Counted from the first letter of the stretch, positions 1 to 64,000 are shown. The stretch: 64,000 nt of DNA from Yuukianura sp. NJ FZ-2021 (GCA_046563655.1 CM102287.1:9548001-9612000), one strand, 5' to 3'. Translations and numbers: made by a program. The notes: a model not told the origin generated them from the sequence alone.

Positions 1-98
1 AGTGGCGACTTACGGTGCCACTCAGGTGTAGCCACCCAATGTAGCCACTAAAAATGGCGAAGTGGATACAATGACGGTCGTTAATCCTTACCTCAACC
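1..98. repeat. Partial copy of a dispersed GTAGCCAC/GTGGC-rich repeat family (runs off the window start)
   Basis: Clustered GTAGCCAC/GTGGC motifs ending in GTTAATCCTTACCTCAACC (80-98). A nearly identical end occurs at 55079-55097 and a degenerate one at 3761-3778. Confidence 0.5.
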
Positions 99-1312
99 GA
101 TATTTTTTTTTCTCACAGTGAGGAGAAAGTTGAATTTTAAGTTTGAATTCTTTTGAATTGCTGCAAGATGCGTTTTTTAGACAAGTCTTTTTTAGATTTT
201 AAAAAATTTGAATGATGAGCTCAGGGGGAGATCAGGAGAGGTTCTGAGATAGGTGAGTCTCACAATTAAAAAATGTGAACTTCTCATTAAAAGGGAGGGG
301 ACTGTACTTTTTTTAAATTTCAAAAAAGATTCTAAAAAATTCACTTAAGTGAGTCCGTCTTTGTTCTTATTACTTTGCATAAATTTTGAATTCTGAGTTT
401 GTCTCCAAAGGGGGGGACTTAAGTCTCTCTTCTGCTTCGTTTTTATTGTTTTCAGTCAAAGCGTAACGGGATGCTTCATCTTGCTTATGGATCTTTGCAT
501 ATTCTTGATTCTTCAGAAGATTTACATAATTTGGAGACACTAATCTCCCCTCTCGCTCTCACCTTTTCACACCTTGGGAACACATTTCAAAAAAAAATTT
601 CAAAAAATTTGGACAATTTTTTTAGACTCTGAAATTTAAAAAAAGAGATTTGTTTTTTGTTTTTGGGTTTCGTTTGTAAGACGCCAATTAAAGCATGAAC
701 TTGGCCTTGACTTGAAGTTTGAGTGGGAAAAAATGGAAAAACTTGTTTTGTTTTTCAGAAAGAAAAAAAAAATGAAAAAAACGAGTTGTGGAGGTGGGAA
801 AATTGGAGAGAAGAAAAAAAGTAGTTTTAAACTCAACATTTTTGGCACTTAATTTTTACAAAAGCGGAGCTTGTTTTTGGATGTTTGTGAGAATAATGGG
901 AGCTCTTGTATGACTAGTTTTTTATTTCAGTTTTTGAATTTCTCGAATTTTTATCAAAAATGATTTAAAACTTTAATGCAAAGATAAACCAGAATTTTTT
1001 CCAAAAACTCGTTTTTGTTTTTCTGTCCAACTTTTCCTTTTCCGTTTTTCTTTAAAATTGACGTCAATTTTATTTTTGGACATCAAATGCGTCATTTCTC
1101 AAAACCAAAATTCAATTTTTGAAAAGAAATTGCTTTAAGAAAACTGTTTTATTGAAAACAAATGCTTCGGAACTTTTCATTTTGTTCAAAAAGAGACTGG
1201 GTTTAAACTTCAGAAAAATTTGAAATATGTTTACGAATGTAAAATCTAAGTTTTTTGAATCTTTAACTAATAAAATTTTGATTTTTTGTTGTTTTCAGTG
1301 TCAGTGACTGTG

Positions 1313-3212
1313 ATGCCGTCAAATGACTCGGAATTGCAACTTTTTCGGGTTCTGCAGCGTGCAAATTTGCTCAATTACTTTGATGTGATGATTGAACTGG
1401 GAGGAGACGATGTTCAGCAGTTGTGTGATGCTGGAGAAGAAGAATTTTTAGAAATTATGGCACTCATAGGAATGGCTTCCAAACCACTTCATGTGCGAAG
1501 ACTTCAAAAATCCCTTCAGGAATTTTTAACACATCCAAGTAATTAACAATTTCACAATTTCAATAGAATTTTAAGTTTAGATTTTCAGAAATTCTCAGTT
1601 TTTTTTCTCATCTTTTTCAGATTTGTTTCCAAATCCAATTCTGGGGCCACCACTATCAGCCTTTACACAAGGATCGACCAACTCCGACACAACAACCACT
1701 GCGACATCTACTACGTCAGTTTCGACATCTTCCAAAACGCAGTTACCGATACGACCAATACCGTTTCATTCCGGAGCTACGACATCAAACCATTTTAGTT
1801 CCAGTATCGCTCCAAGCACTGAAACTTCTAGACCCTACAATCCAAAATTTCATGCTCTGAGGACAGAACAACCCGGTAGCGCTGTTTGTCCTACCGTTAG
1901 CAGCGCAATAGCTTTAGGAGCAAGAGAAAGAAGCGATAGTCCATCCAAACCGACATCAGTTCCGGCAGGTCGAACCACTCCGAATCAAACCGGTACTCCG
2001 ACACCGGTCCAGCCCTTGTCAGAACCAAATTCAAATAATTCTCTTCCTTCTCCCGCTTCATCTACTTCTTCCAATTCAAATTCTGGATTCTCCGGAGCAC
2101 CTTTTACTCTACCGAATGGAATTAGCGTTCGGTTTCCTTCGGAACAACTTTTAGAGTCAAGGTTACGTGACGGAAAAACCGGAGACGATAGTAGGCCGCA
2201 GTCGAGACAAAGCGGAAATGGTTCGGAAAATCCGGACAGTCGAAACTCACTTTCTCCGGTACCGTTTCTCCAAGAATCGGAAATTGACAAAATACGAGAA
2301 TCGGCAATTCGGCTCATCCAAACTCTTCCGGAGGAATTTTTGGAGCCAAAGGTCACGGCGAAGAGAAAGGCAGCAAGTGATTTCGAGGTAATTTGCGGAA
2401 AAAAATGTGAAAAAAAGTGAAATTTTGAAGGTTTTTTTGAAATTGGCTTTTGTTTTTGAGCAGACTGTGATACGAATTCCAGATGAAGATCCTAAGAGAG
2501 TCGAGGAGATCCGGAAATACGCGACGATCTACGCCCGGTACAATTGCAAACGGAAAGCTCAAAAACCGTTAACAATTCACGAATTGTCGACAAACGAAGC
2601 TGCGAGTCAACTTTGTCTGAGACTGCCAGCACTTTTGACGAGGCGGGAAGATTTGAAATTACTTTCGAGAGAAGTTGTCAGAAATGCTGGTTTGCCTTAT
2701 TCCTCAATTATTTCTGCAACTTCGTTCAGAGACTTTGGACTTAACGGCAGAACGACACCGTTGGACACGGGAGGCAATGTAGAGAAATTTTTGAAATTTA
2801 TCAAAAACATATTTTTTTTTGAAGATTTTGAATTTTTCAATTCTTTGAAACAGGATCTGACTAGACCACGATCAGCTCCCTCGACACACTCAAATCCGAA
2901 CGTACCCGAAGACATGAGTCAAGCCAAGAACAGTCATCGCCCAGAGTCTAGTCCCGCCTCAACTGAATCTAAAACACCCTCGGATGTAAGTTTAAAGAAA
3001 GGAGAATGTTGACCTTTGACCTTTTTAAAATGTTGACCTTTAGACTCTTTTTATAGCTGACGATGATTCATGGACCTCGAAAGAGAGCAACGACAGCCCT
3101 TGCCTTGGTGACTTCTCCAAAAGAAAGAAAGTTGGACGATGATCTCAGCAGAAATTTTCAACCAAAGAATAATTGTTCTTCCTCTATCAAATATGAAGAT
3201 GACAATAGTTAG
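1313..3212 (+). CDS. nab: NGFI-A-binding protein (NAB family transcriptional corepressor), about 531 aa, 5 coding exons
   Basis: NCD1 ([55 protein letters not shown]) and NCD2 ([52 protein letters not shown]). Phase-consistent exons 1313-1538, 1621-2387, 2464-2778, 2854-2985, 3057-3212. C-terminal IKYE SUMO-type motif; AATAAA near 3329. The start may extend into an upstream exon (acceptor at 1298). Confidence 0.93.
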
Positions 3213-3359
3213 AGGCGGATTTTTTGAAAATGAAAAGGAAATGTTGTTTTGAATATTGAAATATTTTGGAAACTGAAATGTGCTCTTCAAAGGATCTTTT
3301 GATTTTTATATTTAAACTTTTCTTGTTAAATAAAGTTCAAACTATTCTACCAATTTAAG

Positions 3360-3778
3360 GGTTGAACACTTGAAATGTAGGCTGTACAACTAGCAACAGC
3401 TGAGGTGTGAAACCATTTAACTTATAGTTAGTTAATTATAACAAAATTAGTTTTGTTTACATTAGTTCTGTGCAGTTGAAATGTTAAAAAGGACGCCAAA
3501 GATCGTGACACCATCTCTTGTACCTATGATGAGAAACAAGTTTGAGGGTGGAGTAAGAACTAGTTGAAATAATTGTACCCACACATGGCACAACGTAGCC
3601 ACTCCGGTCATCTTTAGTGGCTACACTTAAGTGGCAACATGTGTAGCCACTTCAACCTGAGCTATGGTAAAGTGGCAACATACGTTGCTGCACAATTTAG
3701 CCACTTTTTGCAGCAAAGCAATAGAGTTACTTCATTTTGTGGCTGTTCCAACATTTTGTCTTAAGCCTTACTCCAACT
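3360..3778. repeat. Copy of the GTAGCCAC/GTGGCAAC-rich dispersed repeat family
   Basis: Begins GGTTGAACACTT (compare GGTTGAATAACTT at 54779). Contains several GTAGCCAC/GTGGCTAC/GTGGCAAC motifs (3590-3720) and ends TTAAGCCTTACTCCAAC. Confidence 0.4.
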
Positions 3779-6447
3779 GAAGAGTTGGACAGAAGGAAGG
3801 CGGACGGTGGCGGTAAAACAATTTTTGAATAGCTTGCAAGCGGTTCCGTCATTGTCGTCAGTCATTGTTCATTGCATCCAGCTCCCATCCCAGCATCCAG
3901 CATCCAGTATTTTCCAGTACTCGACTTCGGAACTAGTACTACTCCAATGGGCAACAGGTCAGAGGTAATCAAATTCATTTCACTAAAACTACAAAGTTAT
4001 TCAAGCGATAAGCGAATAGCGAAATGTACTGACTTTCTGTTGACGTTTCTATTAGCCAAAGCCCAGCCCAGTCGCCAACTAGAAGCATACGATTAACATT
4101 TTTCTTGTCATCTCTGGTCCGTGAAAGCGCCGAGTTACTGTTAATTAAAAATGGTTTCTGGTCCATGAACCCCATCAGGAGCAGGATTGGACTAAAACTC
4201 TCGAAGTACATACAGCAGTTGGAATGATTAGCAAGAATAAATTTGTGCGGAATATGGACTTCGTGTTGGGGAATAATGAATGGAGGGGGAGGCAGACAGA
4301 CGATTGAACTCGTGGAGCTACTCAGGGACCATTGTGGACTGTTGTTTGTGGCCATAAGAACCCAGATGCTGTAGACATTGCCTTCAAATGACATGGTTCT
4401 GTTGGATCCAGTCATTCACCTGGTTACCTTCCCTGTATGAGCTTAATTGGCCACCAACAACACAATACAAAAGTAGGAAAGAGGAAACAAACGCCTTGTA
4501 CGCACACTAAAATACACAGTTTATCCATTCAAACTTTTTATTGTGCCCACAGACTCTGACGATGATGGAGAAGTACATTTTGGATTCGGACTTCTCATGA
4601 TGATGATGATGGTTCTCATGACACGGATGATAAGAAGTATCCGCATAATAATGCCCCTTGGCTCTTCACATTTCGCAATTTGTCTTGTTCCCTTGAGAAG
4701 CATTAGTTTTCTCAGAACAAGTAAGATTCAGAAGACCATTTACATTTTGCGATTAGACTATGACTTATTAGTATTTATTGGTGTTCCAGATTTCTGAAAA
4801 ACCAACAAGTCACATCATCATCGCTTGGCTGAAAACCACAGGACCAGAGCTGACCTTAGGTTTGTGGGAGTTGTTGATTTAAGAAGAAGAGAGAGAGGGC
4901 GAGGGGTGATAATTGATAAGTCCAAAAGCGAGAAGAGTTGTATTTGTATGTGGGCTGAAAAAGTTGGTGGTTGGACTTCCATAGTAGTATCATGGACACG
5001 ATGAGTCTTTTTGCATGCTAAGCCCACATACTAAACTAAACTCGTAGTAACTACTACTATACGTAAAAGTCAAAATGTAGTTGCTAAGCAATGGTCTTTG
5101 GATGCAAATGACCGGCGTAAACTGTTGAGACAGTTATTGAGGTTTTATTTCATTAGTTCTTTGGTCTCTGTTTCTAGGTTCTCGTCTATCCCCGGGAGTG
5201 TCTCCACCCTAAAACCAAATGCATGAACTGTTCAACATAAAACCAAGCCTTTAGTCGTCCGTTTGAAAAACTGCACAAGGAAACGAACGAGACGAGACAT
5301 CAGACTCATTCATAACCCATTTAACGATATTCTAGACTCTACACACACACATTAACAAGAAGAAGGAGACTCATCCCCAGCATATACTAAAACCGATGGA
5401 AGTTGGAAGACTTTACTTTTTCTACTATTCTTTGCCCATGTTACGCAAACTGGTGGTTCTGCTGGTCTGAAAAGCCAAAGTTTTAAGCCAGTGAAGCTGT
5501 TCTAGTCGTCTCCAACATTAGCTGATGGGCTGGGAGGTGACTTTTTCGTTTGAAGTGGATGTGAGAAAACGGGTGCCAACGTGGATTGGAATGTTGGAGG
5601 CGAGGAGAGAACTTTTGCAGGGGAAAAATCTGGGATGGGCTCATGTGGACAAGTGAAGATTCCGCTGGGTTCATTCATTCACTTCCCAGACTCGTAACCT
5701 CACTTGCTAAAAAGTCGGGATTTACTTTTTAATACTATATAATAATTCAAGTTCAATCTTAACTAATCATCGTGACCTTAAATCTGACCAGGTCACGAGT
5801 GACACGGTGGAGCAAGAGAGCGGTGGAGACAAGAAAACCGGAATTTGCCAGCTGGTGCCGGGAGAGTCAAGTATACTGGCAGTATTTGGCAGTATTATAA
5901 TCAATTGGCAGTATTTGCTTTCAACTCCAGCTTTCACTTTGCGTCTTCCGGACCGTTATTTGAACTTGTCTGAGATCATTGTGAAAGCTGATTTTGATTA
6001 GCAGTTGAAAATCAACAGAAACTCTATGCAATTTTGGAAAGTGGGGCAGTATTTGAGTAAGTAATTGATTAATCAATTAGTTAAAGGTTAATTTACTTTG
6101 TTTACCAAGGAATAAGCTCAACCTGTTGAACGAAGTGCGAATCGCTGGATGGACTTTGCGCTGATCTTGTTGGGGGCGGACTATATGGCTGGAGGTGGAC
6201 TTTGCGCAGAGGGCTGATCGCTGCTGGAGTAAAAGTAAAGACTTCGCAGCTTTTTTTTTTTGTTAAATTTCGTTTATTTGGATTACTATTTTTTTGGAAC
6301 TTGACTTTTTAGAATTATTACAAAATAAAACGATGAATGAAGTCTTGTGGGAAGAGCCAATAAACAACAGGAATTGAGAGGGACTTTGGCAGACGAACAA
6401 CCAAGAGGGGAAGGAGACCGGTTAGAGCTGCAGCACTTTTCAATAAA

Positions 6448-7282
6448 TTAACCGTGGTATCCACCATATCCTGCAAATTTTGAAAAAGTAATTTTGAAAT
6501 TTTGGTTTTCAGAAAATGGAAATGAAGAAATTTCGATTTGGACACTTACCACCATATCCACGACCGAATCCTCCTGAGAATTTGAACAAAAATTAACTTC
6601 AAAAACTAATTTTTTGACTTAATTTTTTGTATTCTTGGTCATTTATTACCGAATCCTCCGTATCCACCTCCGTAGCCACCGAATCCACCTCCGTATCCGA
6701 GTCCGTAACCACCTCCGTAGCCTCCGTAACCGCCATAACCACCTCCGTAACCTCCATAACCACCTCCGTATCCGAGTCCTCCGTAGCCGAGTCCACCATA
6801 TCCGCCGTATCCACCATAACCTCCATAACCACCTACAGAATTTGTATAAAAGTTAGATTTTTTATCCAAATTTTGAAATTTTATAAAATTCTTTGAAAAT
6901 CGGCTTTTAAAAAACTGAAACGTTGTTTAAAATCTCGGAGGATTTCGGAAAAGGAACTGCCCAAAGAAAAACCAAATGGCTCATTTACCATAACCTGTTA
7001 AACAAATCAAAGAAAAATCATGAATTTCAAAATAGTTCAAAAATTGAAGATTTTTGAAAGATTTTTAAAATTCGTTTTTCTGAATTTGCGAATTTCTTAC
7101 CATAAAGTCGGCCTTCAGCCGTTTGCAATTCCTCCTTCTTCTCTTCGGCAGCAAAAGCCAAAGCGGCGAATCCGAAGAGAGCAAGAGCGATCTAACCAAA
7201 AAATGTTAAATTTTAAAATTTCCAAAAACTGAAAATTTTTTAAATTTTGAAATTTTGAAATTCTTACAACGATCTTTGCCAT
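6448..7282 (-). CDS. Secreted glycine/tyrosine-rich (GGYG-repeat) protein, about 113 aa; cuticular or antimicrobial-peptide-like
   Basis: Exons 7268-7282, 7101-7191, (6989-6994), 6650-6832, 6550-6573, 6448-6470 with canonical splice sites give signal peptide MAKIVIALALFGFAALAFA, acidic pro-segment AEEKKEELQTAE, then GGYG repeats ending GYHG*. AATAAA on the minus strand at about 6273-6278. Confidence 0.88.
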
Positions 7283-7332
7283 TGTTGTTTGGTTTGGTTT
7301 GTTAGTTGAGATAGAACTGTGAATTGATGAGT

Positions 7333-7367
7333 GAATGATTTGCTGGAGACTTGATGTTGTTTTTATA
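7333..7367 (-). promoter_or_regulatory. TATA box plus initiator of the Gly-rich gene
   Basis: Minus-strand TATAAAA at 7361-7367, with a TCATT initiator-like sequence about 30 nt downstream and about 50 nt upstream of the ATG. Confidence 0.6.
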
Positions 7368-10300
7368 CTAAACGAAGGACCCCCTTAGCCCCCCAAAACA
7401 AAAGGTGAGGTACTTAGGTTATGTTACTCACTTGGCACGGTGCACGACCGTGTCACTGGCACCAAGTCACCCCCCACCCCTTGCGAACCCCCCCCCCCCT
7501 CTAAGTTGAAGGGGGGGGGGTTTAGCTGCCAGTGCCAAGGAACCCCCCCCCCCTACATTAGTGTACCCCCACCGTATCAGCCCTTCACTTTACTGTTAAT
7601 TAGATCAACGAAATCGTAAGTTTTTTTCTGTGACAGGCCGTAACCAATTTGAGTCAATTACATGTGTGCAAAAACAGTGCAAATTTTTTGCACAAAACAA
7701 CAACAACATTACTCAAATCATCTGATGTGCATCTCAGAGTGGTTGGAGTGAGCGACATTGTCGCAAAAAAAATATTGCAAATATTGCAGTGAAACGGATG
7801 CGAACGCCCACGCCTAAAGCTTGGCCCTTTGCCATTTTGCTGTGACTTGTTTTGAATTGCGAAAATTTGCGAAAAAGACAAAACGCCTTTTTGCGAAAAT
7901 ACGAAAACCACCCCCACTGCAGCGTTGATGTTGCGTATGCCGGCGGAATTTCAAAGTAGTTAGATCAGAATTAGAACAATGGAAATTAAAAGGTGCTCTT
8001 AATGAATTTCCGGTAGGACAGTCACACACACTTGCAAAAAAGTTTGCAAAAGTTGTATTTCCAAGTGCCAAATTTTGATAGTACTTTGCAAAATTAACAA
8101 AAACGGAAGTATTACTATAATAAACTTTAACTGCACTTAAGGCGTCAAAACATTTTGCAAAAAATATGCCCTTAATTTTTTAATTGCCTCCAAAGTGTTT
8201 GCTCTCTCGATGTCAAAAGTTGCTCAAATTTGCGAACCGTATCGCAAAAATTATTGCGAATTTCGAGGAATTGATTTAGTTCATTCCGAGCTTTCGTTAC
8301 GTCACGAATTTGTGCAACAATGCAAAAGTTTTTGAGGTTGATCTCAATCTACAATTTCATGACAAGCAAAAAATTGCAATTTTTGTCATTTTTGCACAAA
8401 ATTGAAATTTTTGTCATTTTTGCAAAAAGTGACGAAAATTAGTTTGACCTTTGAGAGTACAAGAATCAGAGCTGAAAATGTAATTTTATGGTCATTTTGT
8501 GGTGACAGCACGAGGCAACAACATACTCAGGTAGTATACTCCGTAAGTGTGCAAATATTTTGCGAATGGCAATGGGGAATTTTGCAAATTGTGCAAAAAT
8601 GGCCCTGTAGAGACACAAAAACTAACACGGTTCAATTGTTGGTTGTTGAAATCCTTCCTTCATATCCGCTTTGTGTCAAAAATTGACCAGTTAGGTACAG
8701 TGTCACGTTTGTTAACTTAAGAACTAAAGATTTAATCCTATCTTTTGAACAATTTTTAGAAACTGAAATTGGGGGAGTGGAAAAGGTCATGACCTTGTGA
8801 AAGGTCACGACTTAATTTTGGTCTTAGTAGGGTGTAGTTAGGAAAGTGTAGTCAAGTGGAGTAAAAGTTTCGTCACGGTAGTAAAAACGTATTAAAAAGT
8901 AAAACTAATTGAGACACTGCCTGGAACCATTGTCCTTTCAAAGCCACTCACGCTTAGATTGACGCGTGCAAATTAATTTGCAAAAAAGTTGCTCAAATGT
9001 GCGAAAATTTTTGCACAAAACTTTTGATTTGTATGCTGCTTAAAACCGCCAAGCGGAACTTTTTCCAAAATTATTCCCTGCTGCATCATCGGGTTTAAAG
9101 TTTACAATCAAATATCGCCCTATTGAATCGATAATGAATTAATATGTATAAAATAATACAAAAAATAATTAAACAAAATTAAGTTTTTTTCATAAAAAAA
9201 AGTTCCTTGAAGTTGTAAAGTTTCTGACAAGTTAATTTTTTGATTGGTTGCACATTGAAGTGTCGTTTTCCTTCTGGACTGATAGGAGATCGACAACCTT
9301 TGCTAAAATTTCGCAATGAGTCGTAAAAAACAAAAGCAGTGCGATTAAAAATCTGCATAATTCTAATACTTTTTTGCATTCGTTTTGCTTTTGGTCCCTG
9401 AGCAAAAAGAAATGCAGGAAACAGCAAACATTTATCAATTTTTGAAGTCCCTCTCTCTTTTTCTCGTCCATTGAAAATGGGAAGGCTTGCCAATTTTTTT
9501 GCAAATTGCAAATCTTTGTCAGAGGCCATCAGTAGTCCTCATACGCTCATCGTGATCATAATGGTCATCGCATTTTCTTTTGTGCAAAAACGATTTTTTG
9601 CAAATTGGAGATCATTGACACGCGGCTTCCTTCTTTTTTTCTCCTTCGGTTTTTTTTTTCATTTGCCAAATTTTTTGGCGTGTTCCTTGCTCTACTTTTT
9701 TTTTTCAAAAAAACCAAAAACTTTCTGCTCAATTTGTTTCAATCGAATGTCTTACATAAGTTCAAACTAAAAAGCAAATGCCGGAATTGCATTTAACGTA
9801 GTGCATACATGCGACAGCTGTTGCTGATTATGAATTATGATTGCAGAATTATTTGCAAAATCTCAATTTGCAAAATTTGTTATTTAGTTCAAGACAAAAA
9901 GAAAATGAGACAGACGCGAAAAGGAGGAGCTGCACGACGTGCTTCCAATTTCTAATTGTTTGAAGTGTTTGTTTCATTTTTTGTTTACGAATAGGTTAAT
10001 AACCTAACCTGAATAGGTTATGACTTATGTTGGACTAACTAATGTTAACATAACGAATTGGCATAGAATTTGGAGTAGATTTTTTCCCTAGGTCCAATTT
10101 CTCACGTCTCCTGTTAACTTTGAAGGGAGTAATTAGACCTAATGGAAATCAAGATTAATTCAATTGGAAATTATTGCAAACCCCAATTTGCAAAATAACA
10201 ATTGTTTGCTCAAAAATCCTTTCAAATGTAGCACAACTCCCACAATTCATAAACTTCGTACTACCAAAGTCCTTCTCAAGTGTAATTTAATAATCGAATG

Positions 10301-10754
10301 ACTAAACTAGTTAATTAAACATCTTAATTAATCGTAGTTAATCGACCTTTCACCACGATTTAATCTTAGATCTTGAAGGCTCCTATTCATAAGTCATGAT
10401 TTGTAACAATTTTCGGACTTTTTAACAAAAAAAAACGCAAAAAAACTGAAAAATTTTTCAGTTTCTTGAAGCATTAAAACTTGTCCATATTTCGGGAAAT
10501 TTTTATAACTTTCAAGTCTATTGGCAATTGCTTTCCAATAACTTTCACTCGAAATTTTCCAAAATTTTGATTTCGACATACATTTTGTTTTATGCATGAT
10601 ACCTGCTAACCTATGGCAAGTAACTTGTATAAGTTTAAAAAAATTTAGTTTTTCATATCGGAGCAATATAATTTATTACAAATCTTGGCACAAGTTATTT
10701 TATAACCAAAAAATACTCAATTTTTCTGAACTTTGAAGTAAATCGCTGCAGCGA

Positions 10755-11465
10755 TTAATCAGCCGCTGCAAAAAGGGCAGCGACACAACAAACGCAACAA
10801 GCCATTAGGATTGAAATTGCACCAAAAACGATAACGATCAATACAACCCAGAAAGCAAAGAAGAATAACGTAGGATGACAGTAGTGACTGACAGCGGGAG
10901 TAACTACTGCAGCAGCAGCAGCAGCAGTATCAGCCACCGCAGTATCGTTTCCAGCCACTTCTCTCTTGACAATTTCAGCGTCAGCATTTGAAGTCGCTCC
11001 AAGGTCAGCCGCTTCTTGGTCCACTTCAAGTACTTTGTAAGTAGACAGTACTTGGACACAGAGGTAGACAAATACAATGAATTTGATCAATCTAAGCAAG
11101 TTGAGACATGCGTACTTGAAGTCCTCTGAGTCGTGCCCTTCTTCTGTCGCTTGATATCGAACGCGCCCTTCGAATATTGAGAGGACCAGGGCAAGGGCCC
11201 CTGAGATGATAAGGGTCATGGCCAAGTGGGGGGACCCTGGACAGAACGAAGCGTCGTAGTACAGACTTCCGATGACAATGGCAGCGATAGAAACCATGTT
11301 GAATATCGCCAGCACAATCAGCGATGCTACGAGCGAGCAGCACATTGCTGTGAGTTCAGCCAAACATCCTTGGTCCTTCCGTCGACTTGTTGAAGCCTTG
11401 GGCTGCTTTTTTCCCAGAAGTGGGTCACGCTTGGACTGGCCTGCCTCGCTTTCAACGTCTGACAT
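10755..11465 (-). CDS. TMEM272-like four-pass membrane protein, about 236 aa, single coding exon
   Basis: Four hydrophobic segments, CP..PHLAMTLIISG after TM1, YCHPTLFFFAFW before TM4 and a Cys-rich C-terminus (ACCVCC). ATG of MSDVESE at 11465. Confidence 0.75.
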   Translation of the reverse strand: MSDVESEAGQSKRDPLLGKKQPKASTSRRKDQGCLAELTAMCCSLVASLIVLAIFNMVSIAAIVIGSLYYDASFCPGSPHLAMTLIISGALALVLSIFEGRVRYQATEEGHDSEDFKYACLNLLRLIKFIVFVYLCVQVLSTYKVLEVDQEAADLGATSNADAEIVKREVAGNDTAVADTAAAAAAVVTPAVSHYCHPTLFFFAFWVVLIVIVFGAISILMACCVCCVAALFAAAD

Positions 11466-12339
11466 TTTCGAAATTTCTAAATTCAAAAAATTTCCAAAAT
11501 CGATAATTTTAGATTATTGAATCTCGAAATTTTAGTTGTTACAGAGGAAACCTCAGGAAAAACTGAAAGAATTAAAAAACCGTTTTCTAGAGGGGGTTAA
11601 TTTGGTAAAAAGTTAAGTGGCGTTTTAACTCTTTAATAATTTAAAAAGTTGAATTTGGGATTTGATGACGAAGCTTACCTTTCAAAACTCAAAAATTTCT
11701 TGGTGCAAAAATTTCATCAACTTTTTCCAAATTTTGAAAAAAGTTGGTTTTCTTCAAAAAGCGATGTTCATCCTTAAAGTTCCGGAGTGCCAATGTTTAA
11801 AAGTAGAGTCAAAACGGAACTGACGAAAAGTCGTCCATAATCCAAAAGTTTTGGTTCCTGCGGCTCATACGAATTTTTTGATCGCTTCAATGCTGATTGT
11901 ATGTAAGATTGTGTTAATTAACCGCTGCGGTTAACATTGTATGCTTTGAGATGGGTAAAGCAGCGATGCGGTTAGTTCGAGCGGTTAGTCACAGCATAGA
12001 GATTTCAGCGTCTCAATCGCTGCTCAATTCAGCGATTAAGATTAAGTTATTCATTAGTAATTGTGATCTTTAACAGTTTAGCGTCTTTGTTTTTGATCGT
12101 AGAGATTTTAGTTTTGGAGCAACTTTAACCGCAGGAGGAGAAGATTATAGTGGCATAAGTTAAATTTTGATTAGGTTAACTGTTTAATTTTAAATCGCAG
12201 TTAACTAATTCTTGTCTAAGTAAAGATTAAATTGTGGCCAAGAAAAAGACAACATGCATAGTGCATCAGTATTCTACCGCCACTTTGGAGTAGATCAAAG
12301 CCTAATCTTGTGGCATTTCGTTTGTCAATTCATGGAGTT

Positions 12340-14927
12340 CTACGTTCCGCGGAGAAAAAACGGGAGGGTGTCCAGTGGCGCTGGAAAGTCACGGATCCAT
12401 GCAGGTCCTTCGTATGTTTGTCCAGTATGTGCCGTCCATGTGCCATTGGGCAAGTAGATGTCACGTGACACTGCACCTCTCTCCAGCACTGGAGCCACCA
12501 GCAGACCATCTCCTACCAAGTACTCTGCAAAGGAAACACCACGCATTTCAAAATTTTGAAATTCTTCAACTTTGAAATTTTGAAACTCTTGAACATTAAA
12601 ATTTTGATAGATGTCAACTGTGTACCTGAGTCGATGATGAGAGCTTCGGGGTCAGTGGGGTCAGCCCACCAAAGTGGTCGGTTGATTGGACTTCCGTCGT
12701 CAACTGATTGCTGAGCTGCGCTGATCAACAAATCGCTGTACGTCTTGCGAAGACTCAGAACTTCTTGGGCAATTTCAACTACCTGCGAAGTCAAATTCGA
12801 AAAAACTTCTCAAATTGAGTTCAAAATAAAATTTTGAAGTATTGAAAATACTGCAAACATACTTGAGTGTCATTGTACTTCCAAGGAGCCAATGAAAATT
12901 GGAATGCTGGCATGAAAGTGTTGAGTTGCAACCAGCGAATGTACAATTCCTTTGACGGTGGTATAATTCCATAGTTATTTCCGCCAATCATGTCGGGCAA
13001 AACAAACGGATATCCGGTAATCCCGAATTGAAAAGTTGCTGGCAGAATGGACCGAAGTCCATTGTCGTGGCCCCACGAACTACTTCTGTCCAGAATTCTC
13101 GTAAAGATTGGCAAGTTCTGAAAAATCCCAAATTTAAAAAATCGAAAGAATTTTAAAAAATCCCGAATTTTTCAAAAATCCAGCTAACCTGAGTCTTCCA
13201 GCCAGTTCTGACTTCAACTAATCCACCAAAAGCGGCGAGAGCGTTGACAAAAGCAGTTGAGTATTCATTGGGATGCTTAGATCCGAAATCAGGCGACACT
13301 GGAAGCCAACTGGTTTCTCCAGCATCAAATTTAAAAGAGTCAATTCCAGTAGCGTTTCTCAAGGAATCTAGTCTGGAGATAAACCAATTCACGGCTGTTG
13401 GATTTGTAAAGTCAATGATTCCAGCGTTATCTCCTTGCCACCAGTCTGTAATGCCCGTTTCTCGCTTGGTACCCTTGACGAAGTACCCATACTTCATAAC
13501 ATCATTAAATAGTGGACAATCTGCAAAAATGAAAAGAAAATTCGAAATTTTGAAATCCGAAATTCAAAATGTAAGAAATTTCAGAAATTTTAATGCTGAT
13601 TTTACCCATATTGATGAACGGATGAACCCACAGAGTTGTTCGAAATCCCATCGAGTTCAGCGTCTCCACCATACCTATGTTCAAAATTTTGAACGTTAGA
13701 ATTTTCCAAAATTGGACATAAAAGTACTGTCGAGATTTGGAAAAAGTGCCTTTAGGATCTGGAAACTTGGTTGGATTGAACTGAAGATCTCCGTAGCAAG
13801 TTTCCCAGTCATCGTCGATTTCAATGTGAGAATTTTCAGTGAATCCTTCAGCGATTATCCTTGTAGCAAAGTCAATGACTTTTGCTTGGTCAACGTCTTC
13901 CTTATACTCGACCCAAGTACTCCAAAATGGCAGTGTGAGCATGCCAGTATCTGGAATGGCTGATGGCCTTGGAATTACTCCAGACTGAATCTGGGCTTCA
14001 TGAACTTCCTTCATATTATTTCCCATGCAAATGTGGTAACTCATGTGCAGAACATCACGAGGTTGGTAAGGAGTCTCCGGTTTGGCAGCAAAACAAACTC
14101 GTTTCACTTCTTCTTCCTTGTTCCAACCTAGAAAGTCAAAGGTCAAAGGTCAAGTTTAATTTTTCGAAATTTTTAACTTTTTCAAAAGTTTGAAGTTATA
14201 CTCATGAATAGGGGAACGTCGTCGTCCACTTTGATAGAGACGCCACTGGACACCAGAAAGTACGGTTCCAGGAGAGGGCCATATTCAGCACCAGCGAAGG
14301 AATCCGAAGTGACGAAAGGCGCTTCCGGTCTGGTATAATTTTCTATGGGCCAGTACTGCTCAAACGTTTCGGCACCACCGTACCTTTTCAAAAGACGAAA
14401 TTTGAAATTTTGAAACTTGAAATTTTGAAATTTTGAAATTTTCTGTACTTTGCTGAGAAATACTTACCAGTGGTGACCTGGAATGAGGTCAAAGCAGTCT
14501 TCTAGTTTCTTTGCGTAGTTTGACGTCCAGATGAGGTGTGAACAGCCTTCTGTTGTGTCGTTGATTTCCAAACGTGCGTAGTCTCCGTATTCGTAGCATT
14601 CGGAATAGTCCGACTCTGGACACGAGGATGCCATTCCAACTGCATTTGGCGCTGCCAGGCCCAAACTACCCGAAAGCAGCACGTTTCCTGAAAAAATGCA
14701 AAAATTTTCAAAAAATCCTGCTAAAATTCTGAAAATTCTGCCAATAATTCTTTGTTTTTGTGTAAGCTCTAAACCGTACCATCCGCTATGACTGTCATTA
14801 CGAGTGCATTGTCTTCAGCCTTTGAGCCAAATTGAAATTGGAACTTTGCCGGATGACCTTTGACCTCTGCCAAGATGAAACCGCATAGCAAAAAGAAAAA
14901 TGCTTTGACAGCACTTTCAGCCAACAT
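12340..14927 (-). CDS. MYORG: GH31 glycosidase, MYORG/tobi-like (copy A), multi-exon, secreted/signal-anchored
   Basis: Exon ORFs give WSTW, IEIDDDWETCYGDL, TLWVHPF, FKFDAGE (nucleophile Asp), RILDR (acid/base Asp), LPDMIGGN, RWLQLNTFMP and LLVAPVLE..RDIYLP. Hydrophobic N-terminus from ATG 14927; stop at 12340. Confidence 0.9.
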
Positions 14928-15401
14928 TTTGAAAAAAGGACGCTGATTCTCTCTGCTCGTTTGACGTTAAAATTCAACTGAAATGAAGCTAATGGTTAGA
15001 CTGTGATTAAATCTTCCTGATTTTACTGGAGATGAAGCTGAATTCTCATCACTTTTTTTTGAAAAGCAAGATTATTATTTGGTGATTTTAACTTTTGTAA
15101 CGATAAGTTAACTAGAAATGCTTGAGAGTGGACAGTTACAGAGCCAAGTGTTGAAAGTGTCAATTGATACTTCACAAACAACAGGATTCTGTGTAACTGG
15201 AGCAAAAGAGACAACACTTCAAAATGGAAGTTTCACCTTGAGCAGATGGAGTGCATGTTTAAATCGTGATTAGGCTAACTGTTTAATATAAAATTCGCAT
15301 TTAACTAGTTCTTGTCTAACTAATGATTAAATTGTACTTAAGAAAAAGACGACATGCATATTGTATTGTATTCTACCGTCACTTTTTAGTTAGATCAAGA
15401 C

Positions 15402-18242
15402 CTAATCTTGTGGCATTTCGTTTGTCAATTCATGGAGTTCCAGCGTTCCGCGTAGAAAAAACGGGAGTGTGTCCAGTGGCGCTGGAAAGTCACGGATCCA
15501 TGCAGGTCCTTCGTATGTTTGTCCAGTATGTGCCGTCCATGTGCCATTGGGCAAGTAGATGTCACGTGACACTGCACCCTCTTCTAGAACTGGAGCCACC
15601 AAAAGAGCGTCTCCTACCAAGTATTCTAGAAATGAAAAAAAGGGTTTCGAAATTTTGAAATTCTTGAACTGTAAAGTTTTGAAATTCTTGAACATTAAAA
15701 TTTTGATAGATGTCAACTGTATACCTGAGTCGATGGTGAGAGCTTCAGGGTCGGTGGGGTCAGCCCACCAAAGTGGTCTGTTGATTGGACTTCCGTCGTC
15801 AACGGATTGTTCAGCAGCGCGAATCAACAAATCGCTGAAAGTCTTGCGCAGACTCAAAATCCCTTTAGCAATTTCGATGACCTGCGAAATCAAATTCAAA
15901 ATTACTGAAATTCATCAGCTTGTCACAATTTTGTTTCAGAAATTCGAATTCTTCCGTGTCAAAAAGGAACCTATGTTGAACTTGAAGGAAAAGTCAAATA
16001 TTTCTTGGGAAATCATTGTCCGGAGTGTACGAGAATTTTGGGGGAACTTTTTTAATGTTAACGTTTTAAATTTTGAAATTCTGTAGAACCTGAGTGTCGT
16101 AGTTCCATGGAGCCAATGAAAACTGGAATGCTGGCATGAAAGTGTTGAGCTGCATCCACCGAATGTACAATTCCTTTGACGGTGGTTCTCCATTAAAGTA
16201 ATTCCCACCAATCATGTCTGGCAAAACAAACGGATATCCGGTAATCGCAAATTGGAAGTTTGTCGGCAGAATGGATCGAAGTCCATTGTCATGGCCCCAT
16301 GTACTAGTTCTGTCCAGAATTCTCGTAAAGATTGGCAAAGTCTGAAAATCAAATCCAAAATCTAGAATTTCAAAACTCGCGATTTTTCAAAACTCTTGCT
16401 TACCTGAGTCCTGAAGCCACTTCTGACTTCAACTAATCCTCCAAAAGTAGCGACAGCGTCAACATAGGCAGTTGAGTATTGATTGGGATGCTTTGTTCCA
16501 AAATCAGGCGACACTGGAAGGTAACTGGCTTCTCCAGCGTCAAATTTATAAGAATCAATTCCAGTATAGTTTTTCAATGCCTCGAGCCTGGAGATCCACC
16601 ATTTCACGGCTTTTGGATTTGTGAAATCAACGATTCCCGCGTTTTCTCCTTGCCACCATTTTGTAATGCCGGTTCTCCCTTTGGTACCCTTGACCAAGTA
16701 CCCACGCGTCATAGCTTCAGCAAATATAGGACAATCTGCAAAATACCAAAAATTCAAAATTTCAAAAGCAACTTTCCTTTATCAATTCATCAATTCAAGA
16801 AAACTTTGAAACGCTTCTTCGCCTATCGTTTTTTCTGAAATTTACGGTTTCTGCAAAAAAGAATGAGCTGAAAGTTTTTCAGTTGGTAAAAAGTAAGTTT
16901 TTACCAAGGTTGATGAAGGGATGAACCCACAGTGTTGTTCGAAATCCCAGCGATTTCAGCGTCTCCACCATACCTGTGTCAACAATAATGTTCAAACGTT
17001 AGGATTTAAAAAATTCAAAATTTTGTAAGATTTGAAATTTTGAAAACCTGCCTTTAGGATCTGGAAACTTGGTTGAATTGAATTGAAGTTCTCCGTAGCA
17101 AGTTTCCCAGTCATCGTCGATTTCAATGTGAGAATTTTCAGTGAATCCTTCAGCGATGATTCTTGTAGCGTAGTCAATGACTTTTGCTTGGTCAACGTCT
17201 TCCTTGTACTGAACCCAAGTACTCCAGAAAGGCAATGTGAGCATGCCAGTATCTGGAATGGCTGATGGCCTTGGAATCACTCCAGACTGAATCTGGGCTT
17301 CATGAACTTCCTTAACATTATTTCCTAAGCAAATGTGGTAACTCATGTGCAGAATGTCGCGTGGTTGGTAAGGACTCTCCGGTTTGGCAGCAAAACAAAC
17401 TCGTTTCGTTTCTTCACCTTTGCCCCAGCCTAGAAAGTCAAAGGTCAAAGGTCAAGTCTAATTTTTCGAAATTTTAATTTTTGAAATTTTGAAGTTATAC
17501 TCATGAATAGAGGAACGTCGTCGTCCACTTTGATAGAGACGCCACTGGACACCAGCCAGTATGGTTCGATGACGCTGCCGTAAGGGGAGCCACTGAGCGA
17601 GTCGCCAGTGATGAAGGGCTCTTCCGCTCTGGTGTCATTTTCTATTGGCCAGTGCTGAACATGCGTTTCTCCACCGCCATACCTGTTGAAAATTTAAAAA
17701 GAAGAAATTTCGAAACTTGAAATTTTGAATTTTTCTGTACTTTATTGAGAAATGCTTACCAGTGGTGACCTGGAATGAGGTCAAAGCAGTCTTCTAGTTT
17801 CTTTGCGTAGTTTGATGTCCAGATGAGGTGTGAGCAGCCATCTTTTGTGTCGTTGATTTCCAGACGCCCGTAGTCTTTGTATCGGTAACATTCGGAGTAG
17901 TCCGTCTGTGGACATAAGGATACCATTCCAACAGCATTTGGCATTGCCAGGCCCAAACTACCCGAAAGCAGCACTTTTCCTGAAAAAATTCCAAGATTCT
18001 CAAAATTTTCTATTTTCTTTCCGAAATTCTCAAAATGTTGCCAATTTTTTGTTTTTGTGTAAGCTCTAAACCTTACCATTCGCTCTGACTGTCATTTGGA
18101 TTGCATTTTCTTCAGTATTTGAGCCAATTTGGAATTTGAGTTTTGCCGGAGCCGGATGACCTTTGACCTCTGCCAAGATGAAACCGAATAGCAAAACAAC
18201 AAAGTAGAACAAAAATGCTTTTACAGCATTTTCAGAGTACAT
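15402..18242 (-). CDS. MYORG: GH31 glycosidase, MYORG/tobi-like (copy B, tandem paralog)
   Basis: Same exon layout and motifs as copy A (YKFDAGE, RILDR, LPDMIGGN). ATG at 18242 (MYSENAVKAFLFYFVVLLFGFILA); stop at 15402. Confidence 0.9.
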
Positions 18243-19586
18243 TTTGAAAAAAATGAGATACTGCTTCTCTCTGTGCTCGTTTGACGTTAAAATTGAACTG
18301 AAATGATTCTTAAATGCTTAGATTGCGACTGAATTTTGTTGTTTTTATTGGAGATGAAGACGCATTCTCATCACGTTTTTGAACGCTGAAAAGCAAGATT
18401 ATTTTGTGTTGTCAACTTTAACGATAAGTGAACTGGAAATTCTTTGGAGCTGACAGTTTGAAGTTGACACTTAACAAACAATAGGATTCTGTTGATGCAA
18501 CTGGAGCAAAAGAGACAAGTGACGAGTGTTGCTTGCATTCTCTGTCACAATGCTAACAGCATGACCTCAAGGTCAATCTGAGTCAAACGAAGAGCGTGGG
18601 ATTTCTGACAACGTTTTAAAAATCTAACGTCGAAAATCAATCTCCTAATCTTCTTCGTTGACTCAGAATGACCTAATAAAAAAAGTTACTAATAATTAGT
18701 GGTTGCGTAATTAAATTGTATCGTGATGTGTCAACATCACGATAGTTCACATGGAACAAGGGAAAACAATTCGCCGCAGGAGGAATTGCAACAAGCTTGC
18801 GTTTTTTTGAATTTTCTAACAATGAATGAATACGTTACTCTAGCATGAAAAGTTTTGAAATGTATATTTTTTGCACCAGATTGTGCTAAATGCTATTGTG
18901 TAGCTCGATCCGATCGATGGAAGCACAAGCATCGCTGCAAAGTTGAAATTTTAAAAATTTAGGACTTGGGTAAGAATTGCTGTGTTTTGGAAAGTGTTTT
19001 GCAAGGGAGATGTACGAGAAAGCAGAAATTGAGATCGGAGATTATACGGAGCAAAGAGGCGGGAAGAGAGGTTCCTCTTGTAATGCTTTTTTTTTTGTAT
19101 GGGAGTTTGAGTTGCGGGAAAAGTAGAAGAGGGAGGTAGAGGAACCTTTTTGGGTCGCATAATCTCCTGTCAACTCGCACAGTTTCCCAGCAGCTTCCTT
19201 TACAAATCAATACAAAAACTCTCTCCAAAATTTTGGAAACTTTAAAAACTCATATCTCCAAAACGGAATGCTATTGAAAGCTCATCTCTTCGACATTAAA
19301 TTGGTATTGATTTAAACAATTTCAATTTCCTTCAACGTTTTTAAAACGTTCCAAATCTTTTTTTTTTCTCGTAATGTTGACAATAGGGAGGATCCGAAGT
19401 TGCAAATTCTTGTGTAATGTTTCAAGTGTTTCATGCGCGAATTTCAAGTCTTCTTTCTGAATAATTTTCTCTACTTTTTTTTCTTGTCCGATGGTTACTC
19501 CCGGTCCCGGTCACGTTCGTGTCAAGTGCATCGGTCGATAATCGTTTTTAACTTAGTTTACATTAATTTAATTGTAAGGCTTAGAA

Positions 19587-20461
19587 ATGGGAGCTAGTAG
19601 TAGTGCTCCACGTACCCTGACGATGAAGAACGACGAACCGCACATAATCGAGGTAATCATCTCATCATCATTGTGGAATTTGAAATGAACTTTACATTTT
19701 GATTCTGAATACGAGTTAATCATCACCGTTTTATTTTCATATTAGGTAACTTCGGACGTAATTAACAGAATAAAACATGGCTATCCATCGCATCAACAGC
19801 AACAGACACCACCATCATCAGCTGACGCGACGTCCCAAACATCCGCTGCTCCCAGTAACATCACTAATCAAGGTTTGTGCATAATCATAGTACATTGTAC
19901 AACTAGCCACAACTTAGCTTAAATTGGTTAGTTAGATTGATTTATTCCGGGCTTTGTAACATAATTTCCGAATTTGGTAGATGAAGCACCGTCCAAACAA
20001 GCGATGACAACGAGAGATCGCCAGGAACAAGTTGCCCTTAGTGTTGGTGCTTCTGGACATGAGGTATTAGAAACCGTATCAGCTCTGCAAGTTCGGAAGG
20101 AGAAAGACGAGGAGTTACTGGCCAACGATTTCTTTTGGAGAACGAAACTAAAGGAACTGGAAGGACGGGTAATTATAAGATAATGTAACCTTTAGAAATT
20201 CATTTATGATTATGAATAATTGTTCTGATTTTGACTTAGTACGTTGCCTCTGCCTTCGCATCTGAGCAAGAGTTTCAGTCCGAGTTGGAGAACCTTCAGA
20301 CGTTGATGCCAAAACGCCGGCAGGCCGTCTGTGATGAAATTTCTCCGAAAATCACTGCCTGTTACGCCGCTAATCCTAAACAAGTTCTCAAGTGCTCAGA
20401 CCTAGTACAAGAATTTGCTCGCTGCGTAGACAAGAACCTTGGCCAGTCGTTACAGGCTTAG
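19587..20461 (+). CDS. CHCHD3: MICOS subunit MIC19/MIC25 (CHCHD3/CHCHD6 family), about 200 aa
   Basis: Exons 19587-19652, 19746-19872, 19981-20168, 20240-20461. N-myristoylation start MGASSS, coiled-coil middle, C-terminal twin CX9C (CDEISPKITAC-YAANPKQVLK-CSDLVQEFARC). AATAAA at 20562. Confidence 0.88.
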
Positions 20462-21084
20462 AAACTAACAATGGAACAGCAAGTTGACTCCAGAACCTGA
20501 ACTAAGCGAAAGTGTTCAACAGTACACTATTAGATCAATCCTACGAACCTTATAGTCCACCAATAAAAGTAAGTAATTCAGTACACATTTCTTATTCACT
20601 TGTCACTTCAAAATTAATTACTAAAAGATCATAACTCACCCACACTTTCTCTTAAATCCTAGTTCATCACACATTCATTTTCGAAACAGCACAGTTAAAG
20701 TAACTTAACTAATGTTAGTCTAGATTTAAGTAGTTGGTGGTATTAGTTTAGGCATGAGGTTTTTGTTTTCAACAACACTTACAATGGCACTTGAATGGAA
20801 GGAAGAAAAGTTTTTGAAACTGTTCAATAAGGCTTTTTCAGTTTTGAGTTTCAGAATTTGAAATTCTGAATTTCACAGGTTTCAAAAAAAGGCATTTTCA
20901 CATTTTTGTGACAAAAAACGTTGTTGAGCTTTTACAAAAAATGAGATTCTGAGAAAAAGTCAAGTCATGAATTACAGAGAGAGACTCAAATACTCTAAAC
21001 TCAAAATTAATTAATTCATTAATTAATTAGTTAATTGATGTTGCTACATATCACAATATCGTTTTCTATAGAGAGCTCATGTGC

Positions 21085-24000
21085 TTAGTTCCTTGGAGGG
21101 TATGTCGGTTGATGTTGATGTGACGGTGGGTAATAGTACTGCTGCGAAGTATTTCCCGCTGCATGACCTCCCGTGACCTCTTGCTTCTTTTTCTGTGGCG
21201 TCGTTCGGTCGATCGTTGTAGAGTCCGGTGAAAGTGGATTCCCTTCGCCATCTTTTTGATTCTTCGATGCTTTCTGCTGTTGAGCTTCACAGTCCATCAA
21301 GTATTTCAGCGTTCGCTGGTACGTTTCTGGTCGCATTCCTCTTGGCATTTCAGCGGTTCCTTCTGCCTGACTCCTCGGATTCGGTTCACACCCGACTGAA
21401 GGTGCCCGCTGACTCTGACTGGTCACACTTCTGCACTGGACTTGCCTCTGTCGCCGCTCCTGCTGACTCAAAACGCTGCTCTGGTAACTCGTGTTGCTTA
21501 CTTGAGAGTAAGCCGGAGTACTTGGAGCAAATTGACCTTGTCCTTCCCAATGTGCTGGCGGATGCTGCCAATTCCTGTGAGATTGGGGTTGTTGTTGAGG
21601 AACTGGTGGAGGACGGTGACAATTTTGGTGGCCTGAACAATGTGGAGAACACTGTCCAGCATTCTGGGGAGGATACTGTCCAGCATTTTGTGGAGGATAC
21701 TGACCATGCTGTGGCGGGAAATTGGGATGATTTGATTGGTTCGGATGGTAGCAGTGACCTGATTGGTAGTGATGAGAGCAAGGAAAGTGTTGAGGTGGAT
21801 TCTGGTTGCAGTAAGGCTGGGGCTGCCCGTTTGTGCCACCATTCTGGTTGTTGTACTGCTGGTAGCCTTGAAATTGCTGCCCCGCCGCGTCCATCATCGG
21901 AGATGCCTGAGGGTAGCACTGCTGAGGGTGCCAGTTTCCATGGTTACTGGCAGTACTTGAGTAATGTGAACTGACAGAATGAGTTGACAGAGAAGGACTA
22001 GGTGTCATATTGCTCTGGCCCCTTCGTTGTGTCCAATTGGCATTGCTGGAAGAGGGCCCTGAAGGGGTGCTATACTGATACCCTTGAGGAGGACTTGAGT
22101 AATTTGCTCCCTGTGGATACAAATTGTGATTCTGTCCAATCGTTCCAGGAGCAGGCCCAGTACAATTGTTGTTTCCTCGATTTTGTGCTGGAGCAGGATA
22201 CTGCTGATGCTGGTGACAATTGTTGTTGTATCCCTTGGAGGATCCAGCTTGGACAGCTTGATTGTACGGCGGTGGTGGTGGGATTCCATGATGCTGCTGT
22301 CCAGGAGGACAAGTCGATGGTCTTTGAGCAGCATTGTTTCCAGTATTATGTGCTGCTGTAGCATGATTCTGTTGATTGTGACAATTTTGTTGAAAATTTC
22401 CTTGAGACAAGTACTTCACCATATCGTCCGGTAGGATGAAATCTTCCATTCCGTCCAAATTCAAATTCGCTGATCCGTTCCCGCTTCGATTCAGTCTTCC
22501 TGAACTTGAAGTTCTATTGCCAGTAGAATCAGAAGTTCGTCGTCCCTCCTGTGAACTGCTCAATCGCTGTGTCAAACTTCCGCCAAGTTCACACTCCATT
22601 GAAAAGTCATTCATAAGTCCAACGGATTGATTGGCCACGACCAAATTCCCGCCATTTTGCGACGCTTGAACAACAGTGGTGACAGAAGATGTTGAATTAT
22701 TGACGCTCGAGTAATTTGATGGTCCAGAAATTGCATCGCGTCGACGCTGGAGTCTTTCGAAATGTTGATTTACAGCGGTCGGAACTTGGGATGACCCGGT
22801 TGCGTGACCTTGACCTTCAAAACTTGAGCGTCGTGAACTTCCTGGAGAAATTGGATCAAGAAAAGGTGAAGCTGTTTGGGCAGAGCGCACAGTTCCAGCG
22901 ATTCCGGCGATCGAAGAGGTTGCACTACCGCGTCTACTGGCCACATCCGACCGAGTTCCAGCGCTGTAGAAAGATGAGATGGTAGAAATTCCAGAATCTC
23001 GGCGTGCTTCTGGATTCTGTTGAGGTGAGTTCATCAATGTCTGAAAGCATTTCCAAGAGATGCACCGAACTTTCAATACGGTTTCTTTTTCGACAACAAA
23101 AGCTAAAAAAAATTTAAGTGGCTCTTTACCTGTGTTTGAAGGTGTGAAATTTTCGGTTTGAGATCAGGAACGTCCGTCCACGGTGAATTTGAGCACTGTG
23201 GACTTGGACTTCCATTTACTTTGAGATCCGTAATTCGTCTATTGAGATGATCCATCACTCTCCGATTTCCTAAAAATTAGAAAAAATCCAATTTTTTGAA
23301 AATATTTCCAAAAAATTCACTTTTAATCAGTTTTAAGACTGAATTTTCAGAAAAATCTGAAAATCTGAAATAGAAGTGAACTTTTACCATTGGCAAAACT
23401 TGGATATCCTGCATTTTCAAAATTCTTCGGATCAAGTTTTCCTCTTCCGCCGATTCGATTTCTGCCGAGCGGGTGATTCGGATGTGGAAAAAACGCTGAA
23501 TCGTCACCACCACCAACAGGATTTCCAACAGGAATTCCAACAGGAACTATTTGCGGTGACACTGGAACGAGGTCAACTTCTTCCTCTTCCCACGTGACCC
23601 CGTTTCCAACCGGAACTTCATAGGCATCCGACATTTCATTTGTAGTTGTCACGTTGTTATCACTAATCGGCTCATCACCCCCGTTGTCCTGCATTCCTGG
23701 CGAAGAGCCACCGGAACTATTAGAGTCCTGCGGCGGTGAATTTGGATCCTAAACAAACACTCATTTTCAAAATTCAACCAGTTTCAAAAATTTCAAAAAT
23801 TGGAAATTGTAAATACCTCTGATTTGATACTTGGACTTGAGATGGAGTTAGTTTTGACTCCCATTTCATCTGACCTTGGCGAACTCTCTGATCCGAGATG
23901 CCCGGATCTTTGATTTGATCCGAATCCGTCACCGCCATGTCTAGAATCGTCTCCTTTATGTTTTTTATTTGCGTAACACTCAACTCCATGGACAGTCTTG

Positions 24001-27000
24001 ACATGTTTTCTCAAGGAACTTGGATCTGTGTACCGCTTTGTACAATTTGGAACTTTACACTCGTACGGTTTCTAAAAAAGTAGAAAAAATTATTCAAAAT
24101 GTTCAAAATTTATAAAATTTAAATTTTGGCAATCGTTACCTCATCCGAGTGCGTTCTATTTTGATGCTTGGCTCGATCTGATGCATTTGTAAAAGACTTT
24201 CTACATGTAGGCACTTCACATTGATACGGTTTTTCTCCCGTGTGTGATCTAATGTGCGTCTTCAAATTTTCCAATCTTGAGTAAGCTTTGTAACACCCCT
24301 CAAACTACAACACAAAAACAAGAAACAAAAAAGTTAAAACACTTGAGAAAAATGGACTTGAAGTGAGCAGGTTTTTAGTAAATCGAGAGCAGGTAGATCC
24401 AATTCAAAATTTTATAATTCAAGACTTGTACATAAAACAGCGCTCCCGGCAATCGCCACTGTATTCACTCAATACTAAAAACTGTTTTAAAAAAATGTGC
24501 TGCTCACTTGCCAGCTACCGACCTGAATAAGTTCAAGTTAATTTCTTCATTTTTCTGTGACACAAAGGCTACTGAAATTATAGTACCGGAGCAACTCTAA
24601 TTTACGGGTCAAAAGAATCCACTTCACTTCCCCAGAAATTACACACCTCCTAATTCACGCCCTCTTTTAAATTACTTTTCAAAAACAAAATCAAAAACGA
24701 AGTTTTTCAAAATGAAAATTCTACTTTAAAGGAATCAAAATCTTTTAAACATTTAAAACCAAAGGGAATCCTAATACATTTTCACTTTCCCCGAGATAAA
24801 CAGAATAACAAAATTCCAAAATCCGGAGTCTCATTTTTAAAATCATAATTTCGAATTCCGTATTCCGTATTTCGGTTTCCAAATTTGAAAAAAATAACCA
24901 ACCAAAAAACAAAATAAAAAACAGCAACTACTTTTTTTTCAATAAATTAACTTCCTGTACAGAATCAATGTTTTTGTTAAAATTGTGAAAAAGTGTTCGG
25001 TGTTTTACCTGCAAATACGAAAATCCAAAATTTTTACTAAACTTGACTAAAAAGTAATGAACAAACGTTATTTTTGTAAAGTAATTTGTATAAAAACTGA
25101 AATAAAATTGTAGGAAAGTGTTGAAATTAGAGCTGACTGTAGAAACTGAAATAGTGGACGTGAATAGTTCTAGTCGTCTGTTGTTAGTAATTTACGACGT
25201 GAGTGTCCATAAAAGTGGATGGAGCTCATAAAAGAGTTAAGATGGTGGAAGATGACTTTGGGCTGGGTTTGCTTTTTAGTGAAATGACCGGAACGAAATT
25301 GCACAAGATGAAGATGTCTTCATCTCCCCTAACTTGTACTTTACGTTAGGTACTACCTTATGTTCCAAGGTGGAGGAAACGAAGCGAAGGAACTAACACT
25401 TAAATTGGCCGTGTTGCAACCAATTTTCACACATTCGCATCTTCCCAAAACATGATTTCTAATTAACAAAATTCCACACTCTCCTGCCATAAACTTTAAG
25501 CAATTGGAAACGGGAAATAAGGTGGTGAACACAGGCCAATTGTTAGTGTGACCACTTTCAAAAAAAAAGTTTTTGAAAACCATAACTTTTCTCACTTGTC
25601 ACGAAATTTCGAAATTCTTTTAAAAATTCTCATGAAACTGCAATTTTGAAAAACTTACAGTGCATTTGTGTGGTTTTTCAGCAGTGTGTCGACGCATGTG
25701 TACGACGAGCATGTAACCGGCCTTGAACGGTTTCTGTTCCCTCGTGCAGTCCTGCCAGCGACAAACGTAACTCTTCTTGTTAGTCTGAATGTGATCAGCG
25801 TTGATATGCTAGAAACAAAAAAGAAAGTTTCAAAATTTTCAAAATTTTAGTTTCTCTTTTTAAAAACTGTTCATTTTACCTGGACCAGTTCACATTGTGA
25901 CAGAAATTCCATTCCACATCCATCCCACTGGCAATGTCGCTCAATGAATTCCTCCGATTCGTCTTTGAATGCGTCACACTCTTGCATTGCACGACCATTT
26001 CGTACCGAACTAGTCGTCGTCGTCGCCGGTTCGCGTCTCACTCTCGGTTTTCTGCCACTTCCGGACGGTGATTCGTCAACTTCCATTGTACTACTCACAG
26101 CTCCTACTCCAGGAGAGCCCTTCGGGGTCAGTTGGCCCTTGAAAGAAAAAGAAAACGTCAATTTCATACAAACTCCTGCAATAATCGATCATTTTGTAAC
26201 AATGACTTGAGACCCTTAAGGGCCCCCTTACTTCTTGTTTAAGATTGAGTTGGTGGAGGTGGTGAGGGGTCATGTATAGCCCTGGATGTCCAGGAAAAGG
26301 CGACGGATGGAGAAATGATGCTCCGGAGAGGAAGTGGGCGTTGGGCAGAGATGCTGCCAGTGGATTTGACCTTAAAAGATGCTGCTGCAGTTGCTGCAAC
26401 GGAGTGTGACCTCCGAATCCAGCAGCCGAAAGTCCAGCCGATACACCGTACGCTGGAGAAATTCCGCCTGAATGGTCCATAAAGTATCCAGCAGTAGCTG
26501 AAAAACGAAAAAAAATCAACATTTTAGTCAAAAACCGAATTTTTTGCTTCCATCCATCAATTTTTTTTGCCTCCCATTTTCGCATCGCTTGTTACATACA
26601 ATTACTTGTAGAGTGAAAAACTACAAGCAATGACAGAAGGGGCCCTTAAGGGCTCCACTAAAGAATGGATCCTTATGATTTTAAACTTAAGGTAACTGTG
26701 ATAACCTGTGGTTAAACGGACTCTACAGAAATCATGAAAAAGAATCCAGTGACTTTGAATTTCTCCGCTCAAAAGAGAGACATGCTTTGTTTTTCCAAAA
26801 ATCGTGACTCAGGACTTCTTTTCAAATTTTTTCAACTCACAAATACCAAAATCATGGTCTCAGTATAATCTTTTCAATTTTTTAAAAATTTCAAAATCCA
26901 AAACACGAAATTTACACAGAGGAAACAACACATACACATTCGTCAAATTGAACAAACTTAAAATTAGCTTAAAAACTACCCCATTTCACCGCCATTTTTT

Positions 27001-30000
27001 AAACGGCGTCAATCTTTTACAAAAAATTCAAAAAACTGCGCTAATCTACCCGATTTGGAAAACTTTCACGCAGAACTACGTTATGTTTTGGATTCTCACC
27101 AGGCGAAAGATGTCCGAATGATCCGCTACTTGACCCGCGTGATCCATTGACCAACGAAACCAACGAATTCGGTGAAAACCGAATCATTGAATTGATATCC
27201 AGGGAATCCGAGTAGGGTGAACAGGAAAGTGCTCTCTTGCGGCCTTGTTGCCTTCCCCCGCCCCCTCCGCTTCCACGCGGACTCGGGTATCTTGCACCTT
27301 CAAAAAACAAATAAAAACACATTAATTAGTTTCAATCTCAATTAATTAATTCCCTGATTTATGTCTTCCCTTAACTTAAAAGTCATGAGGAATCCTCCCC
27401 CAGGGGTTGGGCCATTCCCTCCTCCTCCCCCGGGGGGAGGCAGTTTAAATGACTTAATTATTCTCAAAACAATGGAGAGCCCTGCTGAGTGACTTATGCT
27501 TAGCTTTTTTCATTTTGTTAAGTCCAACACTCCCTCCGTCTCTCACAAAAGCATCTTGGCTAAACCGGTTCCATTTTCTGGAGGATTAAACCTCATAATT
27601 TACAGGATTTACTTCTGGTTTCAGTTGCAACAATGCAACTAACCACTTCCATTCCAAATCTCAGCTCAGAAGGGGGGACCCTTCAAGGGCTCAGACATCA
27701 AAATCTAACATATTAGTTAAATTTTATATAAAAACTAAATAATTATATAATATAAATTATTAGTTTAAGTTAGGTCACTTACTGTCAAATGGAAACGGGA
27801 GGTCAGTTGCTCCAAAGGGGGCTGCTGCGTGGAGGTCACCGAGTGTGCGCGGACAGAATCCACCAGAAGTCATGTACTCCGGAGGCAGCAGACTTCCTGA
27901 CCCTAACATAACAAAAAGTCCTCCATTAGGATTATGTTTTCAAATTTGGAGAAGATTAAGGGCCTATTTTTCAATTTTTGAAAAAAGAGGGGGCCCTTAA
28001 TCCCTTGAGTCAACTCAACCAACGGAAACATTTAGAGAAGTTCAAATCATAACACCCGGGAGCCACCATTTTACAAATCTGTCACGCTTATTATGCTTTA
28101 TCTTAATTTAAGGTTAGGGTATGTACATGGTTTCAGGTTACGCCGGAAACATAACATGGTGGTGACCCTTGACATGCGGGGGCCCTTAAGTCATCATAAG
28201 CGGGAGTCCTTAAGTCCCGCATAACCGTCGTCACACCCGTCATCACTGCCGTCATGAATGACACAAAAACGTAATGTGAAAGGGTACACTACGTGCCCTT
28301 AGCCTCATCCCTCCAGATTAACAAAAATCCAAGTCCCCCCTATTGGTGACAACCGAAAAAAAAATGACGCGTGGATGTCAAAGTTCACTGGTGTCATCAG
28401 CAGTATAAAAAAAAACTAAAAACAGAAGTTTTTAAATTTTCAAAAAAAATCTCAAAAACTTTTTTTTTGAAACTGATCTGTTGAAATTCCTGAGCTGCTT
28501 CCCGTCATATCTGTCATCTCCCATCCTCGTTCCTTGTCACCCTTCGCATCTTTACGACTCTGATTCTGACTAATACTCTGATAACTCAGATCTCCTAAAA
28601 ACCCGGGAGAATTTAAAAACCCGGGAGACTTCAGTCGTAAAGTGACAACAAAGAATCCGACTTCCAATTTTCAACTGCGACCTTAAAGTCCCTGATTCCG
28701 AATCTCCGAATCGGAGCGTTTTCAAATCAAAGGAGCTCATAAAACAGTCACTTTGTGCTGAAACACTCATAAAAACCGAAAAATACCCGTTTTTTTTTGT
28801 CTGAGGGCCCATATGGAAAAAACATGGCATCACCCCTTCACTTTCTGCTGCATTTGGACGCAAATCCTTAACTCATTCTTCTTCTTTCTCCAAATGCCGA
28901 CAATCTAATTTTTCCAAACACATCTGCTTCCCACTTCATCAACACATTACGAAACAAACATAACCTAACAGCCTAAAAACCTTACCAAAACCTAACGAAA
29001 AGAGAATAGGCCTCATTTAACACACAACTAATCCCATTTCACCAGAAAAATTATTCATCCCGTCAGGATTCTCAAAATTTCAGGCACACTCTGCGCTCGC
29101 TTTCGCTTCATCGCGTGTCACTGAACCTCAAAACTTCGTTTTTTTTAACTTCTGAAAAATCGGATTCCTTTCACCATTTTTGGTAAAATTTTTAGCTAAA
29201 AGTAAACTCCGAATGAAAATAATTCCGGAATTCGAGAAGCCAAATTCAAGTAAAAATCATTTCAGATTGAATTTGGCTGCTACTTATCTGCTCAAAATGT
29301 TCTAACTTATGACACTCAAAATTTCGAAATTTAAAAAAACTGAATTGGATTTTGATAACATTTACTCTAAAAAACGTAATCGTGGTTTTGTGACTTTCAC
29401 TTTCATAAAATCCGTGTGCAATGTGCATCGTGTCCAATACTTTTTTCGAAATCCAAATAAACAACCGACTTCACTTTGTTCTTGTTCCATTTCAAATTTC
29501 AAAAAAAGGAACAACTTTTTCAGGTATTTTTAGCACTTTTCAGAAAGTGTGAACAATGTGGATCCTCTCCAGTCTCCAGCAGTGACACCCACATTTCAAA
29601 ATCCTCAAAAACGCAGTCACTCTCACTCACAAGTCACTGCAAAGTGCAGAGTCAGGAACCAACTCAATCGGCATGTCAATCACTCAATTTTTTTTGGCTA
29701 AAAGATTGCCAAATCCGAAATTTTGAAAGATTTTAACACCTTCAGAACTTTTTCCATAGACAACAGCGTGAAAATCGAACAGAAACAACTAAGATTTTTC
29801 GTCGTTCTCTACTCCTCGTTAATTCAGAGTCCTAAAATTTTGTGCCAAAATCCAAATCTGAAAATTTTGAAATTTGGAAAGAATTTGGTGTTACCTCGTG
29901 CATCTAGTGATGTGAGACCAAGTGAGGCTGAAGGGGACGTATGAAGGGCGTAGACTGCAGGGTCCATGAAGGGGGTGAGGCGACTGTAGGCTGCAGCAGT

Positions 30001-33000
30001 CGCTGCATTGAGCTCTGCTAACCCACCACTTCCAGAAAGCAAACCCTCCGGTCCACTCCGTCTTCCGAACAGCGACAGGTCAGGGATACTCGCACTTCCA
30101 CTCGCAGACAACCTAAATTCAACAAAATAAAATTATATTAATCTATATTAATTCAAAACTAATTATTATTCTCTACTTATTTAATTAAGTTAAAAGCTCA
30201 AAACGTGGAAAGAGAATGGCACAACTTAAAAATTTTTTAAAATTATTCAGCTTTCTCTTCACAACTTTTTTCACCGACGGTTTCATTTGTTAACTTTTTA
30301 ACATTTTGAAACTCTTTTTTTTTAACTTTGTTTTTCATTGTGAACTTTTCCCGGTGACTTTTTTTTGTCTAACTTCTTTTTTGATGTTGTGGTGAATGTT
30401 GTAAGTTTCAATTTCAACCACAAAGGAATTTTTCACGGTAGTTTTAGTATTAGCTGTTGTCGCTGTCTTTTTGTTGGACAATTCGATACCTCCTTCTGAT
30501 CTTTTTACAAACACGCTACAAATTCCAGTGGGAAACTTCATTCCAGCATCCAAAATCCAAAAAAAAATCCTGTTTTTTATCCAAGCTTAGCTTCAGACAA
30601 CAAGCGGAGTCTTTCAACCCCTTTGAATTTTAAAACCAAACTCAATTCATGAGGAAAAATGCTCTGGAGATGATCTTTTTTTCAGAAAAAAAAACTGGAT
30701 GATCTTTTTTCAAAAATCTGTTCCTCTTTTTAAATCTTAAATCCATTTTCTCAGAATCTGTTCTTTTCAAGTTCAAATGATCATCAAACATTCAAACCCG
30801 TTTTATCCAACATCCCAAAAATCCTTCACTTTTCTTTCAAAAAAACTTTCATTTTTTATACTTTTACAAAAACCTTGTTTTCAATTTTTGATTTCCGTGA
30901 AACAATTTGAGCTGAGAGCAAGTCTTTAGCCGTCAGTTTTTAATTTGTGAAGATGTTTGATTAGAAGATGAAGAAGAAGAAGCAGGAGATGAAGAAAATG
31001 CAAAGGAAAGAAGTGCCTGGAGGGTGGGTTCTGTCAAGGAGCAACCAGAAAGAATTGTTTCCACTTTGAGAATTCTCGTCAGGTCAGGAGAGGGGAGGAT
31101 TCGGCCGGTTCTTAAACTTTTTTAAATGAGACGCTTTTCTAAAAAACTTCATTTAGAAAATAAATACTTCAAATGAAGACCTCCAGACACCCAAAAATAA
31201 TGGATCTACTACAGCAGAGAGAACAATTGGAATTCTAAACAGGAAAAAACAAAAGAAGTTTTAAAAAAATGAGGACACGGAAGAGCCCTTCTCTCCTTCA
31301 CTCCAAACCTCATTAAATCCTACAGATTCAAACGAGATCTTTTACTACTAAACTTCAACTGCATGCAATCTGGAGTTCCCTGCAAAGGGCCCCCCTCCGC
31401 ACCCCACGTCACTTGAACCCCGCATCCCCACAGAAATCCCCGAATCCCCACTGAAATCCCCGCATCCCCACTAAAATCCCCACCGATGTCCCCGAACAAG
31501 GGCAGACTGCATACCGAGTTGTCCGGTCTCAAATTTTTAGACTTTTTACATTTTTCAAAGAAATGCTCACCCCCAGATTTGAAAGTTTCAGAAAATGCTC
31601 ATCCCTGGTTTGAAATTTTTAGAAAAAGCTCATCCCGGGTTCAAAATTTCAGAAAAAGCTCATCTCTTGTAGAAATCTTTACAAGTTCGTAACAATGGAA
31701 GATAGTTTCATCTTCTGTTCATCTTGCATGACTTCAGCTTCATTTCAACCTTCAACCTCCACAACTTCTACACAAAGTCCGATTTTTCCAAACAGTTGAA
31801 CTTCTTTTGAAATTGTGCTTACAAGTGATCTTATCCCAAGTGACCTGGACCATTTAACCTAAACGATACAAATTATGGGGAGAAAAATACCTCATTTCAC
31901 AACAAAATCTAAACTGTAGCAACTCAAATTGGCAGGTTCAAAAGTACAAAAACATTCCACACAAACAACCAAACACGAAACTTTACTCTTGCACGCATTC
32001 CTTCAACCTTGTACATTTTAACACTCCAAACTAAATGGGAAGAGACAAGGGAATTTGATTCCTAAAAACATTTGTCACATCACATCCACATTGTTTTCAC
32101 AAGAGAATCCAGTTGAAGCTAAAACAAAAACGACATTTGACATGACACGACTTACAAAAACCAAAAAAAGTTTTAAAAAAACTTCTTTTTTGAAATATCT
32201 TTGAATTTTTTGTAGAAATCTTTGAAACTGAAGCACAGCCTGCTGACATAAAGAATTCTTAAACCTCAACAGGAAAAGAAAAAAAGTGGAGGAAGATTCA
32301 CTGAGGCGCGAAAAACTGTTTTAAAACGACCAGCATGCAGAAGAGGGAAGGGAAAGAAGATGTGTTTGAAAATTCTAAATTTAGAACAAAAATTTTATTC
32401 ACTCACTTTTTCTCAAAAGTGTTGTGTTTTGGAACAACACAAAAAGTCTGCTGCACTTTTGACAATTTTCAACAGAACTTCTACTTTAGAATGACAAACC
32501 GCAAAGCAATCCAACTTTTTTGTCCAAAAATCTCCAACTTCAAGTCATCGTCTTTTCGAAATTCAAAAATTCTTCCTCGTTCTCGAGATTTTCAAAACTC
32601 GTTTATGCGATTTTTCAAAAACTCTGGCAAAAACGTCAAAAACTTTCAAAAAATTCTTCCAGTATAAAAAAAACTGGAAAATTTCACTTTCACCAACTTT
32701 CACTCACGTTCATGCCAAAACTCTTCACTTTGCCTTCACTCTGAGAAATTTTTCACACTTTCACGCCACCAATCGAAAACCATATTCGATGCTACGTACG
32801 TAATTCTATGAAAATCAGTTTTTCTTTGCACAGTAGGGTCCACCAACATTAAATTTCACTAAAGTGACTTTACCTCTGAAGGTCCTTGACCTCGTGACCT
32901 TGCCGACTTTTCCTGACGTTTACTCAATTGTTTCTAACTTTTTCTTGAGTTGGTTAAGGGTCCTTCCGGGAGGACTTGTAAAGTGTAAGTGAGAGGAATG

Positions 33001-36000
33001 ACTTTTCCTTAGTCCGTACAACTCCTCGGAGGCACGAGACTCAAATCCCCGACCACCCAGACACTTCAACTTACCACCAATTACACACTTTAGCACTGGC
33101 ACCACTCTGCACTGCACAAGTAATGCTGTACAACCCATATCATCACCAACTACTTTCATAAAATCCACTTCAGCTACTCATATCCCCCTTCTAAACAGCA
33201 GGAATTAGTCAAAAACCTTTTAAAACTTGGCATTTTTACACAAAATCCAAACCCAAAAAGTCCCATTTTCTGAAAACCCTTAGTTCTTTTTTTGAAAATG
33301 TTAAGTTTTTGAAAAACTTGTGAAAATGTCACTTTTTCTCGAAACTAAATCCGAGCAAAAGGGAACTGTAAAGTGTACAAATTAAGAGGAGTTCCATTGA
33401 TGAGTTATTGGAAAAAGGGGGACTTAAGGGCTCTTCGCACCGCTGGACCTCTGAAGGTGTTTCGAAAAAACTTTTTTGTTCTTTGATTTTTTGAAAAACA
33501 TGAGTTTCCTTTTAAGGACCAGCAGCAGAGTGTAATTTGTCCGGGGCCCTTAAGTGCGCAGGCGCAAAAGCAAGGAGTGGAAGTGATAATGACATAATTC
33601 TTAGGAGCCCTTATCACCCCCACTCATCAACCGGTGACAAACACTTCGCATTCCTTCACTTTTACTTACATATTGCTACCTTCCACAAAAATTCAAACAC
33701 AAATGCCTCAACTACCGAAAAAATTCACCCAAAAAAGCTCAACTTTCTGAATTTTTCAAAAATTTAGAAAAATATCTCTGGATTTCCTTAAGAAAAGCTT
33801 TTGTTTTTCAAAATTTTAGACAAGAAGCCTTTGTTTTTCCAAATTTTGAAAAAAAAGTACCGAACTGATCTTGAGGACCATAAAAGTTTACGATCCCATC
33901 TCAAGAATTTATGAGTTCAAACCGGTAAACGTTATCTCCGAGCGTCTCTTCGGTTCGATTTCAAAGGGCCCCCTTTCACTTCAAAGGGCCCCCTCTCATC
34001 CCAAATGAACTCCAAAAACAAATTTGAAGTTTCAATATAAACGGTTGAAAGTGCGTCTAAAATGGCCTCATAAATTTATATTTCACTTCCACCAATTACT
34101 TAAGGTCTGTGCAGAGCCCTTAAGGGACCTCCTAACTATTTCCAAGCCGGAGGTCACCTCAACCTGCCAAGAACCTTACCAACTCCAACCATAAAACTCA
34201 GAAACAATGTCACCCGAACAATGGAATCCAAAAATCCAAGAAGCCGAGGACAAGTGAATCTTCAATAACCTGAACCCAAGTACCCCCGAGGCCCTTGGTC
34301 CATTCAAACTGCCATTTCTCAAGGGACAGACACATTTTCTGGGGGTACTTAAGCCTAGGCTAAAATCTAACAAAGGGCCCTTAATCCTCCAACTTTCACC
34401 AAATCACTGTCCCTCCTTTGCTCTAATTTGACACCTGTCAAGCGGGGGGACTTAAGTCTAACATAAAACCTAGGCTAACATATGAGAATGTGGGGGTACT
34501 TAAGTACCCTCCTAGCAACTGCTTTGACCTTTGACCTGCAACTTGTTCCAGCTCTGCCTATATGTCAACGTCACCCATGCCCTTCCAGGCTAAATTCCTG
34601 CCTGAAATTGAACCCCGGGGGGACCAGGGGGCCCTTAATTCTCTTGGCATCTCTGTATAAAAGTTGCTCGGGGGCCCTTAAGCTTTTCTCTTCTCAGTTG
34701 GGTGCATCTCCAAAGAAACTTGTAACTGTCAGATCCTTGGACTTCTCGGCAGGCAGGGCCCTTGGAATTCTCCAGCCCAGGAGAGACAAAGAGTGAGACT
34801 GCTATGTTCAAGGGCCCCCTGACCAAAAGAGACATTTATTCAAATGTGGAAGGCGTTAGTTGCCTTAACACTGGACTGAGTAACAATGAGGATGACACGA
34901 CAAGAGGCGGCTAGCATGCAACATTTCCACTTCCGTTTTGCCAAGCCCTTTGCGTGTAAATTGGGCAGGGAAGGAGCGGAGGCCGGGCGGACAGAGCCCA
35001 ATCAAACCCACACTCAATTCATTAACTCCCGCTCTCAACCTAACCCCAACTTAAATACTCAATTCAAAATGGATACTCCCGCTCCGTAATTATCCAACAA
35101 ACGACCTCAAAATGTTCATCCACAGTCAAAAACTAAACTGAAAGTGGCCTAACTTGCCTAAACATAACCTCATCTTAGCCTAACATCACAAAAACTCTAC
35201 GAACCAATCAAAACGTTTCACTTTTCGGCGAATTCTGACGCAAATCTGTAGAAATTGACGTAAAAACTGAAATTCTCGGAAAAATTTCCTTACTAAAATT
35301 AAAATTTTTTGTAAAAATTTCTTTACAAAAACTGCAAATTCTTTGTAACTTTTTTACAATATAACTGAAAACAGTTGCACTCGACATTAAACTTTTTTCA
35401 TAGGAGTTGTTAATTCGTTCGTAAAAATTTGAAATTTTGGACGGAAATTATGAATTTATTTTGTAGTTTCAATTTACTTCTGTAGTAAATGCCTTCATTC
35501 GTTTGTAAAAATTTGCTGAAAAGTGAAGGAGTTACGAGTGCCAAGAGGTAAATGGCCTGTTTGGAGACAACTTTCTTAAACGTTGAAAGTTGAAATGTTG
35601 AAACCCTGTGCCCACTCACCGCCAAAACGCGATTATCTCCTGACTGGTGACTGTTTTTGTTACTTTTTCAGTTTGTATTTGTTGTGAGACAGTAAAAGTT
35701 AAGTTGTGGAGTGATTGATCGTTTAAATTTTGCAACACAGAATTTGATGACTTGATTTCCACTCCCTGCTAAGCCTCATCAGGTGGCAATTCCTTCCCAA
35801 GTCATTATCCACTCCTGCCTCCAAGCCATCTTCCCACAAAAACATCTTCCTCACTCTCCCAAACCCTCACTACTTCCCTCTCAAGCATCCAGCATCCAGT
35901 ATCCAGCATCTCAGGATTTAAAAACAACAATGGAAATGGAACATGATCATCATCACAACCTCTTCTCTCACAAAAATCCCAAAGTCCAATCTCAAATCTA

Positions 36001-39000
36001 CAGAAGCCCACAGATTATAATCATCTCACTCTCAATCCACATCAGCCATCCACCCCTGATTCATTTTCAGTTTCAAAAACCACAAAAAAACATTTTCAAA
36101 AAAAACTTCCAAAAAAGTAAAGTTTTTGAAAATTCATCTCTTTTCAACGCCCTTTTTAAGGTTAGCTGAATTAACTACCCTTCAACGCAAAAAATCTGAT
36201 TAATTCAAAATCAGGAATCATCAATTTGAACAAAGTAGGAAAAATTCTTACAATTCAATTCGAATTTGGAAAAACGAGATTTTTTGTGAGTTTTCAGATC
36301 ATGAAAATGGAAAAACTAGATTTTTTTTCGTTCCAAAATGAAAGTTGCGTGGGATTGTTTGAATTGAAGTGAAATCAATTCCTGTCACCTAACCGATTAG
36401 CCTTCTCAATTACTCTGTCCATTTCCAAGTGTCACTTGCATGTTAAAAGCACAGTCGAGAGAACAATAGACACCTCTTGACACTTTGGACACAATTAATG
36501 TCACACCTTAGACAATGACAAAACACGCTGTTTTTTTTTTTCAAACAAATTCCTTTCAACTTTTCACTCCCCAAAAAACAACAATAAAAAAACCGAAAAA
36601 AACACGCTTTTCAACTTTTCTAAACGCTAATTCCTTTTTGAAAAACTAAAACACTCAACTGTGTTACTCTACTGTCTAAATTTTGAGAATTTAGACACTT
36701 TTTATTTCAACATTTTTTAACTTGCCGTTTTTGAAAATTTATGAAAATTGCCTTTTCCTCTCCCTCCGTTTCATTTTATGAAAACGACTATTATAAAAAC
36801 CAAAATTCAAAATTTCCTCTCTCTTTTTATGATAATTCTATTTTGACATTTTAGAGGTAGAAATTGTGGGCACTTTGAGTTACTTTATGACCCTGACCTC
36901 TGTCCCCACTCTCAAAACTGTAAAAATCCAAGGGCCCTGTCCCTTTTCCCTACGATTTATGCCGAAGATCTTTTTGATATTTGTTAACTCCGTAACTTCC
37001 AGAAGTTGACACACAAAAGATGTTGGAGGGAGATTGAGGTAGAAAGAGCATCTGAATCAAGACTTCATCTTCCCTAAAAGAAGAAGACGCTTCTCAATTA
37101 CAGAGATGAAGGAAAAGCCAGGAGGGACAGGAAGGACAAGACAGCAGACGCCTTTGACCTCATGCCGATTCAACTTCACCCCCAAAATATAAATAACACT
37201 CCCCACCCCCTCTCTGGCTAACAAAAAAACACCCCCCCCCCTTCGGGTAACAAAAAAAACATACACCCTCCCCCCTCCGGGCTAAAAATCACCCACCCAC
37301 CCCACTGAAAAGAGAGAAAAACTCACCCCCTGGACTAAAAAATCTCAATTTTTCATCCGCCGCCCCCGTTCCTCGCTGTAGAGTTTTTTAAAAATTCAAA
37401 ACGTCAAACAGTTTACAGTTAAAAAAAAAAAAACTTTTTACCTGTTTTCAAAATTTTGAGAAACTGCTTTTTTCGGTTTTTAAACTTTTTCTAACTTTTA
37501 CACCAGCTAGGGAAGTTTTTAAAATTCTCCTACGTTTTTTTCAAATCCATGGTAGTTTGGCGGTTCACCTCACCTCTCAACTTGAGAGTCTCAAGTTTTC
37601 AAATAAGGTTTTTTAAGTTTTTCAGTTCTTTTTTTGTAATGAAAGGTAGGGATTCCGTTTCTTTTAAAACGTTTCTTGTTTAAATTCTGGAGCACAATAA
37701 ATTCATTATCTAAAACAATCTGATAGTTTATGAAGCTGCTGCTCTGGTTTTCTCGTTTCATTTTTTTTAAACAAAATCCAGATGCGAGGGGGTGAGTTTT
37801 TTTGTGAATGTCAAATCCTGTTTTAAAGCAGTTTCGTACAAGGAATGAAGAAGAAGCAGAAGCCCCCAGAGCATGAACGTAGGAGAGAATGACTTCATTA
37901 AAAGAGAGACAGAAGAGGGTTGAGTGCACTTTTTCCAAAGAATTAACCCTCCTTTTCTCATTTTTTCAGTTGTCTTGTGTAGAAAACCACAACAAAATTC
38001 ATTCACCCAAAATATGAATTAAGAGGTTCCATGCTTAATGGAACGAACACTTTCATCTTCATCTGTTCCCACTTTCTCAAAATCAAACAACAAAAACCAT
38101 TCAAACAACCAACAAATTTATGAACCTCATTCCAAACTTATTCCAACAAACAGAACACTTCTCTTTTCCAAATTTCAAACTTTAAACAATTTAAAGTTAA
38201 GCACTGCCTTCCTAAACTTCAAAAAACAGTCCAAGTGGGAAGCAGAACAAGGAACAGGGAAAAAAAAATTGAGAATCTCAATCTCACAATTTAGATTTTA
38301 AACTTTTTACTTTTTATAAAAACTTCAATGTTTTTCCAAATTTTGAAATACAGCGAACTTTTTTTTTGAATCGTGCATGACATGATCATGATCTTGAAAA
38401 TCTCACAAAGGAGGGAAACTTGGTTTACGGAGGAAAAAATGAGAACGGCCACTAAGCTTATCAAAAAATTGCAAATTTCGGCAACTTTAAACTTTTTACA
38501 TTTACTTTTTACGTTTTTACGGATTTTTACGATTTACAATTTACAAAATTTACGAAAAAGTTAAACCTTGTGAGTGAATCATTGCGCTTGACACTTCTTT
38601 TTGTTAGTTCGTAATTGTCCCTCGTCAAATGTCAAAATCATCATGTTCTTGATCATTTCTTTTTCCAAGAAAATTCTTTGTAACTTTTATCAGTAGTAAT
38701 TTTTTAAAAAGTGAAGTGGGCCCTTGAAAATATTTGTTCCGAGTCAAGTGTCCCTTCAAGTCCCCTGTTTTCCTTTTGTCCAACAACGTTACTCATCAGT
38801 TGTCACAATGCCAAACGTCATGTTTTCTTAAGCCTCAACACTCATGACCTCATCTAAACTTGTTCAATTTAACAAACACAACTACCAACTCTTTTTCAAA
38901 AAAAGTTTAAAAAAAGTATTTTTGAAAATGTTGGAACCAGAAGTCTGGAGGAAACTCGAGATTCGTTTTCCGCTGGGTTCCAGGGCCCCCCGTCCCTTAA

Positions 39001-40919
39001 AATTTCCCAGAAGCCCTCAGCATCCCAAACTCTCAGACTTTTTCAAAATTGTTTTAAAAACAGTTTTTGTTTTAAAACAGTTTTGTTTTAAAAGACAACT
39101 TTTAGGAAGGAAAAACAAAGGAAGTACTTTCGTCAATTGTCACTTCCATTTCTACTTTTTCAAAAACTTTTTTTTTCAAAAATCTTTTTTTCAAAAACAT
39201 AAGTTCTCACCAGTAACCCTAGACTATGTTTATTATTTTGAGAGCGTCAGGGGTCAGGAGAAGGTCAGATCAACAGAAGCTCACCCATTAACCCCTTATA
39301 AATCACACATAAACACTCTCTAAACTACAAAACTATTCAAACACACTCATATTTCAAAGTTTCGGGTTTTCAAAACACAAAATTTAGTCTATTTCATTTC
39401 AAAAACCAAAATTTCATATTTCATCGGTCCCAGTTTTTCAAAACAAAAATGCTTCACATGACACTCTTACAAGTGACACTTTTGGCTTCTGTTCTTCCAA
39501 AAGTGTCATCACACCCAAATAATAAATTTTTCTGCCATTCCATTTAGAACGATGTTCAAAGTTTTCAAAATTTAGAATCACTCGTTCGTTTGAAAACTTT
39601 TTAAAAAATAATACTTCAACGCCATTTCAAATTTTCTTCTGCTTTAGACGCATTTCGCTACGATTCTATCAGTTTCCTCCGAATCATTCTCATCACAAAT
39701 TGGATGCTTGTCTTTCAATTTGAAATTCTGTACTAAAATTCTCGTTTTTCGACTACTCTTTCAAAAAACGACTTTTTTTTTAAATTTCAAAGAAGAGGGT
39801 GCTGCTTAATGGAGTGTGAGGCACGAAAAACCAAAGTGTAACACCTTCCAGAAGGGCATTGTTTCACTTCAGTGCCCATCGCTGACCACTCACTAACTTT
39901 CCTCCGGCCCATTTCATGCCATTCGACACTTCTCCCACAAAATTAAAACTTAAAAACCACGTTAAAACTGAAAAACTGAAAACCTAGCTCAGAAACTATA
40001 CAAAAAGCACTTCTTTTAACACAGTTTTCAAATTTCAAGCCATTTTCGACCCGAAAAACTTAAAATATGACAAAAATTTGCCCTGTTGTAAGTCTCCTTT
40101 GAGAAAGTTCGAAAATTTCATAAGTTTCTAAAAAAAACTATTTCCCCTGTTGTGAATTTTGACTTTGAATTTTGAATTTGAAAAGCAAAAGGCTTATAGT
40201 TTTTGGTAACAAAATTCGTTTTTTCTTTCTTTTTGCTTAGTTTTTCCTTCTTTCTTTCGTTTTTTTTCCTCCCCGGTGAATGTTAGACTGTAAGCTGCAG
40301 AGGAGGGATGATTGAGGGTATCTCTGGTGCATTAATTGGAAGATGAAGGAGATGCTGGACCAAGGATGCTGTGATGCTGGGAAGATGCTGGCAAGGAGGA
40401 ACATGCCTTAGGAGTTTCCGTGCCAAGTCATCTTCCTTCGGAACATAAATTCAAAGGACGTAGAGGAAGAAACGTCTCCATTATTCACCTTCCCAGCATT
40501 CCTTCCTCAATCCTCATTAACTCCAGCCCTCCTCCATCATCTCACAAAAACACAACTTACTCTCACACAAAAAAATATAATAACATAATCATCAACTAAA
40601 AAAATAACACCAGCTTCAAAAAATTTAAACTTAAAGTTAAGTTTAGACTAAACTTTGCCAGGTGAGTTGAAAATAAAATGAAAAATTTAAAGAAAAGTAA
40701 ACGTTTTGAAAAAAGTTTTTCGGCTTACCCGAGTGCATGCATGCGAGCAGCAGTAGCAGCGGCTGAATGTGCTTCCAGTTCATACTGCGCAGTTCTCTGA
40801 GCATCCATGTGCCCCACCCCACCGGCCCCACCAAACGGATTTAAGCCACCAAACGGCAGAGATCCTGAGCCACCACTTCCCGAACTCCCACCTGCAGAAA
40901 TACCACCTTTTTCAGGCAT
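21085..40919 (-). CDS. ci: Cubitus interruptus / Gli C2H2 zinc-finger transcription factor, about 1425 aa, 12 coding exons
   Basis: Phase-consistent exons 40729-40919, 29895-30112, 27783-27902, 27100-27297, 26232-26497, 25880-26137, 25659-25808, 24140-24304, 23817-24071, 23388-23748, 23130-23269, 21085-23040. Contain [27 protein letters not shown], five Gli fingers ([38 protein letters not shown]), the PKA cluster [25 protein letters not shown] and TYQRTL. Confidence 0.95.
31418..31483. repeat. 20-bp minisatellite (CCCCGCATCCCCACAGAAAT) x about 3.3 in ci intron 1
   Basis: Copies start at 31418, 31438 and 31458, with a partial copy at 31478. Confidence 0.8.
31555..31665. repeat. About 30-31-bp degenerate tandem repeat (AGAAAATGCTCATCCC..TTGAAATTT) x about 3.5
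   Basis: Recurring AGAAAA(T/A)GCTCA(C/T)CC units at roughly 31-bp spacing. Confidence 0.7.
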
Positions 40920-43900
40920 CTTCACAACTCAATCTTCTCTAGCATGGTTAAAAACTTAAAAAAAAACACAATTTTAACAGTTTTTAACAGTTTTACTAAA
41001 AAACTCAAGACGTTCCTTTTTCATGAAATTGTCCACTTTTCAAAAGTTTTCACTCTTCGGTTTTAGTTTTACGCCGTACAAAATTTTCAGTCGTTCCACC
41101 CTCACTGTTTCACACTCCAAAGTTCTTCCGACCATGTGTTTTCTGATTCAACAATAATAACTTTTGAATTTTCAAATTTCAAAACTCAGTTTTAACAAAT
41201 TTTAAACCGAATTCCTCAACACCGAAATTACTCAACACTGTTTAAACTCTAATTGAAAAACTTCAAGAAAACAGTGTTAAAACAGGGTTTTAGAGTCTTA
41301 AACACCGTTTTAACTAGTAAAACTGTTTTAACTGTCCAGTTTTGCTATTGTTAAAAGTCCTTCGTTGGATGTGTGTGGGTTGATTGTTGGACTGACTCTG
41401 ATCTTTGGTTAACTTGGGGCTCTCTGGCTCAGGTTCTGGAAGGGAGAGATGAGATGACAGGGGAATGTTACAACTCAACTAAAGTGGTCTGACCACTTCG
41501 TCCCTCACGGCTAAGAATTCCTTCAGAACCTCCACAACAGCCCTTCAAGGGCTCCCCCTTAACAACATCAACCACCCCACGCCAGAGCCAAGGGCCCACC
41601 AAACAAGAGTTCAACAACAATTTTGATCAACAAATTAATCACCAAAGATTCGGCTTCAGCTAACCTTCTTCAGCAGGAATTCTTTTGAACAAAATATTTT
41701 TGACTTAATTGCAGTTGATCTATTCGTAGTTGACTAAATTGCACGGGACAGGATTCAAGGGCCCCATATCCCTTGCCCTTCCAGTCCCTCCTATACCCAA
41801 ACCCTCCATTGGTTTCGCCTTGTTACACCATCCACACACACTCCGCACAAAATTACTCAATTTAACTCTCACTTTCTCAGTTTCAACCGGCAAGTTTTAA
41901 CCCACAAGAACCACTCAAACAAAAATAATATTAAAATATTATACTAATAATAATAATATTACAATATAAATAATAATAATCCATAATTTGATGTAATGAA
42001 TTTCGATATAAATGATTTAGAGGGAACAATCCAGCGAACTAAATTGTGACCTCCGTCAGACCAGGAACAAAATGAAAACAAAAGTTTAAACGGTGTTCAA
42101 GAATTGACGTTTTGCAGAAAATTTGCAAAACTGCGACAAAAATCTAATTTCCTGAAAACTTTTACTTTAGACTTTAGTTTTTCCAAAAAATACTTAAGTT
42201 TTTCGAGTCAAAGGCCCCTGTTTTTTCGAAAATCCTAATTAAAGTCCCCCCTCCAAAGTGCTGGCCCATTTCGTCCAAGTCCAAAAGACTCATAAATATT
42301 CTCCAAAGCCTCAAATTACTTGTCACTGCGTTCAAAACCGCAGCAGAGAGCGAGCTAACGAGGATATCGGATGCCGGAGTGGAAAAGTTCCTGGAAGCTG
42401 CGTTGTCATGTGACAACACGCGGCGACAACACAAGTGCTGACTGCTGACGAACGGAAGGAAATGAAGCTTAAGAAACCGATTCCAGAGTGTGATATGTTC
42501 TCTAATTGACAGCCAACGCTGATTAACACCCTTTCAGAATAAAACACCCTCTTTTACAAAAAACACCCGAAAAAACACTCTCAAAACACTTGAAAACTCA
42601 AGGTAAAACACCCAGATCAATCTCACTTGTCAAAATTCATCAACATTGTTCCTCACGATCCCTATTCTCTTCTCCAAACAAAAAGAGTGTCCAAGATCTA
42701 GTTCCAGGACCTACAAAAAGGGCCCATGGACCCTTCAAAAGTCAACTTCCAAGGGCTCCCGTGTACCCTTCGCCTTCTGCGAAGTCTTAAGTCAACTTGG
42801 CATCTTTCAGTTCTCTTCTTTGTACATCTTCTTCACACCGTCGTTTCTCACTTTCCATTGTCAAAAGTCTCCTGATTGGTTCATAAGATCCCTTAAGGGC
42901 CCCTTCCACTTTCACTGTTAACCTAACATTTTCTTGCTACAAAAAGAGAATGGAACAGAGGAAAGCATAAATCAGCCCCCTGTCACCTTCGAACTCATTT
43001 ATTAGGAAATACCTCAAGGACACAAAAACCAAGGGCCCCCCGGGGGGACCCTTTACGGAACCACCACAGGCCACACTCCCTCTTAACACACTACCACACC
43101 TCGTCAGCAAAGGAACCTCCAGGATGATTCAAAACCAAAGGATCCAGGCCGATCCCTTGGAAGTCAGGGGGTACTGACCCCCAAGGGGTCCAGAGGGGGC
43201 CCTTTTTTGCTCAACTGTGCAACATGAGAAAAATCTACAAGTACGAACAGAAAACTTCCATTTTGAGAGACTTGAGACCTATTCATTGTATACCCGTTAG
43301 GTTTCAGGGGGACCCTTAACCCTCCAAGTGATTACATGGTTTAAGGGCCCTTCTCTGCTTACTCCAGAGCCAATTTTCAAAATGGATACAAAACGCCCAT
43401 GTCATCAGCCAATCAAATCAATTCATTCGCCCTTCACAATAAAACCACACTAAACATTTCAATTTCAAAAAACTTTTTTTTTTAAATTGTTCAAAAAAAT
43501 CGGTTCATTATGTTCTAAATTTTTATTTAATCGTGTTCCTCTTTTTTTAAAAAAAGAAAAGAGTCTCGTGAGATTCCAATTTCAATTCAATTCCTCTTTT
43601 TCAAAATTGGCCCTTCAAAAAATAACACTCCGCCCAATTTCTATTTCAACAAGACCAAAATCTAAAAAAAAATCTTTTCAATTCAAAATCTTTTCAATTT
43701 TTCACACCTCCAATTTAGGACGATCCAATTCAAAATTTTCAATTTCAAAAAATTTCAATAGCAATATCAACTCTCAATCTCCGTTTTGACAGGAACTTTA
43801 ACAAAACATAAAATTAACCATTTGAGATCCAATTCTCAAAGTACCTTTAAGTACCCCCTCTCAAAATTTAGTTAAAATCTAATCAAAAGGGGGCCCTTCG

Positions 43901-46900
43901 CTATATAAAAAATCAGTTGAGGTCATCTTCAAGAACGTGCCCTTTGTGAGAGTCCTCGTCCTAGATTTTCAACCTCAATTTCAAGGTCTCCGCGCAGGTC
44001 AAAAACAATTCTGGACAAAGGGCCCTGGGCCCTTCGTCAGAAAATTGAGTTTTATTGCAACTTATAAATTGTTGCAATTCAATTTTTACTATGTTTGTGT
44101 TTTGACTCTGACAGAATTATTGGCCTCCGGAATTGAAACATCCTCTATCAATTGCCAATTCTGGTCAACTGTCCAAGGGACCTCCTTCTAAGGGCCCCCA
44201 TTTTATGAAGGGCCCTGCAATAAATACACCAAGGCTGAGGTCAGAGACCCACCGGATTCAAAAACCACCAAAAACACCCTCACCCATGGTCACAAAAACC
44301 AAGTCCCACCCAACTGGATGTCAAACATTATGCTCCCAACTCCATAATTTCGAAAAATTAAAAAATAAATGTAAAAAATTTCGACTAATTTTCAAAATTT
44401 TGAGAAAAAATACACAACTAAATTTCTAAACATCACCGCCATTATAGACTTTCTCCGTAATTCGTCGCTACAAAACCAAAAAATGAAAGTTTCTACCCCT
44501 CGGTGAATGATTGAAGTTTCGCAAACGTCTTGTGCGGTTCGCTGTCAAATGTTAAAGTAAAAGTATAAAATAATGGTTAAATTAATTAAATTAATAAATT
44601 AAGTTATATTAAAATTAACACACAATTAAGCTAAAAAGCAGCCCTTGCATCTGGTTTTGAATTCCACTGGACTTTCCCATCCCACGGAAAGTTCTTCTTG
44701 GGCGTCATAATTCATATGGCTAACGGCTTCAATAAAACCAGTAAAAAGTTAAAGAGCTTTCCAAATGTAAACATCTCCACAACTTCCATTACATGAGATT
44801 CAAATATTTGAAAATTAGCGCCTCTAAGGCCTCGTTTGATCTTAAGTGTAGCATGTGGACTGATGGCAAACACTAATAAAAAGTTGTGGAAGTGCTATTA
44901 AGTCAAAGTGAAAAGACAAATAACAAACAAGACACTTAAGGACTAACAGCCCCTAATAACCTAATACTCACAAATACTCAAATATTTACTCACACGGTAC
45001 CGTGAAACAAGTTATCAGGCACTGGGAACTTGAAAACTTTGACTTTCAAATTCAAATTTCAAAAAAATCGCCTCCTCTTTTTAAAAAATCGGTTCCGATC
45101 TCTGGAACTAACGAACGATTTTCTGCATTTTTCAGCGGGAACTTTTGAACTTTCAAAATCGCTACACCTTAATTTTTATTTGAAGTTCCTTTGATTTCAA
45201 TTCAGACCGCCAAAGACGCTAAACCAAAATTAACTGTGGCGGTAAAAGCGTTAAATTGCTTAATAGTTTTTAGTTTGCAAAGTTTAGTAGCAGTTTTCAT
45301 TTTACTTTTAGTTTTTATTGTTAGATTGAAGCGGGAGTTAGAACTTGCGAAAAAACTGCAAAGCTCAGTTAAATATTAATGGCAACTTGCAAGCCATTTA
45401 GCAAAGTGCCATAAAAACTTTGCAGAAATGAGGTCAAAGGTCAAACGCTCTGCTTCTGTCTCAGTTTCAAGCGACGTAACGAACGAAACAAAAGATTTAC
45501 TAACTCGTAACACGTCGTAGACTCCACTTTTGCTGACACGGGAAAATTGTTAATAAAAATTAAAAATAACTTCTCTCACTTGTTACATAGCTTCAGATTC
45601 TTAACGCCTCAATTCTCAACTACTCAAGGTCGTTTAAGCTAGGTTAGTTAGGCTAACCTAGTCATAAACCTAACCAAATTTCAGTGCAAAAGCAATGACC
45701 TTAACAATTCAAAAGTGTTGACATTTGACCTCAACTGCAAAAAGCCACTTATTTGATAAATCCAACACGAAAAACAAACAAAAAACATTTTTTTTTGACA
45801 TAATGAACTTTAGAAGAATAGAAAATCGGATTTTGGACATAATGGATTTTGAAATTCTGAAGAATCTTTGAACTGTGAAACTTCGACTGTTGAAAGTAAC
45901 AAAAATAACTTTGAATTTTGATATTTTCAAAATTTAGAGATTGACAGAGGTAAGAGGTCAATTTGTGAAAGTGATCTGCACTCTTCTCTCAAAATGGAAA
46001 CCACAGATGAATGGAACTCCTAACCTCATCTCCTCTCTCCCTTCGGCACCCTTTGAACTGCTCCAATGAAAAACACATTTTCAAATTTCAATTTCAATTA
46101 ACCCTTCTTCCTCTTCCAAATTTTGAACAATGACACAGCAGGTCACAAAAGCCGCCATCTTTTCACAAAATTTAAAAATGCCGCCACGTTTACAAAACAA
46201 AAATAGCATACTTCCAAAAAAAATCAACGAAATTGCTTACCGAAAGATTCTAAAATTTTCAGTTAGAACCAGAAAGAAGCAATAGATCACATTCGAAACT
46301 GAAATTTCGAATTTCTGAGTTTAGATTTGCAGTGTAATTTTTAGCGTGTCCTCCAAATTGTTCAACTTTCAAATTTCGAATTCCAAATTCAATTTTTTTC
46401 AACTTCATAAGTTGAAAACCAAGATTTTTATGACTCCATTGTCTCGTTTCACCTGTTGGAAGTCTGAATTGAAATTGAAAAACTGAATTTAAACTTTTGA
46501 GCGGTGCAGGTAGGACCTTGGAGTGTCCAAATTCGTCAGGCCCTTCAACTTCCCTTAATTAAAGTGGGAATGCGTGAAGAATAGATTGGAAGCAGAGGGA
46601 GGGCCTTAAGGGCTCCCTTAATAAACATGTTATTCCAACCTAATCCTCAGAGACAACAATGAAATCTACGCCAACTTCATCATCACCAAACACCAACGTG
46701 TTAAATTTCACACTACACAGCCAAATATCCAACTTCCAAATTAACACATCACTCCCGTCTCCACCAATTAAACTCAAATTCTCCCGCTCCTGCATTACAC
46801 CTCTGAGTTAAAAAAGAGCCCTTAAGGGCCCCTTTCCAAACAAAACCCCGAAAAACGGGACTTAAGGACTCTCCGAACAAAGTACAAAAGTTGAAGAAGA

Positions 46901-49041
46901 GAAAAGGTGACAGAATTGGACTCAAATCCGGCTAATGAGGCTCAAAACTCAGTTTTTGGACAAAGGGGACCCTGAGAAAGTCCTGTAAAAATACAATAGG
47001 ATTTTGCAATGTGAGGGAGGGAAGGCTTAAGGGGATGATCCCTTAAGGGACATGGAAAATGTCAAAGGGCAACAAAGCCTTCAATACGCTACTAACATCC
47101 ACATTACTAGGACCAAACCGACTGAAAATCCGGTTTAAACACAAAATCTTCACATTTGAACACAACAAAATCAATTGGAGCAAGAAATGTTTTTAGGCGG
47201 AACAAAAAAGTACAAGAAAAGATTTTAAACTGCAACAAAATGTCAAAGCACATGTGACCCAAATCACAAAAAAAAAAAACACACACATTACATTCGTTTT
47301 TCAAATAGAAAAAGAAAAACTAAAAATCAAAAAACAAAAAATGTTCATTTTTGTGAAAAATTCTCAAATATACGAGAAAAGTTAAGGTAACTGTTTCCAA
47401 AAGTTTGACAAATTTTATAAAGTAAAAAGTAAAATTTCAGCAACGTAGAACTCCGTTTTTGACAAACATTGAAATTTGGTCGTTCGAATTTCAAAAACTA
47501 GAAATCAGGATTTGTTTTGTTTTCTTTTTCTTCAAAATTCACAGTTTTTATTACCCGAAAAAAAATCTTGTTTCAAAATCGGTTTTTTCTTCTGAAACCA
47601 AATTTTTTTAAACCAGAGTTTTTTCTCTTTTTTTCAATGTTGTGTTATTTGTTTCGTTGAAACTGAAAATGAGTGAGGTGCAAAGGAATCCAAGTCTCAC
47701 TTTTGTTGTGCCATAAAATAGGAAGGGCTCGTAGATTTTGAGTGGCTACATGAAGGGCTCCTTCTTTACGAGCCCTTCGCCTATCCTCCGAAATCTAACA
47801 GCACAAACACAAAATGAATCCTTTGCACTCACGGTTTCTTTTGACAGTTTTAACGGTTTCCTCCAACTTTTAAGTGTCGACTACAACCCAAAGGCTCCTC
47901 TACCTTAGTTAAGGCTAACATTAGGTTCCTAACCTAAACTTTAGGCTAACTCTGAAAAAAACGACACTTGAGAGGAACAGGAACCTAATCAGACCCCAAA
48001 CTCATCAAACTAAATTTTGGAAAACAAGGGACGTGGATTTTGAAAAACAAGGAAAACCGAAACCCCTACCAAATTACTACACTTTTCACATTACACCTTC
48101 TGCGTTTCAAAATCTTACACTTTCACGCAACAGGTGAGACGTACACAAATACTTCCAAACACGACCCAACAAATTTGTACTTTCAAAAAAAAAAATTTCA
48201 ACAAAAACCAAAACTGAAATTTCAAAATTTACAAAACTTCCTTCACAGAACAAATTTTTGTTTATGAAATGAATTTTTGAGTGTTTTTTCTGCTAAAACT
48301 TTCAATTTTAGAGCAAAAGCTGATGCTAAATTGTGAGTTTCTAATTTCCTGTTTTTTTTATTTCGAAAAATTGCACAATTCCTTTTTTTCAAAAAGTTTT
48401 TAATTACTAGGTGAGATGAAAATGCGAGGTTTTGTCAAATTAAAATTGTCACAATGCATAACAGAGGAAAAGTGTTAAATTTTAAGCATTGCTCTTTTGC
48501 TCTCGTGCTGTCTAAAAAAAAGTTAACCGAACCCTGACTTGACCTCACAACCTTCATTTTTTTCAAAAAGTGTTTTTCAGAAGCCATTTTTCAAAAAAGT
48601 AGCTCGAGGTGAGGCATGAGCTGTTAAATTATTTTCTGTAAATGACTTGGGCATCTGCTCACCGCAATTTTTTTCATTTTTTGAAAAAGTTTGAAAGAAG
48701 TTTTGGAGTCCTATAATTAATAAGACAAAGGGCATTAAGAACTAGAGGGAAAGAGACAAGGAACAACTTAACTCCCAACACCAACACCACCATCTGACAC
48801 TCTCACTACTCAACCTTATGCTTTCCAAAACAAGGAGAGCCCTTAAGGGCTCCTCGTTTTCAAACTCAAAAAAAGTTTACAAAAATTAGATTGAAATTGA
48901 CCCTTCACCTTGGAGCAAGCCAGATGCTATGTATTAAGTCTTGTAGCTTCCAAAAAAAAAACTTAATTTCCTCAGTTCCACCTTAAAAAGCCGTTTAAGA
49001 TTAGGATGGACAGATTCACTTATACGCGATTTCACATAAGA

Positions 49042-49358
49042 CTTTTGGTGCATTTATTTCCTGATTGGTTAGTCGCTCAAAAAACTACGACCACACTTTT
49101 CGCATTAGCATACGCTGCTCCACATCCCGAGAGTTTGCTTTCGGACCAAAACAGGACCATTCCCCCAGAAAACATAGGTTTTCTGGAAGACGTTTCAGAA
49201 ATCCTCGGATTTCTGCCTTCTTTTGCTTCGTACGGCAAAACGGTCGAAGATTCGTCAAATAGCAAACTCTCGGGACGTGGAGCAGCGAATGCTAATGCGA
49301 AAAGTGTGGTCGTAATTTTTTGAGCGCCTAACCAATCATACAGGAAATGCACCACAAG
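49042..49358. mobile_element. Foldback/MITE-like element with about 100-bp imperfect terminal inverted repeats
   Basis: 49042-49140 is the reverse complement of about 49261-49358 with few mismatches, which explains the mirror ORFs 49006..49323+ and 49077..49355-. No clear target-site duplication seen. Confidence 0.75.
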
Positions 49359-49886
49359 ATTGGGTCAGAGTTCACGAATTTCTTGTTTACAATTTACAAT
49401 TTCGTATTACGTCACTAAGTTTCTTTATTTTCACAAATTATCAGAACTCTGAACGATTTTCGATCTTCACTGAAACATGTTTTATTTAACTTAAGTTTAA
49501 CTTAACTTAAGTCGTCACTAAGAGTTGGGGCAACCTGAGAATTGAGGCTAATAAATGTCTCACCCACTTCGCCATGCCTATTTAGAGAAACCGCGAATAG
49601 TTCTCAAATTTGAAATTTTACGCAGTGATTCGCGAGTTAGCATGAGTTGTACAAAATTTCAATCGTAAAGAATCCACCCGTCCGGGTTTTGCATGATTAC
49701 GTAATGTGGGATTTCTCAATTCTCAGTCGTTGCCATGTCTACAAAACGTTATTTGGGGTTATTTTTATTGACCTGCTGTCTCTCCTTAAGAAAAAAAAAT
49801 CAGCCAAATTATGAAAACCAAACTAAAATGTAGTTGCCAATACGTTGAGGTCTTCAAAATTTTGAAATACCGAAAAGAGTTTCATC

Positions 49887-50853
49887 TAGAGCTTCAATGT
49901 TCGAACGATAATCGAGATGTTCGAGCTTCGAACAATTGTTCGAGCTTTAAAATGAAAAGCTCGAGCTTTCGAACATTTTATAATGTTACATTTTTTTTTG
50001 TGTTATTCCATTTTTCCATGTCTTTTTCCATTATTTATTGTATTACTTAGACTTTTAGACAACTTAGATTCAACTTCATCGTCCTCAACTTGAGAAACCG
50101 GTGTCCATTTGAAGATAACTATAGCTTTCTCCCAGAGTTAACTATGCTAATTTTTGGACTTTTACCTAACCTAACCTTTAAGCCAGAGGGCGCTGAAAAC
50201 ACCAAATTTTTTGACTATGCAAATGAGGAGAAAGTGATAGTTATCTGCAAGTTATTATAGCAATAATAACTTGCAGATAACTATCACTTTCTCCTCATTT
50301 GCATAGTCAAAAAATTTGGTGTTTTCAGCGCCCTCTGGCTTAAAGGTTAGGTTAGGTAAAAGTCCAAAAATTAGCATAGTTAACTCTGGGAGAAAGCTAT
50401 AGTTATCTTCAAATGGACACCGGTAGTTATTATTGCTACTTGAGAAGCTATCTTTTAAGTTCAAGTAGTGTTAATTTGAAAATGGGAGCGAAGCAGACAT
50501 AGACAATCAAGTGTTTCATCGTTCATGGATGATCGAACTTTGTTGCGCAGGTAGCCAGCTGAGGAGAATGCTCGTTCGGATTCCACTGTTGTAGGACTAA
50601 ACTAAATCGTGTGAGAAGCGAGTTAATGAAAAATGAATAGTAATATATATTGGGTCTTTTAAGAACAAAGACTTATTTACTACAACGACAAAGTTAAAAA
50701 GTTAGTTTTTGAAATGTGCCCGCTTCCCAATTTTGTCTCATTTTCATCCAACTGTTCGAACATCTCTCCTCAAAAGCTCGAACAACGAACACCCAAAAAA
50801 TGTGGTGTTCGGTTCGAACAGTTCGAGCTTTAATGTTCGAGCTTGAAGCTCTA
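49887..50853. mobile_element. Non-autonomous hAT-type DNA transposon (MITE)
   Basis: TIRs TAGAGCTTCAA / TTGAAGCTCTA, perfect 8-bp TSD GTTTCATC (49879-49886 and 50854-50861), and subterminal arrays of TTCGAAC/TTCGAGC motifs at both ends. No transposase ORF. Confidence 0.85.
50097..50437. mobile_element. Perfect 328-bp palindromic insertion nested in the hAT MITE
   Basis: Arms 50097-50258 and 50263-50424 are exact reverse complements around the loop AGCA. A 13-bp tail follows (50425-50437). The whole is flanked by the direct repeat ACTTGAGAA (50088-50096, 50438-50446). Confidence 0.85.
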
Positions 50854-53401
50854 GTTTCATCTGAAAAAAAAAATGAAATTTTGAAATAAAGTTTCTCCTG
50901 GCTCAAAAATTTTTCTATCATTACATTCAACCCATCCGCTTAAAATAAAATCACTTTTTCGGACAAAATACTTTAACAACAGGAAAGTTGTTGCATCACC
51001 ATCGTGGTCAAAATTTAAAAACAAGAGACAAATTTTTAATTTCGGCTTGAATTCAAATTTTTTTTTTTTCAAATTTTTGAAGTTTTGAGCTTGGTTTTCG
51101 TTTTTTTGTGTTTCTGTTTGCGCTAGGTTGATTTTTGGTGGTAGTATCGTGATTCCTTGTGGTTGTTGTGTAATCTGCCAAAGGGCGAAACCAGTTATTA
51201 CGCCTCGCCTCCCTCATCATCATCATGAATCTCTTACTCGTTTATCTTCTACCTCTCTCAAACTACACAAAAGACTCATCTCCCTCTATCTTGGACGTTA
51301 TAGAGAGCCCTTAAGGGCCCTTGAGCATTCCAGCCTCCCTACAGCTCCATTCCTCCCAGATAAAGTCATCTTCTCTCCTCCCTTGGAACTTAACAATCAC
51401 GAAACGACGGCAAAAACAATTACAAACAAAGGGAAAAGCCATCTCAGAAACACAATTGAAATATTAACAACTCCACCAAATTCAACCTACCCAACAAGGC
51501 TTTTCCAACAAACAGACATCTCAAGACGCTCCTTACTGCTTCTGCTCAACCTAACCTAACAAAGACACCTCCACTTACACACTTCGACCAAACAAAAAAT
51601 TACTTTTTCAAAAACTGAAATTAAGCATGAGTCCTGCCAAAGTCACTTTCTACGAAAACCGACGGCACATTCCACACTTCAAAGAGAAGGTTTTAGATTT
51701 TTCAGGGAAAAACAATCCTCTGATTAAGAAATCACCTTGGACTTCAAAAAGGTGCCGAAATCTGAAATTATGAAAAAAAATTCCAGGAAAAGACGTCGAA
51801 ATAATTAAATTATTTTTCAGAACAAAAGGTGATGAAATTTAACAGATGATTTCATTGAACCACGTCCAAGTTATACATTCTTCTCAATTTCTATGAAAAG
51901 TGATTTCATAATTTTAAGTTTTGAGCAATCGGATCAAGCAATTTTGTCTAATCGATTGAATTTTAATGAAATTGAAAAGTGGTAGGCAAAAGTGGAAATG
52001 AATGGAACCTCATATAAAACAGTGCAACTTAAATTTTAAATTTCAAAAATTAAAAAATAATAAGCGCAAAACTTCAACTCCAACTACCTAAAACTAAAAA
52101 ATTATCTAGTTACTTAAAAACAATAAAAACCAAGTTCGCACAATTTCAAACTGGCGGAAATTTTTAACTCGTAAACGAATGGAAACTTTGGAAAAACTTT
52201 AGAATTCTTTCGGAAAACTTGTAGGATGTTATCCATTAATGTAATTTTTTCAATGAAATTTTAAAATGTTGTGTATAAAGTGAACGAAAAGGTAAATTTT
52301 GAAAGTGAAGATGATGTTTCATGCCATAATTAGAAGCAAGACATGAAACTAATCATCATAAGCTTCGAAAGGAGAAGAGATTATAACTTTTCTGGTAAGA
52401 AAAAGATGAAAGGTACCCTTAATGAGCACAGGGCCCTTGGCAAACATACTTGGGCAAATTCTACTTTCTTCCGATATCCTATTCTTACACTTTCCATAAT
52501 ACTTCAGAAATGGAGGGGGTACTTTTTGAGGGTACTTGCCCATGCTAGTCTATTGCAGGGCCCTTAGAAAATGTTCTTCTTCTTTATTACAACGTGAAGA
52601 AGAAAATGAAGAAGATTACTTAATTCACCTAGCCACAATAACTCATTTTTCTAAGGAACCCATACTTAAATTCAAGGGACAGGGGGCCCTTAACTCACGA
52701 AAACTGTCACATAAACACTCTCACACTCCAGCATCTCACATGACCTTCAAATAAAAATTTAAACATTCTAAATTAAGATTTTTACATTTTTCTTTCATAT
52801 TTCTCAATTCGTTCTGAACTTTCTAAAAAGCGGAAACGGCTGGAAGGAGCAGTAAAAATTCCCGTTTTGTTTCAAGTGTCGAAAAACTTTGTTTTTGTTC
52901 TAAAAAACTGAAAACTTGTGCTTTTTTTTAAGAAGACAGTTTAAACGATTGTTTTAGTTTAGTTTTGGAAAGTAAAAAAGAAGCTCAAAGTGAGTGATGT
53001 TGTGTCTCACATTCCTGAGTGTCTTGTGTCCACAAAACGGCACACTTCACTTAAAAACAACAAATCTACCCTAAAATGTTCTACACATGTTCTAAAATAC
53101 TTAGAACAAAACGGAAGTAGCGCTTTAACTTTCAACCCCTTGTCTTGTACTGTCAAGTAATCTGGGATTACCAGAACTAAAACAAATGTACTAAATTATA
53201 ACAAAAATGTACCAGAAATTTCAGACAAACTGCCGTCTGAAAGTTATTTCCAAAACCGCAGCATTTCTTGAGAAAACTGAGTTTAGATCTTGCGAAACGG
53301 TAGCGTGTGAGTCATAACTTTTCACAAACTTATTTTGAACGGATCTTATGCTACGCAATTTTCAAAAATTAATTAATTAAATAAGTAACTAATTGACTTA
53401 C

Positions 53402-53474
53402 TCATCATGAGGGCCGATTGACGGAGAAGTTCGTCCACAAGCAACTTGTAGCTTGGCAGATTGTCAGCTTCCAT
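53402..53474 (-). CDS. Candidate distal coding first exon (MEADNLPSYKLLVDELLRQSALMM), possibly an alternative ci start
   Basis: CAACATGG start context, 73-nt open frame, consensus GTAAGT donor (phase 1); same strand as ci and upstream of it. Confidence 0.35.
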
Positions 53475-54777
53475 GTTGTTTCAAGTCTTTGCTGGGCACT
53501 GACACTTGACTAAAGTTCAAAGTCACTTTTTAGAACTTGGAATTTAAAAAATGTCACTAATCGTCCCGGAAACGTTTAGGGTTAAGGTCACTGTTGATTG
53601 ATGATTAATCAGATTTGAGTCCAAGTGGATTTGAACGAGGTTCACTTTCGTTTTATGTTCGTTTGGAGTCGACGTTATTTCAAAAAACGTTGATGTTAGT
53701 TGTTCATGTCCGATTTCGGCTTTTCGGGAAGCCCTCAATCCTCATTTGTTTTGTGGTGGCAATTGTGTGGTTGTAGATCAAAACGGCGGCTGCGGCAAGT
53801 AAGAAGATCAGATTGGTCGTCCCTCCTCCCTTTTTAGCCGCTGAAGCGGAAGTTGAGTGCTGTTCGAGTAGTGCTGCTTCACCGCTCACGACATGGACTC
53901 ACTTTATAGATCGTTCTGAATCTGTTGGGAGACAATAAGCATTAGATCAGTCCAACGACTCCAGTCAAAGGGCCCAGGCTCCACTTAGTTAAAAATGAGA
54001 CACTAAAAGGAAAAGTAATAGACGTCCCTCGTCACTTTGGTCCTCCAGCAGTCACACACTCACGCACTCAATAGAACTAACCTTTGCGGCGGATAATACC
54101 CGTCCTCGTTCTAAACACGTCGTCCATGAACTAGTGCCGACAGGAGTAGAGGTTCATTCTTCCCTCGATCCCATTATCTCGTCATCATCACCGGCGGATC
54201 TGCCCCTTTGCCAGGACCGATTAGGAAACTGGTGGATTTGGTCATGCGGAATCCGAATTCGGGGAGTAGGGAAAGCCCGCTTCCTCCGCCTTGCTACCAC
54301 AAAAACACAAAAGAGAACAACAAATCAGAAAGGACGGAACTTGGAGGGTTAGAGTTACTTACTCCTAGACACCAAATGTTCAAAATGTTTTTTAGGAATC
54401 AGAATCGGATGGAGCTCCGGAATCCCCGAAATCGGACTAACTAAATACCCGACTTACCTCTTAATCCGCTTGTCACCTTCTCCTTCTGCTGATGTCTTCA
54501 CTCAAGAGAATCTAAGAACCAATTGAATAGTTAATCTTAGGAACTCGGGTTTCAGTAATCGATTAATCAACACCTTCGTTTAAGTAAACAGTACAGTAAA
54601 TTAGCTTATTACGCAGTTGCAGAGAAACTGGGAAACACCGGAATGACTTACTCAATTTGACGATTCGTCTGGAAATTCTCGATGTTCAATGATAACGAAT
54701 GCCAAATGAAGAGGAAGAGCACTTAACGTTGAAGTTAGTTTAACTAATTAACTGATTAATTAATTAACGATTAAAGA

Positions 54778-55098
54778 TGGTTGAATAACTTCCAGTGTCG
54801 TCCAGAAGAGTCCATAATGCAATCCACCAATCCACGTGTCGCAACAATTTGGTTGGGGTACGGTTTAGCGGTAGTCCTTGTATTTGCATCGCACGATGTA
54901 GCCACTTTAAGGCGACGATGGCAACGATAGGTGGTTGCACTACGTGGCAACTCATGTTGCTACTTGTGTTATGCTACGTTAAGATAAAGCAGCTACAAAA
55001 GTTGCCACCGAGGAGTAGCTGGCTATTGTTGCCACAAAACATGACGAGTGGCTGCACTGTGTTGTTATGATTATGGTAGTTAATCCTTACTTCAACCA
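54778..55098. repeat. Copy of the GTAGCCAC/GTGGCAAC-rich repeat family with 8-bp terminal inverted repeats
   Basis: TGGTTGAA...TTCAACCA ends, internal GTAGCCAC, GTGGCAAC and GTTGCCAC motifs. Right end GTTAATCCTTACTTCAACC matches 80-98. Confidence 0.5.
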
Positions 55099-55561
55099 AC
55101 AATTTTGAAAAAGGTTTCCTTTGTTTACTTTTTTCGCGCCAAAAAGAAGACGCGTTCCAAACAGATTACGATACGCATGTGTGGGCGAGGGCTTGGAAAA
55201 TGGTTTCTTGGCCTCGTTAACAATCCTTTTTAATTGCAATTACAATTAACTAAATACATTAACTTTAATTACAATTATAATTGTAAATTGACTAGAGTAT
55301 GATTTATAGTTGCCGGATTTCGGCAGCTTTCAAGGGCCTCTTTCTCTTTCACAATTGAGAAAGCAATGGGGGACTTCCGCCCCTCGCCCTTCATCTTCCG
55401 TCAATTAAGGGTCTCAAGATCCGTGGAATAATGAGGGACTTAAGGGATCGGATGTGAGATTAACGCTGGAACTTACGAAATATATTATATTATAATAATT
55501 ATTAAATTATAACCTTCGGGGAATTACTTTTGACGTAGAGGGGATGATTAGGTGACGGACT

Positions 55562-55627
55562 GAGGAGAGCTGCGTTCGAACCCACACCCTCTTCAATTCA
55601 AACCGCAACGCTAACCATCTACCACAT
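55562..55627 (-). other. Degenerate tRNA-derived / SINE-like head (Pol III A and B box-like motifs)
   Basis: Minus strand TGGTAGATGGTTAG (A-box-like, 55611-55624) and GGTTCGAAC (B-box-like, 55574-55582) at tRNA-like spacing. No intact anticodon or acceptor stem. Confidence 0.35.
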
Positions 55628-55823
55628 TCATCTTTTTCCATTTTCCCTTAACCTAGTCAACACAGCCCTTAAGGGACACTCATCAATTACTAATCAGCAC
55701 AAAGCACTAACATCCTCATGTAAGGGTCTACAAAGGCTCCCCCTCAAGTCCCCCTGTCAACTCACCAATGTTCACAGAATGTCACAAATTGTTTTTATTT
55801 TTTAGTTTTTGCATTAAAAAGTG

Positions 55824-55827
<4 letters not shown>

Positions 55828-55861
<34 letters not shown>

Positions 55862-58800
55862 CACATAAAATTTTTATTTATCGAATTTTTTCACAGTCAC
55901 CTGCCAAAGGCAGGTTGAGAAAAGAAGTAGGATTTAAGTTAGATTATAATATGAATAACTCATAAAGATCTTTTCCTGAGGGTAAGGTTCCCAAGATTGA
56001 GCAGGAGTTTCCGCGTTGAACAGCTAGGCTTATGCGTTGTAGGAAGAAGGTCGAGGCTCGTTTATCTCCAGATGCTTCTGACAGCCGATGTCCGATTTGT
56101 TTTAGTAGACGAAGACCTTCGGATCCGAATACACCTGATGTCTCGACGGCAATGATGGATACGACGAAGCGAGATTCTAGGTCACGATAGAGATGATGTT
56201 TGTGTGTCTCTGCTAATTCGGCTGCATGACCATAGCGGGAAGACGATGTCGAGAGGTAGGAATTTGCATAAGTGTCACGGCAGGTAAAGTCCCAGCAGAG
56301 GCAGCGTCCTGAGCTCCAAGGAATGAGAGTAACACCATCTGGCCGTTTGCCATCGGATCTGCTGCAGCCGACAGGTTCTTTAATTGAAGGAAATCCAGCG
56401 GTTTGTAATGCTCTGAAGATTATGTCGTTGACTGAGTTGTGACGAGAGTGTCTTCCGGCGCTACGCTTACAGCTTAAACCGTGGAGACCGTTACTTGACA
56501 CCGGAGCACCGCACGAGCAGATATGAGGTTGGCATATATCAGTTCCTAGGCGAAGAGCACAAGAAATCCTAAAAGATTCGTCCGAAAGTAGAGTTCCAAG
56601 TTGTCCGGAGGGAATTGCGTGTAACCAATCTCCAGAATGTGGAGCAGCGGCAGCCAGTAGTCTTGCTTTGTCGATAAGGGTTGAAGAGTTCTGAACTAGG
56701 GAAGAAGAAATTTGCTTAAAGACTTGAATTTCCCAGAGGTTTTGAGATTTTTTGTCCTGTGGAATAACGAAGCCCAATTGAGACCAGTTGAACAAAGCCA
56801 AATCCATTGAATAGTCGAAGGGTGACAGGGAAGACGGCAGAAATGTAGAAATTAGCTCCGCACAACTATGGACTGATGCCAAAAACGAAAATGTAGCGCA
56901 GTCCTTAGCGTGGCGAACTCCTAATCCGCCCAAGTTCACCGGTAGACTTAACTGAGACCAAGCGTGTGAAGACAAAGTAGAATTGAGAATCGATTCCATC
57001 ACTGCACGTAGTGCACAGTCGTATTCATCGAGAAGGTCGGTTTCCAGAAACGAAGGAGCACATCTGAGAAAATATAGGAGTCTTGGGGTGGAAATTGAAG
57101 CCCGAAGCAGGTAGAACGCAATGTGGGCAGGTATGTCCGACAACTTAGATGAGAGTGACTTGAAGTTTTCTGTTTTGCATTTGAGAATCCGACGAGACGA
57201 TTCTTTGAAAAGAGGCGCCCCTAGAAGTTCAGCTTGATCATAATCAGGGAAGATGATGTCTGGAGAAACAGATTGGAATGATTGGACGATTGAACGGGAC
57301 TCAATTGCTTCTGCACTTAGAATGATGACTTCACATTTTCTTAGGTTAAGTTCTAGTCCAAACGAAGAGGCTTCTCTTTGGATGTATTTGAGATTTTCGA
57401 GAACGACATCCGGAGTATCGGCAATCGTTGCGTCATCTAAATGCCAGATGTTGACATCAGTGGATAATGAAGAGGCCAATTGGTGGATGGTTAAAGCGAA
57501 AAGAGCAGGACCAAGGGGATCCCCTTGTTGCACTCCTAGTTTCGATTTGATGCAAGCGGAGTCGTAGTAGAGATCTGAATCGTGCGAATAAGCTTCAGAG
57601 ACGAATTTGTAGAAGTCTGGAAGTATGGTCTTCACAATGTCCAGCATACGATCTCTTCTAATTAAGTTGAAGGCATTGCGAAAGTCGATCTTGAGTAGAA
57701 CCTTGGCAGAAACATGGTTGGCATTACAGAAGATTCTGGCAGCGTGGGCGACGGCTTCAGCACCATTCTTGATTCCAACGCCAACTTGGATCGGGCTTAA
57801 GGTTGAAGTAATGACATTCAACGAGTGAGATAGGATAAGTTTAGACACGAGGCGTCTCCAAGTAAGGCCGATTGCGATAGGACGAATGCCTCCTTTCTTC
57901 TTTTGGATTGCTAATAGAGTTGCGCCAAAAAAAATTCGTCTCACTTCATCGGGAAGAGAACCATTTGTAATGAAGTTACACAATCCAGAAACTGATGTTA
58001 GAAGAGCTGCTCCTTCATCGCCTGAGGACTTTGAAGTTAGTTCCTTTAGAATCTGTGGACGAAAAGAGTCCAGGCCTCCGGCGGATCCATTTGGGAATGA
58101 CGAGATGGCTTTGATGACGTGACAGTTTTCAAAGATAACCTCAGATCTCGGAGGTGCGGCAGGAAACGAGGTTGGTAGTGGATGATCGGGATGCAATTGG
58201 TGGAGAATGTTTAAAGTATCAGAGTCTTTGGAGGCTATGCAATCTTCGGAGACCAGGATTCGAACTGCACCGCGTATATCCCCGTCGGCTAGTTTAGATT
58301 GAATGACCTTTGAGGAGTTACAGTGATGTGAGGACGGGTGATGGCCACGAGAGAATTGCTTGAATTGATGATGGGAGATGCTTGCAGGCGCCTCAGAAGT
58401 GATACGGCTAGCGTTTGTCTTCACCCATTTGGTTAGATTTGTGACAGCATCGTCTTTTGACGGAATGGGAAAAACTTGGTAGGGGAAGTAGAATAACTTT
58501 GCCCAAGAATCTGTAGAGTTGTGCTCTATTGCTTGGTCGATGATGGTGGACAGGGCAGAGGCGGTCGTTCTTCTTGCTCCTTTTGGAATGTGTTTGAGTG
58601 TGGACGTAGATTTTCTTAAGTCAGCAAGCTTTAGCCCAAGAGAAGTTGTAGAGATATCCTCATTGGAAGGAGCGGACCAAGTGATGTCGAAGTAAGATTG
58701 TTGAGAATGTTTGCGTCCGCCGGCTCGTGTTTTGGTAATGTTTGGAAAAGCTTTTAATAGTTTCAATCCAATTGTCGCGTCGGCTAAAGGTTTGATCTTC

Positions 58801-59495
58801 ACATCAGAGCAAAATGAATGGTATTTATCTTTTAGATCTTGTTTCTTGATCAAAGCTCCAGAAGCCTCCTGAATGTTGTTCTTGATCCAGTCGTCAGTTA
58901 GTTTAGAAATTTGTGATTTTCTTAAGCACCCAGTGGATGACGTAGTAGATGACGATGATGTAGATGATGAACCACTGAACTCCAATCCGCAGTCATCGGA
59001 TGATGACCCGATTCCGGGGTTCTCCGTGGTTGTGTCCAGGGTGTTATCACAAATAAAATTGATCGTTGAATTTTCTGGAAAATTGAGTTGGATGTTTGTT
59101 TCACAACTTCCGAGGTATCTCAACGGTCGTTCGGTTGCCATGAAGAGCAGAAAAGGTTGTCTAAATCCGTGAATTTTCAAGATTTAAAGTTGAATTTGAT
59201 AATTTGTTGACAAGGTAACGCTTAGCAGCACAAGTAGTTGTTTGTTTGAAAACGTCCTTCGAGTTGTCCTGAGATGAGAGACGACTTGGACGATGAAGAT
59301 GGCCGGGTTGACAGATATCCGGAGACAAATTGACCAAACAAGTATGTCAAAAGATGCGCCAGAGATGGAGGAACAGTTTGATACCAAAAAACCTCGATAA
59401 TACTCGCAATTTCTATTTCGGTAAATGGATAAGCAGGGAGCAACTTTTGCGTGTCGTCAAAACAAACAAACGAAATTGAAAAGTGGAAACGAACG
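55828..59495 (-). mobile_element. Full-length non-LTR retrotransposon, RLE type (CRE-like clade)
   Basis: 31-nt poly(A) tail (T run 55828-55858), AATAAA at 55873-55878, single long RT+RLE ORF and TSD AAAAGTGGAAA (55817-55827 / 59496-59506). The two flanks rejoin to match the empty paralogous lipase 3' region at about 62190-62450. Confidence 0.93.
55944..59141 (-). CDS. Retrotransposon ORF: RFX-like winged helix + reverse transcriptase + CCHC knuckle + PD-(D/E)xK restriction-like endonuclease (about 1065 aa from the first ATG)
   Basis: GSAGGLDSFRP, KKKGGIRPIAIG..RRL, QVGVG..GAE, KIDFRNAFN, GVQQGDPLGP, WHLDD, LELNLRKCE, LPVNLGGLG, CSC..H..C, RHN, EP..RPDG..D..AE..K..Y. No stops or frameshifts. 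First ATG at 59141; the frame is open from 59183. Confidence 0.92.
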   Translation of the reverse strand: MATERPLRYLGSCETNIQLNFPENSTINFICDNTLDTTTENPGIGSSSDDCGLEFSGSSSTSSSSTTSSTGCLRKSQISKLTDDWIKNNIQEASGALIKKQDLKDKYHSFCSDVKIKPLADATIGLKLLKAFPNITKTRAGGRKHSQQSYFDITWSAPSNEDISTTSLGLKLADLRKSTSTLKHIPKGARRTTASALSTIIDQAIEHNSTDSWAKLFYFPYQVFPIPSKDDAVTNLTKWVKTNASRITSEAPASISHHQFKQFSRGHHPSSHHCNSSKVIQSKLADGDIRGAVRILVSEDCIASKDSDTLNILHQLHPDHPLPTSFPAAPPRSEVIFENCHVIKAISSFPNGSAGGLDSFRPQILKELTSKSSGDEGAALLTSVSGLCNFITNGSLPDEVRRIFFGATLLAIQKKKGGIRPIAIGLTWRRLVSKLILSHSLNVITSTLSPIQVGVGIKNGAEAVAHAARIFCNANHVSAKVLLKIDFRNAFNLIRRDRMLDIVKTILPDFYKFVSEAYSHDSDLYYDSACIKSKLGVQQGDPLGPALFALTIHQLASSLSTDVNIWHLDDATIADTPDVVLENLKYIQREASSFGLELNLRKCEVIILSAEAIESRSIVQSFQSVSPDIIFPDYDQAELLGAPLFKESSRRILKCKTENFKSLSSKLSDIPAHIAFYLLRASISTPRLLYFLRCAPSFLETDLLDEYDCALRAVMESILNSTLSSHAWSQLSLPVNLGGLGVRHAKDCATFSFLASVHSCAELISTFLPSSLSPFDYSMDLALFNWSQLGFVIPQDKKSQNLWEIQVFKQISSSLVQNSSTLIDKARLLAAAAPHSGDWLHAIPSGQLGTLLSDESFRISCALRLGTDICQPHICSCGAPVSSNGLHGLSCKRSAGRHSRHNSVNDIIFRALQTAGFPSIKEPVGCSRSDGKRPDGVTLIPWSSGRCLCWDFTCRDTYANSYLSTSSSRYGHAAELAETHKHHLYRDLESRFVVSIIAVETSGVFGSEGLRLLKQIGHRLSEASGDKRASTFFLQRISLAVQRGNSCSILGTLPSGKDLYELFIL

Positions 59496-59647
59496 AAAAG
59501 TGGAAAAGTTTTGAAATTTTTAAAATTAAAACGCTACCACCATGACTGTAGCGTTTGTTGTCAGAATTCGAAAAATTAAAAAAAATTGAGATGCTTTGTT
59601 GAAATGTTGTTGTTTTGTGTGAGGTCAAAGGTTATGACGTTGTTGAT

Positions 59648-61559
59648 CTACTCGCCTTCCGGAATAGTCAAGTAAAGTTTTCCTCTTGCTCTGAAATTTC
59701 ATACATCAAAATTTCAAAATTTGAACAAAAACTTGATTTTTTCGAAGTTATTGTATCAAAAACTTACGTGAAATCAATGAATTCCCCCATTTTTACGCCA
59801 AGGTCACTACGGCAAGTGCCTCTCTTGAAAGTGTCATAGTCTGCACAAGGATAGCCCATGTACGCCTTCCCCAGAATAGTCTTGCTGTAGTACTCGGGTG
59901 CCTTGAGGTGGCTGCAGACTCCTGCAAATTTGCAAATGACATTATTTTTGCAAAAATTTGCAAATTACCAAATCCATGCAAATTAAATTTGCAAAATACT
60001 GTAACTTTTTAAGTGTAACTAGGTGGGACTTACCCATGACTTCTCCAAGCAGTAGAAGCGAACAACCAGGTTGATGCTCTCCTACAATTTCCAAAATTGA
60101 ATTTTGCAAATTCAAATTTTGTGTTAAATTTTGAAATGTTCATGATGGAAATATAGTCTTTTGTTAAGTCAAAGGTCACTGACCTCCGTTGGGGTAAAAA
60201 TCCACATGACCCGATTCAATTGCAGTTCCAAATGTCGTGATTTTTGTTCCCATGTTAGTGTGAATCACATCTACAAAAGCACCATCTCCAGGGTCAAGTC
60301 GACTTTCAAGTGACACCGAGGGGTCACTGAATCCTGGACCAGCAGGGTCAAGGCCTAAGGTCAAATTAATCACGAATTAGTTAGTTAATTACTAGTTAAT
60401 TAGTTAAACTAAAAGTACTTTGAAGTTAGCTTGACCTTTACCTGTGACATGACCGACTTGCTCACCCAGAAATTGAGCAGCATAGTACGATCCGATGCCA
60501 GCGACATGCGCACCGAGACTGAAACCAACGATGTGGACATTTGATAGACTTTTGACGTAGTTGTCAGTGGGATTACGCAGGAAGATGAGGAGTTCTGCGA
60601 CATAAAGTCCCACTTTCTCAGTGTTATTTGCAGAACGGAAGTAGTTGACCTGACGAGCAAGGTCATGCCAGTCAACAAATATTAAGTTCTCTGGTCTCCC
60701 TGCTTCGATGTAAGCTAAACAAAAGTTAAAGTTAAAGTTATGTTACATTAACCTTATTGGGCTAGTAACAGCTTGACCTTTGACCTCTGAGACTAACCTC
60801 GGATGATTTCTTTCGTTGCGGACAATGGACTGTTTGTAGAATCTTCTGTGTATCCGTGAATCACTATGATCGTATTCTCTTCTTTGTTCCATTTGGAGTT
60901 GGTGAAAGTGCGCAGGTCACTTGGGGTCAAAACTTGGTCTTTGTAGTTACTGAAAATCAAAATTTTGAAAAATTTAATTTTGAAATTTTAGTATGACCTC
61001 TGTCCTGGGGTACTTTTTGCTGTTTTTGCCTTATTTTTTTGCCATTTTCTCTTACTTGTTACTATTTTTCTCTAACTTTTTGCTTCTTTTGTCTCACATT
61101 TTGCTGACTCTGCTTTACTTTTTGCTGTTTTTTCTTACTTTTCCCCGTTTTTGTCTAACTTTTTGCTGCTTTTGTCTTACTTTTTGCTGTTGTAGAAGTG
61201 GAATTGGACATCATGTACTTCCGCCCCCAGATTGAAAAGTCCCCATCCCTTGGTGAAGTCCACAGTGTCCTTGAGGGTCAAGGGGTCAAACTTGAGTCCA
61301 GAAAGTCCAGGGAGTGAGGGGACTGGAAGCACTGGAATGTCCAGCAATCCTCCAGCAGCATCACTACTCCCGGGTAGTTTCGGAGTTAAGTTAAACTGCA
61401 ACGTCAACGAATAAAATATTTGCAGAAATTAGTGTTAAAACCCAGGAAATTTTAACAGTTCAGGAATTCCTAACAGTCGTGGTTTACCGCAATTGAAATG
61501 TTGATGAAAACGAAGTTCAACAAACCACTGGAGTAAATAATCCAAATAATGCGTGACAT
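59648..61559 (-). CDS. Pancreatic lipase / phospholipase A1 family lipase (copy 1), secreted, multi-exon
   Basis: [24 protein letters not shown] (Ser), GLDPAGP (Asp), [24 protein letters not shown] (His). Hydrophobic N-terminus from ATG 61559; stop TAG at 59648 after LTIPEGE. Confidence 0.88.
61011..61190. repeat. About 21-bp degenerate minisatellite in a lipase intron (CTTACTTTTTGCTGTTTTTGT-like) x about 8
   Basis: Repeating TACTTTTTGCTG core. A shorter array of about 4 units sits at the same intron position in the paralog (about 63805-63880). Confidence 0.7.
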
Positions 61560-62445
61560 GGTTGACCTTGACCTCATGACCCCACGGTGACAAATAACAG
61601 AGCAGCTACTTTGCTTTCTTTTTTGTAAAATGAGGCTTCTGATTGTGAGCTTCCTTGGAATTGACTGAAACTGAGCCTCAAGAACACAAAAGTTATGGAT
61701 TTTATAGACTGAAGACAAAGTCAAGGTCAAGGGACGAGTAGAATGACCTAGTTTGTAACTTTTTATGACTTTTTTCGTTTTTTCAACAAAAAATTTGTAG
61801 GTCATTTGAATTTCAGACTCTTGACGTGGTAGCTAAAGTGAGATTTTTCAATTGGAGTTTCAGTCAAATTGAAGCTAAATGTGTCTGGCATTGTGGAACA
61901 GCAGCACATTACGAATGATTTGCAATTTTCAAATTCTGCATTTGCAATTTGCAACTTTTATGAAAATTTAAAAAAAGCAGTTTTTTTGAAGTTTAAAAAC
62001 GGCACAGAGTTTTACATTTTAACCAAATCGCTACTGTTGTTAAACAAGCAGTTAGATTGATGCAACTACCCCAAGCCACGCCCACCCGCAAGGAAAAGCG
62101 TCATCAGTTTCATATGACATTTTGTTTAACTTTCAATGAAAAAAAAAACTGTTCCAAAAAACTTTTTTCAAAAAAAAACTGAAATTACTAATTAGCACAA
62201 ACTAAGATCCTCTTGTAAGTTTCTACAAAGGCTCCCCCCTCAAGTCCCCTTTGTCAAAAAAAGCTCACAAATTTCATAAATAATTGTTTTTATTTTTTAG
62301 TTTTTGCATTGAAAAGTGAAAGTTTCGATTTTTAAAATACCATGCCATAAGCTCTAGTCGTAAAAGTTAGACAACCAGAAAAATTGAAATGCGATCTTGA
62401 AATTTTGTTGTTTTCTGAGCGGTCAGAGCTTATGACCTTCTTGGC

Positions 62446-64000
62446 CTATTCGCCTTCAGGGATAGTCAAGTAAAATTTTCCTCTTGCACTGAAATTTCAC
62501 ACAAAATTTTCAAAATTGGAGTAAAAAGTAATGTTTTTCCAGTTGAAAAATCGTTTCCGATCAAAAACTTACGTGAAATCAGTGAATTCTCCCATTTTGA
62601 CCCCAAGGTCACCACTGCAAGTCCCTCTCTTGTAAGTGGCATAGTCCGCACAAGGATGGCCTAAGTACACCTTCCCCAGAATAGTCTTGCTGTAGTAGTC
62701 GGGTGCCTTAATGTGGCTACACGCTCCTGCAAATTAGCAAATCACATCATTTTGGCAAAAAATTTGCAAATTACGAAATAAAGTCATTTTTGCAAAAAAT
62801 TAGCAAACCTATGCAAATTTTTGCAAAATGCTGCAAAAATAACTTTTTAACTGCAAAGAACTGAAGGGACTTACCCATGACCTCTCCAACGACAGCGAAT
62901 GAACAACCAGGTTGATTCTCTCCTGGAATTTCCAAAATTCAAATTTTGTGTTAAAATCTTAAATTTTCATGAAGGAAAGACAGTTTTTGTGAGGTCAAGG
63001 TCACTTACCTCCGTTGGGGTAAAAATCCACATGACCCGATTGTATGGCAGTTCCAAACGACCTTACGCTGGTTCCCATGTTAGTGTGAATCACATCTACA
63101 AATGCACCGTCTCCAGGGTCAAGTCGACTTTCAAGTGACACCGAGGGGTCACTGAATCCTGGACCGGCGGGGTCAAGGCCTAAGGTCAAGTTAATCACTA
63201 ATTAGTTAAAGTTAAGATGAAGTTAAAGTTAAGTTGACCTTTACCTGTGACACGACCAACTTGTTCATTCAGAAACTGAGCAGCATAGTACGATCCGATG
63301 CCAGCGACATGCGCACCCAGACTAAAACCTACGACATGCACATCCGACAAATTTTTGACGTAGTTGTCAGTTGGATTGCGTAGAAAGATGAGTAGTTCTG
63401 CGACATAAAGTCCCACTTTCTCAGTGTTATTTGCAGACAGGAAGTAGTTGGTCTGACGAGCAAGGTCGCGCCAGTCCACAAAAATCAAGTTTTCTTGTCG
63501 TCCTGCCTCGATGTAAGCTAAACACAAAGGTTAAAATTTAGGCTAGATAGTTAAAGTTAGATTAAAGTTTGACCTTTGACCTCTGAGACTAACCTCGAAT
63601 GATTGCTTTCGTTACAGACAATGGACTGTCGGTAGAATCTTCTGTGTATCCGTGAATCACTATGATCGTTTTCTCATCTTTGTTCCAATTGGAGTTGGCG
63701 AAAGTTTGCGGGTCACTTGGGGTCAACACTTGCTCTTCGTAGTTACTGAAAATCAAAATTTTCAAAAATTAGACTTGAAATTTTAGTTTGACCTTTTTGC
63801 GTTCATACTTTCTGCTGTTTTTCTTACTTTTTGTTGTTTTTGCCATACTTTTTGCTGTTTTTGACTTACTTTTTGCTGTTGTAGTAGTGGAATGAGGTGG
63901 CATTGTGTACTTCCGCCGTCACATTGGACAGTCCCCAGCCCTTGGAGAAGTCTATAGTGTTCTTAAGGGACAAGGGGTCAATCTTGAGTCCAGAAAGTCC
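62446..64000 (-). CDS. Pancreatic lipase / PLA1 family lipase (copy 2, tandem paralog; 5' end beyond the window)
   Basis: Same exon structure and motifs as copy 1 ([25 protein letters not shown]); stop at 62446. Confidence 0.88.

Follow-up and report, generated by a model that had tools for sequence, protein, structure and literature searches.

The analyzed window is a stretch of 64,000 nt from Yuukianura sp. NJ FZ-2021 (GCA_046563655.1 CM102287.1:9548001-9612000), and all positions are counted from its first letter. On its minus strand, at about 55828-59495, lies a young, intact and poly(A)-tailed copy of an R2-like RLE non-LTR retrotransposon of ~3.67 kb with a single ORF. The uninterrupted ORF (55944-59180) corresponds to 1078 aa. 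The frame is open from 59180, and translation from the first ATG (59139-59141) yields aa 14-1078 of the protein, P0001 (55944-59141). The protein is composed of a disordered N-terminus (aa 1-83), an RFX winged helix (aa 88-168), a conserved helical linker, the reverse transcriptase (RT), a CCHC zinc knuckle and a PD-(D/E)xK endonuclease, in this order. Upstream of the ORF, the 5' UTR (59142-59462) is common to other copies, whose contigs cease matching at 59457-59462 (loose ends at 59459 and 59462); three-frame translation of the 5' UTR revealed no PHD remnant. In the 3' UTR (55859-55943) an AATAAA was read at 55873-55878, ~15 nt ahead of the tail.

The boundaries of the insertion were determined by repeat search, sequence reading and alignment to an empty site. 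The poly(A) tail is visible as 31 T on the plus strand (55828-55858). An 11-bp target site duplication (TSD) was found on both sides of the element; it reads AAAAGTGGAAA on the plus strand at the poly(A) side (55817-55827), while at the 5' side (59496-59506) it runs on into flanking DNA that matches the empty site. The 5' junction further contains a copy-specific filler (59463-59495), which harbors an additional target copy of 15 nt (59475-59489, ATTGAAAAGTGGAAA) together with five unmatched nucleotides, CGAAC. Both flanks derive from a lipase gene copy, on its 3' side; the lipase locus is duplicated within the window, and the neighboring copy represents the paralogous empty site (62183-62779), as found by blastn against the window and alignment. 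Within it, 62183-62325 and 62379-62779 correspond to the left (82%) and right (83%) flanks, respectively, the equivalent of the target is located at ~62311-62322, and the poly(A) run is missing.

The single insertion that could be read lies in AT-rich, non-repeat DNA. No Rfam RNA gene was matched across the 64-kb window, and the target is neither a 28S rDNA, spliced-leader, U2 nor tRNA gene. Using the X-box consensus, no full or half X-box-like site was detected within 200 bp on either side of the insertion, which, as one insertion site, says little on specificity; a full X-box was absent from the whole window, and the background of half-sites was 0.36 per 200 bp.

The element is present in multiple copies, as many near-identical and diverged copies were detected in public contigs. 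In public run X1, 180 contigs were placed on the stretch, 76 of which showed at least 99% likeness. In run X4, derived from a second organism, the element was covered while both flank bins had zero depth. Contigs of other copies also span the RFX region, with 1 difference in 345 nt in one case and 45 in 356 nt in another.

The RFX-type winged-helix DNA-binding domain was assigned to aa 95-167 by Pfam (58680-58898, minus strand) and to aa 88-168 in the folded model. A first-pass annotation had placed such a domain N-terminal to the RT at 58677-58895. The minus-strand translation of this segment (DDWIKNN...FDITW) corresponds exactly to aa 96-168 of the ORF, and its plus strand is stop-rich. Within the ORF, PF02257 (RFX_DNA_binding) was matched at aa 95-167 with an E-value of 5.9e-10 and 40.1 bits, compared with a curated cut-off of 27, and the 73-aa piece alone reached 1.6e-11 and 45.1 bits. 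In a sequence search of the PDB, RFX5 (8zjr_M, E 8.9e-8, 35.6 bits) and the DNA-binding domain of RFX1 (1dp7_P, E 3.4e-3, 21.1 bits) were recovered, both in alignments free of gaps across ~70 residues. The structure predicted for the domain alone had a pLDDT of 77.9, and in the full-length model the pLDDT of the region exceeded 90, residues 1-83 being predicted as disordered. When the domain model was subjected to Foldseek, the only matches with E <1e-3 were again RFX5 8zjr_M (8.7e-5) and RFX1 1dp7_P (5.2e-4), each with a TM-score of 0.84 and an rmsd of 2.0-2.1 Å; the match ranked third was a generic winged helix (E 0.22). In the structural alignments, the domain shares only 23-28% identity with the solved RFX domains. 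The annotated domain is confirmed by profile, fold and family conservation, and the match greatly exceeds what chance would give. In agreement with the claim that the N-terminus carries neither a C2H2 finger nor a Myb repeat, Pfam searches of the entire ORF with E-values up to 10 reported only RVT_1 and RFX. Neither the BCD dimerisation domain nor RFX5_N was found in the ORF by Pfam.

The segment between the RFX domain and the RT (aa 181-300, 58281-58640, minus strand) forms a helical linker in the model, includes the motif TLKHIPKGAR, and is conserved in family alignments among members both with and without RFX; the structural alignments of R2 start at model residues 213-216. It is followed by the RT core (RVT_1, aa 425-620, 57321-57908, minus strand; Pfam E 8.7e-16) with the catalytic HLDD at aa 580-583, in which D582 and D583 are invariant across 66 aligned sequences. 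The CCHC zinc knuckle (56469-56534, minus strand), recognized by family conservation, is formed by C888, C890, H900 and C904, with C883 upstream. C888, C890 and H900 are each conserved in 58 of 66 rows and C904 in 57; the shortfall is due to gaps in truncated sequences and, at C890, H900 and C904, to a single substitution each. The PD-(D/E)xK endonuclease (56124-56456, minus strand) was assigned by motif positions, conservation and alignment to R2. It contains R913-H914, E935, P947-D948, D964, K994..Y998 and G1016.F1018, a motif set that follows the mapping in R2Bm (PMC4838377). At two endonuclease positions conserved in the family the window copy deviates: L997 stands in place of a K present in 44 of 66 rows, and F1018 in place of a W present in 38 of 66. 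It is not certain that this particular copy is active.

The full-length model (pLDDT 88.4, pTM 0.83) was compared with known structures. In Foldseek the ranks 1-7 were all occupied by R2 proteins (E 1.4e-21 to 6.8e-18, 881-1009 columns), followed by LINE-1 ORF2p (~1e-14). VIA-align placed the R2 chains on the model from residues 211-287, depending on the chain, to 1070-1074, the endonuclease included (Z 18.0-22.7), and the match covers ~700-750 aligned residues up to the C-terminus. At the sequence level the likeness to R2 proteins is low, with 14-17% identity and a weak phmmer match (E 7e-4). With RT, CCHC knuckle and PD-(D/E)xK endonuclease present and R2 proteins as the best fold matches, the earlier assignment of the ORF to an RLE retrotransposon is borne out. 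We regard the anatomy of the element as practically certain.

The search for further proteins combining RFX and RT, which the first-pass annotation had proposed, was successful: at least 14 other RT proteins from several sources carry an RFX domain in the same position. Seven were among 65 homologues scanned with Pfam, and further carriers are P0070, P0084, P0085, P0091, P0228, P0231 and P0233, with P0228, P0231 and P0233 lying outside the Pfam scans. For abundance an exhaustive profile search was used in place of a word-index one, which for longer proteins matching the RFX profile gave only 4 and says little about abundance. The window copy and 10 of 14 RFX-bearing relatives scored above the Pfam cut-off, with the truncated P0055 just under it (26.3 bits). 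P0068, a Ty1/copia-type pol, and P0069, a weak diatom match, were excluded from Pfam scans and trees as unrelated. Four of the RFX-bearing RT proteins are records of Folsomia candida, whose automatically assigned names include "RFX-like transcription factor daf-19" and "R2DM pol". RFX-bearing RT proteins are hence already present in public databases under automatic names. The names given automatically to relatives of the element conflict with one another, P0070 being named after R2DM and P0257 being called 'SLACS protein'. Since several springtail ORFs are publicly named RFX transcription factors, counts of RFX genes could be inflated. In the ESM Atlas only leads below 0.9 were obtained; these were RT clusters, and the commonest phyla were Streptophyta, Porifera, Arthropoda and Cnidaria; the leads were given no weight as evidence.

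In a tree of the RT-to-endonuclease region with 70 rows, all 12 RFX rows fell into one clade of 20 rows (support 99), within which identity over this region drops to about 40%. The eight other rows of the clade comprised two with degenerate RFX domains (E 7e-11 and 7e-9), four that are truncated N-terminally and two with a CCHH finger pattern. The RFX domain, being common to the whole sub-lineage, is no accident of one copy but an inherited and conserved part of this sub-lineage. In the tree of the RFX domains themselves, 26 of 28 element-borne domains grouped together (SH-aLRT 87) and two long-branch rows were placed elsewhere; support for monophyly of the element-borne domains is thus not strong. 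RFX5-type (97) and RFX1-4-type (95) domains formed clades separate from this group. The domain had initially been described as closest to RFX5/7, which is favored by the pairwise bit scores for RFX5 over RFX1, whereas the tree sets the element-borne domains apart from both the RFX5 and the RFX1-4 type. With 77 columns, the backbone of this tree is not resolved and no donor can be named. We envisage that the domain was acquired once, by the ancestor of the sub-lineage, from a cellular RFX-type gene. Element-borne RFX domains reach 26-80 bits against Pfam, compared with about 83-126 bits for cellular ones, and hence their binding properties may have drifted.

The N-terminal context of the domain varies among the relatives. 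Directly upstream of RFX, relatives have a PHD finger or, in one case, a SAP domain, and other family members carry PHD, PWWP, SAP, OTU, UCH or Ulp1 in place of RFX, Ulp1 being found in one distant member, P0040.

RLE-type LINEs are a model for site-specific retrotransposition, and to our knowledge the target reader in all described RLE clades is a zinc-finger or zinc-finger/Myb module. RLE-type LINEs have been used to insert transgenes, according to a 2026 review (PMC13580325). That the present lineage has retained a transcription-factor-type winged helix in the reader position over deep divergence suggests that the reader is naturally exchangeable, and that a new compact, predicted DNA-binding module is compatible with an R2-like core. 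In R2 the order of domains is given as ZF, Myb, basic region, RT, CCHC and RLE (PMC4838377). Like R2 (R2Bm, R2Tg; 8gh6, 9nl3, 9dou, 8ibw), the element has a single ORF with an N-terminal module, RT, linker, CCHC and PD-(D/E)xK, and RH, PD, D and K..KY recur as its endonuclease motifs. It differs from R2 in having an RFX winged helix instead of ZF and Myb, in lying outside 28S rDNA and any Rfam RNA gene, and in its poly(A) tail and 11-bp TSD. HERO, NeSL/Utopia, R4 and CRE resemble it as RLE-bearing single-ORF elements; as described in the available text of Kojima and Jurka 2015 (PMC4640811), they have one to three N-terminal zinc fingers and no RFX. The same text reports many HERO elements without target specificity, with which the dispersed, apparently non-specific insertion of the present element is compatible, and an extra Ulp1 protease in NeSL and Utopia-1_TSP, a domain also seen in P0040. 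Unlike NeSL/Utopia, the element lacks a zinc finger and lies outside U2 snRNA and spliced-leader genes; likewise, it differs from CRE in lying outside spliced-leader RNA genes (no Rfam match in the window), and the automatic name of one relative, P0257, refers to SLACS, a CRE-clade element. The label 'CRE-like' in the first-pass annotation is hence putative at most; among solved structures, R2 proteins come closest.

The BLAG elements of the cockroach are described, in the part of the paper available (PMC7650587), as non-site-specific R2-like elements with CCHH zinc fingers and a 'Blag' motif, and variation of their N-terminal module is proposed there to arise by recombination between copies. 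The present element shares with them that it is dispersed, R2-like, from an arthropod, ~1000 aa long and without a Myb motif, but no RFX domain is reported in that text. Membership in BLAG was considered and set aside: compared by eye, the printed Blag consensus is unlike the linker of the element (PMC7650587).

The RFX domain appears to stand in the position that ZF and Myb have in R2. Its most likely function is to bind DNA at the target or next to it, whereby it would position endonuclease and RT. The element presumably moves, like R2, by target-primed reverse transcription. We consider a role of the domain in DNA targeting somewhat more likely than not. The statement as a whole, i.e. the anatomy together with the inferred mobility, the DNA-targeting role and the single acquisition, is probable.

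The same anatomy would also be compatible with an RFX domain that tethers the element to chromatin or nucleosomes, or that binds the element's own 5' region, regulates the element's transcription or handles RNA or protein partners. The combinations of RFX with PHD or SAP, and the PHD, PWWP, SAP, OTU, UCH and Ulp1 substitutes, would suit a role in chromatin or tethering no less than sequence-specific targeting. In line with tethering, the best match in structure and sequence, RFX5, stems from a nucleosome-bound complex (8zjr), PHD, and once SAP, occurs right upstream of RFX in relatives, PHD, PWWP or SAP stands alone in other members, and the sole insertion site examined is ordinary AT-rich DNA, no repeated gene, without an X-box-like motif. 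However, this one site is also compatible with a degenerate or non-X-box specificity, and the wing motif R..GGR..S..Y, which lies in the part of the domain that contacts DNA in RFX1, is retained. Moreover, in all characterised RLE elements that we know of the N-terminal module binds the target DNA. We regard these non-targeting roles as rather unlikely.

Cellular RFX proteins carry either BCD (RFX1-4/6/8) or RFX5_N (RFX5/7). The element shares PF02257 family and fold with them, and the names of Folsomia candida P0231 and P0233 ('RFX-like transcription factor daf-19', 'RFX-type winged-helix domain-containing protein') might suggest a host gene, an RFX transcription factor that absorbed RT and endonuclease by domestication. 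This is very improbable in view of the poly(A) tail, the 11-bp TSD and the empty paralogous site, the many near-identical and diverged copies, the second organism that has the element without these flanks, the intact catalytic RT and endonuclease motifs, and the lack of introns, BCD and RFX5_N. A chance likeness, a chimeric assembly artefact or a read-through into a host exon, for which only the 23-28% identity to solved RFX domains could be put forward, is practically negligible, since the Pfam cut-off is exceeded in the window copy and 10 of 14 relatives, the two best structural matches are specifically RFX, at least 14 independent proteins have the domain at this position, and contigs of other copies cover it.

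Returning to RFX as a targeting domain, a more far-reaching version can be put forward tentatively, and we would rather bet against it than for it: the ancestor would have swapped a ZF/Myb reader for RFX, often accompanied by PHD, integration would be steered by a different code, and the family would exchange its readers freely. Such a code may consist of an RFX-type DNA motif, of DNA that is methylated or nucleosomal, or of a histone mark and DNA recognized jointly. The readers exchanged may include RFX, PHD, PWWP, SAP and C2H2, and deubiquitinase and SUMO-protease modules may also have been picked up. If such re-aiming is true, the family would be a natural repertoire of targeting modules usable in target-primed reverse transcription. 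The finding opens no long-standing question. Searches confined to the literature found no published description of an RFX-bearing retrotransposon.

Translation of the minus strand at 58677-58895, where the first-pass annotation had placed an RFX-type winged helix, gave residues 96-168 of an open frame of 1078 amino acids (55944-59180, first ATG at 59139-59141) and matched the peptide quoted there. The plus strand of the same segment offered no open reading and contained stops throughout; the coordinates were right and the coding strand is minus. When the whole ORF was compared with Pfam at E-values up to 10, only two families were reported, RVT_1 (residues 425-620, E 8.7e-16) and RFX_DNA_binding (residues 95-167, E 5.9e-10), the latter with 40.1 bits at a curated cut-off of 27 bits. 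The 73-residue RFX piece alone scored 45.1 bits. Neither a zinc finger nor a Myb domain was reported in the ORF at this threshold, in line with the annotation, which had seen no C2H2 finger or Myb repeat N-terminally. A PDB sequence search matched RFX5 at E 8.9e-8 (8zjr_M) and the DNA-binding domain of RFX1 at E 3.4e-3 (1dp7_P), in each case without gaps over approximately 70 residues. A model of residues 80-185, built from an alignment of six relatives, was predicted with a pLDDT of 77.9 as three helices and a β-hairpin wing; the RFX segment exceeded pLDDT 90 in the full-length model. Foldseek against the PDB yielded only two matches to the domain model below E 1e-3, RFX5 (8.7e-5) and the RFX1 domain in its X-box-bound structure (5.2e-4), each with a target-normalised TM of 0.84 and an rmsd of 2.0-2.1 Å, followed by a generic winged helix at E 0.22. 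Profile, pairwise comparison and predicted fold together assign the domain to the RFX-type winged helices.

The remainder of the protein resembled R2. A full-length model built with 66 sequences reached a pLDDT of 88.4 and a pTM of 0.83, with residues 1-83 predicted to be disordered. In Foldseek, R2 retrotransposon proteins filled ranks 1-7 (E 1.4e-21 to 6.8e-18, 881-1009 alignment columns), followed by LINE-1 ORF2p at approximately 1e-14 and then by group II intron reverse transcriptases and Prp8. LINE-1 ORF2p gave the top VIA-align score, restricted to the RT core (Z 27.4, 507 residues, model 193-825); R2 chains aligned over 687-754 residues (Z 18.0-22.7), beginning at model position 211-287 according to chain and ending at 1070-1074, so that the C-terminal nuclease was included. 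The endonuclease motifs mapped in R2Bm by Govindaraju et al. (PMC4838377) recur 3' of the RT: a CCHC knuckle (C888, C890, H900, C904) C-terminal to the RT, and in the endonuclease region R913 and H914 of the RH motif, E935, P947 and D948 of the PD motif, D964, K994..Y998 and G1016.F1018. An alignment of 66 family rows shows these knuckle and endonuclease positions kept in nearly all rows covering them (D964 is D and K994 is K in 55 of 55 each); D582 and D583, the catalytic pair of the RT, do not vary. The copy in the window deviates at two positions, L997 (K in 44/66 rows) and F1018 (W in 38/66 rows). Because of the R2-like structure matches, the endonuclease motifs and the RT catalytic residues, the ORF is classified from sequence and model as that of a restriction-like-endonuclease (RLE) LINE, which upholds the earlier assignment to the RLE-type retrotransposons. 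All R2-resembling parts lie downstream of the RFX domain. The domain order of R2 in the Figure 1 legend of PMC4838377 has zinc finger and Myb at the N-terminus, and it is this position that the RFX domain occupies in the element.

Contigs from four public sequencing runs, X1, X2 and X4 among them, were aligned to the stretch, part of which is contained in six runs. Run X1 provided 180 contigs, of which 76 were at least 99% alike, 43 were 95-99%, 44 were 90-95% and 17 were under 90%. Their summed depth, which is not a copy number, was 1157-18202 within the element versus 419 and 230 in the two flank bins. Run X4, which bears the label of a different organism, covered 28 of 28 element bins and gave depth 0 in both flank bins. 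Contigs of X1, X2 and X4 lose their match at 59457-59462 and then diverge, which places the common 5' end of the copies there. Both a near-identical (58576-58920, 1 difference) and a diverged contig (58576-58931, 45 differences in 356) cover the RFX segment, which shows that other copies have the domain as well.

To both flanks of the element a paralogue was found 3-7 kb away by blastn of the region against the window, 55685-55831 being 82% identical to 62183-62325 and 59581-59973 83% identical to 62379-62779. These stretches belong to two tandem copies of a pancreatic-lipase-family gene on the minus strand (59796-61407 and 62379-63527; Pfam Lipase PF00151 exons at 60179-60373, 63004-63198 and 63201-63527, minus strand), with non-coding sequence approximately 82-83% alike. 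The element is on the strand of the genes, at the 3' side of the first copy. By alignment and sequence inspection, the lipase paralogue represents an empty site lacking the element. On the poly(A) side, the target duplication AAAAGTGGAAA (11 nt, 55817-55827) is followed by 31 T, which on the minus strand form the element's poly(A) tail, with AATAAA approximately 15 nt ahead of it; the identical 11 nt at 59496-59506 continue into flank matching the empty site. The 5' junction is complex, as approximately 33 nt (59463-59495) separate the shared 5' UTR from the flank, including a second target copy of 15 nt (59475-59489) and then 5 unmatched filler nucleotides. 5' junctions of elements that use target-primed reverse transcription are often irregular. 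The extra target copy runs 4 nt past the duplicated 11 nt and carries G like the empty paralogue, at a position where the left flank now has A. This is a real, bounded and recent insertion. Rfam reported no RNA gene in the entire 64-kb window, so that the target is not an rDNA, snRNA, tRNA or spliced-leader gene. Approximately 40 bp from the insertion point, at 59533-59554, a 6-nt inverted repeat (CGCTAC / GTAGCG, 10-nt spacer) occurs that is not in the empty paralogue; it is one position off the X-box half-site and could easily have arisen by chance.

A word-indexed search with the ORF retrieved 67 homologues at E up to 1e-3, the best 52% identical. After exclusion of two unrelated weak matches (P0068 and P0069; P numbers denote proteins found in the searches), 65 were scanned with Pfam. 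RVT_1 was present in all 65 and RFX in seven (P0003, P0004, P0005, P0007, P0012, P0054 and the truncated P0055), four of which carry a PHD finger upstream of RFX; P0012 also has a SAP domain. Further proteins combining RFX and RT were P0070, four among the best 150 of 1888 matches of an exhaustive profile search at E up to 1e-3 (P0084, P0085, P0091 and again P0003), and three of 109 new proteins found with the C-terminal half (P0228, P0231 and P0233). Fifteen short proteins matched most or all of the profile in the exhaustive search, including the element-specific linker, and are read from their sequence as probable N-terminal fragments of RFX-bearing elements. A FastTree phylogeny of the region from RT to endonuclease (70 rows, 789 columns) placed all 12 RFX rows included in it within one clade of 20 with support 99. 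Among the other eight, two have a degenerate RFX domain by the family HMM (P0058, 7.3e-11; P0006, 7.4e-9), four break off upstream of the RT, and P0008 and P0011 show an N-terminal CCHH finger pattern instead, as judged by sequence inspection and not by Pfam. With the truncated rows set aside, RFX is thus carried by 14 of 16 informative members, and the domain is inherited within this lineage. Elsewhere in the family the N-terminal region contains SAP, PHD, C2H2, OTU or Ulp1 (Pfam); one PWWP match was just under the Pfam cut-off and one member has a C-terminal UCH. Eight proteins (P0018, P0024, P0031, P0032, P0040, P0286, P0322 and P0334) carry OTU, C-terminal UCH or Ulp1 protease domains or a PWWP-like segment; ubiquitin-/SUMO-protease and chromatin-reader modules therefore recur in the family.

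When 101 RFX domains were placed in a tree (IQ-TREE quick, 77 columns), 26 of 28 element-borne domains and one unlabelled fragment formed one group (SH-aLRT 87), separate from both the RFX5-type clade (97) and the one with BCD-bearing RFX1-4-type factors (95), within which the two remaining, long-branch element rows were placed. This topology fits a single, old acquisition of the domain. The domain had been described as closest to RFX5/7, which pairwise scores favour, whereas the tree separates the element-borne domains from the RFX5-type clade. The best-scoring matches to the RFX profile were eight proteins of 570-1089 residues (P0071-P0077 and P0092) with three to five tandem RFX domains, no RT and summed Pfam scores up to 293 bits, an architecture for which we know of no precedent. 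In three of them included in the tree, same-position domains of different proteins cluster together.

By analogy with R2, the endonuclease would nick the target, the poly(A)-tailed RNA would be reverse-transcribed from the nick, and second-strand cleavage 11 bp away would give rise to the target duplication. From its position and fold, the RFX domain would bind DNA close to the target and replace zinc finger and Myb in this role. Within 200 bp on either side of the single target, neither a match to the X-box consensus nor a half-site was found, which argues against a simple X-box reading. Because of this, and because chromatin-type modules stand beside RFX in relatives, a function of the domain as a chromatin or nucleosome tether is kept as the main rival to DNA binding near the target, although we consider it rather unlikely. 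The first-pass annotation had proposed a captured host transcription-factor-type domain as targeting module; its observation is confirmed and this interpretation partly supported.

A full-text search of one literature collection found no description of an RFX domain in a retrotransposon, nor of a winged helix or a PHD finger in RLE non-LTR elements. The only related paper found concerns the converse, an L1 ORF1 exon gained by an RFX5 gene of catfish (PMC12129022), and the RLE clade descriptions in the sections seen of PMC4640811, PMC5678591, PMC7650587 and PMC13580325 name zinc fingers, Myb, RNase H and Ulp1 only. As far as searched, a lineage of RLE-type LINEs whose N-terminal module is an RFX winged helix is undescribed in print. 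The lineage is already in public data, under automatic names only, and some of its members are wrongly labelled as RFX transcription factors. Where RFX-bearing relatives have a named organism, it is always the springtail Folsomia candida, with OXA58286.1 ('Retrovirus-related Pol polyprotein from type-2 retrotransposable element R2DM'), P0231 ('RFX-like transcription factor daf-19'), P0233 (UniRef name 'RFX-type winged-helix domain-containing protein') and P0054 ('uncharacterized protein'). P0231 and P0233 are retrotransposon ORFs with both RFX and RVT_1, yet are named as RFX factors; these names are likely mis-annotations and could inflate RFX gene counts. Family members without RFX include one from a sea spider ('SLACS protein'), one from a moth and one eukprot record, Em0013g1006a. 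In P0252 from Plutella xylostella, a public 'unnamed protein product', the family RT is joined to a glycosyltransferase family 4 domain (PF00953), probably as a gene-model chimera.
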